From an uncultured Acidimicrobiia bacterium (GTDB lineage Bacteria > Actinomycetota > Aquicultoria > CAJVYJ01 > JAUVQD01), in assembly GCA_964196305.1 (NCBI GenBank), contig CAXMSJ010000078.1, positions 1 to 47,676 of the forward strand: a DNA stretch of 47,676 nt, written 5' to 3'. The translations under genes and the position numbers were made by a program. Positions 1 through 47,676 of the stretch are shown here, one piece after another. Under the pieces are notes generated by a model. It was not told where the DNA came from. It was given only the letters and a program-made list of their open reading frames with translations, and did no database searches. Numbering within the stretch: position 1 is the first letter of the stretch; the number at the start of each line of letters is the position of its first letter.

Positions 1-750
1 GCGAGACCAGTGGAAGACTGTTCCGACTACTTCGCGCTCGTAGGTCCAGAAAAGGTGCTTTGGCAGGGTAGAGGCAGCTCGTTCAATCGTGTTGTGCGGG
101 AGCATCTCGCCCGTCACTACTTCGGCTCCGAGCTGCCGCAACCTTTTGATCAGATTCATGCTGATGTATTTGTCGTAAATATTATAGGGATGACCAGCCA
201 CCCCAATCTTCAAGCCTCCGGCAACCGCCTGGGGCGGCTTTTTGCTGTCCAGGATATCGATCGTCGTCAGTCCCGAGGCGGTCTGGTCGTGAAATTCGTG
301 AAGCGCCCGAACGCCGGCTAGATATGCTTGGGCTATCTTGGTGCGACTATCTGTGAACTGCCTGCCAAGCTCTAGGACCGTGCGCAAATAATGGCGTGTT
401 CCCTCTTTCCAGTTGATAATCGGCTCGATCAGCGGCGGCAATGGGGCCTCAACTGCCTTGGCCATGTCCGGCAGACCGAGAAATTTGGGACAAGTGTACG
501 CTGATTTCTCCACCGCTATCATGCGCGGGACGAAAATGGCCTCGACCTTATCAGCCAATTCCAGAAGGTGACCATAGAACACCTTTACCGGCAAGCAGAG
601 CTCATTCTCAGCCTCGATGGAACCCCGGCTCAGAATTTTCTTAGTCGTATGGCCTGAAACGACCACCTCCGCGCCAAGCTGCGTGAAGAAGGTCTCCCAG
701 AGCGGAAAATACTTATAATAGAGAAGAGCTTGCGGATAACCGATTCTCAA
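1..750 (-). CDS. acyl-CoA dehydratase activase-related protein (DUF2229-type), N-terminal 250 codons; the gene runs off the left window edge
   Basis: My own translation of the reverse strand gives an open frame from TTG (750) to position 1. It reads (L/M)RIGYPQALLYYKYFPLWETFFTQLGAEVVVSG...ELCLPVKVFYGHLLELADKVEAIFVPRMIAVEKSAYTCPKFLGLPDM, which matches the conserved N-terminus of this family as I remember it. It is absent from the ORF track because no stop lies in the window. Confidence 0.6.
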   Translation of the reverse strand, partial: MRIGYPQALLYYKYFPLWETFFTQLGAEVVVSGHTTKKILSRGSIEAENELCLPVKVFYGHLLELADKVEAIFVPRMIAVEKSAYTCPKFLGLPDMAKAVEAPLPPLIEPIINWKEGTRHYLRTVLELGRQFTDSRTKIAQAYLAGVRALHEFHDQTASGLTTIDILDSKKPPQAVAGGLKIGVAGHPYNIYDKYISMNLIKRLRQLGAEVVTGEMLPHNTIERAASTLPKHLFWTYEREVVGTVFHWSR

Positions 751-910
751 TTTACCAACGCCACCACCTACGCGAACCTCTTGCCCGCGCTTTCTTTGCC
801 CGTATTGTCGCCATCACCTAGACTCGTTGTCAAATCCGAGGCGCGGGCAAGCTATTATATCTTATGAAGAGGTTTTACCAAACCATCAGCCTTGTTAAAC
901 TAATAGGGCG

Positions 911-1966
911 GTGAAAATTAAGACAAACAAGATAGTGATGATTCTCGGAGGCATTGGGGTATGCATCGCGGTTTTAGCGGCATCCGGATGCTCGCAGTCA
1001 CGTCTTCAGACCAAAGAGAAATGGCTGCTGGATACCGTGGTCACGGTGACAGTCGATAGTGATACAAAGAGCGCGGAGCAGATCGACAGCGATATCGACG
1101 AAGCGTTCAACCGCGCCAGTACGCTGGAGCAACGACTCGATCGCCACCATCCCGGCAGCGAGACGGAAGAACTCAACCGCATCCGCCAGATACACGCTTC
1201 CGAGGATCTGTGGGAGGCACTGCAGATCGGCAGCGAGGTCAATCAGCTGACTGACGGGGCGTTCGATCTGACTATCGGGTCAGTCACCGCGCTGTGGGAC
1301 TTTTCTGAAAACAAGAGTGTGCCGACTGAAAAAGCGCTGGACCGCGCGATGCGGGTCTTCCGCGGACCCCGAATGATTTTTGATCCCTCAGATAAGCGCC
1401 TCGTTCGGCTGAATGAACCAGATTTTGAGATTGATCTCGGCGGAATCACAAAAGGTCTAGCTATTGACCGAATGGCTGAAACTATGGCGACGCTTGGTCA
1501 CCGGAACACTTTAATCAATGCCGTCAGCAGCATCAGAGCCGTGGGACCCAAAGCCAATGGAGAGCCTTGGCGGATCGGCATCCGGTCGCCACGGCCGAAG
1601 GCTACTCCGGGACTGATCGCCATCATCGAACTAGATGAAGGGGCCGTCAGCACTACCGGAGACTACCAGCGGGTCAAGATCATCGATGGTCAACGGTATC
1701 ATCATGTGATCGACCCCAAAACAGGCCACCCCGCCCCCGGCTTCATGAGCGTCACTGTGGTCACCAAGAAAAGTGCGGCCTATGCCGATGCACTCTCGAC
1801 TGGTTTGGCCGTCATGGGACGAAAAAAAGCGCTGCGCTTAGTTGAAAAAACGACCGGCGTCGAAGCCATATTTGTTGATGCCAATGGAAGAACGTGGGTC
1901 TCAACGGGGCTTAAGAACCAGGTCCATGAGCTCCAGCGGCAGATCAAGCTTTTGCCTGCTTCTTGA
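911..1966 (+). CDS. apbE: ApbE-family FAD:protein FMN transferase, lipoprotein
   Basis: GTG start. Signal peptide with lipobox LAASGC. ApbE motifs DLGGITKGLAIDR, STTGDYQR and HHVIDPKTGHP. Confidence 0.85.
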   Translation: MKIKTNKIVMILGGIGVCIAVLAASGCSQSRLQTKEKWLLDTVVTVTVDSDTKSAEQIDSDIDEAFNRASTLEQRLDRHHPGSETEELNRIRQIHASEDLWEALQIGSEVNQLTDGAFDLTIGSVTALWDFSENKSVPTEKALDRAMRVFRGPRMIFDPSDKRLVRLNEPDFEIDLGGITKGLAIDRMAETMATLGHRNTLINAVSSIRAVGPKANGEPWRIGIRSPRPKATPGLIAIIELDEGAVSTTGDYQRVKIIDGQRYHHVIDPKTGHPAPGFMSVTVVTKKSAAYADALSTGLAVMGRKKALRLVEKTTGVEAIFVDANGRTWVSTGLKNQVHELQRQIKLLPAS

Positions 1967-1991
1967 CCCTGTTTGTGCCAAAATATATAAT
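1963..1991 (+). promoter_or_regulatory. sigma70-type promoter: -35 TTGACC (1963-1968), 17-nt spacer, -10 TATAAT (1986-1991)
   Basis: Read directly from the sequence. It sits about 40 nt upstream of the 57-aa ORF and its GAAAGGAG Shine-Dalgarno. The -35 overlaps the apbE stop codon. Confidence 0.5.
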
Positions 1992-2029
1992 TAAACTCAG
2001 TTCTTGACCAGCGAAGAAAGGAGTTCGGC

Positions 2030-2203
2030 ATGGCTGAATCCCTAGAAGGACGACTGAAGCATCTCCGGTCCGAACTGGAGGGCCTTAAAAAACTTTATAG
2101 CCAAGAAGAACGACCGGTAGCGATTGATATGGAGATCGAAATCCTACAAGAGCAGATCAGCTTCCTTGGCGAACCAGCGTGCGACCAAAAAGCGTCACAC
2201 TAA
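2030..2203 (+). CDS. hypothetical small protein, 57 aa, predicted coiled coil
   Basis: ATG at 2030 is preceded by GAAAGGAG (2016-2023) and by the consensus promoter above. Translation: [57 protein letters not shown]. It is below the ORF-track length cut-off. I recognise no family. Confidence 0.45.
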   Translation: MAESLEGRLKHLRSELEGLKKLYSQEERPVAIDMEIEILQEQISFLGEPACDQKASH

Positions 2204-2580
2204 GAGCCCTGGTCGGCCAAGTCGCCGACGACCGGCAAGTGGTAGCGTTCACCCCGATAAGCGCGGACCATCAATATGATCCAAACGACGAAAACAGCCA
2301 GGCTGATCAAAAACGATACCAGTGAGCCGAGCGCGCCCATAATGATATTCAAGCCAGGCACAGCGGTAAACAAAGCTAGAAACGCCCCGAGCCCACCGAG
2401 AACGACGAAAACGGCGATATTGAAGAGGATGGACTGTAGCGCATGAAAGCGGACGAAACGGTTCTCCCGCTCGATCAGATAGAAGATTAAGCCCGTGATC
2501 CAACCCAAGGAATATGATAAAGCCGCCGCGACGTTGGGGTCGAGCCCTGTCCCCCGAGGGCTATTGCTCACTGGTATCAC
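2200..2580 (-). CDS. DUF4870-family small membrane protein
   Basis: [33 protein letters not shown] followed by 2-3 TM helices. The start overlaps the clpB stop, so it is probably the last gene of the heat-shock operon. Confidence 0.75.
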
Positions 2581-5161
2581 CTGAAGTTATCTTGAAGGTT
2601 ACTTTTCCATCGTCCGCATCGGCCCAGACCACGCTGTCCGGCGGAACATCACCGTCGAGTACCCGTAACGCCAAAGGATCCTGTATCAAGCGCTGGATCA
2701 CCCGCTTCAGCGGTCTTGCCCCGTAGACAGGATCGAAACCCTCTAGAGCCAAGAGTTCCTTGCAAGCATCTGTTAGCTCGAGTCGGATCTTCTTGTCGGC
2801 CAGCCGGGTACTGAGCAGCTCTATCTGGATATCTACTATCTGCGCGATCTCCTCAATGGTCAAACCGTTAAAAATGACCGTCTCATCTATCCGATTGAGG
2901 AACTCGGGCCGGAACTGACTCCGGAGTGCATCGTTGATCTTCTGGTGCATCTCATCCTGCTTATCCGCCAACTCGTAGATCCATTGACTGCCAACATTTG
3001 AAGTCATAATGATAACAGTATTACGAAAATCGACTGTCCGGCCCTGACCGTCAGTCAACCGGCCATCGTCGAGGATTTGCAATAATAGATTGAAAACATC
3101 CGCATGGGCTTTCTCTATCTCATCCAGGAGTAGCACCGAATACGGGCGGCGGCGGATCGCTTCGGTCAGTTGCCCGCCTTCTTCGAAGCCGACATAACCG
3201 GGCGGCGCCCCGACCAACCGGGCGACAGAGTGTTTTTCCATATACTCGCTCATATCGATGCGGATCATGGCCCGCTCATCATCAAAGAGAAACTCCGCCA
3301 GAGCTTTGGCCAGCTCGGTCTTGCCGACACCGGTCGGGCCAAGAAAGATAAAAGAACCAATGGGGCGGTCAGGGTCGCCCAGACCGGCCCGAGCTCGCCG
3401 GATTGCGTTAGCCACTGCCTCCAGGGCTGGTTCCTGCCCGACCACCCGCTGCCTCAAGCGGGCCTCCATTTCCATCAGCTTGACGATCTCGCCTTCGATC
3501 AACCGGGTCACCGGGATACCGGTCCAGTTAGCAACAACATCGGCCACGTCATCCGCATCTACTTCTTCTTTAAGCATCTGCTGGTCAGCCTGGAGTCGTC
3601 GCAGATTCTCATTCTCGACCTCGAAATCTTTCTCCAGTTCGAGCAGATCGCTATAGCGAAGCTTGGCCGCTTTAGCCAGATCGCCATCCCTCTCAGCCTG
3701 GTGCTCCTCGAGCTTGGCGGCCTCTATTTTCTCCTTCAACGCAGAGATCTTCTCTATAGCTCCCTTTTCGCTTTGCCACTGCACCTTCATTACGTTCTGA
3801 TGTTCGGCCAGCTCCGAGAGGTCCGCTTCAATCTTCTGCAGGCGCTCTTTGGAGCTCTCGTCGGTCTCCTTGGCCAGAGCAGTCTTTTCTATCTCCAGCT
3901 GGATAATCCGCCGATCCACCTCGTCTATCTCGGTCGGCATGCTGTCGATCTCTATCCTCAACCGGGAAGCAGCCTCATCGATCAAGTCTATCGCCTTGTC
4001 CGGCAGGAACCGGTCTGCAATATAACGATCCGATAATGTAGCTGCCGAAAGTAGCGCAGCATCGGTGATCCTTATCCCATGGTAGACTTCATAACGCTCT
4101 TTCAGGCCACGCAGAATGGCCACAGTATCTTCGACAGACGGCTCTCTAACTAATATTGGTTGGAACCGTCGTTCGAAAGCCGCATCTTTTTCAATATGTT
4201 TCCGATATTCATCTAGGGTCGTCGCCCCCACAGCTCTTAATTCACCGCGCGCTAACGCCGGTTTCAGCATGTTTGAAGCGTCAATGGCACCCTCGGCGCC
4301 CCCGGCCCCGACGATAGTGTGCATCTCATCGATGAATAGGACTATACGACCGGCCGCCGCCGTCACTTCCTTAAGTACCGCCTTGAGCCGATCCTCGAAC
4401 TCACCACGAAATTTCGCCCCGGCCACCAGAGCGCCGACATCAAGCGAGATGACTTTCTTGCCTTTAAGGCCTTCCGGGACATCGCCACTGACGATCCTTT
4501 GCGCCAGCCCCTCGATAATGGCCGTCTTTCCGACACCCGGCTCCCCGATCAAAACAGGATTGTTCTTGGTCCGCCGCGACAAGACCTGAATGACCCGACG
4601 GATCTCATTGTCCCGCCCGATCACCGGATCGAGCTTGCCCTGCTCGGCCAAGAGCGTGAAGTCGCGACCATACTTTTCCAGCGCTTGATACTTCTCTTCC
4701 GGATTCTGATCGGTAACCCGCTGCGACCCGCGAATGGAAACCAGGGTGTTGTATATCTCCTGTTTGGTAACTCCGGCGACGTTCAACAACTCCGCTGCCC
4801 GGTCGTCGCCTTCGGCTACGGAGATAAACAGATGCTCCGTGCTGACATATTCGTCTTTCAATTGTTCCGCTTCTTTGGTCGCTGTCTGCACCAGTTTGGT
4901 AAAACCAGATCCAGCGTAAGGAGGAGTGTTGGCGCCGGTTACCTTGGGCAGCTTGCGCAAGTCGATCTCAACTTTTTCACTAATGGCGCCAGGGTCGGCA
5001 CCGATCTTCAAAATGATCCGCGAGGCCAGTCCTTTGTCTTGACGAAGAAGAGCTAAGAGCAGGTGGAGTGGTTCCAGTTGCTGGTGGTCGAACTCCTGGG
5101 CGATCGTCTGCGCGCCCCCCAGAGCCTCCTGCGCCTTAATGGTCATTTTCTCTAGATTCAT
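2561..5161 (-). CDS. clpB: ATP-dependent chaperone/disaggregase ClpB
   Basis: 866 aa. Two AAA+ modules ([16 protein letters not shown]), a long coiled-coil middle domain and a Clp_N repeat. An ATGA overlap joins it to the hspR stop. Confidence 0.97.
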
Positions 5162-5580
5162 GCTCCACCACCCCGCCTGACTATCCTTGCCAATTGCCGC
5201 GCCTTCGGCACTAAGACCAGCTCGTACCGGCGGCGCTTGGCTGAGCGACTGACCTCGATCTCCAAGCGCTCCGTCGTCTCGACTATCTCTGTCTCCATGC
5301 CAACTACTGTCCGCTCGATACGCTCAAGGCGGGTCTGAAGGTCCATGATGATCTTGACTCCCGCCAGATTTACTCCCTCGTCTTGGGTCAATTGCTGTAT
5401 ATATTTTAGACGTTCAATATCGCGCTCGGAATAGAGCCGCGTGCTCTTGGCGGTGCGACCGGGTCTGACTAGTTTTTTCCGCTCATAAATGCGCAAGGTC
5501 TGGGGGTGCATCCCGATCATCTCGGCCGCTACACTAATCATATAAACCGGCTTCTCGTCACTCTTGTTTCTCTCTGTCAT
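5158..5580 (-). CDS. hspR: MerR-family heat-shock repressor HspR
   Basis: MerR HTH ([50 protein letters not shown]). Position immediately after dnaJ. Confidence 0.9.
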
Positions 5581-5590
5581 CTTCGCTACC

Positions 5591-6712
5591 TCAACGCTCC
5601 TGGGCCTGCGCCATCACAGCTGCCCGGGGGTCACTATCCATCTTCTCAGCGAACCGGGCCAGTAGTTCTCTTTCCGCCGGCTCTAGCTGCTTTGGTACCT
5701 CTACATGGACTTTTACCATCATATCGCCAAAACCGCCGCCGCGACTCTTCTTAAATCCCTTGCCCTTGACCCTGAAGGTCTGGCCGCTCTGGGTTCCTGG
5801 TGGAATCTTTAGGCTGACCTTCCCGCCGACAGTAGGTACTTTGACTGTCGCCCCCAGGGCCGCTTCAGTAAAGGCCAGCGGCACTTCGATGTGCAAGTTG
5901 TTCCCAGCCCGCCTAAAGAGACCGTGTTCGCCAACCTTGATGATAATAAAAAGATCTCCGGCCGGAGATCCCCGGTGACCAGCCTGTCCAAGATCTCGAT
6001 ATTTCAGTTTTCCGCCGTCTTTGATACCGGCCGGGATCTTAACAGTCACCGTCTTCTCTTCCGGTAACGTTCCGGCTCCGCCGCAGGTCCGGCAACTCTC
6101 CTTGACGACCCGGCCCTCTCCGCCACAAGTAGGACAGGCCTGGTTAACGCTGAAGAACCCCTGATTCTGGGCGATCGTCCCCCGCCCGCCACAAGTCTCA
6201 CAAGTAGCTAACTGCGAACCAGGCTTGGCGCCACTGCCCGAGCAGGTCGAACACGTCCGCCGCCGGTTTATCTTGATCCGCTTAGTAGTGCCCTTAAAAG
6301 CCTCTTGGAATCCCAGCGTGATCGTGTAATAAAGGTCGTCTCCCTTGGCCGGGCCAGCGCCCCCAAACACGTCGCCAAAGACAGACCCGAAGCCACCGCC
6401 GCCGCGAGTAAAAATATCCTGCCAGCCAGCGCCGCCGGGGCTACCGCCACCCGTCCATCCGCCGGCTCCGGGACCACCAGCAGCGAAGTACTCTCGCTGC
6501 TGGTCATATTCAGTCCGTTTCTGGTCATCCCCCAGCACATCGTAAGCTTCAGAGACATCCTTAAATCGCTCTTCTGCGGTCGCATCGTTAAGGTTGGCAT
6601 CCGGATGATGCTCTCGCGCTAGTTTTCGATAGGCTTTTTTGATCTCTTTACGATCGGCGTTCTTGCCGACGCCGAGCACTTTGTAATAGTCTTTGATTTT
6701 TCCAGCGCTCAC
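5591..6712 (-). CDS. dnaJ: co-chaperone DnaJ
   Basis: J domain with HPD, a Gly-rich linker, four CxxCxGxG zinc-finger repeats and a C-terminal substrate-binding domain. Confidence 0.97.
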   Translation of the reverse strand: MSAGKIKDYYKVLGVGKNADRKEIKKAYRKLAREHHPDANLNDATAEERFKDVSEAYDVLGDDQKRTEYDQQREYFAAGGPGAGGWTGGGSPGGAGWQDIFTRGGGGFGSVFGDVFGGAGPAKGDDLYYTITLGFQEAFKGTTKRIKINRRRTCSTCSGSGAKPGSQLATCETCGGRGTIAQNQGFFSVNQACPTCGGEGRVVKESCRTCGGAGTLPEEKTVTVKIPAGIKDGGKLKYRDLGQAGHRGSPAGDLFIIIKVGEHGLFRRAGNNLHIEVPLAFTEAALGATVKVPTVGGKVSLKIPPGTQSGQTFRVKGKGFKKSRGGGFGDMMVKVHVEVPKQLEPAERELLARFAEKMDSDPRAAVMAQAQER

Positions 6713-6721
6713 TGCAACCAG

Positions 6722-7258
6722 CTACTTCGCGACAGTGACCTTCGCATGCCGTATGATCCGGTCTTGAAGGACATAGCCCTTCTCAACCACTCTGACCACT
6801 GTGCCCTCGGCATGTTCATCGCTGTCTTCCTGCATGATTGCCTCATGCCGAGCGGGATCGAAAACCTGACCGACCGGCTCCAAGATCGACAGCCCCTCCT
6901 TGGACAACACTTCAAAAAGTTGCGCGTAAACCAGCTTTAAGCCTTTCTTGAACTCATCTAGTTGCTCGCCCTGGATCTCGTGATCAAGAGCCCGCTCGAA
7001 ATTATCGATAATCGGCAGTAGGCCGACAATCACTCCTTGCGAAGCGAACTTCAGCACCTCGCCCTGCTCGCGAATCATCCGTTTCCGGAAGTTCTCGAAC
7101 TCCGCTTTTAACCTTTGCAGTCTGTCGAGATAATCAGCCGCTTCGGCTCGGGCGACTTCAAGGTCTGTCTTGGCCTTATCAACCTCAGAATCTAGCTCCT
7201 CGGGGGACTCCAGTTCTTGGTCGTTATCAGCTTCTTCAGGTTTCTCTTTATCAGTCAA
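6722..7258 (-). CDS. grpE: nucleotide exchange factor GrpE
   Basis: GrpE core (LQRLKAEFENFRKR...; HEAI...). I place the start at TTG 7258, which lies 6 nt downstream of GGAGGAG (7265-7271) and 20 nt after the dnaK stop. The open frame extends to 7402, but that extension overlaps dnaK by 125 nt. Confidence 0.9.
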   Translation of the reverse strand: MTDKEKPEEADNDQELESPEELDSEVDKAKTDLEVARAEAADYLDRLQRLKAEFENFRKRMIREQGEVLKFASQGVIVGLLPIIDNFERALDHEIQGEQLDEFKKGLKLVYAQLFEVLSKEGLSILEPVGQVFDPARHEAIMQEDSDEHAEGTVVRVVEKGYVLQDRIIRHAKVTVAK

Positions 7259-7277
7259 CGGCTTCTCCTCCGCACGC

Positions 7278-9116
7278 TTACTGCGCTTCTTCCTCGTCAA
7301 CAACCTCTGCGTCGATGACTTCCCCGTCCTGGACGTCTTCCGCGCTTTCCTGTCCCTCTTTCGCCCCAGCCTCTTGGGCCTCCTGGGCCTCCTGATAGAC
7401 AATCTCAGACAGCTTATTTGAGACTTCTGTCAGTTTCTCCGTCGACGATTTGATTTTTTCAACATCTTCACCCTTGAGGGCCTCTTTGGCCTCATTCAAA
7501 GCCTCATCGATATTGCCGTGATCTTCTTCGCTTACTTTATCGCCCAGATCAGTAAGTGTCTTCTCGGTGGAATAAATCAGACTATCGGCTGCATTCCGCG
7601 CTTCGGCGGCTTCCTTGCGCTTGGAATCCTCTTCCGCGTGCGATTCAGCTTCTTCGACCATCCGATTGATCTCATCGCCATCGAGAGTTGTGCTCGCCGT
7701 AATGGTTATCTTCTGCTCTTGACCCGTCCCTAAATCTTTAGCGGAGACGTTAACAATGCCGTTGGCATCGATATCAAAGGCCACCTCGACCTGCGGGGTA
7801 CCCCTGGGGGCCGACGCTATGCCGATCAAGTGGAAGCGTCCCAGCGTCTTGTTGTACGTGGCCATCTCGCGCTCGCCCTGCAATACATGGACCTCGACCT
7901 GTGTCTGGCTGTCCTCGGCCGTGGTAAATATCTCGCTGCGCTTCGTCGGGATTGTAGTGTTCCGCTCGATCAGCTTGGTGAAAACACCACCCTTGGTCTC
8001 AATACCAAGAGACAGCGGCGTCACATCGAGCAACAAGATGTCTTTGATTTCGCCCACCAGGACTCCCGCCTGGACCGCCGCACCGACAGAGACAACTTCA
8101 TCGGGATTGACGCCCTTGTGGGGGTCTTTGCCAGTGATCGTTTTGACCATCTCGGTCACAGCCGGCATACGCGTCGAGCCACCCACTAAAATGACATGGT
8201 CTAAGTCTTGACCACTAACCCCTGCATCCTTCATGGCGCGTTCGACCGGGCCACGGCAATTTTCAAGTAGATCGGCGGTCATCTTCTGGAACTCAGAACG
8301 CGACAATGACATCTCGAGGTGTTTTGGGCCATTCTGATCGGCGGTCACGAACGGCAGATTGACCGACGCTTCGAGAGTGCTGGACAGCTCTACCTTGGCT
8401 TTCTCGGCCGCCTCTTTGAGACGCTGCAGGGCCATCTTGTCCTCTCGGAGGTCGATACCATTCTTGGCCTTGAAATCTTCCGCCATCCAGTCTATAACCC
8501 GCTGGTCGAAATCGTCCCCACCCAGATGATTGTTGCCGCTGGTCGCTTTGACCTCAAATACCCCGTCGCCGATCTCTAGAACGGAGACATCGAACGTGCC
8601 ACCGCCCAGATCAAAGACAAGGATTGTCTGATCGTGCTCTTTGTCTAACCCATAAGCTAACGCTGCGGCAGTCGGCTCATTGATAATGCGTAAGACCTCC
8701 AGGCCGGCTATCTTCCCGGCGTCCTTGGTTGCCTGGCGCTGCTGGTCTTCAAAGTAGGCGGGGACAGTGATCACCGCTTGGGTGATCGTCTCGCCCAGAT
8801 AGGCTTCCGCGTCCCGCTTCAGCTTTTGCAGCGTCTTAGCGGAAATCTCCTGAGGGGTGTATTCCTTGTCGTCTATCTTTACCTTGTGTTCCGTGCCCAT
8901 CTCGCGCTTGATGGAAGAAATCGTCCGATCTGGATTAGTGATCCCCTGTCTCTTCGCCACCTCACCGACAAGTACCTCGCCGGTCTTGGAGAACGCCACA
9001 ACCGACGGGGTCACCCGACTACCTTCGGCGTTGGGGATAACTGTTGGCTCCCCACCTTCGAGAACCGCTACCGCCGAGTTGGTGGTACCGAGGTCGATAC
9101 CTAAAGCTTTTGCCAT
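7278..9116 (-). CDS. dnaK: chaperone DnaK (Hsp70)
   Basis: 612 aa. [17 protein letters not shown] and the other Hsp70 signatures. AAGGAG Shine-Dalgarno upstream. Confidence 0.98.
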
Positions 9117-9159
9117 ATCAAATCACTCCTTCTCAAATTACATAAATCTGACACATGCC

Positions 9160-9190
9160 ATTATAGGATATCTTAGTGCCACGTTGTCAA
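9160..9190 (-). promoter_or_regulatory. dnaK operon promoter: -35 TTGACA (9185-9190), -10 TATAAT (9160-9165), 19-nt spacer; overlapped by a weak HAIR-like element
   Basis: The minus strand reads aaaCTTGACAacgtggcACTAAGAtatccTATAATggc. Both hexamers are perfect; the spacer is long. CTTGACA-N7-ACTAAGA matches the HspR HAIR consensus CTTGAGT-N7-ACTCAAG at only about 9 of 14 positions. Confidence 0.5.
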
Positions 9191-9258
9191 GTTTATTGCG
9201 ACAAAAGAACTCACCGTTATTCTACCCAGTTGGGAGGAGGACAAACTAAGGGGTGAAG

Positions 9259-10806
9259 CTAGCTGGTGATGTCTGACGTTTTGAGATCTAGACCGACTGG
9301 TTGTCCCTCTGGAGCGGAGACGGTGTTTCGAATCTCCTTGGCTCGGTACAACGCCTGGTCGGCTTGGTAGATGAGATCTGATTTGTTCGTAGCACTGCTG
9401 GGATAGTTGGCCACGCCAACGCTGATGGTCAATTGTATCTTGTGCTCGGTACCTCCACCGGTAAAGATGGCCTTCTCCACTCCCTCTCGTAATTTCTCTC
9501 CGACCAGAAGAGCATCTTGAAAGTGGGTCTCCGATAGCACAGCCACGAACTCCTCGCCGCCATACCGGGCCACCATGTCCGTCTCACGCGTCAGTTCCTT
9601 GAGGAGGCCGGCAACTTCACGCAAGACCTCATCGCCGCACAAATGGCCATAGTTGTCATTTACTGTCTTGAAGAGATCAAGGTCTACCATGATCAACGAC
9701 AACGGCTTTTCATAGCGGAGCGCCCTGGTCCACTCTTGGTCCAGTCGTTCGGAAAAATACCGGTAGTTGTATATCCCGGTCAGGGCATCGCGAGACGCCC
9801 ATTCTTTTGTCTGCCGATAGAGCCAGGCGTTCTGGATAGAGATGGCCGCCTGTCCGGCCAAGGCCTCCAGAAACCGCAAGTTCTCATATCCGTAGGCATG
9901 AGAAGTGTTTTTCCCGACCATCAAGACCCCAAGCTTTTTTTCGCCTACCCGCAACGGTACGACCATGAGCGACTTAAGCTCGGGCGAGAATGGCATCTGC
10001 CATTTGTGAGGAATGCTCGACAAGGACGTGGGCGTCTGGGAATCTAACACGTGACGGAGCAAGCTCCGCTCGTTATCGATAGTCATGTCTTTTACAACCT
10101 GATCATTAAGGCCTTGGTGGGCCTGAATGCGTAAATTTTCCTGACTGTCTAACATGAACAGTGCCGAGGCATCCGGCGTGAGATCTAACGCTACTATGTT
10201 CAGCACCAGCGGATAGATCTCGGCCACGTTCAGGGTAGAGTTGAGTGCCCGCCCGGTCTCATAGAGAGCGCTGAGATCTACCGCTGATCGACGCAGACGA
10301 TCGGCAATGAATCCCGAAGCGGCAGCGAGAACCACGAACATAATCGCATGGAAGTAACCTTGTTCAACCACGCGCCCGTACAAGCGATCGAGGACGAAAT
10401 AGTAGCTGATAAGGCCGCCTGCCAAAAGTACACTAAAGAACAATGATAGCTTGTGGCCGCCCCGCATGGCGCCAAGAGAGACGGGCACATAATAGAGCAT
10501 GACCAGCGGGGTAGTAAAGCCATCGGCAGCCGCCAATAATACTGTCACCAGCAAAAAAGCCGCCCCAACGGTCAAGTAGTTGCGCGTCTCGTAGGAGACA
10601 CTACGAGAATAAAGCCAACGAGAAAGGAGACCGCCGTCACGCAGATCCCAATGGAAAGCTGCACCAAGGAGAATAATGAGCATCAGAGCGGTCTGGCGCA
10701 CTACGGAAAGACCGGAGGTCAGAGTTAGCCCCAGCAGCACGGCAACAATCACCGGTAAATAGTAGTACCGGATCTGCTGATCTAGATTTCTTTTAGACCA
10801 CTTCAT
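9259..10806 (-). CDS. membrane-bound GAF-GGDEF diguanylate cyclase
   Basis: About 6 N-terminal TM helices, a GAF-like middle region, and a GGDEF domain with an intact RYGGEEF active site and an RETD (RxxD) I-site. Confidence 0.9.
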   Translation of the reverse strand: MKWSKRNLDQQIRYYYLPVIVAVLLGLTLTSGLSVVRQTALMLIILLGAAFHWDLRDGGLLSRWLYSRSVSYETRNYLTVGAAFLLVTVLLAAADGFTTPLVMLYYVPVSLGAMRGGHKLSLFFSVLLAGGLISYYFVLDRLYGRVVEQGYFHAIMFVVLAAASGFIADRLRRSAVDLSALYETGRALNSTLNVAEIYPLVLNIVALDLTPDASALFMLDSQENLRIQAHQGLNDQVVKDMTIDNERSLLRHVLDSQTPTSLSSIPHKWQMPFSPELKSLMVVPLRVGEKKLGVLMVGKNTSHAYGYENLRFLEALAGQAAISIQNAWLYRQTKEWASRDALTGIYNYRYFSERLDQEWTRALRYEKPLSLIMVDLDLFKTVNDNYGHLCGDEVLREVAGLLKELTRETDMVARYGGEEFVAVLSETHFQDALLVGEKLREGVEKAIFTGGGTEHKIQLTISVGVANYPSSATNKSDLIYQADQALYRAKEIRNTVSAPEGQPVGLDLKTSDITS

Positions 10807-10830
10807 CTGCGTTAGTCTGATATCGACAAC

Positions 10831-12153
10831 TTAGCGACGTTTCTTAAGCGAAATTGACTCAACCCCCAGGTAGTCAAGGAGTGCTTCAGGTATGGTTATC
10901 GACCCATCCGGTTGCTGACAGTTTTCCATGATAGCAGCAACCGTTCGACCAATAGCCAGCCCAGAACCGTTCAGTGTATGCACAAATCGCGGCTTATCCG
11001 ACTGATCACGATACCGGATATTAGCTCGTCGGGCCTGGAAGTCCTCGAAGTTACTGCACGAAGAGATCTCCTTGAAGTCCTGGTAACTTGGCAGCCATAC
11101 TTCCAGGTCATAGGTCTTGGCGGCGGAAAACCCGAGATCACCAGTAGATAAAGCGATCACCCGGTAGTGCAGGCCTAAGGCTTGCAGGATGCCCTCAGCC
11201 TCTGCGGTCAGAGACTCAAGTTCATCATATGAGCTTTCCGGCTCGACAAACTTGACTAACTCGACCTTGTTGAACTGATGCTGCCGGATCAAGCCCCGCG
11301 TCTCCCGACCGTGTGCGCCGGCTTCCCGCCGGAAACACGGAGTGTAAGCGGCGTACTTGAAGGGGAGACCGCCCTGGTCGATGATCTCGTCTCGATGGAT
11401 ATTCGTAACCGGCACCTCCGCCGTCGGTATCAACCACAGGTCATCGTCGGCGCACTTAAACAAGTCGTCGGCAAACTTCGGTAGCTGCCCCGTACCGGTC
11501 AGGCTGGCTTCATTGACCAGCACCGGCGGCAAAACCTCGGTGTAGCCATTGATATCGGTATGAGTGTCGAGCATGAAGTTAATCAACGCGCGTTCTAACC
11601 GGGCTCCGACCCCCTTATACAGGGCAAACCGCGCTCCTGCGATCTTAGCTGCCCGGTCAAAGTCGATGATATCTAAATCCTCGGCTAGCTCCCAATGAGC
11701 CCGCGGCTGGAAATCAAAAGCAGGCCGTTCGCCCCAAACGCGAACAACTTGGTTGTCGGTTTCGTCTCGGCCTCTGGGAACCGAGCTGTGCGGTAGGTTT
11801 GGGATTTCCAGCAACAAGCTGCGTAGTTTTTCCTCTACCGGTCGCACTTCACCCTCCAGAGTCGCTATCTCTTCCCCCAAACGAGCTGGAGAGACTTTGG
11901 CTTCTTCGGCCGCGGCCAACAAGTCCGCAACGGGCTCACCGGCCTTCTTGGCCTGGGCGACCTGGCGCATGATCCGACCGATAGCTTCCGAGGCGCTATT
12001 CCTCTCGGCGCGCTTGGCTTCGAGCACCGCCAACAGTTCTCGACGCTTGGTGTCCGCCGCCATTACCGCTTCTAGATCAATATCTGCGCCACGGGCAGCC
12101 ATCGCTTGCCGCACGCTCTCGCCGTCCTCACGAATCAGGCGAATATCAAGCAT
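10831..12153 (-). CDS. serS: seryl-tRNA synthetase
   Basis: N-terminal coiled-coil arm plus a class II core (FRREAG..., [12 protein letters not shown]). Confidence 0.97.
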
Positions 12154-12171
12154 CTATTTCCCTCTCTTGGC

Positions 12172-13017
12172 TCACGCCGGCACCGGTTTGGCCCGCGGAT
12201 AGGAGCCGAGCACCTTTACTTCGCGTAGCTTGACGTGAAGGGACTTCAAAGCGTCGGCAATCAGCTCATCTTCAGCATGGCCTTCCAGGTCGACAAAGAA
12301 ACAGTATTCGCCCAACGCCTGCCGGGTGGGCCTGGAGGCAATCTTGGTGAGATTGATATTTCGGTCCGCAAACTCCTGCAGAATCGAAAGCAGGCTGCCC
12401 GGTCGATCCTCCTGGATAAAACAGACTATCGAGGTCTTATCAAACCCAGTGGGAGCCGGGGTCCCTCGCCCGAGTAAAACAAACCGCGTCTGGTTGCCGA
12501 CGACATCATGGATATCCGTATCCAAAACAGATAGGTCGTACAGCTTCGCGGCCAGCTTGGTGCCGATAGCCGCCCAGGCTTTACCGTTGGCTCCCGCCAC
12601 AATCTTGGCCGCTTCCGCCGTGCTGTTGGACGCCTCTATTTTCGCCTTGGGCAATTCGCGCATTAGATAAGCCCGGCATTGGGCCGTCGCCTGCGGATGA
12701 GACATAACGACCTCGATATCAGCTCTGTTGAGCCCGGAGCGACCGAGAAGATTGTGTGAGATCGGAATGATCATTTCTTTCTCGATCTTCAGCTGGACAT
12801 CGAAGGCCAGCATGTCCAAAGTCGTGTTAACCGACCCTTCAATAGAATTCTCGATAGCAACGATACCCTTCTCGACCGCCCGGCGTTCTACCGCCGCGAT
12901 CACATCTTGGATCGACGGAAAAGGTACGGTATCGACCTCGTTAGACGAATAGGCCCGCCTCAAAGCCTCCTGCGTAAACGTACCGGCAGGACCCAAGAAT
13001 CCTATCTTAAAGCTCAA
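12172..13017 (-). CDS. pheA: prephenate dehydratase
   Basis: PDT domain (TRF motif: NQTRFVLLG) plus a C-terminal ACT domain (GSLLSILQEFADRNINLTKIASRP). Confidence 0.92.
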   Translation of the reverse strand: MSFKIGFLGPAGTFTQEALRRAYSSNEVDTVPFPSIQDVIAAVERRAVEKGIVAIENSIEGSVNTTLDMLAFDVQLKIEKEMIIPISHNLLGRSGLNRADIEVVMSHPQATAQCRAYLMRELPKAKIEASNSTAEAAKIVAGANGKAWAAIGTKLAAKLYDLSVLDTDIHDVVGNQTRFVLLGRGTPAPTGFDKTSIVCFIQEDRPGSLLSILQEFADRNINLTKIASRPTRQALGEYCFFVDLEGHAEDELIADALKSLHVKLREVKVLGSYPRAKPVPA

Positions 13018-13508
13018 GTCTTTGCTCCCTGAAATGCTTGCCTGATGGACTCTTCTTCTTCCTCGGACAAGGAAAACTCAGAGCGTCTATCTCGAATCGG
13101 TTTGGCATAAACCCGACTGTCGTTCCGCCCGTTGATCGAGCTGATGATTACACCATCGCCTCTCTCGTTTAACAACGCCACCGCAAAACTAAGGCTCCCG
13201 CCTACTTCGGAAAAAGCATCGAACCGCACGACCCCGATATGACGAGTTGTCTCCTCGAGCAGGCCCCGATGGCGACCGTCGACAGTCTTGAGGCGTTCGT
13301 TCTCCGCCGTCAGATGGGCTATATTCTCGACTGCCTTTTGGAGCACGTCCAGAGATTTTGGCGAACCCCTAAGGGACACCCCGGCCCGCTCACGAGCTGC
13401 CTGCCCGCGTCTGATCGAGACTGTTAAAGCGAGCACCCAGACCAGCAGCAAAACATTGACTGCCACCAGCACCGCGACCGTTGAACTAGAACCTAAGAAA
13501 GACGGCAT
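13014..13508 (-). CDS. DUF4446-family protein with an N-terminal TM helix
   Basis: VRFDAFSEVGGSLSFAVALLNERGDGVIISSINGR is typical of DUF4446 as I remember it. 4-nt overlap with pheA. Confidence 0.7.
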   Translation of the reverse strand: MPSFLGSSSTVAVLVAVNVLLLVWVLALTVSIRRGQAARERAGVSLRGSPKSLDVLQKAVENIAHLTAENERLKTVDGRHRGLLEETTRHIGVVRFDAFSEVGGSLSFAVALLNERGDGVIISSINGRNDSRVYAKPIRDRRSEFSLSEEEEESIRQAFQGAKT

Positions 13509-13601
13509 TTCCGCTCCTCGAATTGGCGCTTAGATTATACACAATAACCACGAGCATAGCCTGGTTTTAATGGTGCCGGAGCGGGGAGAATATCCTATTA
13601 A

Positions 13602-14381
13602 TCAATCCGTTCGGTTGAAGAGAAAAACAGCTAAAGAAATCATCGCTGCGCCGAAGGCGGCTAGCACGGACACGCTGAATGCCAGAGAGAACTGCGCCGA
13701 GCCGGGACCCAACATCAGAAACCTCAGAGCATCGACTCCATAGGTCAGCGGATCAACCCGGGTCAGAAAATGCAACCAGCCGGGCAACCTCTCAATGGGA
13801 AACATGGCTCCTGAGAGCACGAACAGGGGCATTACCAAGAAGTTCATGATCATCTGGAAGCCCTCCATCGAACGCATGCGCGCCGCCATAGCGATGCCCA
13901 TGCAGGTGATAGAGAAGGAGATCAAGAGCATCACCGGAATAACTGCCAAGACCACCAGAAACGACAACTTGACCCCGACCAACGGGGCCAGCACTAAGAT
14001 GATCAGAGCCTGAATGATCGCCACCGAGCTGCCACCGAATGCCTTACCGATAGCCACGGATGAACGTGAGATCGGCGCCACCATCACCTCTTTGAGAAAA
14101 CCAAACTCGCGATCCCAGACGATCGACACCGCCGAAAAAACCGAGGTGAACAGAAGCGACATCCCGATGATCCCCGGATAGATAAAAGCCAGATAGGGCG
14201 TGTCGAGCTGTGAACCAACACCACCCTCAATGTCCAAGCCCCGAGCCAACCCGTTGCCGAACACGAACAGGAACAGGGCCGGCTGGGCGAGCGAGGTAAT
14301 GATCCGAGACGTATCCCGACGAAATCTGATGATGTCCCTCAGCCAGATGGAGTAAATGCCGCGTAGATTGTTCATCATCAT
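13602..14381 (-). CDS. ABC-2 type transporter permease
   Basis: 259 aa, 6 TM helices, ABC-2 membrane topology. 4-nt overlap with the upstream ATPase gene. Confidence 0.85.
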   Translation of the reverse strand: MMMNNLRGIYSIWLRDIIRFRRDTSRIITSLAQPALFLFVFGNGLARGLDIEGGVGSQLDTPYLAFIYPGIIGMSLLFTSVFSAVSIVWDREFGFLKEVMVAPISRSSVAIGKAFGGSSVAIIQALIILVLAPLVGVKLSFLVVLAVIPVMLLISFSITCMGIAMAARMRSMEGFQMIMNFLVMPLFVLSGAMFPIERLPGWLHFLTRVDPLTYGVDALRFLMLGPGSAQFSLAFSVSVLAAFGAAMISLAVFLFNRTD

Positions 14382-15343
14382 CTTCGGCTCGCCCTGACGT
14401 GCTGACGCATAGTGTCCATCGCCCCGGCGGCCTCGTCTCTCATTGTCCGGCCGGTCAATTTCATGAACACATCATCGAGCGTGGGTCGGCGAACACTGAT
14501 CGAGTCGATCGGCACATCGACACTCCGCATCAAACGGGGGAGGAAGCTCTCCCCGTCCGGGACTTCCAGGATAAGCTTAGAGTCTTGCTCAAGAGCTGTC
14601 AGTCCAAAATGCTCCGTGATTTGCGCGGCCACCTGGTCGAGAGCGCTAGAGGCAATGGTGACCATGTCTCCACCGACCATGGCCTTAAGCTTGTCTGGCG
14701 TGTCCAAGGCAATAATCTTTCCGTGATCAATGACAGCGATCCGGTCACAATTCTCAGCCTCATCCATGTAGTGAGTAGTTAAGAAGATCGTGATGTTGTC
14801 TGATTCTCGTAGTTCCCGAATGTACTCCCAGATACGATTGCGGGTCTGAGGGTCTAGCCCCAGGGTCGGCTCATCCAGGAAAAGCACCTGCGGATGGTGG
14901 AGAAGCCCCCGGGCAATCTCCAGACGCCGCTTCATCCCGCCCGAAAAAGTCCGGACGACATCATGTCGCCTCTCCCAGAGATCGACCATGTCTAGAACGT
15001 GCTTGATCCGCTCCTCACGCACGGCCTTGGGCACGCTATAAACCAGAGCGTGAAAGACCAGGTTTTCCAAAGCCGAGAGGCGCTCATCTAGACTAGGATC
15101 CTGGAAAACAATGCCGATAGACGAACGGACGCGGGCCGGATACTCGACCACGTCGTGACCGGCAAGAAACGCCTGACCTTGATCCGGCTTTAATAGCGTA
15201 CACAGGATGTTGATCGTGGTACTCTTGCCCGCTCCATTCGGCCCCAGAAAACCAAATATCTCGCCCGCAGGAATATCAAAAGAGACGCCCCGGACCGCCT
15301 CGATCTCTCCAAACTTCTTGAATATATCTTTGACTTGAATCAC
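14378..15343 (-). CDS. ABC transporter ATP-binding protein (DrrA-like exporter ATPase)
   Basis: Walker A GPNGAGKST, signature FSGGMKRRL, Walker B LFLDEPT. Confidence 0.92.
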   Translation of the reverse strand: MIQVKDIFKKFGEIEAVRGVSFDIPAGEIFGFLGPNGAGKSTTINILCTLLKPDQGQAFLAGHDVVEYPARVRSSIGIVFQDPSLDERLSALENLVFHALVYSVPKAVREERIKHVLDMVDLWERRHDVVRTFSGGMKRRLEIARGLLHHPQVLFLDEPTLGLDPQTRNRIWEYIRELRESDNITIFLTTHYMDEAENCDRIAVIDHGKIIALDTPDKLKAMVGGDMVTIASSALDQVAAQITEHFGLTALEQDSKLILEVPDGESFLPRLMRSVDVPIDSISVRRPTLDDVFMKLTGRTMRDEAAGAMDTMRQHVRASRR

Positions 15344-15409
15344 TCGCGTTCAGCTCCAGCCTGTATTATATAGTATGGGTTCACACGAACGAGAGTGAGA
15401 GGATCATCT

Positions 15410-15967
15410 ATGCCCAACCAGGAAAAAGAACGACTCCGATCGGAATTCAAAAAGCGTCGACAGCTCCTTAGCGATCGGGATAGAAAAAAGGCGAGCCTGA
15501 TAATCTGCGACTCTATCCTGCAAACGGATGAATATGCCGCAGCCGCTGGAGTGGCTGCCTACTGGCCTTTGGCTCTGGAGGTCGATATTCGCCCGGTTAT
15601 AGACCATGCCCTCAAGCACGGCCGCCGGCTCTATCTGCCCAGAGTGGTCCGTCACCCGCGCCAGCTCGAACTCTGCCTTTTTTCCGGTGATCCGGAATCT
15701 CTGGCCCCAGGCCCGTTCGGTCTGCGGCAACCCTGCACGGAAACGATGGACGCAGCTGAGATCGATATGGTGATCGTCCCGGCTCTGGCCTTCGACCTCC
15801 AGGGCCAACGGCTCGGTTATGGAACCGGATATTACGACCGCTTTCTAAAAACGACAGACGCTTTTCGGGTCGGGGTAGCGTTCGATGACCAGATGGCAGA
15901 AAGCCTGCCAACGACCCGGCACGACGTCGCTATGGATATTGTGATCACTCAGTCACGCCAACTGTAA
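15410..15967 (+). CDS. 5-formyltetrahydrofolate cyclo-ligase
   Basis: GYGTGYYDRFL and the VPALAFD motif. I prefer ATG 15410 (GAGAGG upstream) to the GTG at 15395 used in the ORF track. Confidence 0.88.
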   Translation: MPNQEKERLRSEFKKRRQLLSDRDRKKASLIICDSILQTDEYAAAAGVAAYWPLALEVDIRPVIDHALKHGRRLYLPRVVRHPRQLELCLFSGDPESLAPGPFGLRQPCTETMDAAEIDMVIVPALAFDLQGQRLGYGTGYYDRFLKTTDAFRVGVAFDDQMAESLPTTRHDVAMDIVITQSRQL

Positions 15968-15975
15968 AATAAGTC

Positions 15976-16019
15976 TTGCCAAACACAGATATTTGGTATA
16001 TATTCCTTTATGGGAATAT
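15976..16019 (+). promoter_or_regulatory. arsR-family gene promoter (-35 TTGCCA 15976-15981, 17-nt spacer, -10 TATATT 15999-16004) with an overlapping 7-6-7 inverted repeat ATATTCC-N6-GGAATAT (16000-16019)
   Basis: Read directly. A perfect inverted repeat overlapping the -10 is the classic ArsR/SmtB autorepression layout. Confidence 0.5.
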
Positions 16020-16040
16020 GGTTATATGGTGAAATAACAG

Positions 16041-16355
16041 ATGGCTGATTTTTGCAGAGTTTTCCAAGCGATAGCAGACGACAAGCGACAACGAATACTG
16101 GTCTTGCTGGAAGAGCGAGACCGCTGTGTCGGGGATCTAGTCGAGCGGTTCTCTCTATCACAATCGGCTGTTTCGAAGCATTTGTCGGTCTTAAAAAATG
16201 CTGGATTGGTCATTGACAAGCGTTACGGTCAGCAGGTTATCTACTCTTTGCACCACCAGAATCTGCAGGACTGTTGTCGTGAATATTTTATGAGGTTCGA
16301 GTGCTGTAGCAGTTTCTTCGCACAGCCAACCGGCAAAAGACAGGGCGAAGGTTGA
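16041..16355 (+). CDS. ArsR/SmtB-family metalloregulator
   Basis: Winged HTH (LSQSAVSKHLSVLKNAGLV). The canonical CVC site is reduced to RCVGDL. C-terminal Cys pairs: DCC...ECC. Confidence 0.9.
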   Translation: MADFCRVFQAIADDKRQRILVLLEERDRCVGDLVERFSLSQSAVSKHLSVLKNAGLVIDKRYGQQVIYSLHHQNLQDCCREYFMRFECCSSFFAQPTGKRQGEG

Positions 16356-16471
16356 TTTATTCGTGAAGGGGGGTGTCCTACTATGAAAAGATATATGGTC
16401 CCACGAGTGGCTCACTGTGAATCAGGGTGTAATCCCCTGTCCCTGGCAAGACGTTAAACTGCTTATCTATG

Positions 16472-16529
16472 GGAGCCCGTTCGAGTAACTTTTGCGAGTC
16501 ACGGTTACTTGAGCGGGCTCCATTATTTT
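16472..16529 (+). terminator. intrinsic terminator: 18-bp stem (two G-U pairs on the + transcript), 14-nt loop, then AUUAUUUU
   Basis: ggagcccgttcgagtaac (16472-16489) pairs with gttacttgagcgggctcc (16504-16521). The T-tract overlaps the stop of the convergent deacetylase gene. Confidence 0.7.
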
Positions 16530-17617
16530 GCCAGCTGTTCAACCGTCACTAGCGAGAACCCCCGCTCGTAAAGCTCCTTAATGATGTGTGGCAACGCCTT
16601 AACTGTGTTTGTGCGATCTCCACCGCCATCGTGCAACAAAACGATCGCCCCCGGTCTCGCCTCAGCCAGGACGCGCTCCGCAATAGCTTCAGGGGATAAG
16701 CCGTCCCAATCACGAGAATCGATGTGCCAGCGGACAGTGTGATATCCGCGCCTGGCCGCTATGACCCGCAAAGAGTCACTGACAGATCCATATGGGGGCC
16801 GAAACCACCGCATCGGCTTCCCGATGAGCGGGACGATCGTTGAGCTAGCCGCGTCCAGCTCCTGAATAACCGTCGCCTCGTCGGCCCCATCTAGTCGACT
16901 GTGGGAATATGTATGATTGGCCACTTGAAACCCGGCGGCATCCAGATCCTGGACGGTCCTGGAAAATAACGCGGCCTGACTGCCTAGAACAAAGAAAGTT
17001 CCTGTGCCATAGAGGTCCGAGAGTATTTCAGTGATCTGGTTGGTGTATGGCGGAGTCGGCCCATCGTCAAAAGTCAGTGCAATCGGCTTGTCCGGCTTGT
17101 CAGCCGTACGGGCGATTATGAAGGGCCGGGCCTCAGATAGATTACGAATCGAGACGATTTTGCCGCTTCTAGCCCCCCTGACGATCAGTTTCTTGCCCGC
17201 GACCCCCACTGCTCTAACCGTCGTGTATTCGCCTTCCCCTTCGACTTGGTCGGCTAGAATCACCTCGACCACTTCCGTCTCAACACGCTCAGTCCGATCC
17301 AAAGCGGCGACCGCCTCTAGTCGGTCGCCGTGGCTGAGCAGACTAGCCGTCGGCACCACGCGACCATTCAGAGCGGCCCGGGCCGTCCAGCCGGCCCCGC
17401 GACGCACGATGCCCCCATCGACGTCAACGAGGTCGCCAACTGGCCGCTCCATGCCCAAGGCCATCAGCGCCGAGTCAACCGTCGCCAGGGCCGGTAGCAA
17501 CATGGGTCTGTCATTAGCCAGGACCAGAACCGGCGCACTCGGCGACACCAGCAGGGCCTGAAAAAATAAAAAGAGGGCAACACCGAGAGACGGAGCCCAA
17601 ACCGTATTAGCTGTCAT
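16523..17617 (-). CDS. secreted polysaccharide deacetylase (NodB homology domain)
   Basis: N-terminal signal/TM segment. TFDDGP, HTYSH, RPPYG and LLHDGG motifs. Confidence 0.88.
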   Translation of the reverse strand: MTANTVWAPSLGVALFLFFQALLVSPSAPVLVLANDRPMLLPALATVDSALMALGMERPVGDLVDVDGGIVRRGAGWTARAALNGRVVPTASLLSHGDRLEAVAALDRTERVETEVVEVILADQVEGEGEYTTVRAVGVAGKKLIVRGARSGKIVSIRNLSEARPFIIARTADKPDKPIALTFDDGPTPPYTNQITEILSDLYGTGTFFVLGSQAALFSRTVQDLDAAGFQVANHTYSHSRLDGADEATVIQELDAASSTIVPLIGKPMRWFRPPYGSVSDSLRVIAARRGYHTVRWHIDSRDWDGLSPEAIAERVLAEARPGAIVLLHDGGGDRTNTVKALPHIIKELYERGFSLVTVEQLAK

Positions 17618-17708
17618 AGAGAAAGCTTAGCATGCTACTAATTTGACCAGCAAGTTTGTCGTCGCTTTCGCATATCATCACGCTATAGCGTATCTTGGCA
17701 AATAAGTT

Positions 17709-18560
17709 ATGAGATTTGGCGCCCATGTATCAATAGCAAAACACCTCTACTTGGCGGTCGATCGCGCTCAAGCGATCGGCTGCGAAGCTTTTCAGATGTT
17801 CCCCGGCAATCCTCGCGGTTGGAAAACCGGTCCTTTCTTAGAAGAAGAGGTAGCAGAGTTCAAGCGCCGCCGGAGCGCCCGCAAGCTCGGGCCCGTTATT
17901 ATCCACCTGCCTTACCTGGTCAACCTGGCTGCCAAAACACCGGCCGTGCTGGATTCTTCCATGGCTTCCCTGAAAGACGCTATCGCCAAAGCGGTAATTC
18001 TTGAGGCGGAATTCCTGGTTATGCATCCAGGTAGCCACGGCGGAGCCGGAACGGATGCGGGGATCGCACGGCTAGCGGCCGGACTGCAAAGAGCGCTCCA
18101 AGAAGATCTCGGCGGAGCGCGGCTCTTGCTGGAAAACACCGCCGGCAGTGGACACACCCTTGGCTCGAACATGCGTGAGATCCGCCGCGTAATCCAAGCG
18201 GTCGATAATGACAGCCGGATCGGCCTCTGCTTCGATACCTGTCATGCCTTCGCGGCCGGCTACGACCTGGCCACCGAAACCGGGTGGACGGAAACAATGG
18301 CTGAGATCAATCGGGAGATCGGCCTCGATCGCCTCGGGGTAATCCATGTCAATGACTCCCGTGGCGAACTGGGCTCACGCTTAGACCGCCACGCTCCGAT
18401 CGGCCGCGGAAAGATCGGCCTAGCGGGCTTTGAGCGAATCATCAACGAACCGGCCCTCGCGGATCGACCGTTCATCATAGAGACACCCCGAAAATCTCCG
18501 AAAGATGATATCCGGAACCTTGACGTACTGAGAAAGCTTAAGTCAGCGCCGCGCGGGTGA
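17709..18560 (+). CDS. nfo: endonuclease IV (deoxyribonuclease IV)
   Basis: AP_endonuc_2 TIM-barrel motifs: HLPYLVNLA, MHPGSH, LENTAG, CFDTCHAFAAGYD, HVNDS. Confidence 0.93.
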   Translation: MRFGAHVSIAKHLYLAVDRAQAIGCEAFQMFPGNPRGWKTGPFLEEEVAEFKRRRSARKLGPVIIHLPYLVNLAAKTPAVLDSSMASLKDAIAKAVILEAEFLVMHPGSHGGAGTDAGIARLAAGLQRALQEDLGGARLLLENTAGSGHTLGSNMREIRRVIQAVDNDSRIGLCFDTCHAFAAGYDLATETGWTETMAEINREIGLDRLGVIHVNDSRGELGSRLDRHAPIGRGKIGLAGFERIINEPALADRPFIIETPRKSPKDDIRNLDVLRKLKSAPRG

Positions 18561-19086
18561 AGATCGGCTCATAGTCATAGCCGGCCCCGACCAGCGCCTC
18601 CCGGCCACCGGCTTCACGATCTACCAGGGCAATGACCTTAACGATGCGGGCGCCCGTTTCTTCAACCGCCTTGATACCCCTGAGGACAGAGCCGGCACTG
18701 GTCACAACGTCCTCAACAATAACAACTCTCGCGTTAGCCGTCAGTTCCGGCCCTTCTACCTGACGCCCCAGCCCATGTTCCTTACTTTCCTTGCGAATGA
18801 TAAACCCTGTTGCCGACTGCTCCCTGATCAATCCAAGGTGGTAGCAGAGAGCCCCGACTATCGGGTCGGCCCCCATCGTCGGGCCGCCAACAGCGTCAAA
18901 ATGAACCTCGGCCAGGATGTCACTAATAACGTTGGCGATCAAAAAGGCTCCACGAGGGTGGAGTGTCACCTGTCGACCATCAATATAGAAGTCGCTGACC
19001 GCTCCAGAGGATAACAGGACTGGACCTTTGCTGACTGCCTCTTTAACCATTACCCGGAGGTCTTCTCTCATCTGAGCTACTGTCAT
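18538..19086 (-). CDS. pyrE: orotate phosphoribosyltransferase
   Basis: PRPP-binding loop VVIVEDVVTSAGS. Typical PyrE length. Confidence 0.93.
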   Translation of the reverse strand: MTVAQMREDLRVMVKEAVSKGPVLLSSGAVSDFYIDGRQVTLHPRGAFLIANVISDILAEVHFDAVGGPTMGADPIVGALCYHLGLIREQSATGFIIRKESKEHGLGRQVEGPELTANARVVIVEDVVTSAGSVLRGIKAVEETGARIVKVIALVDREAGGREALVGAGYDYEPIFTRAALT

Positions 19087-19943
19087 ATTGCTCCTTTTAA
19101 CCCTCGTGTTTTCTCGTGTGCCTGACCTCGAGCCGCCCGGGCAGCATTGATTTCAGCTCCGAGAACAAAGATCAACCCAATGATGTAAAGCCAAAATAGC
19201 AGCCCCATAATAACCCCGACCGAACCATAGATCGCATTGAATCTGGCGATACGAGAGGTATAGACGATAAACAACCGCTTGGCAACCTCGAGGATTACGG
19301 TCGTAAAAGCGGCCCCGACCCACACATCCGTGAGCCCTAGTTTCTTGTTGGGCACCACGGCATAAATGATTGCCAGCGCAGAAAACGTGATCACCAAGGA
19401 CCCCCCAAACGCGGTCGCCTGAAAGGCAGCCAGCGGTGGAGTAGCTGAAAAAGTCTCTCGCCAGAAAGTCTGAAGCGTCGCAAACATGGTCGAGAAGAAG
19501 GTGGTCAAGATCAAAAGGAGAATGACAGCGACCACACCGGCCACCGAGAGCAGCTTCGTTTTGACGAAATGCCTCGGAGTCTCGACGTCCCAGACCCGGT
19601 TTAAAACATACGTAATAGCATCGAAAACAGCTGTCCCGATCCAAACCAGGGCCACCAACCCAACGATCCCCGTACTCTCGCGGTTTTTAGAAATGGCCTC
19701 AACATTGTGACGCACAACTCCACTGAACTGCGGTAACGCCTCGTTTGTGTAGTCGAGGATGATCTCGGTCATACTGGCCTCCGCCACGAAATAACCGGCC
19801 GCGCTGATCGCCAAAAGCAGTACTGGGAAGATAGAGAAAAGGGCGTAATACGACAGGGTGGCGGCCAAAAACGAGCCGGCATCTCTGGAGAACCGAACAT
19901 AGACTTCAACTATGAAATCCGTGAAAGGCCGCCCCTGGCTCAA
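19083..19943 (-). CDS. YihY/BrkB-family membrane protein
   Basis: 6 TM helices. Family-typical LSYYALFSIFPVLLL and YGSVGVIMGLLFWLY. ATGA overlap with pyrE. Confidence 0.85.
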   Translation of the reverse strand: MSQGRPFTDFIVEVYVRFSRDAGSFLAATLSYYALFSIFPVLLLAISAAGYFVAEASMTEIILDYTNEALPQFSGVVRHNVEAISKNRESTGIVGLVALVWIGTAVFDAITYVLNRVWDVETPRHFVKTKLLSVAGVVAVILLLILTTFFSTMFATLQTFWRETFSATPPLAAFQATAFGGSLVITFSALAIIYAVVPNKKLGLTDVWVGAAFTTVILEVAKRLFIVYTSRIARFNAIYGSVGVIMGLLFWLYIIGLIFVLGAEINAARAARGQAHEKTRGLKGAI

Positions 19944-19965
19944 CGAAACAATTCCCGAAAAACGG

Positions 19966-20340
19966 CTATTCTTGGGGCTTGGGTTTCGGGTCGTCTTGGA
20001 GGATCTCTTTTATCTCAGTGACCTTGCCGGTGGCGGTGTTGATCTTCTCTCTAGCAGAATCGGCCGCCGAATCAACTTGGGCTTTTAGTTTTTCCCGAGT
20101 CTCGTTGATCCTGGCCTTCAGTCCCTCCGTGCGCTCGCCGGCAGCGTCTCGACCGACATCTATGGCTTCTAACACACGCCCCCGCTGGTTTTCATAGGAA
20201 CCCCGTCCCTGCTCCATTAGCTCGTCTGTTCTTCGTCTAAGATCATCGCGAGTCTCCCGGCCGGCCCGCGGAGCAAACAATACGCCCACAGCCAACCCAA
20301 CCAAACCGCCAGTCACAAAAGCGGAAAATCTATTACTCAC
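19966..20340 (-). CDS. YtxH domain-containing protein
   Basis: GGLVGLAVGVLFAPRAGRETRDDL followed by a long helical tail. I prefer GTG 20340 (GGAGGTG lies 8 nt upstream) to the TTG at 20355. Confidence 0.8.
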   Translation of the reverse strand: MSNRFSAFVTGGLVGLAVGVLFAPRAGRETRDDLRRRTDELMEQGRGSYENQRGRVLEAIDVGRDAAGERTEGLKARINETREKLKAQVDSAADSAREKINTATGKVTEIKEILQDDPKPKPQE

Positions 20341-20415
20341 AGCTGACACCTCCAAATGAAATCGCTCTACTGTCTTTATATTCTAGTTCTTGGCCCAGGA
20401 AAATGCTACCAGAAA

Positions 20416-21351
20416 TCAACGCGCCAGGGCCATACGAACCAGCTTGTCCACTAGGTCAGCGAAAGCAATGCCGTGGGCGGCGGCAGCCATCGGTAGTAAG
20501 CTGGTCTCCGTCATGCCGGGACTCGTATTCAGCTCAAGCACATAAGGCTTTCCCTCCGACATGATCAGGTCGACCCGAGAGACGTCGCGACAGCCAAGCG
20601 CTTCGTGAACATTTAGAGACAGTTCTTTCACTTCAGCAGCCTGTGCATCGTCCAAGCGGGCCGGGACAAAATAGTCGGTCGCTCCCATCCGGTACATAGA
20701 TTCAAAATCAAAAAACTCTTTCTTGGTGACGATCTCGATGATAGGCAGGGCCTCGGCCGGATCATTGCCGATAATACTAACCGTTAGCTCCGTACCATCG
20801 ACGTACTGCTCCAACAAAACCTTATCGTCGTAACTAAGAGCCCCGATCAGTGCTTTGGGAAGATCCTCTGCCTCGTGAACGATCTTGATGCCAAGCGCCG
20901 AACCCTGGCCGGCCGGCTTGACGACCAGGGGAAGACCGAGTAAGTCGATAGCCTTATCGAGAGCTCCGGCTGCTCCCATCTCTTTAAAAGAGGCGGCGCT
21001 CAGCGTCAGCCAGCGGGGAGTCGGGATTGAGTGCCGCGTCAATATCTCCTTAGCCAGGACTTTGTCGAAGCTGACAATATTAGCGTAGACGCCCGGGCCG
21101 GTGTAGGGGATGCCCAACAACTCCAATAATCCCTGGACCGTGCCATCCTCGCCATATTTTCCATGCAGAGCAATGTAGGCGACATCCGGAGCGGCGGCAA
21201 TCAGGTTGTCTACCATCCGCTCATCGACATCCAGCGAAAACTGCTCATAGCCCTTAGCGGCCAGCGCCTCCGAGACACGATGCCCGCTCTTGAGCGAAAC
21301 CTCCCGCTCAAGCGACCGACCCCCCATTAAAACCGCGACTTTCTCGTTCAC
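20416..21351 (-). CDS. ddl: D-alanine--D-alanine ligase
   Basis: ATP-grasp fold. HGKYGEDGTVQGLLELLGIPYTG and LELNTSPGMT. Confidence 0.95.
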   Translation of the reverse strand: MNEKVAVLMGGRSLEREVSLKSGHRVSEALAAKGYEQFSLDVDERMVDNLIAAAPDVAYIALHGKYGEDGTVQGLLELLGIPYTGPGVYANIVSFDKVLAKEILTRHSIPTPRWLTLSAASFKEMGAAGALDKAIDLLGLPLVVKPAGQGSALGIKIVHEAEDLPKALIGALSYDDKVLLEQYVDGTELTVSIIGNDPAEALPIIEIVTKKEFFDFESMYRMGATDYFVPARLDDAQAAEVKELSLNVHEALGCRDVSRVDLIMSEGKPYVLELNTSPGMTETSLLPMAAAAHGIAFADLVDKLVRMALAR

Positions 21352-21363
21352 AAATCTACCCCG

Positions 21364-22620
21364 CTATTCCGACTTCAATTTCAAATTTACAGCAACCGAA
21401 TGGTAAAGAGTAATCTGGTCCTTAACAACGTCCGAAAGCCGCCGGACCCCTTCGTGTATCTCCTCTTCTGAAGGAAAACAGAACGCCAACCGCATAAAGT
21501 TGGCGCCGCGACCGTCGGCAAAAAAAGCGCGACCGGGAATAAAGGCGACCTTCTGGGAGATTGCATCGGCCAGCATCTCCGTCGTGTCAATGAATTCCGG
21601 CAGTCTGACCCAGACAAAAAACCCGCCCTCGGGACTGGTCCATTCGGCCTCATCCGGAAAGTACTCATCCAATGCCTCAAGCATGGCATCGCGGCGCCTC
21701 CGATAAGTGTTAACTAATTGGGCAATATATTCTTCCAGATCGTTTTGGTTGAAAAACTCATCAACGACCCTCTGCGTAAACGACGGAGAACAGAGATCCG
21801 CCGCCTGTTTGGCGAAGATTATCTTTTCCAAAATGGGGTGCGGAGCCACCAGCCACGCTAGGCGGAGCCCGGGCGAGAGTATCTTCGAGAACGTACTGAG
21901 ATAAATCACATTCTCGTCCAACTCTCGAAGAGACGGCAGGCGCTCGCCCTCAAAACGGAGTCGCCCATAGGGATTGTCCTCAATTAACAAAAGTTTATGC
22001 TGCTGGGAAAGCTCGATCAAGCGCCGACGTCGATCCAAGCTCATTGTTACCCCGGCTGGATTATGAAAATTGGGGACGGTATACAGGAATTTCGGTCGCA
22101 CGCCTGCCGACGCCAACTCCTTGAGCCTCTCTTCAAGCTCCGAGACGACCAGCCCTAACTCGTCAAGAGGAATGCTAATCACTTTCGGCTCATAGCCGGC
22201 AAAAGCATTCAGGGCTCCGAGATAGCTGGGCGCCTCCACTAAAATAACATCACCTGGCTCAATAAAGACCTTGCCGAGAATATCGAGCCCCTGCTGAGAG
22301 CCGCCGGTGATAATAAAATCTTCCTTGTCGACCTTGATATTTTCGCCGGCCATCAAACGACAGATGTGCTGCTTGAGACCAGTCTGGCCTTCAGACGCTC
22401 CATACTGCAGCGCAGCGTTGCCATGACTGAGCATGGTCTCAGTCGCAGCCGCGACAATCTTTGTCATCTTGAACTCTTTGGTGTACGGATTCCCGCCGGC
22501 CAGAGAAATGATGTCTTCGCGCTCGGTCACGCTGAGCAAATCGCGAATGGCCGAAGACTTGAGCAGGGAGGCCCGATTAGCATATAAATCGGTCCACTTG
22601 TCCAACTGATATCTGGGCAT
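21364..22620 (-). CDS. PLP-dependent aminotransferase, class I/II (2-aminoadipate/aromatic aminotransferase-like)
   Basis: NPxNPxG-type motif (FHNPAGVTMS), PLP lysine context STFSKILSPGLRLAW, and a C-terminal R (FMRLAF). Confidence 0.88.
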   Translation of the reverse strand: MPRYQLDKWTDLYANRASLLKSSAIRDLLSVTEREDIISLAGGNPYTKEFKMTKIVAAATETMLSHGNAALQYGASEGQTGLKQHICRLMAGENIKVDKEDFIITGGSQQGLDILGKVFIEPGDVILVEAPSYLGALNAFAGYEPKVISIPLDELGLVVSELEERLKELASAGVRPKFLYTVPNFHNPAGVTMSLDRRRRLIELSQQHKLLLIEDNPYGRLRFEGERLPSLRELDENVIYLSTFSKILSPGLRLAWLVAPHPILEKIIFAKQAADLCSPSFTQRVVDEFFNQNDLEEYIAQLVNTYRRRRDAMLEALDEYFPDEAEWTSPEGGFFVWVRLPEFIDTTEMLADAISQKVAFIPGRAFFADGRGANFMRLAFCFPSEEEIHEGVRRLSDVVKDQITLYHSVAVNLKLKSE

Positions 22621-22664
22621 ACTATCCTTCCGGAACGCGAGGGGCTGAAGTGAAGAGCTGGTGG

Positions 22665-23087
22665 TTATTTCTTGGTTGCCGGCTCTTCGGTCACTTCAGG
22701 AACATTGGCCTCGGGATCGTTGGCCCGCGCTTTGGCCGTGATTGACTGGATCAGGGCTTTCTCTGACTTCTTCCCCAGAGAACTCTTAAAGCCGGAGAGG
22801 ATAAACTCGACAATCATGACTCCAAGCAAAACGCCGGTACCGGCGACATCAAATTTTCCGTCGTACGGTGTTTTTATCGACTCCAGCATGTCCAGGGGGG
22901 CGACCAGCGGATCCGTCAACGAAATAACAATATCGTAGCCGGGGGCTGTTTGGAGACTTCCAAAGAAGAGATAGATGATCCGCACCAACAACACGACCCC
23001 GACGATGATCGAAAAGAGAACAAAAACCCTGAGAACGGTCGCCAATCCACCGTATACTTGATTAGACACATTCTGCTGCTGATCCAC
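22665..23087 (-). CDS. hypothetical membrane protein (possibly YggT-like)
   Basis: Two clear TM helices and a charged tail. I recognise no firm family motif. Confidence 0.6.
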   Translation of the reverse strand: MDQQQNVSNQVYGGLATVLRVFVLFSIIVGVVLLVRIIYLFFGSLQTAPGYDIVISLTDPLVAPLDMLESIKTPYDGKFDVAGTGVLLGVMIVEFILSGFKSSLGKKSEKALIQSITAKARANDPEANVPEVTEEPATKK

Positions 23088-23271
23088 GGCCCCATCCTCA
23101 GGTCATCAACCGAGCATCTTAACCCGGTCGGTTGGACCTCAGTCTACCCCGTTTGGCTGCGCAAGTGAAGTAAACTGGAAATTTCGTAGCCTTGAGATAG
23201 ACATTGAGATATAATCCGAAAACTGAAACATGGAAAACGGGCGCAAGCCCAACGGGCTTCTGGGAGGAACA

Positions 23272-23466
23272 ATGAAACCGAAAATCATTATTGACGAATG
23301 CATTGGTGACGGAATCTGCGAAGAGATCTGTCCAGAGGTCTTTGAGTTAAGGGATGACGGACTCGCTTACGTCATTGACGAAGACCCCGATGCCGGCCTA
23401 CAGGACAAAATCGATGAAGCGATCGAAGAGTGCCCGACTTCCGCGATCATCATGGAAGAATCGTAG
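23272..23466 (+). CDS. small single-cluster ferredoxin (Fer4_15-like)
   Basis: IIIDECIGDGICEEICPEVFEL...IEECPTSAI. GGAGG lies 4 nt before ATG 23272; the ORF track starts at 23230. Confidence 0.85.
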   Translation: MKPKIIIDECIGDGICEEICPEVFELRDDGLAYVIDEDPDAGLQDKIDEAIEECPTSAIIMEES

Positions 23467-23473
23467 GGAAGAG

Positions 23474-25837
23474 CTACGAGCTCTTTTTTGTTTTTTTCCT
23501 GGGTTTCTTAAGAGCCGCCGCTAGGACCTCATCCATATGGTCGGCGAAGATAAACTTCAGTTCCGAGCGAACCTTCTTGGGCACCAAGTCCAAGTCTTTT
23601 TCGTTCTCGGAGGGGAGGATTATTTCTCTGAGACCAGCCCGGTGAGCAGCGAGCATCTTCTCTTTTACGCCGCCGATAGCCAAGACTCGTCCCCGCAGCG
23701 TGATTTCTCCAGTCATACCCACTTTCCGGTTGACCGGTGTCTTAGTGAGAGCTGAGACCAGGGCAATAGCCATAGTGATACCGGCGGACGGCCCGTCCTT
23801 GGGAATAGCCCCACCGGGCACATGAATGTGGATATCCAGCCTGCGATTGAAATCCGGCTCGATACCAAGCTCTTTGGCCCGCGACCGAATATAGCTCACA
23901 GCGGCGGTAGCTGATTCTTTCATCACGTCTCCGAGTCTGCCGGTGAGCATCACGTCCCCTTTGCCCGGGAGAACCGTGGCTTCGACAGACATTACATCGC
24001 CGCCTACCTCTGTCCAGGCCAGGCCAGTCGCCAGTCCCACGTGGTCTTTCTCTTCCGCCATTCCAAACCGGAATTGAGGGGGTCCTAGAAACTCGTGCAT
24101 GTTCTTGTCTCCGGCCTCCACTGATTTCGCTTTATCTTCGACGATCTTCCGGGCGGTTTGACGACATATTGCCGCCACCTTCCGCTCCAAATTTCGCACC
24201 CCGGCTTCACGTGTGTGCTCGCGAATTATCTTCCGTAAGCCATCGTCGGTAATCTTCAGGTGCGACTTTTTCAATCCGTGTTCGGACGTCTGTTTCGGCA
24301 CTAAGTACTTCTTGGCTATCTGTATTTTCTCTTCTTCCGTATACCCCGGAAAATGTATAATTTCCATCCGGTCCCTAAGAGCCGGGGGGATCGGATCGAG
24401 AAGATTCGCCGTCGTCACAAACATGATATTCGATAGGTCGACCGGCACCTCAAGATAGTGGTCGCTAAACTCGTTATTCTGCTCGGGGTCGAGCACCTCC
24501 AACAAGGCTGACGTCGGATCGCCCCGAAAATCGGCTCCAACCTTGTCGATCTCATCCATCATGAATACTGGGTTACGCACCCCGGACTGCACTATCGATT
24601 GAATGATCCGCCCAGGGAGCGCACCAACATATGTCCGACGATGACCACGGATCTCGGCTTCATCCCGGATGCCGCCCAGCGATACTCTGATGAACTTGCG
24701 GCTGAGGGATCGGGCGATAGATTTGCCGATCGACGTTTTACCTGTCCCCGGGGGGCCAGTAAAACAAAGTATCGGCCCACGCATCTTTTCGGTCAGCGTG
24801 TGGACAGCTAAGAACTCAAGAACCCGTTCTTTTACTTTCTCTAAGCCGTAATGATCTTCATCAAGAATTTTTTGGGCTGCTTTGAGATCGAGCTTCTCTT
24901 CGCTCTCCATCTTCCACGGCACCCCGATCAACCAGTCCAGGTAAGTGCGGATAACACTGGTCTCCGCGCCCGCCGCCGGCATCTTTTCCAAGCGCCCTAA
25001 CTCTTTGATCGCCTTTTTCTCTACTTCTTCAGGCATCTCGGCTTCTTGTATCTTGGTGCGCAGCTCCTCGATCTCCGCCTGCTGTTCGTCGAGTCCACCA
25101 AGCTCTTTTTGGATCGCCTTCATCTGCTCGCGCAGGAAATATTCACGCTGGGTTTTGGTCATCTGCTCCTTGACGCGAGATTGAATGCGGCTGCCGATTT
25201 CCAGAATCTCAAGCTCCTTGCCCATAAACGACCCAACGAGTTCCAATCGTGCCTGGGGCTCGACCGCCTCAAGAATGCGCTGCTTCTCATCGGACCGCAG
25301 GTTTAGATGAAAAGCGATAAAATCCGCCAATCTCCCGGGCTCATCGATATTCATTGATGCCAGTAAGACTTCCTGGGGAATCGGCTTGCCTAGCCGAGCC
25401 GTCTGCTCGAACTGAGAAACCAGATTGCGCATAAGCGCCTCTGTTTCCAACTGCTCTCCCTCGACCTTTTCCACCACCGAAACTTTGACTTTGAAAAATG
25501 GATCAGTGTGGATGACATCCACTACCTTGATGCGGACAACCCCTTCTACCAGTGCCTTAGCCGTGCCATCCGGTAGTTTTAGCTCCTGCATAACAGTGGC
25601 GGCTGAGCCTATCTCATAGAGATCACCAATCTCCGGCTCCTGTGTTTCGGCTTCCTTTTGAGCCACCAGAGCGACAACATGGTCGGCCCGCATCGCCGCC
25701 TCGAGCGCCTTAATGGACCGCTCGCGACCGACAAAAAGCGGTACGACCAGATTGGGAAATATGATCAGATCGCGCAGGGGAATAAGCGGCAATTCCTCCG
25801 GAACTTCTACATTCTCATGCTTGTTGATGTCAGCCAT
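23474..25837 (-). CDS. lon: ATP-dependent Lon protease (LonA)
   Basis: LON N-domain, Walker [10 protein letters not shown], protease motif [10 protein letters not shown] prefer ATG 25837 (GAGGAG upstream) to the start at 25879. Confidence 0.97.
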
Positions 25838-25974
25838 CGAATATCTCCTCACTGACCGCTCGTTAGAGCAGGGACTCACTTTTGCGTCAACCAGAGCACT
25901 ACGGACTTACCCTATTGCCGCTGATAATAAATACGGGCTAGCGATTTTTCGCTTGCCTCGCCTTTAATTTTAGC

Positions 25975-28002
25975 ATGAATCTCAAGCAAGTTCGGGTCTG
26001 GTCGGTTACCATTCGTAAGGGCGCTTATTCTAATATAATATGGGACTTCAGGCCACTCACGGAGGCGGTGTTCATCAGAGGACTAAAGATACTTCTCGTG
26101 CTCGTTTTTCTGGCGGTACAGCCTCTATCTATAGCTAGAGCCGGAGAGATGCCGAAACTCAGCTTGACGCTAGAAAAAGCTCACTACACCGGTTCAGAAA
26201 ACTTCTCTGTCACCGGCATGATCATTACCACTGACTCCCGATACGCCCGCAAAGCCAATCTGACCATAGCTATTATGCCGGCTTTGAAGCGCGGGGCGCC
26301 TATCTTCGGTCTACCTTGGGTTGCCCAAGAACCGTTAGCTGAGGAGAGCTGGCAACGAGAGCTGCCCATCGGACTGACTACGGTCGAATTAGAGCGCCAC
26401 CTGGAAGGGCTCGAACTCCCCGACGGCGTCTATCCTCTCGACTTCACCGCCGAGCTTTCCAACGGACTCTCATTCAGTACTCGAGCTTTCTTGGTAATCC
26501 TGCGCCCCGACACCAAACGCCTCCCGGTCGCAGTCATGTGGAGTTTCTACCCGGGGGAACATCGTTTGCCGGATGGATCATTCCTCGAGGATCTTTCGAG
26601 TCTGGTCCAGGCCGCCCCGAGCGGGCGCGGCCCGCTACAGCGCCACCTAGACGCGATCGAATCCAACCCAGAGATGAAAGTAAATATCGCTGCCGGACCA
26701 ACACTGGTCGAACAACTCACGGCGATGAGCGGCGGGTACATTGTCAGCGGACCCGACCCGTTCGAGGTGTCCAAAGATAGCTCGGCTGCCCAAGATTCAG
26801 CCGCCTGGCTTTCGCGTTTTAATAAGCTGGTCGAGGCCGGACAAATAGAATCCTTGACCGCCCCCTACGGAGAGGCGCCGCTCGCATTATTAGCCGCCGC
26901 CGGCTGGGAAGAGGACATACGAGGACAGATCGCCCTAGCGGCCCCGCCCGAGACCGACCAAGCGGGATTCTTTTTACCGGGGCTGACGCTAGACTCCTTC
27001 ACGGCTCGTCGCCTGGCGGAAGCAGAGTTTGCCTACACCGTCATTTTGGAAGGAGAGTCCGATTCTACTCAGTCACCTAGAGTCCCCCTCAAGTTCGATC
27101 ATGCACCTAACCACCTAACGATCTTTTCGGCCGATCCGGAGCTAGCTTCATGGGTGGCATCGGTTGCTCCCGGGCAAGCAGACAACCAGCTGACAGCCAT
27201 CCTCGCCCAGCGATACTTGGAAGCCGAAGATGACGAGCTGGTCGTGGTAACCTCGAGCCGGAACACGCCCCCATCCAGTGAGTTAGCGGGCCGAATATAT
27301 CAAACTATCTCTACTCTGTCGTGGATAGAGTCCGTCCCGCTTTCTAAGCGGTCGACGAGTGCGGTCAACACGGCCAGAGTGCGCCCGGCAGATAATGCCC
27401 GCCGGCCGCTGGGCGCGGCCTTTGACAGCCTTTCAGAGGCGCGACAGCTCTGGGTCGACTTCGCACAATCAGTGCCGGCCAAGAACTCCACTAAGCAGCG
27501 TCTCGACCGCTACCTCTTTCGCGCCGAATCACTGAACTCGATCATGGACGCGACCCCAAGAAACGGATCGGTCGGCGAACTCTATGCCGATGCTGTCGCA
27601 AACACTATCAGATCGGAATTGGCAAAAGTCAGGCTGGCACCGCCAAAAAATATCACCTTCTCGACCAAAAGAGGCAAAGTCCCCGTGGCCATCTATAACG
27701 GCGCCGGATATCCAATTAGGGCTCAGCTCGAGCTCAGTGGTCGAGATTTTTCCTTTCCCAATAAATCCCAGCAGAGCATCACCCTAAAGCCAAAGGAAAA
27801 CCTGATCACCTATGACATCATCGCCGGGTTCACCGGCCTCAAAATCCTGGACATCCGCGTAGCCGTGGGAGAAATTGAGATTGCTAATGAAGGTGTCGAG
27901 GTCAGTGTGAGTAGTATGTTACGATATTTAGTAGTTGGCGGAAGCATCTTCGTGGTTCTTGGCCTGGGAGTGGTTGTTGCGATGAGGGGACGAAAAGAGT
28001 GA
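25975..28002 (+). CDS. large hypothetical exported protein with a C-terminal TM anchor
   Basis: 675-aa ORF. Signal-peptide-like FIRGLKILLVLVFLAVQPLSIARA; an alternative GTG start at 26068 would place it at the N-terminus. C-terminal TM YLVVGGSIFVVLGLGVVVAM followed by RGRK. I cannot confirm any family; it is possibly similar to actinobacterial DUF6049 proteins. Confidence 0.75.
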   Translation: MNLKQVRVWSVTIRKGAYSNIIWDFRPLTEAVFIRGLKILLVLVFLAVQPLSIARAGEMPKLSLTLEKAHYTGSENFSVTGMIITTDSRYARKANLTIAIMPALKRGAPIFGLPWVAQEPLAEESWQRELPIGLTTVELERHLEGLELPDGVYPLDFTAELSNGLSFSTRAFLVILRPDTKRLPVAVMWSFYPGEHRLPDGSFLEDLSSLVQAAPSGRGPLQRHLDAIESNPEMKVNIAAGPTLVEQLTAMSGGYIVSGPDPFEVSKDSSAAQDSAAWLSRFNKLVEAGQIESLTAPYGEAPLALLAAAGWEEDIRGQIALAAPPETDQAGFFLPGLTLDSFTARRLAEAEFAYTVILEGESDSTQSPRVPLKFDHAPNHLTIFSADPELASWVASVAPGQADNQLTAILAQRYLEAEDDELVVVTSSRNTPPSSELAGRIYQTISTLSWIESVPLSKRSTSAVNTARVRPADNARRPLGAAFDSLSEARQLWVDFAQSVPAKNSTKQRLDRYLFRAESLNSIMDATPRNGSVGELYADAVANTIRSELAKVRLAPPKNITFSTKRGKVPVAIYNGAGYPIRAQLELSGRDFSFPNKSQQSITLKPKENLITYDIIAGFTGLKILDIRVAVGEIEIANEGVEVSVSSMLRYLVVGGSIFVVLGLGVVVAMRGRKE

Positions 28003-28367
28003 AATCAATTTTCGCCGGCGCCGCATTCAAGCTGTTGATCGCGACGGCGCTCTTGATCATCGTGATAAACGATGCCGGGAGCATCTTGTCCACCCGCTAT
28101 GCCCTGCAAGAAAAAGCCCGCGAGATAGCCAAAACCGCCGACGACTACTATGCGATATCCAGGTCTGAGTCCAGGGCCCGCACCGAAGCGGAAACCAAAG
28201 CTACAGAGCTTGGGGCGATTCTGACAGAGTTTGATATTCTCAACCGGCGGTGGGTGAATCTGACGATTGAAGTTCCCAATCGCGCCACTTGGATAGCCCA
28301 CCGGTTTACTGCTATCCAGCCTTATCTTGGGGCTCAATTAGAATATTCGAGAGATATGCACCAGTAA
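27999..28367 (+). CDS. hypothetical small membrane-anchored protein
   Basis: GTGA start/stop overlap with the upstream gene. GAGGGGA Shine-Dalgarno. One N-terminal TM helix. Confidence 0.65.
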   Translation: MKSIFAGAAFKLLIATALLIIVINDAGSILSTRYALQEKAREIAKTADDYYAISRSESRARTEAETKATELGAILTEFDILNRRWVNLTIEVPNRATWIAHRFTAIQPYLGAQLEYSRDMHQ

Positions 28368-28369
28368 AT

Positions 28370-29455
28370 ATGAATAGAATCATAGTCATAGACACAAACG
28401 TACTGCTCACAGACCCATATGCTCTATTCGCCTATGCTGATGCGGAAATTATTGTGGCGCAAACAGTCCTGGCGGAACTCGACAAGATCAAGATGGGCCG
28501 GAGTGACTATGAGGTCAGATTCCGCGGCCGTGAAGTTTCTCGAACACTTTTCGACCTGTCGCAATACGGCTCTTTGCTCGAGGGGATCGAGCTGGATAAT
28601 GGAGCTAAGGTCCGGGTCGCCCAGCACGACCCAAATAACTTTCCGCCAACGCTCAACCAGAAGAACGGCGATGACCGGATACTAGGAATCGCTTGGCGAC
28701 TGCATGAAGAAGACGGATCGTTGCCGGTCACTCTGATCACTAACGATCTCAATATGCTCTTGAAAGCACAATCGCTCGGAATCGAAGTCCAGCGCCACGA
28801 GCAAGAATACCACCGGAGCCGCTGGAACCGTCTTTTTGCCCCACTCAAGAAACGCCGGTTTTCACTATCTTGGATACTAGTGCCGCTGGTCTTGATCGGT
28901 CTATTCATTTCGCTTTGGCTTCTAGATGTTCCCAGCCCGATCAGCCCGACCACCACAGCCACCACGTCGATCCCGGGCACCACGTCATTCACCCTGCAAG
29001 AAGCCCAGTTGATGGACGTACTCAAGAAGAATGACCAAAGTTACGCTGACTGGTTTCAGCTAGGCCAGCTCTACCTGGACTGGGCAGAACAGCTACAAAG
29101 CGAGACGGATTTTGAAGCCGCCCGCAACAAGCGACTGGCCGCCGTCGATACGTTCAAACACACTTTACAAATACAGCCCGACCATAGCGCCGCCAAGACC
29201 AGTCTGGGCACGGCCTACTTTTTCCTTGGAAACTTCGAAGAGGCCATTAGCCAGTATGTGCAATCGATCAATCAAAATCCCAATTATTCTCTGGCCCATT
29301 TCAACCTGGCATTCGTCCTTTTCAACCAGCGTGACTACAATGGCGCCGCTCAATATTTCCACGCGTACTTAGAGCGGGAGCCGTCAGGACCCAGAAGCGA
29401 CTTTGCCCGCGAGCGGTTAAGCGACATCGACGCCCTTGAGCGTCAGGACACATAG
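28370..29455 (+). CDS. PIN-domain (PhoH/YlaK-N-terminal type) - TM - TPR repeat protein
   Basis: IVIDTNVLLTDP...DDRILGIA...ITNDLNMLLKAQSLGI (PIN acidic residues), TM helix SWILVPLVLIGLFISLWLL, then three or more TPR repeats. ATG 28370 lies 2 nt after the upstream stop; the ORF track starts at 28289. Confidence 0.8.
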   Translation: MNRIIVIDTNVLLTDPYALFAYADAEIIVAQTVLAELDKIKMGRSDYEVRFRGREVSRTLFDLSQYGSLLEGIELDNGAKVRVAQHDPNNFPPTLNQKNGDDRILGIAWRLHEEDGSLPVTLITNDLNMLLKAQSLGIEVQRHEQEYHRSRWNRLFAPLKKRRFSLSWILVPLVLIGLFISLWLLDVPSPISPTTTATTSIPGTTSFTLQEAQLMDVLKKNDQSYADWFQLGQLYLDWAEQLQSETDFEAARNKRLAAVDTFKHTLQIQPDHSAAKTSLGTAYFFLGNFEEAISQYVQSINQNPNYSLAHFNLAFVLFNQRDYNGAAQYFHAYLEREPSGPRSDFARERLSDIDALERQDT

Positions 29456-29457
29456 CC

Positions 29458-29483
29458 GACCCGTCTCCTAGACCGACGGGGTC
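29458..29483 (+). terminator. possible weak terminator hairpin after the PIN-TPR gene
   Basis: gacccgtc (29458-29465) pairs with gacggggtc (29475-29483) with one bulge. The downstream T-tract is poor (atttcctgtatctt). Confidence 0.3.
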
Positions 29484-29541
29484 ATTTCCTGTATCTTATG
29501 AGGTTACAGCAAGCATATATGGGTGACTTTTTGAAAAGGAA

Positions 29542-29877
29542 GTGGCGAACATGGCTGAAGGCATCATCGATTTAACAGACGGAAATTTTGCGACCGAGGT
29601 ACTCGAATCAGATACCCCGGTGTTGGTTGATTTTTGGGCTCCGTGGTGCGGACCCTGCCGCGTAATGGCTCCGGTGATCGAAGGTTTTGCTAAGAAACAT
29701 GCCGGGAAAGTAAAAGTAGGCAAGCTCAACGTAGATGAAAACCAAACTACGGCCGGCTCTCACGAAATACTGAGCATTCCAACATTTATCCTCTTCGTCA
29801 ACGGCAAAGAAGCCAAGAAATTCGTCGGCGCCGTACCGGAAAAGAAGCTCGAAGAAGAGCTCTCCGAGTGGACTTAG
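29542..29877 (+). CDS. trxA: thioredoxin
   Basis: WAPWCGPCR active site; 111 aa. Confidence 0.95.
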   Translation: MANMAEGIIDLTDGNFATEVLESDTPVLVDFWAPWCGPCRVMAPVIEGFAKKHAGKVKVGKLNVDENQTTAGSHEILSIPTFILFVNGKEAKKFVGAVPEKKLEEELSEWT

Positions 29878-29886
29878 GCGCCCGTC

Positions 29887-30078
29887 GTGTGTGAAGCAAA
29901 GGTCTATCTTGAAAAAGACGGCACTCGCGAGCTCCTGATGGAGGACGTTGTGTCTATCAAGCCTGTCGCCAAGGGCTTAAGCCTTATGGACATCATGGGA
30001 CGAGAAAAACCTGTGGCCGCCTCAATTAAAGAAATCAAACTCCTGGAGCACGCCGTACTTCTCGAGCCACTGGGCTAG
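29887..30078 (+). CDS. CooT-family small nickel-binding protein
   Basis: 63 aa. N-terminal MCEAKVYL with the conserved Cys2, and the family-typical length. Confidence 0.75.
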   Translation: MCEAKVYLEKDGTRELLMEDVVSIKPVAKGLSLMDIMGREKPVAASIKEIKLLEHAVLLEPLG

Positions 30079-30824
30079 CGCATACCGAGCAAGGTTTTCA
30101 GATGCTTGGTCTGTCGGCGACTGACCGGCACCTCACTTGACTCTGGATCCCTCATCTTGAGCATATAAAGCCCCCCATAGAGAGCAGTCATCTCAGTAAT
30201 CTGATCAAGGTTGACGACAAAACTGCGATGCGAGCGAAAAAACGACTTTGGCGACAAGCGGGCCTCGAAATCCTTGAGACGCAATGAACTGACGAACTTG
30301 CCTTTCTCACTATTAATAACTGTGAATTCCCCGTGGCTCTCAACAAAGAATATTTCTGCCGGAGACAGTAGGATCGTCTTAGATTGTCTAGTCACCGGGA
30401 TACGGTCAAACAATTCCGTTTCTGAACTCGGCTGCTTGCCGCCGCTAACCGGAGTTTTAACCTTTTTTACTACCCGCTCAACCGCTCTCTTGAGGCGATC
30501 TTCAGATACAGGCTTAACTAAATAGTCCGCTGCCTCCATCTCAAATGCCTTGACGGCAAACTGACCGTAAGCTGTGGTGAAAATAATAGCCGGCTGAGTT
30601 TCCATATCTTTAACCTTCTCGGCCATCTCGAGTCCGTTCATTCCCGGCATATCGATATCAACGAAGGCAATATCGTAGGGAATACTGCTCATCAGTTTCA
30701 AGGCCTCATCAGCCGTACCGGCCTCACCGAGAACTTCGACTTCATCCAGCTTCTCTAATAGATAGCGCATCTCCGAACGGGCCGGGGCCTCGTCATCGAC
30801 GATCAAAGCTTTAATTCTCAACAA
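30075..30824 (-). CDS. LytR/AlgR-family response regulator (REC + LytTR)
   Basis: REC domain with DDE...D (VDIDMPGMNG) and K. C-terminal LytTR (FFRSHRSFVVNL). Confidence 0.93.
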   Translation of the reverse strand: MLRIKALIVDDEAPARSEMRYLLEKLDEVEVLGEAGTADEALKLMSSIPYDIAFVDIDMPGMNGLEMAEKVKDMETQPAIIFTTAYGQFAVKAFEMEAADYLVKPVSEDRLKRAVERVVKKVKTPVSGGKQPSSETELFDRIPVTRQSKTILLSPAEIFFVESHGEFTVINSEKGKFVSSLRLKDFEARLSPKSFFRSHRSFVVNLDQITEMTALYGGLYMLKMRDPESSEVPVSRRQTKHLKTLLGMR

Positions 30825-32118
30825 TTCCTCCCGGGGTCGGTATCCGGAGCGTCACCTCGGTACCTTGTCCCACCGTGCTATTAATATTCATCAAACCGGA
30901 CGATCCATACAGGCTGCTTAGTCTTTCCTTGACATTGTTAAGCCCAATTCCCAAGCCACTCGAGCTATCACTGTCAAACTTTGACAGGCTCTCCGAGCCC
31001 ATACCTACTCCGTCATCATATACTTGCACATACAAGTGAGCGCCTTCCAGTCTAGCAGCTAAACCTAGATGAAGGGGGCCGGACTTTGCCATCCCGTGCT
31101 TGACTGCGTTCTCGACCAGGGGCTGTAAGACCAGCGAGGGCAGCGTGGCCTTCCGGGCCTCTTCGTCGATATGCCAATCAATCTGTAGGCGCTCCCCAAA
31201 ACGAGCCTGCTCGAAAACAAGGTAGGAGTTAACATAACGCAATTCTTCATCCAAGGTCGTAAACTGATTCTGCCTCTCCAGGGACTCGCGAAAAAACCCG
31301 GCGAATTGAATGATCAAGCGCCGCGCGGTCTGCGGATCAGTCCGACAAAGAGCGGCGATAGTGTTCAAAGTGTTGAAAAGAAAATGTGGATTGATTTGAG
31401 CCCGTAAAGCCTTGAGCTCGGAGTGGACCGCCAAGGCTTGTTGCTTGTCAAGCTCTGAGAGCTCTAGCTGGGTGCTAAGGAGAGTGCTCAGCCCGGTCGC
31501 CACGGCAATCCGGTTTTCAGAGAGCTTTTTCGAGGACAAATAGAGAAGCTCCAGTGTTCCCCGGACTTTCCCTTGCACCGAGAGGGGAACGGAAACCCCC
31601 GTCCATTTGCGACTACGACTGTCAGCACTCTTGCCCCCCTCCAGTGCCTGGAACGTCATGACCCCAGCCTGATCTCGCTCGTCGGTCCGAACGAGAAACA
31701 TATCGTACATCATGCCAACCGCTTCCACGCCGACGGCTGCCAGTATCTGATTGCCGTCCACTACAACCACGGCATCGACATCACTGCGGTCAAAGATTAT
31801 CTGGGCGACCTCGCGACCGGTCTCGCCGGTAAAGCCGCGGCGCAGATGAGGCAGGGTCTCATTGGCGATCGTCAACATCTGATGCGACTGCATCGCCCGG
31901 GCCCGCTCCGGGCCTTCGTGCCATTTATAGAGTAGGGTCAAAACAGCAACCAGGCTGATCCCGTAGATAACCCCAACTACGAGAAGGGCGGCGCCGTTGT
32001 TAAATGTAACGCGAAAAATACCGCTAACGAACAGGATGAAGAATATTAGGGCTGAGGCCCCAATTGTCAGCGCACCAAGCGCGATGTATGAGAAAGAAGA
32101 GGGCTGCTTGTTCGCCAT
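30811..32118 (-). CDS. LytS/YehU-type sensor histidine kinase (TM + GAF-like + His_kinase + HATPase_c)
   Basis: LRAQINPHFLFNTLNTI (PF06580-type H box), N box VENAVKHG, G box DDGVGMG...GLGIGLNN. 14-nt overlap with the regulator gene. Confidence 0.9.
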   Translation of the reverse strand: MANKQPSSFSYIALGALTIGASALIFFILFVSGIFRVTFNNGAALLVVGVIYGISLVAVLTLLYKWHEGPERARAMQSHQMLTIANETLPHLRRGFTGETGREVAQIIFDRSDVDAVVVVDGNQILAAVGVEAVGMMYDMFLVRTDERDQAGVMTFQALEGGKSADSRSRKWTGVSVPLSVQGKVRGTLELLYLSSKKLSENRIAVATGLSTLLSTQLELSELDKQQALAVHSELKALRAQINPHFLFNTLNTIAALCRTDPQTARRLIIQFAGFFRESLERQNQFTTLDEELRYVNSYLVFEQARFGERLQIDWHIDEEARKATLPSLVLQPLVENAVKHGMAKSGPLHLGLAARLEGAHLYVQVYDDGVGMGSESLSKFDSDSSSGLGIGLNNVKERLSSLYGSSGLMNINSTVGQGTEVTLRIPTPGGIVEN

Positions 32119-32161
32119 ATTGCCTCCGAGCTGCTAAAACATTATATCTGAAAGCGGCGTA

Positions 32162-32908
32162 TTAGACCAACCTGGATAGCTCAAAGTAGCCTAGAGCCGT
32201 GGCCGCCAAAATAAGAACCAGCCCGAATAAGTGAGCCAGAGACTCGTTCTTCAAGCGGATAGCCGCCCGCGCCCCCAGATAAGTGCCGGGAACGGCACCG
32301 ATGATCAACAACATAGCCAGGCCTAAATCGACATTACCCAGACTGTAGTGAACGAGCGCCGCCGGAACAGTAATTGCGCCGACGACGGAGATAGAAGTAC
32401 CAAGGGCAGTCTTCATGTCAAGGCCCAGCCACAGGCTGAGGAAAGGGACCAGCATGAAACCTCCTCCAAGGCCCAGGACTCCGGAAACCACGCCAATCGC
32501 TGCGCCAACCACTGCCAGCCACCGCCGGCTAATATCCTTCTCCGCGACCTCCCTGGCTGCTCCTTTTCCGACCACGAAGCGCACGCCAAGCACTAGAATT
32601 ATTCCAGCGGTCATCAGCAAGATCAAGTTGCCCCCGACCAACGGGGTCAAAAGCGCGCCAATGACCGAGCCAACGATACCGGCCGGTGCCAAGATACGCA
32701 CTCGCGCCCACGAAACATATCCGCGCCGACCGTAGGAGACCGCGCCGACCAGTGATGCCGGGATATTGACGAGCATCGGCGTCCCGACAACAATCAGAGC
32801 CGGCTCTCCGAGAATCATCCTAACCGCCGGCTTGGTAATCAATCCACCCCCGAGCCCGAAGTGGCCGGAGAGAAACCCCGAAGCAAGTCCGATCAAGGCC
32901 TCAAGCAT
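32162..32908 (-). CDS. TauE/SafE-family anion exporter
   Basis: Eight TM helices and duplicated GxGGG motifs. I prefer ATG 32908 (MLEALIGLASGFLSG), which overlaps the upstream stop by 8 nt (ATGCTTGA). Confidence 0.85.
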   Translation of the reverse strand: MLEALIGLASGFLSGHFGLGGGLITKPAVRMILGEPALIVVGTPMLVNIPASLVGAVSYGRRGYVSWARVRILAPAGIVGSVIGALLTPLVGGNLILLMTAGIILVLGVRFVVGKGAAREVAEKDISRRWLAVVGAAIGVVSGVLGLGGGFMLVPFLSLWLGLDMKTALGTSISVVGAITVPAALVHYSLGNVDLGLAMLLIIGAVPGTYLGARAAIRLKNESLAHLFGLVLILAATALGYFELSRLV

Positions 32909-34460
32909 CGGCAGCCACCGCTCGTTCTGCCTCTGCCAAGGCCTCCGCCCCAGAGGCCTGACCATTGAGCTCCACAGCCGCCGCCCTGATCAGAAGACGT
33001 ACTCCCACGTCTTCGGCTAACCAGAAAACAGTCGCTGCTACTTTCTCGCGGAGCCTCTCAAAGACCGCGGTCGCCGACCGCTCGCCCGTTTCAGGCAAGA
33101 GCAAGGCAAAAGTGTGCGGGCCACTTAACGCCAGAGTATCACTCTCCCGAGCCTGACCGGCCAATACCTGTGTTAAAAGGACAATGGCCCTATCGGAAGC
33201 GCGGCGCCCATAGCGAGTAATGATTTCGTCGATCTCCGCGATCCGGAAGGTCGCCAGCGTCAACTTCCTTGAATAGCGGACTGCCCGTTTCATCTCCTGA
33301 TCCAGCGCCCGCTCCAACCCGACTCTGTTCAGCAGCCCGGTCAAGACATCAGCGTCTGCTGTTGGTTGGAACTGAGTGAGGGCAGACCGTAGGCGCTCGT
33401 TCTCTAGGGGCAGGCAGGCCGACCAATCAGAATACCCCCGGACTACAGCCGCCGCCTGCTCCTGACAAGTCTGGTAGCCACAGACCATACAATCGAGACG
33501 TGATTCACGCTCATTCAGACCAGCCCCCAAGAGCTGTTCCTCCAATTGACCCGAGGAAACCTCCCTGACGTGCGGCGGACGCACAGAGAAGCCGATTGCC
33601 TGAGCCAGATGACTCAAGGGCCGAAGCTGCTCATCGGAAAGACGGGGGCCGGTCCCGTTAAGGGCGGTCGCGCATTGACCGCACCCGTGAATGTCATGGA
33701 AAATCGCCTCGGAGTCTGCACCACTGCTCTGCGGCAGCTGATCGAGGAGCAATTGGGGATCAAAAGGAGCCGACTCTTGAGCCAACATCCCGGTATCAAT
33801 CTTAATACCCCGCTCCTCCAGCATCAGCAATAATTGGGACATCGAGATGACAGCCACCGGTGCCTGATCGTCTCGGTCGACAACGGTCTTAGCCCCCAGG
33901 CACGAGGTGATCAGAACCACGTTCGGGCGCTTCGGATAGACTTCTCTCACGAGCCGGCTCTGAACCTCGGACTCGGTGGCCAACGGCACCAGTGCGTCAA
34001 TCAGGTCTGGTCGAAACTGCTCGACCAAGTTGACCACTACTGGACACGAAGATCTGATCAACGGCCCGCTCTCGTGGAGCGCCCGCACTTCCCGGTACTG
34101 AAAATCCAGAAGTTGCCGCGCGGCCGAACCATCCTCAACCGCCAAGAAGCCAAGTGAAGTCAGCGCCTCCTGCCAAACCGTCCAACTCACGCCCGACCAA
34201 GCGGCTCGAACCTCCGGAGTCAAAACAGCAACTGCCGCGCCGCCCTCAAGGCATTCGGCTACCACTGCCGATTCATCGGTAGCCAACAGCGCATTCTGGG
34301 TGCAGACCGAGACACAAGCGCCACAAGCAATACAACGATCCATGTCGACCTCAAGGACGTCACTGGTGACCATGATAGCCTTAGGCGAGCAAATGCGAAC
34401 GCAATGTCGGCAACGCCGGCAAGCACTGGTTTGGGTCTGAATAATCTGTGAGGCGGCCAT
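32901..34460 (-). CDS. Fe-S sensor protein: 2x[4Fe-4S] ferredoxin + [FeFe]-hydrogenase-large-subunit-like domain + CX2CX4CX17C Fe-S domain + degenerate GGDEF domain
   Basis: CRRCRHCVRICSP and CIACGACVSVC; SSCPVVV, ITSCLGAKT, HGCGQC; DCMVCGYQTCQ...ACLP. The GGDEF fold (LTGLLNRVGLERAL...) keeps RESD (RxxD), but its active site reads SGPHTF (33108-33125). I prefer ATG 34460 (MAASQ) to the start at 34532. Confidence 0.85.
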   Translation of the reverse strand: MAASQIIQTQTSACRRCRHCVRICSPKAIMVTSDVLEVDMDRCIACGACVSVCTQNALLATDESAVVAECLEGGAAVAVLTPEVRAAWSGVSWTVWQEALTSLGFLAVEDGSAARQLLDFQYREVRALHESGPLIRSSCPVVVNLVEQFRPDLIDALVPLATESEVQSRLVREVYPKRPNVVLITSCLGAKTVVDRDDQAPVAVISMSQLLLMLEERGIKIDTGMLAQESAPFDPQLLLDQLPQSSGADSEAIFHDIHGCGQCATALNGTGPRLSDEQLRPLSHLAQAIGFSVRPPHVREVSSGQLEEQLLGAGLNERESRLDCMVCGYQTCQEQAAAVVRGYSDWSACLPLENERLRSALTQFQPTADADVLTGLLNRVGLERALDQEMKRAVRYSRKLTLATFRIAEIDEIITRYGRRASDRAIVLLTQVLAGQARESDTLALSGPHTFALLLPETGERSATAVFERLREKVAATVFWLAEDVGVRLLIRAAAVELNGQASGAEALAEAERAVAADA

Positions 34461-34474
34461 CAAGTTAAAGTTGT

Positions 34475-34490
34475 TTTTGGATATCCAAAA
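34475..34490. promoter_or_regulatory. perfect 16-bp palindrome TTTTGGATATCCAAAA, candidate operator
   Basis: Read directly. It lies 15 nt upstream of the preferred start of the Fe-S sensor gene, in the divergent intergenic region shared with the STAS gene. Confidence 0.35.
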
Positions 34491-34641
34491 TAAGTATAGA
34501 GGACGGGGAGAGCAAAACCAAGGCAGGCTCACTCATGAAAAACCGCCTGATAGTTTGACTTGCGGCTGCTCGCACTGTACAGTTGAATACTGCCAGGAGC
34601 TCATCAAATGGGTCTTTGCGAAACAGATTATGGAGGCGTGA

Positions 34642-35070
34642 GTGGACGATCAAAAGACGCCCGGCGAGCTGCCCAACAACGCCACGGAAATTACGGAAAG
34701 TTGTTCTTTATTCATCTCCGACGAAACTGATTTTCCGATTGTAAGCATCGCCGGAGAAGTCGATCTTTCCAGTGCACCCACCGCATATTCCCTGCTCTGG
34801 CAGACTAGCAACGAGGGCAGCCGCTCCTTGATCATCAACCTTGAAGAACTTGAGTTTATGGACTCGTCCGGGCTGCAAGCCCTCTTGCGGTTGCGCGAGA
34901 AACTACGAGCTCGCAAGCAACGGGTCGTGCTGGTTGGAGGTAAGCCGCCCATTACGAAACTCTTTAAATTAACGGGCTTTGACCAGCTATTCGCGATCTT
35001 CCAAAGCGAACAAGAAGCTAAGGATGAGCTGAAGCTAAGCGCGTCTTCACCAGCCGCACCGCCTCAATAG
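34642..35070 (+). CDS. STAS-domain protein (anti-sigma-factor antagonist family)
   Basis: FMDSSGLQALLRL...VVLVGGKPPITKLFKLTGFDQLF. GTG start, with GGAGG 5 nt upstream. Confidence 0.85.
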   Translation: MDDQKTPGELPNNATEITESCSLFISDETDFPIVSIAGEVDLSSAPTAYSLLWQTSNEGSRSLIINLEELEFMDSSGLQALLRLREKLRARKQRVVLVGGKPPITKLFKLTGFDQLFAIFQSEQEAKDELKLSASSPAAPPQ

Positions 35071-35521
35071 GGCCAGAGGCCACCAAGGCCGCTTGCGCCA
35101 CCAGATCAAGCCCCGCCAATTCAAAACTTTCCAGCAAGATAACTGGTCGGCCCAACTTAAGCGCCAGACCGATCTCACTCATCGTGCCGGCGCCACCACC
35201 AACGGCAATAACCCCGTCCGCGGCTTTAACTACCAGATAGTTGCGACCGTGACTGAACCCCGTGGGAATCGACACGCTCAGATAGCGACTCGCCTCTGTA
35301 CGATCATCACCGGGAAGGATGCCGACGGACAACCCCTCGGCAGCCGCCGCCCCCCGGGCAGCCGCTTCCATTACACCGCCAAGGCCGCCACAGACCAGAA
35401 CAAATCCAGCTCGGGCGATCTCTTCCCCGACTTGATAAGCCAACTCGGCCTCTCGAACGCTGGCCTCACTGGCTCCGATCACCGAGATATAGCCCCCCGG
35501 CCCGCCCTCACTCAATACCAT
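35018..35521 (-). CDS. TIGR00725-family (LOG/SLOG-like) protein
   Basis: VCGGLGGVMEAAARGA and VGGGAGTMSEI motifs. Confidence 0.8.
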   Translation of the reverse strand: MVLSEGGPGGYISVIGASEASVREAELAYQVGEEIARAGFVLVCGGLGGVMEAAARGAAAAEGLSVGILPGDDRTEASRYLSVSIPTGFSHGRNYLVVKAADGVIAVGGGAGTMSEIGLALKLGRPVILLESFELAGLDLVAQAALVASGPIEAVRLVKTRLASAHP

Positions 35522-36398
35522 GCAGATGTGGATTTATGTGAACCATCACATCCGCCACCTCCTCGATTTGCTCGGTGATCCGCAACTTAACCAGCTTGGA
35601 GATCTCATGCCCATCTTTGACAGTGAGGTCTGGATCAACATCGATCTTGATCTCTACAAACAAATTGGAACCTAGGCGCCGAGCGCGCGCCTGAGTATGC
35701 TCGACCCCTTGAGTCTCTTCGGCAACGGTCGTGATCCGCTCCATAATATCGTCTTCAGGGACACGATCCATCAACTCCCGGCCAGCTGTACCGGCCACAT
35801 CATAAGCCAGTTTTAAAATGATCAGCGAGACCAGTCCGGCGGCGAGAGGATCCATGATCGGATACCCGGCACGCGCCCCAGCGATTCCCACCAGGGTAGC
35901 GATCGAGGTAATAGCATCTTTGCGGTGGTCCATGGCTCCGGCCATCAATAGCGTACTCCGGTGCTGCCGTGCCGAGCGAGAAACGACCTGATAAAGACCC
36001 TCTTTGACCACGATCACGACAATCACAGCGAACAGAGCTATCCCTCCCGGCGTGTCTGGCACACCGGCGCTGATCGAACTGATCGTTCTGGTCAAAATAA
36101 TGATCCCCGCAGAAGCGATCATTACGGCAATCAAGCCGGTAGCAATAGATTCTGCCCGACCGTGCCCGTAGGGGTGATCCCAGTCGACCGGCTTTTGCGA
36201 TATCCGCAAGCTGACCAAGACTACCGTCTGGGAGACCACGTCGCTCAGAGATTCGACCGCATCCGCCACCATGGCCTGACTGCGACCAAGAATCCCGGCA
36301 GCAAACTTGAAGATCGTCAAAAGCACGTTGCCGCCAATGCTCACCCATGAAAGCTGGATGATTTGACGAAACCGCTCTTCTTGCCCCCCGACAGTCAT
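35508..36398 (-). CDS. cation diffusion facilitator (CDF) transporter
   Basis: Six TM helices, a DAVESLSD-type metal site and a C-terminal cytoplasmic domain. I prefer ATG 36398, which avoids overlap with asd. Confidence 0.88.
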   Translation of the reverse strand: MTVGGQEERFRQIIQLSWVSIGGNVLLTIFKFAAGILGRSQAMVADAVESLSDVVSQTVVLVSLRISQKPVDWDHPYGHGRAESIATGLIAVMIASAGIIILTRTISSISAGVPDTPGGIALFAVIVVIVVKEGLYQVVSRSARQHRSTLLMAGAMDHRKDAITSIATLVGIAGARAGYPIMDPLAAGLVSLIILKLAYDVAGTAGRELMDRVPEDDIMERITTVAEETQGVEHTQARARRLGSNLFVEIKIDVDPDLTVKDGHEISKLVKLRITEQIEEVADVMVHINPHLHGIE

Positions 36399-36421
36399 CG
36401 ACCAACCGGCTACAGCCGGTG

Positions 36422-37441
36422 CTAGGGCAGCCGTCCCCGGACGACTAATGCCTCCGCGATCTGCACTGCGTTCAGGGCCGCTCCCTTGCGCAGATTGTCT
36501 GCAACTACCCAAATATTCAGGCCATTAGCAACCGAGTCGTCCCGACGAATCCGGCCCACATACGTCTCGTCGCTCCCCGCAGCGGCCAAGGGTGTTGGAT
36601 AGACAGACTGCTCCGGGTTATCCAGTAGAGTAACTCCAGGGGCAGCTTCCAGCGCCTGCCTGGCCTCCGCCACATCGACCTCCCGCTCAAACTCGATATT
36701 GATCGATTCGCTGTGACCACTGACGATCGGCACGCGGACTGTTGTAGCAGTAATCGGCAGATCCGGCAGACCCATAATCTTCCGGGTCTCGGCGATCATC
36801 TTGATCTCTTCTTTTGAATATCCGGATTCGAGAAACACATCTATATGGGGAAAAAGATTGAAGGCGATCGGTTGAGCATAGACTTGCGCCTGTGGCTCCC
36901 GGTTCGCCAAGATATCGCGAGTCTGCTCCAGTAATTCATCAATGGCCTCGCGACCAGTACCGGAGACAGCCTGATAGGTCGAAACGACGACCCGCTTCAT
37001 GGTCCACAAATCGTGCAGTGGCTTGAGCGCCATGACCATTTGGATTGTCGAACAGTTGGGGTTGGCAATAATACGGTCGTGACCATCGAGAGCGCCAGGA
37101 TTGACTTCTGGAACCACCAGCGGCACCTTGGGGTCCATCCGCCAAGCACTGCTGTTGTCGATAACAACTGCCCCCGCATCTCGCGCGACTGGGGCGTAGT
37201 CGAGGCTGACAGCCCCACCGGCCGAAAACAAAGCAATGTCTATCCCCCTAAAAGAATCGCTGACCAGAGCCTGGACTTCCCGCTGGCCACCCTGCCAATC
37301 ACGCCTCTGACCGACAGAACGAGCGGACGCCAACAATGTCAGCTCGCTCACTGGAAACCGGCGCTCCGCTAGAATCGAGCGCATCTCCTCGCCGACCAGA
37401 CCGGTGGCCCCGACAATAGCGACTCTGTATTCGCGACTCAC
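36422..37441 (-). CDS. asd: aspartate-semialdehyde dehydrogenase
   Basis: VAIVGATGLVG Rossmann start and active-site NPNCSTI. I prefer GTG 37441, which gives 339 aa and lies 4 nt after the lysC stop. Confidence 0.95.
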   Translation of the reverse strand: MSREYRVAIVGATGLVGEEMRSILAERRFPVSELTLLASARSVGQRRDWQGGQREVQALVSDSFRGIDIALFSAGGAVSLDYAPVARDAGAVVIDNSSAWRMDPKVPLVVPEVNPGALDGHDRIIANPNCSTIQMVMALKPLHDLWTMKRVVVSTYQAVSGTGREAIDELLEQTRDILANREPQAQVYAQPIAFNLFPHIDVFLESGYSKEEIKMIAETRKIMGLPDLPITATTVRVPIVSGHSESINIEFEREVDVAEARQALEAAPGVTLLDNPEQSVYPTPLAAAGSDETYVGRIRRDDSVANGLNIWVVADNLRKGAALNAVQIAEALVVRGRLP

Positions 37442-37445
37442 GCTA

Positions 37446-38681
37446 CTATCCACCAGCTGAAGCCGACTCCTTTCCGAGTGCGAATCCAACGTGCAGCGCC
37501 TGTACTGCTCTGTTGACCTCATCTTGGGCAATCACACAGGATATTTTGATCGATGACGTGCTGATCATATCAATATTGATTTTCTCCTCGGCAAATATCT
37601 CAAACATGCGCGCCGCAATACCCGGATTGCTCTTCATGCCGGCGCCCACTAAGGAGACTTTCGCAATCAGCTCATCGCAGGACGAACCACGAGCGGCCAG
37701 TGTCTCAACTAATTTTTCCACTACCGCACGGCCACTAACCAGGTCTTCGCCGGGCACTGTAAAGGAAATATCGGTGATGCCCTCTTCGCTGACATTTTGA
37801 ATGATCATGTCGACGTTGACGTGCTTGTCGGCCAGAGCCCGAAAGACGGTTGCCGCAATGCCCGGTCGATCGGGAACGCCGAAAATCGTTATTTTTGCTT
37901 CATCTGCATCATGGGTAACCGCGCTTACCATGGCCTTTTCCATTGACTCCTCCGCCTCTTTGATCAACGTTCCCTCGCCATCGTCAAAACTTGATTTTAC
38001 CGCAACCAGGACGCCGTGGTTCCGAGCATACTCAACTGCTCGCAATTGCACTACCTTTGCGCCGGTCGCAGCCATCTCTAACATCTCATCATATGAGACA
38101 TGATTGAGCCGGCAGGCATCTTTGACTAATCGCGGATCGGCAGTGTAGATGCCGGCAACATCTGTATATATCTCACAGAGTTCAGCCCCGATTGCCGCCG
38201 CAATCGCCACGGCCGTCGTGTCGGAACCGCCTCGCCCGAGCGTGGTGATGTCAAGCCCGTCGGTCACCCCTTGGAAGCCGGCAACTATCGCTATTTTGTC
38301 TTCTGCCAGAACTTCCTGAAGCCGAGCCGCACGAATGTTGACGATCTTAGCCTTAGTGTGGCTTCTATCGGTCTCGATTCCCACCTGGGCGCCGGTCAAT
38401 GAGATAGCATCGCATCCTTGGCCGGCGATCGCCATACTTAACAGGGCGATCGATATCTGCTCACCGGTAGCGAGTAACATGTCCATCTCGCGCTCTGCCG
38501 GATTCGGGTTCAACTCGTAGGCCATACTGACAAGATCGTCCGTGGTGCCGCCAATAGCCGAAACCACCGCGACCACCTGATGGCCGGCCTGCTTGGTCGC
38601 GATTATCCGTCGGGCCACGTTAAGTATCCGCCGAGTATCGGCGACAGACGAACCGCCATATTTTTGTACAATCACAGACAT
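37446..38681 (-). CDS. lysC: aspartate kinase
   Basis: VQKYGGSS, kinase core, and two C-terminal ACT domains. Confidence 0.96.
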   Translation of the reverse strand: MSVIVQKYGGSSVADTRRILNVARRIIATKQAGHQVVAVVSAIGGTTDDLVSMAYELNPNPAEREMDMLLATGEQISIALLSMAIAGQGCDAISLTGAQVGIETDRSHTKAKIVNIRAARLQEVLAEDKIAIVAGFQGVTDGLDITTLGRGGSDTTAVAIAAAIGAELCEIYTDVAGIYTADPRLVKDACRLNHVSYDEMLEMAATGAKVVQLRAVEYARNHGVLVAVKSSFDDGEGTLIKEAEESMEKAMVSAVTHDADEAKITIFGVPDRPGIAATVFRALADKHVNVDMIIQNVSEEGITDISFTVPGEDLVSGRAVVEKLVETLAARGSSCDELIAKVSLVGAGMKSNPGIAARMFEIFAEEKINIDMISTSSIKISCVIAQDEVNRAVQALHVGFALGKESASAGG

Positions 38682-38739
38682 ATCAACTCGCCTGGCCCCG
38701 GCAGAATGACCAAGTAATTATTCGATCAGCAGAGCGAGA

Positions 38740-39672
38740 TTACTCTACGCCGCAACGCGACATTAAACGCGTCCATTGGTCATCGATATCCTGCTGGACT
38801 TCAGCCAGCAATCCCTCGTTGCCAGGCGCAAAAAGGTGCTTATAACGACCCTGGGGCTTGAGCCAATCTTCGAGCGGCTTTGGCTCGCGTACCTTGACGG
38901 ACAGCTTCCACTCCCCGTCCTCAATTTCATATAGCGGCCAGAACCGCGTCTGCACCCCGGCCTTAGCCATCTTGACCGTCATGTCTGACGGGAACCGCCA
39001 GCCTCTGGGACAAGGGCTCAGAATATTCAAGAATGCCGGACCATCCGCGGCAAAAGCTTTAGTTGCTTTAGCGTTTAGGTCTTTCCAGTTGCTAATCGAG
39101 GCCTGTGCCACATAGGGAATTCCATGAGCGGCCACGATAGCCGTTAAGTCTTTCCTTCTTTGCGGCTTGCCCGACTGAACCTTGCCAACCGGCGTAGTGG
39201 TCGTCCAAGCTCCTTTGGGCGTAGCGCTGGATCGCTGAATGCCGGTGTTCATATAGGCCCCGTTGTCGAGACAGACATAGACCATTTTGTGGCCCCGCTC
39301 GAGAGCCCCGCTCAATGACTGCAGTCCGATATCATACGTGGCCCCGTCGCCGCCAAAGGCGACAAAGCGCATCTCGTCCTTGACCTTACCCCGGCGGCGC
39401 AGCGCATTGTAGGCCGCCTCGACGCCACTCATCGTCGCCGCAGCGTTCTCGAAAGCGTTGTGGATATAGCTGCAATTCCAGGCTGTATATGGATAGACGC
39501 TGGTCGAAACTTCCAGACAACCCGTCGCGCAACACACAGCCACCGGAGCGTCTGCCGCCATTAACACCTGACGGACCCCGATCGAGTGTCCGCAGCCCGC
39601 GCAGAGTCGATGTCCGCCGGTAAGATAGTCTTCCTTGTGAGTCAGTTCTCGTAAACTTACCATCTTTGTCAC
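38740..39672 (-). CDS. porB: 2-oxoacid:ferredoxin oxidoreductase, beta (TPP-binding) subunit
   Basis: CAGCGH Cys cluster and GDG...N TPP-binding motif (FGGDGATYDIG...LDNGAYMNTG). Confidence 0.92.
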   Translation of the reverse strand: MTKMVSLRELTHKEDYLTGGHRLCAGCGHSIGVRQVLMAADAPVAVCCATGCLEVSTSVYPYTAWNCSYIHNAFENAAATMSGVEAAYNALRRRGKVKDEMRFVAFGGDGATYDIGLQSLSGALERGHKMVYVCLDNGAYMNTGIQRSSATPKGAWTTTTPVGKVQSGKPQRRKDLTAIVAAHGIPYVAQASISNWKDLNAKATKAFAADGPAFLNILSPCPRGWRFPSDMTVKMAKAGVQTRFWPLYEIEDGEWKLSVKVREPKPLEDWLKPQGRYKHLFAPGNEGLLAEVQQDIDDQWTRLMSRCGVE

Positions 39673-40857
39673 CTACTCCTTCAACCCAAGATATCTGATG
39701 ACCGAACCAACCGGTTCGCCCTCAGCTATCTGGCTCAGATCGTTATAAACTTGCTCAATATTGGCCAGGGAAACATCTCGACCACCAAGACCATAAATAT
39801 AGTTGAGCACCGGTGTCCGCGGCTCATGATCATACAGTGCCGAGCGGACCTCCTGAAAAAGCGGGGCGCCGATCTGCCCCGGCGACAGCGAGCGGTCCAT
39901 CGCCGCCACCGCTTTGACGCCTGCCAATTCTTTGGCAATCGCCTCGGCCGGAAATGGTCGAAAACTCCGCAATTTTAAGAGACCGGCACGGACTCCTGCC
40001 TCTCGCAGCTTGTCCACGACGACTCTGGTGGTTCCAGCGGTCGAACCAAGCACGATAATCGCTACTTCGGCATCATCGAGCTTGTAAGCCTCGTAGAGGC
40101 CGTACTCCCGACCGGATACTTGCCCATACTCCTGGCCGATCTCCTCAATAACCGACTGACTGCCAAGCATAGCCAGCTCCTGGTCGCGTCGGAACTCAAA
40201 GAAGAAACCATGGAGACCATCGAATGGTCCGACGGTAATGGGATTCTCTGGATCCAGCATGGTGATCGGGGCATCGAACTCGCCGACAAATTTTGCTGCA
40301 TCGTCGTCATCTAACATATCAAGGCGGTCGATGGCGTGACTGATGATAAAACCATCGAGACAGACCATGACGGGCAGCTTCACCCGATGATCTTCGGCGA
40401 TCCGGACAGCCAGCAATGTTGTATCGTATGCCTCCTGGGCATTCTCGCAAAACAATTGGATCCAGCCGGAATCCCTGGCCCCCATAGAGTCCTGGTGGTC
40501 GCAGTGGATATTGATAGGCCCAGACAAAGTTCTGTTGACGTTATGCATGATGATGGGAAGCCGGTACGATGAGGCAATATATAGCTCCTCCCACATCAAG
40601 GCCAGCCCTTGAGAAGCGGTCGCGGTGATTACCCTGGAACCCGCTGCCGAAGCACCGATGCAGGCGCTAAGAGCGCTGTGCTCACTCTCAACGGTCACGT
40701 ACTCCGTATTAACCAGCCCATCGGCAACATAGGTGGAGAACTCCTCAACAATCGTCGTCTGCGGCGTAATCGGATAGGCCGCGACGACATCCGGATCTGC
40801 CTGCCGCATTGCCTGGGCGCAGGCCACGTTTCCAGTCAAAGCTACTGTCTTGGCCAT
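39673..40857 (-). CDS. porA: 2-oxoacid:ferredoxin oxidoreductase, alpha subunit
   Basis: 394 aa. N-terminal pyrimidine-binding POR domain (YPITPQT...ESEHSA). Confidence 0.93.
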   Translation of the reverse strand: MAKTVALTGNVACAQAMRQADPDVVAAYPITPQTTIVEEFSTYVADGLVNTEYVTVESEHSALSACIGASAAGSRVITATASQGLALMWEELYIASSYRLPIIMHNVNRTLSGPINIHCDHQDSMGARDSGWIQLFCENAQEAYDTTLLAVRIAEDHRVKLPVMVCLDGFIISHAIDRLDMLDDDDAAKFVGEFDAPITMLDPENPITVGPFDGLHGFFFEFRRDQELAMLGSQSVIEEIGQEYGQVSGREYGLYEAYKLDDAEVAIIVLGSTAGTTRVVVDKLREAGVRAGLLKLRSFRPFPAEAIAKELAGVKAVAAMDRSLSPGQIGAPLFQEVRSALYDHEPRTPVLNYIYGLGGRDVSLANIEQVYNDLSQIAEGEPVGSVIRYLGLKE

Positions 40858-41159
40858 TATTTCTCCTCCTCTTTCATTTCAATAGCATCCACAGGGCACT
40901 CTTCGGCACAAATGCCACAGCCCTTGCAATGGTCGTAGTCGATCCCCAGCATCTTTTCATCCTCGACCTCGATCGAAGTGTCGGGACAGAATACCCAGCA
41001 GATCATGCAGTGGGTACAACGGTCTTCGAACCACTCTGGTTTCTCGGAACGCCATCCACCCGTATTGTACTGATGAGCCGTGCCCCCCTCGGGGATCGTC
41101 ACCCCAGCTGGATGGTCGCCGACCTTCCACTCTTTGATATTGCTAAAATCCCAGCTCAC
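40857..41159 (-). CDS. porD: 2-oxoacid:ferredoxin oxidoreductase, delta (2x[4Fe-4S]) subunit
   Basis: CTHCMICWVFCPD and CKGCGICAEECP. Confidence 0.9.
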   Translation of the reverse strand: MSWDFSNIKEWKVGDHPAGVTIPEGGTAHQYNTGGWRSEKPEWFEDRCTHCMICWVFCPDTSIEVEDEKMLGIDYDHCKGCGICAEECPVDAIEMKEEEK

Positions 41160-41734
41160 TCCGATCGCACCTCCGCATACGCCCGCTTAAGCGCCTCGAC
41201 ATTTCCCTCGATGATCTCCTCACTAAACTTTTTGCCAAATGAGGATCTAATATGATCGCCAACTTTTTCCACGTCCATGATACGGGTCGCCTTGAGCATC
41301 GCCCCGAGCATCGGCGTATTTGGAATCGCCCGGCCGATACAATCTACGGCTATCCTACTAGCATCTACCGTGAATATCTTTTGTTTTTCGATCTGGCGGG
41401 CCTCCCGAACTTCGGCCGGCGACATCTCTGTGTTAATGACCAGCACGCCATCGTCCGGCATGCCGTGGATTACATCTACGACCGCCAACAGTGTCGGATC
41501 CAAGACCGCAACGATCCCGGGGTTGGTAACGTTGCAGTGGATGTGGATAGGCTCCGGGCTGATTCGCGTAAACGCTTGAATCGGGGCGCCCATCCGCTCC
41601 GGCCCGTACTCCGGCGAAGCCTGAAAATACTGGTCGAGCTTGAGAGCGGCTTCCGCCATCAGCTTTGCGGCCGTAACGGCACCCTGACCTCCCCGTCCGT
41701 GCCATCTGATTTCAGTCAGATTCTCCATGATCAC
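41156..41734 (-). CDS. porG: 2-oxoacid:ferredoxin oxidoreductase, gamma subunit
   Basis: EIRWHGRGGQG start typical of the POR gamma domain. GAGGTG Shine-Dalgarno. 4-nt overlaps through the operon. Confidence 0.9.
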   Translation of the reverse strand: MIMENLTEIRWHGRGGQGAVTAAKLMAEAALKLDQYFQASPEYGPERMGAPIQAFTRISPEPIHIHCNVTNPGIVAVLDPTLLAVVDVIHGMPDDGVLVINTEMSPAEVREARQIEKQKIFTVDASRIAVDCIGRAIPNTPMLGAMLKATRIMDVEKVGDHIRSSFGKKFSEEIIEGNVEALKRAYAEVRSE

Positions 41735-42010
41735 CTCATATTCTTCTAGCGCCCATATCGATCCTTGATGTTTTTTTCACAAAAAGAACCGTACTTGAAC
41801 AAGCTACAACCTGGGCTGACTCTGAATCATTACTCAGCGCGCTTAAGCGCGTGAAAACCTTTGTACTATATAGTTTCCCTATTTTCAAGCAAAGTGGAAG
41901 CAGCTAATAATTATGTCACTCTTAACAACTTGAGAGCAAATTGAGGTATATGGGATACTAAGCTGCTCCACTTCTATGACAACTTTGTCGCGAGAGAAGC
42001 CAAGAGGATA

Positions 42011-45000
42011 ATGGCAGAACATAATACTATTTGCGGAATCTGCCCTGCCGGTTGCTGGGTGCGCGTCGAGCTCGAAAATGGCCGACTCACTTCCGTCAAA
42101 GCCCAACCGGACCACCCACTGGGGATGATCTGCCGGCTCGGAGAAAGATCGCCGGAGATCGTCTATTCCTCAGACCGCCTGAAACAACCGCAAAAGCGAG
42201 TCGGACCTAAGGGCACATTCAACTTCCGCCCGATCAGCTGGGATGAAGCTTACGAAGAGATCGTCGCCAACCTGGAGAAGACAAAGACTGAGTTTGGTCC
42301 CGAAGCGACTGCCATCTATACCGGGCGAGGCAGCTTTGATCTGGCCATGTGTGATATTTTTCAACCTCAGGACACCGCTGTCTCTTCGGCTTCCAGCGTC
42401 CTCTTTCCATTTGGATCGCCCAATACTTTTGGCGTTGGGGCTCTCTGCTATGTCTCGTTCGCCATGATCGCACCCCACGTCACTATGGGCGGCATGCTGA
42501 TCAACATGGATTCCGAGATAGAGGACGCCGAATTGATCGTTATCTGGGGAACTAATCCGGCGACGGACTGCCCACCTCTGGCTCACCACCAGATACTGGC
42601 GGCACAGAAGAATGGGGCCGAAGTCGTCGTCATCGACCCCAGACAGACCGCCACCGCCAAGGCCACTGGAGCGGACTGGATCCCGATACGCCCCGGGACA
42701 GACGGCGCCCTGGCCCTGAGCATGATCCAGGTCCTAATCGAGGAAGATCTCGTGGACGAGGACTTCATTGACGACTGGACCGTCGGATTCGATGACCTAA
42801 AGCAGTATGTTCAACATTTCACCCCAGAGGCAGCGGCGGAGATCACCACGGTACCGGCTGATACGATCCGACGACTGGCGCGACGCATCCACGGCGCGCG
42901 CGGAGCGGCTCCGGTCATGTATAGCGGTCTTGAGTACTCCGACGGCGGCGTCCAAGCCATCCGGGCCACCCAGATTCTTTGGGCACTCGCAGGCCAGCTC
43001 GATGTTCCGGGTGGCCGGGTTTTCAAAATGGACAGCAACTCCTTTCCTATCAATAAGAGCGGCTTGATACCAAACCCTGATGTCTCCAAAGCGATCGGTC
43101 GTGACCGCTTCCCGGTATACAGCCAATACCGCGGCGAATCCCATGCTATCTCCCTGCCGGAAGCCGTCCTGCAAGGGCGACCTTACCCGATCAAAAGCCT
43201 GATCGTGGTAGGCGGGTCCATCGTCACTGCCTGGCCGGAACCGGACACCTGGCGGCGGACGCTCGGCGAGTTGGACTTCTTGGTCACGATCGACCGACAA
43301 CTGACGGCCGATGCCGCCTATGCCGATATCGTTTTGCCGGCCACTACCGGCTATGAGAACACCTCGTATATGGTGTACGGCCCGCTATTTAGGATCCGGG
43401 AGAAGCTGCTTGAGCCACAGGGAGAAGCACGCAATGACTTTTTCATCCTGGCTGAACTAGCCAAGCGTCTTGGCTATGGCGAGCTCTATCCGCAAAGTGA
43501 GGATGAGCTGCTTGACTACGTGCTGTCGCAGTCCGGGGAGACAGCGGCGTCGGTGCGAGCGGCCGGGGGAACAGCCCAAGTGCCGACGGTCATGATGCAA
43601 TACAAAAAATGGGAAAAGGGGCTGCTGCGCACCGACGGACAGCCTGGTTTTAATACGCCCTCCGGCAAGTTTGAGATTGCCTCGACTACCCTGGAAGAAC
43701 ATGGCTATGATGCCCTACCTGTCTATACCGAGCCAAAAGAAGGACCGCTGACCCGGTCCGACTTGGCCGAAACGTTTCCGCTCGTCTTCAATTCTGGAGC
43801 ACGAGTGACGACTGACTTCCGCTCCCAGCACCATGGGGTGCCCAGCTTAGCCGCCGAGTCCCCCGAACCGCTGGTGACAATGAACACCAAGGATGCCCGC
43901 AAGCGAGGCATCAAGCCCGGCGAGGAGGTCATCGTCGCCACCGAACGGGGGCGGGCTCGTTTTCGCGCCTATGTGACCGACGACATCATTGAAGGTTCGG
44001 TCGATGCCAATATGGGTGGCGGCGGACCGATCGGACCGCAGGCCTGGCAAGAATGTAATGTCAATGTCCTCACAGACTTGGGTCGATACGACCCGATATC
44101 AGGCTTTCCTGTCTATAAAGCACTCTTGTGCGAGGTGGAGCCGGTAGCTAGCCGAGTACCTAGTACCGTGGAAGAGATTTTAGCCGATGATCAAGAAGGA
44201 CCGGCCCGTGAACAACCAGCTCAATTCCCCGCCAAAGTAGCTGAGCCGGCTCAGGAGCGCCGCCTAGTCTATTTCGACAACAACGCCACCACCGCCATCG
44301 ATCCAACGGTCTTCACGGCCATGGAGCCGTTTCTCAAAAATGACTACGGTAATCCGTCGAGCATCCATGGATTGGGCTCGCAAGCGCGAGAGGCAGTCGA
44401 GTCAGCCCGGAGAGTTTTGGCCAGGTCTCTCAACACCACGGCCCGCCGAATCATTTTTACGGGTAGCGGCTCGGAAGCTGATAATCTTGCGATCAAAGGC
44501 GTGGCCCGGGCGCTGGCTGAGCAAGGACGCCATATAATTACTTCTGCCGTTGAGCATCCAGCAGTTCTGGCCGCCTGCCGCGCTCTGGAGGCTGACGGGT
44601 TCACAGTCACTTATCTGCCCGTAACAGACGAAGGCCTGGTCGAGCCGGCCAAATTAGAGGCGGCCTTTAGGCCCGAGACGATCCTGGTCTCAATCATGAC
44701 CGCCAACAATGAAACCGGCACTTTACAGCCGATCGCCACTCTGGCGGCGATGGCTAAAGCCCGCCGCGTACTCTTTCATACCGATGCCGTCCAGGGATTC
44801 GGAAAAATCACCCTCGATGTCGAACAGCTGGGAGTCGATCTATTGTCGATATCAGCCCATAAGATACACGGCCCCAAGGGGGTCGGCGCCCTCTACGTCC
44901 GGCGCGGCACACCACTGGCTTCGCTAATCGGCGGCGGAAAACAGGAATCCGGCTTGCGGGCCGGGACAGAAAATGTCTCGGGCATTGTCGGTTTCGGAGC

Positions 45001-45418
45001 CGCCGCCGACCTCGCCTTGCGTCGCCTGCCTGATTGGGACGCTGCCTCCCGACTCCGTGACCGTCTCGAGAACCGGATACTGCCGCTCGTCCCAGGAGCC
45101 AAAATCAACGGCTCAACAGAGCAGCGGCTGCCGAACACCTTGAATCTGACTTTACCAGGGTTTCGCGGAGAGTCTGTTGTCTTCAAGCTTGACCGCCTGG
45201 GTATCGCCCTATCTTCCGGCTCGGCCTGTAAGTCCGGCTCACCAGATCCGTCACACGCCCTGATGGCTCTAGGATTGACAGAAGATGAAGCCCATTGCTC
45301 ATTGCGCTTCTCGACTAGCGTCGATACGACCGAAGAGGAGATCGACTATGTCGCTCAAGCGCTGGAGCGGATGGTCGAGCAAGCGGCCGAATCAGTCAGG
45401 TTCATCCCATGCAGATGA
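42011..45418 (+). CDS. fusion protein: Mo/W-bis(pyranopterin guanine dinucleotide) enzyme (acetylene-hydratase-like) + NifS/IscS-type cysteine desulfurase; candidate metallopterin-dependent ergothioneine synthase
   Basis: Residues 1 to about 712: C8-x2-C11-x3-C15...C41 [4Fe-4S] motif, candidate metal-ligand Cys146 (GALCYVS), and a C-terminal pterin-binding barrel (VTMNTKDARKRGIKPGEEVIV...). Pro/Glu/Ala linker at nt 44147-44260. Residues about 750-1135: VYFDNNATT, PLP Lys951 (SAHKIHGPKG), persulfide Cys1073 (SSGSACKSG). The frame is uninterrupted across the junction. Confidence 0.85.
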   Translation: MAEHNTICGICPAGCWVRVELENGRLTSVKAQPDHPLGMICRLGERSPEIVYSSDRLKQPQKRVGPKGTFNFRPISWDEAYEEIVANLEKTKTEFGPEATAIYTGRGSFDLAMCDIFQPQDTAVSSASSVLFPFGSPNTFGVGALCYVSFAMIAPHVTMGGMLINMDSEIEDAELIVIWGTNPATDCPPLAHHQILAAQKNGAEVVVIDPRQTATAKATGADWIPIRPGTDGALALSMIQVLIEEDLVDEDFIDDWTVGFDDLKQYVQHFTPEAAAEITTVPADTIRRLARRIHGARGAAPVMYSGLEYSDGGVQAIRATQILWALAGQLDVPGGRVFKMDSNSFPINKSGLIPNPDVSKAIGRDRFPVYSQYRGESHAISLPEAVLQGRPYPIKSLIVVGGSIVTAWPEPDTWRRTLGELDFLVTIDRQLTADAAYADIVLPATTGYENTSYMVYGPLFRIREKLLEPQGEARNDFFILAELAKRLGYGELYPQSEDELLDYVLSQSGETAASVRAAGGTAQVPTVMMQYKKWEKGLLRTDGQPGFNTPSGKFEIASTTLEEHGYDALPVYTEPKEGPLTRSDLAETFPLVFNSGARVTTDFRSQHHGVPSLAAESPEPLVTMNTKDARKRGIKPGEEVIVATERGRARFRAYVTDDIIEGSVDANMGGGGPIGPQAWQECNVNVLTDLGRYDPISGFPVYKALLCEVEPVASRVPSTVEEILADDQEGPAREQPAQFPAKVAEPAQERRLVYFDNNATTAIDPTVFTAMEPFLKNDYGNPSSIHGLGSQAREAVESARRVLARSLNTTARRIIFTGSGSEADNLAIKGVARALAEQGRHIITSAVEHPAVLAACRALEADGFTVTYLPVTDEGLVEPAKLEAAFRPETILVSIMTANNETGTLQPIATLAAMAKARRVLFHTDAVQGFGKITLDVEQLGVDLLSISAHKIHGPKGVGALYVRRGTPLASLIGGGKQESGLRAGTENVSGIVGFGAAADLALRRLPDWDAASRLRDRLENRILPLVPGAKINGSTEQRLPNTLNLTLPGFRGESVVFKLDRLGIALSSGSACKSGSPDPSHALMALGLTEDEAHCSLRFSTSVDTTEEEIDYVAQALERMVEQAAESVRFIPCR

Positions 45419-46353
45419 ACGGGAGCCACGCCTTTGCAGCCAGCGTGCTACGCGGACTCAGCCTTGACCCGCGGCGGCTGGAGTGCCGGTATATCTATGA
45501 CGAATTCGGCAGCCGCCTCTTCGAGCAAATCTGCGAACAACCTGAGTACTACCTAACCCGGGCAGAGCGCACCATCCTGCTGGAAGCGGCGGACGAGATC
45601 GCCCGCCTCACGGGGCCGGCCGCCCTGATAGAATTCGGCTCCGGTAATTCTGCCAAAACACGCATATTATTAAACGCCTACGCCGAGCGATACGGTGGCG
45701 TCCGCTATATTCCTGTAGATATCAGCGACTCAATACTAGAGCACGCGGAAGCAGAGCTCGCCACGGCAGCCCCATTGGCCACAGTAGATTCCTTCCATGG
45801 CACTTATGATGATGCCTTCCATCTTTTTGATTCGTTTTCTCCGCTGGTATTCCTCTTCCTGGGGAGCAATGTGGGGAATCTGGATCCGGCAGAAGCAGCC
45901 GCCTTCTGGTCGGAGATCAGCTCCAATCTCTCCGTGGGAGACTTCTGTCTTCTGGGCGTAGACATCACACAAGACTCAGACGCGCTTCATGCCGCCTATA
46001 ATGACGCGGCCGGATACAGCGCTAGGTTCACGAAAAATATCTTCTCCAGAATAAACCGTGAGCTCGGAGCTTCAATAGATATTGCGACTATAGAACACGT
46101 GGCTGCGTTTAGCGCCCCGCGCAATCAAGTGGAGATTTTCGCCAAATTCACTCAAGCGCAACAGATAGATATCGCTCCTTTGGGCCAGAGCGTGTCGATC
46201 GAGGCAAACGCCTTGGTTATGACCGAGATAAGCCGTAAATTCCGGATCGATGAGATCAGGCCCTATCTAGAACACTACCGGCTGGAGACCCGCCATGTCT
46301 TCAGTAATGACGGACAAAACTTCGCCTTGCTTCTCCTGGCCAAGACCGACTAA
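45409..46353 (+). CDS. egtD: L-histidine N-alpha-methyltransferase (EgtD/EanA-type)
   Basis: YIYDEFGSRLFEQICEQPEYYLTRAE, SAM loop EFGSGNSAKT, YIPVDIS, FLGSNVGNL, YNDAAGYSARFTKNIFSRINRELG and TEISRKF all align with EgtD as I remember it. The start overlaps the upstream stop (ATGCAGATGA). Confidence 0.88.
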   Translation: MQMNGSHAFAASVLRGLSLDPRRLECRYIYDEFGSRLFEQICEQPEYYLTRAERTILLEAADEIARLTGPAALIEFGSGNSAKTRILLNAYAERYGGVRYIPVDISDSILEHAEAELATAAPLATVDSFHGTYDDAFHLFDSFSPLVFLFLGSNVGNLDPAEAAAFWSEISSNLSVGDFCLLGVDITQDSDALHAAYNDAAGYSARFTKNIFSRINRELGASIDIATIEHVAAFSAPRNQVEIFAKFTQAQQIDIAPLGQSVSIEANALVMTEISRKFRIDEIRPYLEHYRLETRHVFSNDGQNFALLLLAKTD

Positions 46354-46943
46354 AGATCCCGGCGACCCTCGAGCGCCTTGCCAATGGTCATCTCGTCAGC
46401 ATATTCGATATCGCCGCCAACGGGGATACCGCTGGCAATACGAGTGGTCTTGACTCCCAGCGGCTTAAGCAGCTTTGAAAGATACATCGCCGTCGCCTCA
46501 CCCTCCATGTTGGGGTTGGTGGCGACGATGACTTCTCTAACCGGGGACTCCTTGAGGCGCTCCAGCAACTCGGCTATTTTGAGCTTTTCCGGACCCACCC
46601 CTTCCATCGGCGACACCGCGCCGCCAAGAACATGGTAAAGACCGTGATATTGCCCGGTTCGCTCAATGGCGATAATGTCTTTTGCTTGTTCGACGACACA
46701 GACAATCTCTTGTGAGCGACGGTTATCTACGCAAATATCACAGAGCTCAGCCCCGCTGATGTTAAAACAGCGCCGACATAATTTGATCTGTCTAACACCC
46801 ATAATGGCGTTGGCCAGGGCCCTGGCCTCTTCGGGCTGGTCGAGGATGTGCAGCGCCAACCGCTGAGCGGTTTTAGCGCCAATGCTAGGCAGCTTCTGAA
46901 GCTCAGCGATCAGACTATCGAGTTGTTTAGGATAAACGGACAT
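46350..46943 (-). CDS. recR: recombination protein RecR
   Basis: HhH (LPSIGAKTAQRLA), C4 zinc finger (CRRC...CDIC) and a Toprim domain. Confidence 0.96.
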   Translation of the reverse strand: MSVYPKQLDSLIAELQKLPSIGAKTAQRLALHILDQPEEARALANAIMGVRQIKLCRRCFNISGAELCDICVDNRRSQEIVCVVEQAKDIIAIERTGQYHGLYHVLGGAVSPMEGVGPEKLKIAELLERLKESPVREVIVATNPNMEGEATAMYLSKLLKPLGVKTTRIASGIPVGGDIEYADEMTIGKALEGRRDL

Positions 46944-46969
46944 CGGACTTGGCTATTTCTGGGAGCGGC

Positions 46970-47284
46970 TTAGAGGCCCGGCAGGCCCAGACCGCCCAGA
47001 CCACCGGTGAGCGCGCCCATCTTCTTGGCAGCCGTCTCTTGCGACTGACGTAACGCCTCGTTGACCGCTGCGACCACCATATCTTGAAGCAACTCCACGT
47101 CATCCGGATCAACCGCCTCTGGGTTGATCTCCACCCGCTTTAACTCTTGAGACCCGGTGACTACGGCCTTGATCATCCCGCCTCCGGCTGTAGCCTCGAT
47201 CTCCTGTTCGGCTAGCTCCTCTTGCATGCGCGCCATGTCGGTCTGCATTTTCTGCATCTGCTTCATCATCTTAGCTCGGTTCAC
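46970..47284 (-). CDS. ybaB: YbaB/EbfC nucleoid-associated protein
   Basis: 104 aa. MMKQMQKMQ...GGGMIKAVVTG...VEINPE. Confidence 0.93.
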   Translation of the reverse strand: MNRAKMMKQMQKMQTDMARMQEELAEQEIEATAGGGMIKAVVTGSQELKRVEINPEAVDPDDVELLQDMVVAAVNEALRQSQETAAKKMGALTGGLGGLGLPGL

Positions 47285-47299
47285 GTAGGTATCCCCCTT

Positions 47300-47676
47300 C
47301 TATTCAACAATCTCGGCTCCAAAGCTTTCTTTAAGTAGATCGATCATATCATCTTCGCCGCCGGGGCTAGGCGGAGCAGCCTTCTTGGCCTCGGTGGCCG
47401 GTCGGGTATTCTTCGGCCCCGAAGCGACTATCATGGAAAACGTCACCTTGACCCCCAGGACTTCCACTAGCGCCTCCCGAAACAACCCCGCATTAGGTTC
47501 TTTAGTTATCTCCTGCTGAGCAAAGTTTGATTTGGGCGGAAAGGCCACCACCAACTGACCGTCATCGATCGATTGCGGCTGACCCTCTATCAAGAACGCC
47601 CCGAGCGATAACTTCCTCCGCTTAGTAGCGGCCAATATTTCAGGCCAGGCAAGCTCAATCTCGGCCAGATCGAGTG
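47300..47676 (-). CDS. dnaX: DNA polymerase III gamma/tau subunit, C-terminal part; the gene continues beyond the right window edge
   Basis: The frame stays open to the window edge. Conserved dnaX-ybaB-recR synteny. The C-terminal region resembles tau C-termini (WPEIL...GAFL...). The ORF-track Met at 47635 is internal. Confidence 0.75.
   Translation of the reverse strand, partial: LDLAEIELAWPEILAATKRRKLSLGAFLIEGQPQSIDDGQLVVAFPPKSNFAQQEITKEPNAGLFREALVEVLGVKVTFSMIVASGPKNTRPATEAKKAAPPSPGGEDDMIDLLKESFGAEIVE

Follow-up and report, generated by a model that had tools for sequence, protein, structure and literature searches.

Sensory hydrogenases, pseudo-cyclases and the sensor described here

The closest described systems to the protein considered here are the putative sensory [FeFe]-hydrogenases of groups C (M2f, including TmHydS) and D (M2e, including TamHydS), classes C1 to C3 of HydDB. 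The protein is encoded in a 47,676-nucleotide stretch of contig CAXMSJ010000078.1 from an uncultured Acidimicrobiia bacterium (assembly GCA_964196305.1), hereafter the window. It shares with both groups a 2x[4Fe-4S] ferredoxin (F-) domain, a hydrogenase-like H-domain and a C-terminal Cx2Cx4Cx16C motif, a spacing identical to that described for sensory hydrogenases of groups C and D (PMC8163306) and, more specifically, in TmHydS and TamHydS (PMC8163306, PMC13104023). As in these groups, the proton-relay Cys is missing from the L1 motif. The modularity of groups C and D (PMC8163306, PMC13104023, PMC5037454) also recurs among relatives of the window protein, in which the sensor module is fused to a kinase, an MCP, a PAS-sigma54 or a GGDEF-HD-GYP output. 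The window protein departs from them in having no PAS domain and a dead GGDEF domain as its output, in an H-domain that matches Pfam over only part of the profile, with CxxC in L3 instead of the expected CxxxC and a shifted Lys in L2, and in residing in a genome without HydG, HydE, HydF or a catalytic hydrogenase. HydDB lists no [FeFe] class linked to diguanylate cyclases, such a link being given only for [NiFe] group 2c, and a literature search retrieved no relevant [FeFe]-hydrogenase-like or Fe-S sensor fused to a GGDEF domain.

Two further groups of proteins bear on the halves of this architecture. PopA of Caulobacter and SgmT of Myxococcus, like the window protein, combine a degenerate A-site with an intact RxxD motif and a secondary Arg (PMC3509222). 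They have also lost the K442/R446 phosphate ligands, and in them, as in the window protein, the receptor domain is attached to a sensor. That domain is paired with REC domains or a GAF-kinase, however, whereas in the window protein it is paired with an Fe-S/hydrogenase-like module, and binding of c-di-GMP has been demonstrated for PopA and SgmT whereas that of the window protein is putative and read from its sequence. The second group, the Nar1/NARFL-type proteins, is likewise derived from the H-domain, keeps the cubane-ligating Cys, has no diiron subcluster and functions without HydEFG. These proteins differ in being eukaryotic Fe-S assembly factors with a canonical CxxxC and a full-length domain, and we know of none with a C-terminal Cx2Cx4Cx16C cluster or a signalling domain.

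Architecture of the sensor

The sensor ORF reported in an earlier, sequence-only reading of the window was confirmed (Table 1). Its longest frame extends to a GTG at 34532; the start was chosen at the residue equivalent to the MAASQII position, where every relative begins (MxxSEII-type), and the gene call of the public collection (P0002, 490 aa, starting at M30) would lose the first cluster motif. Pfam places the 2x[4Fe-4S] ferredoxin domain first, followed by an incomplete [FeFe]-hydrogenase H-domain, then the Cx2Cx4Cx16C Fe-S domain and lastly the GGDEF fold. This is the four-domain order that had been proposed, and the motifs quoted with it (SSCP, TSCLGAK, GCGQC, RESD and SGPHTF) all occur in the translation. 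Profiles of the Fer4 family, Fe_hyd_lg_C, PF04060 and PF00990 each match the sensor, Fe_hyd_lg_C over profile positions 4-170 of 245 only, and the match of the protein to its assigned domains is far above chance.

An AF2 model built on an 87-sequence alignment reached a pLDDT of 91.7 and was used in place of a run on an 8-sequence alignment, which was discarded (pLDDT 60.5). In Foldseek comparisons the N-terminal half of the model superimposes on [FeFe]-hydrogenases, among them CbA5H, the HydA subunit of HydABC, DdH and CpI, at 3.6-3.9 Å over approximately 250 columns, and the C-terminus superimposes on solved GGDEF domains at an rmsd of 1.6-2.0 Å (TMt ~0.8).

Table 1. Sensor gene, its domains and motifs, and adjoining features, with positions in the window.
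Feature	Position (nt)	Strand	Basis or remark
Whole sensor gene, 519 aa, Fer4x2 / hydrogenase-like / FeS / degenerate-GGDEF	32901..34460	-	ATG 34460, stop 32901-32903
N-terminal 2x[4Fe-4S] ferredoxin (F-) domain, residues 9-58	34287..34436	-	Pfam Fer4, Fer4_7, Fer4_9, Fer4_10
H-domain N-terminal lobe, residues 77-223	33792..34232	-	Fe_hyd_lg_C E 6.4e-14; Foldseek to CbA5H, HydABC HydA, DdH, CpI
L1-equivalent SSCP (C139), single Cys	34041..34052	-	alignment
L2-equivalent TSCLGAK (C187), Lys at C+4	33888..33908	-	alignment
L2-L3 remnant, residues 196-258, eroded	33687..33875	-	alignment; model pLDDT 70-80
L3-equivalent GCGQC (C260, C263), CxxC spacing	33672..33686	-	alignment
C-terminal Fe-S motif C324-x2-C327-x4-C332-x16-C349	33414..33491	-	PF04060, 25.1 bits
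GGDEF-fold domain, residues 368-515, catalytically degenerate	32916..33359	-	PF00990 58.4 bits, E 9.9e-16; Foldseek
Former metal-/GTP-binding stretch R406-T415 (RIAEIDEIIT), replaces DxDxFKxxND	33216..33245	-	alignment
I-site R438-E-S-D441 (RxxD)	33138..33149	-	alignment
A-site remnant G447-P-H-T-F451, replaces GG(D/E)EF	33108..33122	-	alignment
R471 (in ERLRE), equivalent of secondary I-site Arg (PleD R390, SgmT R794)	33048..33050	-	alignment
TauE/SafE-family membrane protein	32162..32908	-	probable start M20 of ORF
LytS-type histidine kinase (His_kinase PF06580 + HATPase_c)	30811..32118	-	downstream of TauE, same strand
LytTR response regulator	30075..30824	-	overlaps kinase gene
STAS-domain protein, anti-sigma-antagonist type, divergent from sensor	34642..35070	+	domain match
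Perfect 16-bp palindrome TTTTGGATATCCAAAA	34475..34490		14 nt upstream of start codon

The eight F-domain Cys (C14xxC17xxC20xxxC24 and C43xxC46xxC49xxxC53), in the region covered by the Pfam Fer4 and dicluster models, are invariant in alignments A1 and A2. At the other end of the sensor module, PF04060 matches residues 322-351, and the last interval of its Cys motif, earlier given as x17, is x16. A PAS domain after this cluster is a trait of group C; none was matched by Pfam in the sensor, where the GGDEF domain follows directly. All 16 cluster Cys of the protein, including the four in the H-domain, are invariant in the 8-sequence alignment A1 and in a 13-sequence alignment.

An eroded H-domain

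The truncated Fe_hyd_lg_C match contrasts with those of the relatives, which reach 245/245; the intact relative P0009, for example, matches positions 3-245 of the 245 at 105 bits. All four H-cluster-ligating Cys are present at their aligned positions (C139, C187, C260 and C263), and the alignment bears out the earlier statement that the motifs around them are divergent. In L2, the Lys stands at C+3 (PCxxK) in relatives with other outputs and in several cyclase-fused members, vs C+4 in the window protein; the Lys at C+3 is the counterpart of CpI K358, an element of the diiron pocket. L3 reads CHGGC in CpI vs GCGQC here, and the DGP that follows L3 in the family is lost. The CxxC spacing by itself is not treated as disqualifying.

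The larger change lies between L2 and L3. C187 and C260 are 73 aa apart, vs 105-107 in most relatives, making the window copy the most reduced of all in this region. The deletion, of approximately 34 residues, includes the segment equivalent to CpI F417-L428 (FGATGGVMEAAL); the equivalent of this loop (F417-GATGGVMEAAL) is deleted in P0001 and P0003-P0006. Both diiron-pocket elements, the L2 Lys at C+3 and the F417-L428 loop, are accordingly missing from the window protein, and the remnant between L2 and L3, with 8% invariant columns, is conserved less than any other part of the protein.

A dead A-site and a conserved I-site

The catalytic machinery of the GGDEF domain has been lost at several points. 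PleD D327 corresponds to R406 and N335 to I414, D344 alone being kept, as D423; the FK motif is gone, and the protein stops before the AKxxGRN helix, the C-terminal phosphate-binding helix with the K442 and R446 equivalents. Judged by these substitutions, the domain cannot be a canonical cyclase, and its catalytic death, proposed earlier, agrees with the GPHTF motif, the lost Mg and guanine ligands and the missing C-terminal helix. The hexapeptide SGPHTF (S446-F451, nt 33108-33125), which had been named as the active site, is found where it was placed, but the replacement of GGEEF comprises GPHTF only; S446 precedes it, at a position where the intact cyclases of the family have Y or F. The former A-site stretch varies among members of the degenerate clade, and GGDEF motifs specific to the family, such as ATxFWLxED, are retained.

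The claim that the RxxD I-site is retained also holds. RESD lies five residues upstream of the A-site, separated from GPHTF by four residues plus S446; R438, E439 and D441 are invariant in 8/8 sequences of A1, degenerate and intact alike, RExD is invariant across the degenerate clade, and RxxD is kept in 14/16 degenerate sequences that span at least three independent losses. R471 is kept in 6/7 degenerate-clade members, and the role of the secondary I-site Arg has been described (PMC3509222). The persistence of RxxD might reflect inheritance or a structural need. Putative binding of c-di-GMP at the I-site, not its synthesis, is the most likely property of this domain and gains indirect support from the invariance of RExD beside a drifting A-site, from the secondary Arg and from a genome with many c-di-GMP enzymes and no PilZ. 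An intact GAF-GGDEF cyclase, with GGEEF, DLDLFKTVND and RETD all present, is encoded elsewhere in the window (9259-10806), as had been reported.

Descent from intact-cyclase sensors

The sensor belongs to a small derived clade within an undescribed Actinomycetota family in which intact cyclases are fused to hydrogenase-like sensors (for example P0008, P0009 and loci L012-L022, L015 being that of Coriobacteriaceae bacterium EMTCatB1). The family and the window protein have the same four-domain order, an RS[ST]CP L1, a CxGC L3 and the Fe-S Cys set in common, and their genes occupy the same neighbourhood of TauE, LytS-type kinase and LytTR; the GGDEF, DxDxFKxxND and AKxxGRN motifs and the full-length H-domain, all kept in the family, are lost in the window clade. 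In the tree, the degenerate clade (support 100) is nested among intact cyclases inside a clade composed entirely of GGDEF proteins (support 99). The degenerate type occurs in 3/3 species of the window's genus and the intact type in other genera of its family. Intact homologs share 29-39% identity with the window protein, and full-length ORFs are kept across lineages that are only 38-50% identical. New here, besides the gene inventory given below, are the erosion of the H-domain and the descent from a sensor family with intact cyclases, neither of which the sequence-only reading had noted.

Genomic context

The probable start of the TauE gene overlaps the sensor stop by 8 nt, and co-transcription is therefore likely; TauE homologs align from residue 19-20 onward. 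Adjacency of sensor and TauE genes recurs in L010-L013, L036 and L038, that of sensor and STAS genes in L010-L013, L018, L036 and L038, and the LytS-type kinase gene is syntenic in every locus reaching that far (L011-L017, L019-L021, L023 and L036). The synteny of TauE and LytS/LytTR extends into the housekeeping genes lysC, asd and por, and may represent a conserved backbone with no functional link. In loci of the Coriobacteriia type, sensor and TauE are separated by three genes, one for a radical-SAM protein, one DsbA-like and one an unknown ORF; none of them is present at the window locus. An argument from the missing radical-SAM neighbour to the loss of a maturase was dropped because the window genome has a radical-SAM homolog, 40% identical, on a different contig.

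Upstream of the sensor, the palindrome TTTTGGATATCCAAAA directly follows a TATACT -10-like hexamer (34493-34498) and is unique in the genome save for one site with 2 mismatches. The full palindrome is not conserved upstream of relatives, unlike an CTCTATACT element, which is. The palindrome may be an operator, a minor lead; a promoter and terminator scan gave weak intragenic matches only.

The window organism, an uncultured actinobacterium, has a tiny genome of ~1.5 Mb. No match to the profiles for the HydEFG maturases (TIGR03955, TIGR03918 and TIGR03956) exceeded the cut-off in this genome, which is 87.65% complete, and HydG was above cut-off in 0/14 genomes (that of the window and 13 relatives), with positive controls detected. 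The genome encodes no [NiFe] hydrogenase and the sensor is its sole Fe_hyd_lg_C match, so it has no hydrogenase at all; [NiFeSe] hydrogenases are encoded in many other genomes of the family. Its c-di-GMP genes comprise 11 GGDEF and 13 HD-GYP (HD_5) genes with 0 EAL and 0 PilZ, and the receptor families searched for were all absent.

Proposed function and alternatives

We place roughly even confidence in the proposal that this protein is a multi-[4Fe-4S], redox-responsive pseudo-cyclase that would bind c-di-GMP at its I-site and be a pseudo-enzyme twice over. It descends from proteins in which the module of 'sensory' [FeFe]-hydrogenases (2x[4Fe-4S], H-domain and Cx2Cx4Cx16C) is joined to a working diguanylate cyclase. 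The genus of the window has since lost the catalytic site of the cyclase and, by deletion, the H-domain lobe expected to cover a diiron subcluster, while the 16 Cys, for up to four [4Fe-4S] clusters, and the allosteric c-di-GMP site (RxxD plus secondary Arg) have remained constrained. The cubane chain may report O2, NO or the redox state of the cell, and not H2, and the GGDEF fold may act as a c-di-GMP-binding module for dimerisation and reception. The sensor thus probably reads c-di-GMP and redox state instead of making c-di-GMP, and as a soluble protein it might integrate the two and deliver its output through protein-protein contact. Candidates for the partner are the TauE-family membrane protein, which is probably co-transcribed with it, LytS and LytTR, and the STAS protein encoded divergently. 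Of the interpretation offered by the sequence-only reading, the domains, the dead cyclase and RxxD are upheld here, and the motif spacing and the H2 option are not.

A possible but doubtful alternative is that, after the loss of cyclase activity, relaxed selection has left the protein a relic, an Fe-S protein that is in decay or has a purely structural role, or perhaps a ferredoxin-like electron carrier. The GGDEF domain would then do no more than keep a dimer together and RxxD would survive by inertia, with neither c-di-GMP binding nor signalling output. Both functional sites have eroded progressively, the C-terminus is truncated, the window copy is the most reduced, and the sensor evolves faster than any other gene of its collinear block (46-50% identity, and 46% within one genus, vs 60-88% for its neighbours in the same genomes), a rate compatible with relaxed constraint as well as with a new function. 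Against decay, no clade member has a broken ORF although the sequences have diverged deeply, the 16 Cys and RExD are invariant while adjoining segments drift, and the family-specific ATxFWLxED motif survives. Between L010 and L011 dN/dS comes to 0.17 for the whole gene, an estimate based on 32 synonymous and 16 non-synonymous differences, and to 0.26 for its GGDEF part.

It is very unlikely that the four conserved Cys positions still carry an entire H-cluster, acquired through some unknown maturation pathway, and that the GGDEF fold relays H2 status. The sensory hydrogenases M2e and M2f are built on this F-domain and Cx2Cx4Cx16C frame too and likewise do without the relay Cys (PMC8163306), and the absence of HydEFG is not proof against an H-cluster, because active hydrogenases occur without them, as in most archaeal genomes with active [FeFe] hydrogenases (PMC11216029). 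The H2 signal entertained earlier is nevertheless at odds with the deleted F417-L428 pocket, the loss of the L2 Lys at C+3, the shortened L3 without DGP and the incomplete Fe_hyd_lg_C match, as well as with the lack of HydG, HydE and HydF and of any catalytic hydrogenase in the window genome to regulate. It is scarcely credible that the protein is a nucleotide cyclase with a non-canonical active site: the GGDEF fold is intact, and activity persists in some GGDEF proteins whose motif is altered, AGDEF being one example (PMC3974145), but the losses here are cumulative (both metal carboxylates, the FK motif, the guanine-binding Asn, now I414, and the helix with the K442 and R446 equivalents), and the active-site stretch is not conserved even between clade members.

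Within the redox-responsive pseudo-cyclase proposal, it is tempting to speculate, though this more specific version is unlikely as it stands, on a redox-gated c-di-GMP effector. The state or integrity of the [4Fe-4S] chain could set the affinity or quaternary response of the I-site GGDEF dimer, or the reverse, and the complex could control the TauE-family transporter, LytS/LytTR or a STAS partner-switch.

Significance

Hydrogenase-like 'sensory' modules still have no demonstrated signal or output, and the window clade amounts to a natural dissection of such a module, having lost the diiron-pocket lobe and the cyclase site and kept the cubane ligands and the I-site. Set beside an intact sister, for example P0008, the window protein would reveal what an Fe-S frame lacking an H-cluster can sense, whether the function conserved at the core of the GGDEF end is binding at the I-site, and by what route an enzyme-sensor fusion becomes a receptor. 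The protein is a candidate c-di-GMP receptor in an organism with a dense GGDEF and HD-GYP network and no PilZ. If the redox-gated effector were borne out, it could be a principal c-di-GMP receptor of a cell with ~20 c-di-GMP-turnover genes, and would represent a natural case of an enzyme-sensor fusion turned receptor through the loss of both catalytic centres.

Domain architecture and fold

Translation and Pfam searches bore out the open reading frame and the motifs proposed in the sequence-only reading. Fer4 and dicluster models match residues 9-58 of the window protein, Fe_hyd_lg_C residues 77-223 (52.6 bits, E 6.4e-14), PF04060 residues 322-351 and GGDEF residues 368-515 (58.4 bits); the hydrogenase match is partial, running from position 4 to no further than position 170 of the 245-position profile. 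Two details required correction: the C-terminal Fe-S motif is Cx2Cx4Cx16C, not x17, a spacing known from sensory hydrogenases of groups C and D (PMC8163306), and within SGPHTF it is G447-P-H-T-F451 that takes the place of GGEEF. The top NCBIfam match is a monomeric [FeFe]-hydrogenase model, far under cut-off, followed by diguanylate cyclase models. The public collection annotates this gene (P0002, 490 aa) with a start placed 29 residues downstream of the proper one, and the first cluster motif is thereby lost.

An AF2 model from an 8-sequence alignment was poor (pLDDT 60.5), and an 87-sequence alignment gave pLDDT 91.7 and pTM 0.75. In Foldseek comparisons, the C-terminal domain of the AF2 model superposes with an rmsd of 1.6-2.0 A on GGDEF domains of known structure, and the N-terminal half aligns across about 250 columns, at 3.6-3.9 A, with the [FeFe]-hydrogenases CbA5H, HydABC HydA, DdH and CpI.

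Features of the sensor locus (nucleotide positions) and GGDEF residues of its product (PleD numbering)
Feature	Position or window residue	Strand	Remark
Sensor/degenerate-GGDEF ORF	32901-34460	-	519 aa, ORF translation
Perfect 16-bp palindrome TTTTGGATATCCAAAA	34475-34490		Between conserved -10-like CTCTATACT (TATACT) element and sensor start codon
PleD D327 (Mg)	R406
Second Asp	A408
FK motif	I410, D411
PleD N335 (guanine)	I414
PleD D344	D423		Kept
GGEEF	GPHTF

Lost catalysis and a conserved I-site

Alignment of the window GGDEF domain to DgcR and the 3ign cyclase provided the residue correspondences in the table. The protein also stops short of the AKxxGRN helix, the source of the K442 and R446 equivalents. 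With the A-site and the Mg and guanine ligands (D327, N335, GGEEF) replaced and this helix absent, canonical catalysis is excluded, in agreement with the proposal of a dead cyclase. The RxxD I-site is kept, as had been noted (R438-E-S-D441), and R471, the equivalent of PleD R390 and SgmT R794, is present. RExD is invariant across the degenerate clade while the former A-site stretch drifts (RIAEIDEIIT, AVEDVDKIAG, EVESFSALVD), and this is the best available, if indirect, argument for c-di-GMP binding as the predicted retained function. RxxD persists in 14 of 16 degenerate sequences, and PopA and SgmT set a precedent for degenerate GGDEF domains that bind c-di-GMP (PMC3509222).

Erosion of the hydrogenase-like domain

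Cysteines are kept at the four H-cluster-ligating positions (C139, C187, C260, C263), and the distance between motif positions L1 and L2 is constant family-wide at 47-48 residues. The L2-L3 distance is 105-107 residues in most family members, 95 in the degenerate relative P0007, 79 in P0003-P0006 and 73, the family's shortest, in the window protein. By profile alignment, the lost segment is the conserved PGGFP/SGGLL, corresponding to F417-GATGGVMEAAL428 of CpI, whose F417 lines the diiron pocket. Conservation is lowest in what remains between L2 and L3, where 8% of columns are invariant vs 25-38% elsewhere. Lys of the window L2 (TSCLGAK) stands at C+4, as opposed to C+3 in PCxxK relatives; L3 is CxxC throughout the family vs CHGGC in CpI; and the DGP after L3 is absent from the window protein.

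A side lineage of the family (representative proteins P0053, P0055, P0100) shows the reverse decay: GGDEF is intact and H-cluster-position cysteines are lost from 4/4 positions in P0053 (S/G/Y/D), 3/4 in P0100 (C/S/W/S) and 0/4 in P0055; in P0055 and P0100 the C-terminal Fe-S motif has also lost its first Cys. Losses at the sensor and cyclase sites are thus independent.

A cyclase-linked sensor family

Only seven full-length relatives were recovered when 5.8 billion proteins were searched by word index. When 1.84 billion representatives were searched exhaustively with a profile, about 30 clusters (at 50% identity) matched the whole profile including GGDEF, and more than 100 matched the sensor module only (profile positions about 5-370). 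Sampled sensor-only proteins carry HisKA/HATPase, MCP signalling, PAS plus sigma-54 activator or PAS-kinase-receiver outputs, modular as in sensory [FeFe]-hydrogenase groups C and D; P0109, which is M2e-like, lacks an output domain, and the GGDEF-bearing P0049 has an added HD-GYP domain. In HydDB, the sensory [FeFe] classes are named as kinase-, MCP- or phosphatase-linked, and 'diguanylate cyclase-linked' is applied to [NiFe] group 2c only (PMC5037454). A literature search for hydrogenase-like or Fe-S sensors with a fused GGDEF domain turned up no paper, and database names for family members are generic.

Hosts of the GGDEF-fused family are uncultured Actinomycetota (Actinomycetes and Coriobacteriia MAGs) and Coriobacteriaceae bacterium EMTCatB1. 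Most members retain RYGGDEF. In a tree computed from the sensor module alone, one clade (support 99*) consists of GGDEF-output proteins only, and the window protein groups with P0003-P0007 in a clade (100*) inside the intact cyclases P0032, P0008, L012 and L013. The A-site was lost independently at least three times on this tree, other cases being L015/L017/L020, P0048, P0050, P0044 and P0047. The degenerate type occurs in all three species of the window's genus and the intact type in the other genera of its GTDB family; the GTDB order comprises only 8 species.

Gene neighbourhood

The probable start of a TauE gene overlaps the sensor stop by 8 nt; next on the same strand come genes for a LytS-type kinase and a LytTR regulator, and a STAS gene is divergent. 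The sensor neighbourhood gene order is common to all related loci, but block collinearity reaches the lysC, asd and por genes, so conserved order is no proof of a functional link. Coriobacteriia-type loci (L014-L023) have three genes between sensor and TauE, about 10 bp to 3 kb 3' of the sensor (e.g. L015 9771-12768): first, immediately behind the sensor, one for a radical-SAM protein, then one for a DsbA-like protein and a conserved ORF of 424 aa that matches no Pfam model. This arrangement is confined to that branch; a radical-SAM homolog is encoded at another site of the window genome. The palindrome is unique in the window genome and absent upstream of relatives.

At 29542-30078 (+), a 63-aa CooT-family protein (PF10133, 78 bits) is encoded right after a thioredoxin, a pair shared with L011-L013 and L036; the window holds no CODH genes. 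At 42011-46353 (+), the gene for a 1135-aa fusion of molybdopterin oxidoreductase and class-V aminotransferase (cysteine desulfurase-like) overlaps one for a histidine methyltransferase of EgtD type; the pair resembles MES plus EgtD of the anaerobic, metallopterin-dependent route to ergothioneine.

Signal, maintenance and likely function

H2 had been offered as one possible signal. In the window assembly (1.31 Mb, 114 contigs, 87.65% complete), Fe_hyd_lg_C matches the sensor gene only, HydG has zero matches, HydF and HydE have only sub-threshold GTPase and radical-SAM matches, and no [NiFeSe] or group-3/4-like hydrogenase large subunit was found. HydG exceeded cut-off in none of the 13 genomes carrying relatives, with Thermotoga and Bacteroides controls positive. 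Coriobacteriia-type genomes among the relatives' genomes (G005-G013), which house intact or RGDQF-type sensors, encode [NiFeSe] hydrogenase large subunits that are full-length and read through a single in-frame TGA (selenocysteine); G001-G004 have partial group-3/4-like matches only. Although HydEFG is also missing from most archaeal genomes with active [FeFe] hydrogenases (PMC11216029), maturase absence and the pocket deletion together make H2 sensing by the window protein very unlikely.

The main rival, a relic under relaxed selection, is possible but the less probable account. It draws on the sensor being the fastest-evolving gene of the fully collinear block (46-50% identity vs 60-88% for neighbours in the same genomes); within the genus, the sensor is 46% identical and the adjoining regulator, kinase, thioredoxin and CooT genes 78-88%, a marked local acceleration. 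Against it, the ORF is intact in every degenerate-clade member, all 16 cysteines are invariant, and dN/dS between L010 and L011 is 0.17 (sensor 0.14, GGDEF 0.26), on small counts of 32 synonymous and 16 non-synonymous differences. On current evidence, therefore, the gene is maintained.

The window genome encodes 11 GGDEF matches (8 strong) and 13 HD_5 (HD-GYP-type) matches, an unusually dense c-di-GMP network for a 1.31-Mb assembly; EAL and PilZ models had no match, and a PilZ-type receptor was not detected. The GAF-GGDEF cyclase reported at 9259-10806 is indeed intact. The window protein branches from an undescribed hydrogenase-like-sensor/cyclase family and has degenerated on two counts, and its most likely role, on an evenly balanced judgement, is that of a predicted multi-[4Fe-4S], redox-responsive, c-di-GMP-binding pseudo-cyclase.

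Follow-up and report, generated by a model that had tools for sequence, protein, structure and literature searches.

Together, our data suggest that two overlapping genes in the window, the whole 47.7-kb stretch of DNA that was analysed, form a self-contained, translationally coupled operon for oxygen-independent ergothioneine biosynthesis, a reading that we hold with high confidence from sequence comparison. The first gene (42011-45418, plus strand) is predicted to encode a metallopterin-dependent ergothioneine synthase (MES) as a single polypeptide of 1135 aa, an assignment that draws on its ORF, its identity to the Caldithrix abyssi enzyme (CaMES), its place in a clade of validated enzymes and an independent assembly. 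The second, egtD (45409-46353, plus strand), would encode a SAM-dependent L-histidine N-alpha-methyltransferase of 314 aa. The metallopterin-dependent route to the antioxidant ergothioneine was first described in 2022 in C. abyssi (Beliaeva & Seebeck, JACS Au, PMC9516567), in a paper that the earlier note on this DNA had cited and whose content matches its account. The note took the locus for this third ergothioneine route, which identity to CaMES, functional residues and clade position all support. The locus is an ordinary, typical member of the published MES family.

An ORF check and Pfam domains bear out that the MES gene is one uninterrupted reading frame of 1135 codons joining two modules, and all five Pfam families previously proposed for scanning the locus (PF04879, PF00384, PF01568, PF00266 and PF10017) were matched. 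Its features, all on the plus strand, begin with an Fe4S4 domain (42014-42169; PF04879, residues 2-53) carrying the motif C8-x2-C11-x3-C15...C41. These four cysteines correspond to Cys14/17/21/48 of CaMES, are invariant in two comparisons (20/20 and 79/79 homologues) and align with the cluster cysteines of acetylene hydratase. The N-terminus lacks a Tat signal, which argues for a cytoplasmic enzyme. The bis-MGD metallopterin module follows (42176-44122; PF00384, residues 56-486, and PF01568, residues 598-704); here Cys146 (codon 42446-42448), the predicted Mo/W ligand, is the counterpart of CaMES Cys153, aligns with Cys141 of acetylene hydratase and is kept in 80 of 80 loci. A linker (residues 705-752; 44123-44266), delimited by the Pfam domain boundaries and containing the segment at residues 713-750 that had been called linker before, leads to the class-V PLP cysteine desulfurase module (44267-45418; PF00266, residues 753-1114, E=9e-82). 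This module contains the PLP-binding Lys951 (44861-44863; CaMES Lys952, kept in 80/80 loci), the persulfide Cys1073 (45227-45229; CaMES Cys1074, 79/79), Cys1096 (CaMES Cys1097, 75/78) and, in the ...VRFIPCR tail, the C-terminal relay Cys1134 (45410-45412; CaMES Cys1135, 74/74). The cysteine motif and Cys146 in the DMSO-reductase-superfamily module, and Lys951 and Cys1073 in the desulfurase, had been picked out from the sequence beforehand, and all of them align with functional residues of CaMES.

The comparison with validated enzymes carries most of the argument. CaMES, AbMES, EaMES and hvMES all make ergothioneine in E. coli, and the equivalents of Cys153, Lys952, Cys1074 and Cys1135 are essential (PMC9516567). 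Against true CaMES, recovered from the C. abyssi genome (L026), the window protein shows 64.3% identity over residues 3-1135, the metallopterin module reaching 71.3% and the desulfurase 55.8%, and identity to AbMES, hvMES and EaMES is 55-57%. All nine probed or conserved CaMES residues (Cys14/17/21/48, Cys153, Lys952, Cys1074, Cys1097 and Cys1135) have counterparts in the window. With acetylene hydratase as the root, the tree gathers all 87 MES modules into a single clade that sits on a long branch; the four validated enzymes span the base of this clade, with the window MES nested inside it. Domain scores, structure matches and tree all place the N-terminal module outside formate dehydrogenases and nitrate reductases, the grouping that the earlier note had named as contrary to its reading.

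The methyltransferase is likewise well matched. EgtD belongs to PF10017 (E=1.4e-87), aligns without gaps to structures of M. smegmatis EgtD (E=1.6e-54) and passes the NCBIfam egtD equivalog TIGR03438, with a margin of only 1 bit (291.9 bits vs a cutoff of 290.9). The histidine-site residues Y30, F38, Y47, N157, Y197, E273 and S275 are conserved, and every hydrogen-bonding residue of the site is kept, including the equivalents of Asn166, Tyr56, Tyr206, Ser284 and Glu282. Three conservative differences from mycobacterial EgtD affect substrate contacts (T163N, T213S and M252I), and the EgtD partner of the validated AbMES has the T-to-S and M-to-I variants as well (Fig. S1, PMC9516567 supplement). 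Family models and histidine-site residues thus agree with the EgtD motifs first noticed in this 314-aa protein, and the histidine-binding residues, whose loss would have spoken against the assignment, are retained.

The junction sequence confirms that the MES stop codon (TGA, 45416-45418) overlaps the egtD start, which may be either of two in-frame ATGs: the one at 45409 gives a 10-nt overlap, the one at 45415 a 4-nt ATGA overlap and a protein of 312 aa. In the closest relatives, a gap of 3-4 nt separates the genes. A promoter-like element, found by a consensus scan, lies some 50 nt before the MES start codon (41930-41959, plus strand) and is composed of TTGAGA, an 18-nt spacer and a TG-extended GATACT; the scan of this 500-nt region returned 4 sites, with 0.5 expected. 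The element, TTGAGA(G/A)CAAA...ATATGGGATACTA(A/G)G, has been kept ahead of MES in L081 and L082, the two closest relatives, in which the surrounding intergenic DNA has diverged. It is probably the promoter of the MES-egtD operon, a function that we infer from its form and conservation.

By analogy with CaMES, EgtD would convert L-histidine with three SAM to N-alpha-trimethylhistidine (TMH, hercynine), and the PLP module of MES would convert L-cysteine to alanine, leaving the sulfur bound to Cys1073 as a persulfide. The sulfur would then pass, within the same polypeptide and via Cys1134 on the flexible tail, to the bis-MGD module at the N-terminus, where it would give a metal(VI)-sulfido species at the Mo or W centre ligated by Cys146. 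Imidazole C2 of TMH may attack the sulfido ligand, and tautomerisation would free ergothioneine and leave metal(IV), to be re-oxidised by the next persulfide. The net reaction would turn TMH and cysteine into ergothioneine and alanine with neither O2 nor an external redox partner. As of the 2022 report, MES had never been purified, and the PDB sequences include no member of this family, so that the metal-centre mechanism stands as a proposal, put forward tentatively by the authors themselves (PMC9516567). The activity of the window enzyme, its use of Mo or W and its metal-centre chemistry are presumed from its relatives.

Could two separate genes have been joined artificially, by chimeric assembly or a frameshift error? 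The linker invites the suspicion, being of low complexity and poorly conserved: it is rich in Pro, Glu, Ala and Gln, hypervariable and without consensus in the family alignment, and is the sole part of the gene that cannot be aligned at the DNA level with the closest relative (L081). In an AlphaFold model it has pLDDT <50, and the metallopterin module came out at a confidence so low that the model adds no information. However, more than 120 protein clusters have the same fusion, as do all of the 80 genome loci fetched, which come from many phyla and archaea, so the two-module arrangement is no chance ORF. The ORF is also unbroken in an independent Logan assembly of a near-identical strain (99.85% nucleotide identity), which speaks against an artefactual join, and 6 of the 8 differences within MES are synonymous. 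GC content is even across the join, and in CaMES sulfur transfer is obligatorily intramolecular, making the fusion a functional requirement (PMC9516567). We therefore regard an artefact, a concern raised at the outset, as refuted, with next to no probability left to it.

Other functions for a genuine fusion deserve more thought, and we judge each of them improbable. An enzyme of this family might thiolate the betaine of another amino acid, or another heterocycle altogether: PF10017 includes other specificities, such as EasF, which matches at 149 bits, the equivalog cutoff is passed so narrowly, three substrate contacts are not those of mycobacterial EgtD, and the 2022 authors speculated about related Mo enzymes that sulfurise other heterocycles (PMC9516567). 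Yet the intact hydrogen-bonding network of the histidine site, the two variants shared with the AbMES partner and the position of the window MES in a clade bracketed by validated ergothioneine synthases make such a product very unlikely. Less likely still is that MES chiefly catalyses the reverse reaction or shuttles sulfur, drawing sulfur from imported ergothioneine for salvage or exchange. At the metallopterin site, the transfer of sulfur from one to the other of ergothioneine and TMH is reversible in vivo (PMC9516567), and some six related loci have no EgtD next to MES despite ample flanking DNA. In the window, however, the two genes are translationally coupled, and MES keeps an intact desulfurase module, needed only for synthesis, with all relay cysteines. 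We give even less weight to selenoneine as the product, with the NifS-like domain acting as a selenocysteine lyase that feeds selenium to the metal centre. Class-V desulfurases are homologous to such lyases, whose structures the C-terminal module matches at E about 1e-60, and the sequence holds nothing that excludes selenium chemistry; IscS, NFS1 and NifS are nevertheless far closer to the module (E about 1e-100 against IscS/NFS1 structures), the window contains no selenium-metabolism genes, and CaMES uses cysteine and yields ergothioneine (PMC9516567).

Of the 80 loci, 65 have EgtD next to MES in the same orientation; at least 9 of the other 15 are cut by a contig end, and any other neighbour family is limited to 9 loci or fewer. 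As the earlier note stated, a domain search of all window ORFs found neither FGE-sulfatase/DinB (EgtB/OvoA) nor rhodanese (EanB) domains, and the divergent neighbour cluster is a pyruvate/2-oxoacid:ferredoxin oxidoreductase, here with four subunits. From this context, an anaerobic host is plausible. The 47.7-kb window holds no genes for Moco/Wco biosynthesis or molybdate/tungstate transport, so cofactor supply is assumed. The family is present in at least 524 species-representative genomes, under source names such as 'IscS subfamily cysteine desulfurase' and 'cysteine desulfurase NifS'; the predicted mislabelling is thus real, and annotation pipelines still record MES as a plain cysteine desulfurase.

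Among known systems, CaMES (UniProt A0A7V4WV16) is the nearest: it has 1136 aa against 1135, the same order of Fe4S4 domain, bis-MGD module, linker and class-V desulfurase, an identical VRFIPCR C-terminus and an EgtD-type partner. Its host, however, belongs to Calditrichota, whereas the uncultured window lineage groups with Actinomycetota/Thermoleophilia MAG sequences, and the linkers are unrelated. Gene order also varies: MES precedes an overlapping egtD here, while many other lineages have EgtD upstream of MES or at a distance of 20-500 nt. The best solved-structure match to the N-terminal module is tungsten acetylene hydratase of Syntrophotalea acetylenica (2e7z; E=1.8e-64, 27.1% identity), which is likewise cytoplasmic, with an N-terminal Fe4S4 cluster and a cysteine metal ligand (its tungsten ligand being the Cys141 aligned with Cys146), and needs no net electron transfer with an external partner. 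It hydrates acetylene rather than forming a C-S bond, has no fused desulfurase, and the window protein has Pro12 in place of its catalytic Asp13. The term 'acetylene-hydratase-like' fits only loosely in any case, since the polysulfide/thiosulfate reductase PsrA (2vpw) scores nearly as well (212.9 vs 221.5 bits). The desulfurase module shares with IscS/NifS/NFS1 the PLP fold, the Schiff-base lysine and the persulfide-loop cysteine, and its CaMES counterpart is an active cysteine desulfurase in isolation (PMC9516567), but the window module falls below the NifS (486 vs 530.75) and IscS (381-389 vs 548-643) cutoffs, is fused to a metallopterin enzyme and has an extra conserved C-terminal ...PCR relay cysteine; those enzymes supply Fe-S scaffold proteins, whereas MES would deliver sulfur intramolecularly to a Mo/W centre. 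With the O2-dependent sulfoxide synthase route (EgtB/Egt1) and the rhodanese route (EanB), finally, the MES pathway has the EgtD first step and the end product in common, but the enzymes that form the C-S bond are unrelated.

Judged by its sequence, the locus is an ordinary operon for a metallopterin-dependent ergothioneine synthase (MES) and an EgtD-type methyltransferase. The MES gene (42011-45418, forward strand) is one uninterrupted open reading frame of 1135 amino acids, and both the ORF call and the Pfam domains bear out the earlier note, which had read it as two modules in a single chain. The N-terminal bis-MGD module of the DMSO reductase superfamily comprises an Fe4S4 domain (PF04879, residues 2-53), a molybdopterin oxidoreductase domain (PF00384, residues 56-486) and a molybdopterin-dinucleotide-binding domain (PF01568, residues 598-704). 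It is followed by a class-V PLP cysteine desulfurase with a complete aminotransferase/desulfurase domain (PF00266, residues 753-1114, E=9e-82). The linker between the Pfam boundaries (residues 705-752) has no consensus in the family alignment and is the sole stretch of MES that cannot be aligned at the DNA level with the nearest relative. MES lacks a Tat signal and is cytoplasmic. The third route to ergothioneine that the earlier note named has indeed been described: the Caldithrix abyssi enzyme, CaMES, combines a bis-MGD module resembling acetylene hydratase with a functional cysteine desulfurase in one fusion protein, and its gene is accompanied by that of an EgtD-type methyltransferase (Beliaeva and Seebeck, JACS Au 2022; PMC9516567). 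In E. coli fed trimethylhistidine, CaMES, AbMES, EaMES and hvMES each gave ergothioneine (PMC9516567). Our literature search found no primary follow-up to this work, and there is no solved MES structure among the PDB sequences.

Residues Cys153, Lys952, Cys1074 and Cys1135 of CaMES are essential, and Cys1097 is conserved yet dispensable (PMC9516567). Because the machine-read supplement sequences contain errors (e.g. at column 15 of EaMES and column 951 of hvMES), the true CaMES from the C. abyssi genome (locus L026) was used for the decisive comparison; the gene there encodes 1136 amino acids, with all published residues at their published numbers. The window MES is 64.3% identical to it over residues 3-1135 (71.3% in the metallopterin module, 55.8% in the desulfurase module), and 55-57% identical to the machine-read AbMES, EaMES and hvMES. 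The Fe4S4 cysteines C8, C11, C15 and C41 correspond to C14, C17, C21 and C48 of CaMES and are invariant in the family. Conservation across the related loci is complete for the predicted Mo/W ligand C146 (CaMES C153; 80 of 80), the PLP lysine K951 (K952; 80 of 80), the persulfide cysteine C1073 (C1074; 79 of 79) and the C-terminal relay cysteine C1134 (C1135; 74 of 74), and C1096 (C1097) is found in 75 of 78. The C-terminal heptapeptide, VRFIPCR, is identical in the two enzymes. Taken together, the mapped functional positions are invariant in a 20-sequence family alignment and nearly so over the 80 loci.

In a neighbor-joining tree of 87 MES metallopterin modules, rooted with acetylene hydratase (ACH, PDB 2e7z), all MES fall into a single tight clade at the end of a very long branch, and its base is spanned by the four experimentally validated enzymes. 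The window sequence lies inside this clade, in a subclade with sequences from Thermoleophilia/Actinomycetes MAGs. Although the tree was built without bootstraps and with a single outgroup, the gap between 71% identity to CaMES and 27% to ACH leaves little doubt about the placement. The module does not fall within the formate dehydrogenases or nitrate reductases, a placement that the earlier note had considered: models for formate dehydrogenase, thiosulfate reductase, DMSO reductase and nitrate reductase (FDH, Phs, Dms, Nas) score far below their cutoffs. Identity, mapped residues and tree thus all agree with that note's assignment of the locus to the MES route.

The join between the modules could have been an artefact of assembly, a concern that the earlier note had also raised. 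It is ruled out by the occurrence of the same fusion in more than 120 protein clusters (63-78% identity) and in 80 of 80 fetched genome loci from many bacterial phyla and archaea, by GC content that is even across the join, and by the same intact ORF in L083, an independent Logan assembly (run ERR13301390) of a near-identical strain. Over window positions 41163-47676, the alignment with L083 is gap-free and shows 10 mismatches (99.85% identity). Within MES the two strains differ at 8 positions, 6 of them synonymous and 2 in the adjacent codons 1102-1103 (45312-45320). These codons read Thr-Ser in the window and Ile-Asn in L083, the sole non-synonymous differences, against a family consensus of Leu-Gly (at least 90% conserved); the site follows closely on the conserved Cys1096 and may be under locally relaxed constraint or change fast. 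The closest protein cluster representative (P0001) differs from the window MES at two residues, which is why a search by exact sequence gave no match. For the full fusion, an AlphaFold2 model based on alignment A1 (20 sequences) reached a mean pLDDT of 59.6, with most of the metallopterin module below 50 and only the desulfurase module confident, so that fold-search matches for the N-terminal module would be meaningless.

Directly 3' of MES lies egtD (45409-46353, forward strand, 314 amino acids). As had been noticed previously, the MES stop codon (TGA, 45416-45418) overlaps the egtD start, for which there are two in-frame ATGs, one at 45409 (10-nt overlap) and one at 45415 (classic ATGA overlap), the latter being a slightly better fit to the N-termini of the closest relatives. 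The product matches PF10017, the model for histidine-specific methyltransferases, over its full length (E=1.4e-87, 294 bits vs cutoff 23), and it marginally passes the NCBIfam egtD equivalog TIGR03438 (291.9 bits vs cutoff 290.9). The histidine site of EgtD includes Tyr39, Phe47, Tyr56, Asn166, Tyr206, Glu282 and Ser284, plus Thr163 and Thr213 (PMC8593015). As the alignment with the M. smegmatis EgtD structures has no gaps, these residues map directly onto the window protein, which keeps the first seven as Y30, F38, Y47, N157, Y197, E273 and S275. This upholds the EgtD-type identification; a loss of the histidine-binding residues would, by the earlier note, have spoken against its reading of the locus. 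Relative to M. smegmatis, T163N and T213S are conservative (the hydroxyl is kept in T213S), and M252I also differs. Glu282 and Met252 are presumably the positions where mutation shifts EgtD towards tryptophan; the Glu282 equivalent is retained. Both T213S and M252I recur in the EgtD that is paired with the validated AbMES (PMC9516567, Fig. S1).

By homology, the window EgtD and MES most likely act in sequence. EgtD would trimethylate histidine to N-alpha-trimethylhistidine (TMH), while the PLP module of MES would load cysteine sulfur onto Cys1073, from where the C-terminal Cys1134 would relay it to the Mo/W centre that Cys146 ligates in the same chain. Imidazole C2 would then attack the metal-sulfido species to give ergothioneine, and the next persulfide would re-oxidise the metal centre. 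The balance, TMH + Cys -> ergothioneine + Ala, would need neither O2 nor an external electron carrier, which would fit a cytoplasmic enzyme without Tat signal and an Fe4S4 cluster that, by analogy with acetylene hydratase, is probably non-redox. For CaMES, the sulfur relay and its intramolecular nature have been demonstrated, since the transfer must stay in a single chain; ergothioneine and trimethylhistidine exchange sulfur reversibly, and the authors' account of the metal chemistry is a tentative proposal (PMC9516567). Possibly, some members of the family, perhaps the window enzyme among them, take selenocysteine and form selenoneine.

EgtD adjoins MES on the same strand, upstream or downstream, in 65 of 80 loci, and at least 9 of the other 15 are cut by a contig end, the C. 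abyssi contig included. Clustering of all neighbouring ORFs revealed no conserved third member of the pathway, be it a transporter, a sulfur carrier or a Moco gene, and the next most frequent neighbour family occurs in only 9 loci. With no other recurrent partner, MES and EgtD represent a genuine two-gene module. At L015, L034, L055, L071 and L077, and also L074, the flanks extend for several kb but include no EgtD nearby; in such cases EgtD may be encoded elsewhere, or MES may use imported trimethylhistidine or ergothioneine. As the earlier note had reported, no ORF of the 47.7-kb window contains an EgtB/OvoA-type or rhodanese (EanB) domain, and there is no Moco-biosynthesis gene among the window ORFs.

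Divergent from MES lies porGDAB (38740-41734), encoding a four-subunit pyruvate/2-oxoacid:ferredoxin oxidoreductase (POR), and recR-ybaB-dnaX is convergent on the other flank of MES-egtD. The position of POR next to MES could speak for a functional link, but only 3 of 83 loci have this arrangement, namely the window, L081 and L082, the last two being its closest relatives. We therefore reject the link and interpret the adjacency as lineage synteny. In the two relatives, a PAS and HD-domain (HD-GYP-like) gene is located between POR and MES (L081 6772-7803, L082 4833-5879); it is absent from the window (no tblastn match), which makes it an insertion or deletion within conserved synteny. A promoter-like element upstream of MES (TTGAGA, 18-nt spacer, TG-extended GATACT; 41930-41959) is kept in both relatives, while the surrounding intergenic DNA has diverged. 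The divergent porG-MES intergenic region also contains a perfect 14-bp palindrome, CGCGCTTAAGCGCG (41838-41851), unique in the window and absent from L081 and L082, which may serve a local regulator as operator or have arisen by chance. Rfam searches for a riboswitch or other RNA element in the 276-nt MES upstream region gave no match at gathering threshold, there or anywhere else in the window, and there is no Moco or SAM riboswitch; the sole sub-threshold match, Fibrobacter-1 RNA, is spurious (19.7 bits vs gathering score 77.9).

The remaining window is housekeeping (clpB, hspR, dnaJ, grpE, dnaK, serS, pheA, lon, ddl, asd at ~36428-37429 on the reverse strand beside aspartokinase), and its GC content is uniform, so the MES-egtD region is not an island. 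The genes for dnaK, grpE (6722-7402), dnaJ, a MerR/HspR-type regulator and clpB share the reverse strand at 2561-9116, and the order dnaK-grpE-dnaJ-hspR-clpB is typical of Actinomycetota. This gene order agrees with the neighbours in the MES tree, and the actinobacterial assignment is based on the two together. ClpB alone does not resolve the phylum: its nearest relatives are 82% identical, and named matches, at ~68%, are split among Actinomycetota, Nitrospirota, Anaerolineae and Firmicutes. A 543-residue protein (32901-34532, reverse strand) with ferredoxin-like 4Fe-4S motifs, a FeFe-hydrogenase large-subunit-like domain, a putative Fe-S domain and, at its C-terminus, a GGDEF diguanylate cyclase domain resembles a c-di-GMP signalling protein that senses redox state or H2. 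Another ORF (28289-29455, forward strand, 388 amino acids) fuses an N-terminal PIN_4 nuclease domain to C-terminal TPR repeats. A CoA-enzyme-activase-associated DUF2229 fragment that runs off the window start (1-750, reverse strand) adjoins an ApbE flavin-transferase gene (911-1966, forward strand), a hint of anaerobic metabolism. POR, the FeFe-hydrogenase-like sensor, ferredoxin and the activase fragment are compatible with an anaerobe, but do not prove it.

The MES family occurs in at least 524 species-representative genomes. Carriers include anammox Planctomycetota (Scalindua, Kuenenia, Loosdrechtia), Desulfomonilaceae, Gemmatimonadota, Thermoleophilia-like Actinomycetota, archaea and the cultured Geomonas paludis. 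The count in 2022 was 55-80 genomes (PMC9516567), and we lean slightly towards the view that the family is about ten times as widespread as that, almost always as the same two-gene module. These counts suggest that the MES route is widespread where oxygen is absent. Ergothioneine would in that case rank among the common low-molecular-weight thiols of anoxic sediments and bioreactors instead of being a rare one, and its role in strict anaerobes would be directly testable in a cultured host. Most carriers other than Geomonas paludis are MAGs. The isolate Geomonas paludis Red736 (locus L049, NZ_BLXY01000002.1) has an EgtD-MES module at 65% identity, with EgtD upstream, and would be a practical organism in which to test for native anaerobic ergothioneine production. 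With the window locus, a little-sampled and probably anaerobic lineage joins the ergothioneine producers, and for structural work an orthologue of the actinobacterial type that has a short linker and expresses well could be a further option.

Public records name the MES gene "IscS subfamily cysteine desulfurase" or "cysteine desulfurase NifS", the kind of mislabelling that the earlier note had foreseen. The misleading name arises because the broad "IscS subfamily" model NF002806 passes on MES. It is the only one to do so: the NifS model TIGR03402 scores 486 against a cutoff of 530.75 and the IscS model TIGR02006 scores 381 against 643. These scores, together with a length of 1135 amino acids that includes a 700-residue metallopterin module, rule out a stand-alone NifS/IscS desulfurase of ~400 amino acids. 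A model dedicated to MES exists in neither Pfam nor NCBIfam, so anaerobic ergothioneine synthesis escapes automated pathway reconstruction; such a model could start from the mapped residues together with the motifs CGICPAGC and LCYVS(F/Y)AM and the ...PCR tail.

Among solved structures, ACH is the best match of the N-terminal module (E=1.8e-64, 27.1% identity), with polysulfide/thiosulfate reductase a close second, and the identity equals the 27% published for CaMES and ACH (PMC9516567). ACH and the window MES are alike in fold and cofactor set, and the tungsten ligand Cys141 of ACH aligns with Cys146. The catalytic Asp13 of ACH, beside the second cluster cysteine, is however replaced by Pro12 in the window MES, which is for this reason not an acetylene hydratase, a reading that the low identity also speaks against. 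From the published MES family, in contrast, the window locus departs only in its overlapping stop and start codons and in its host lineage. Our results thus extend the 2022 picture, but do not alter it.
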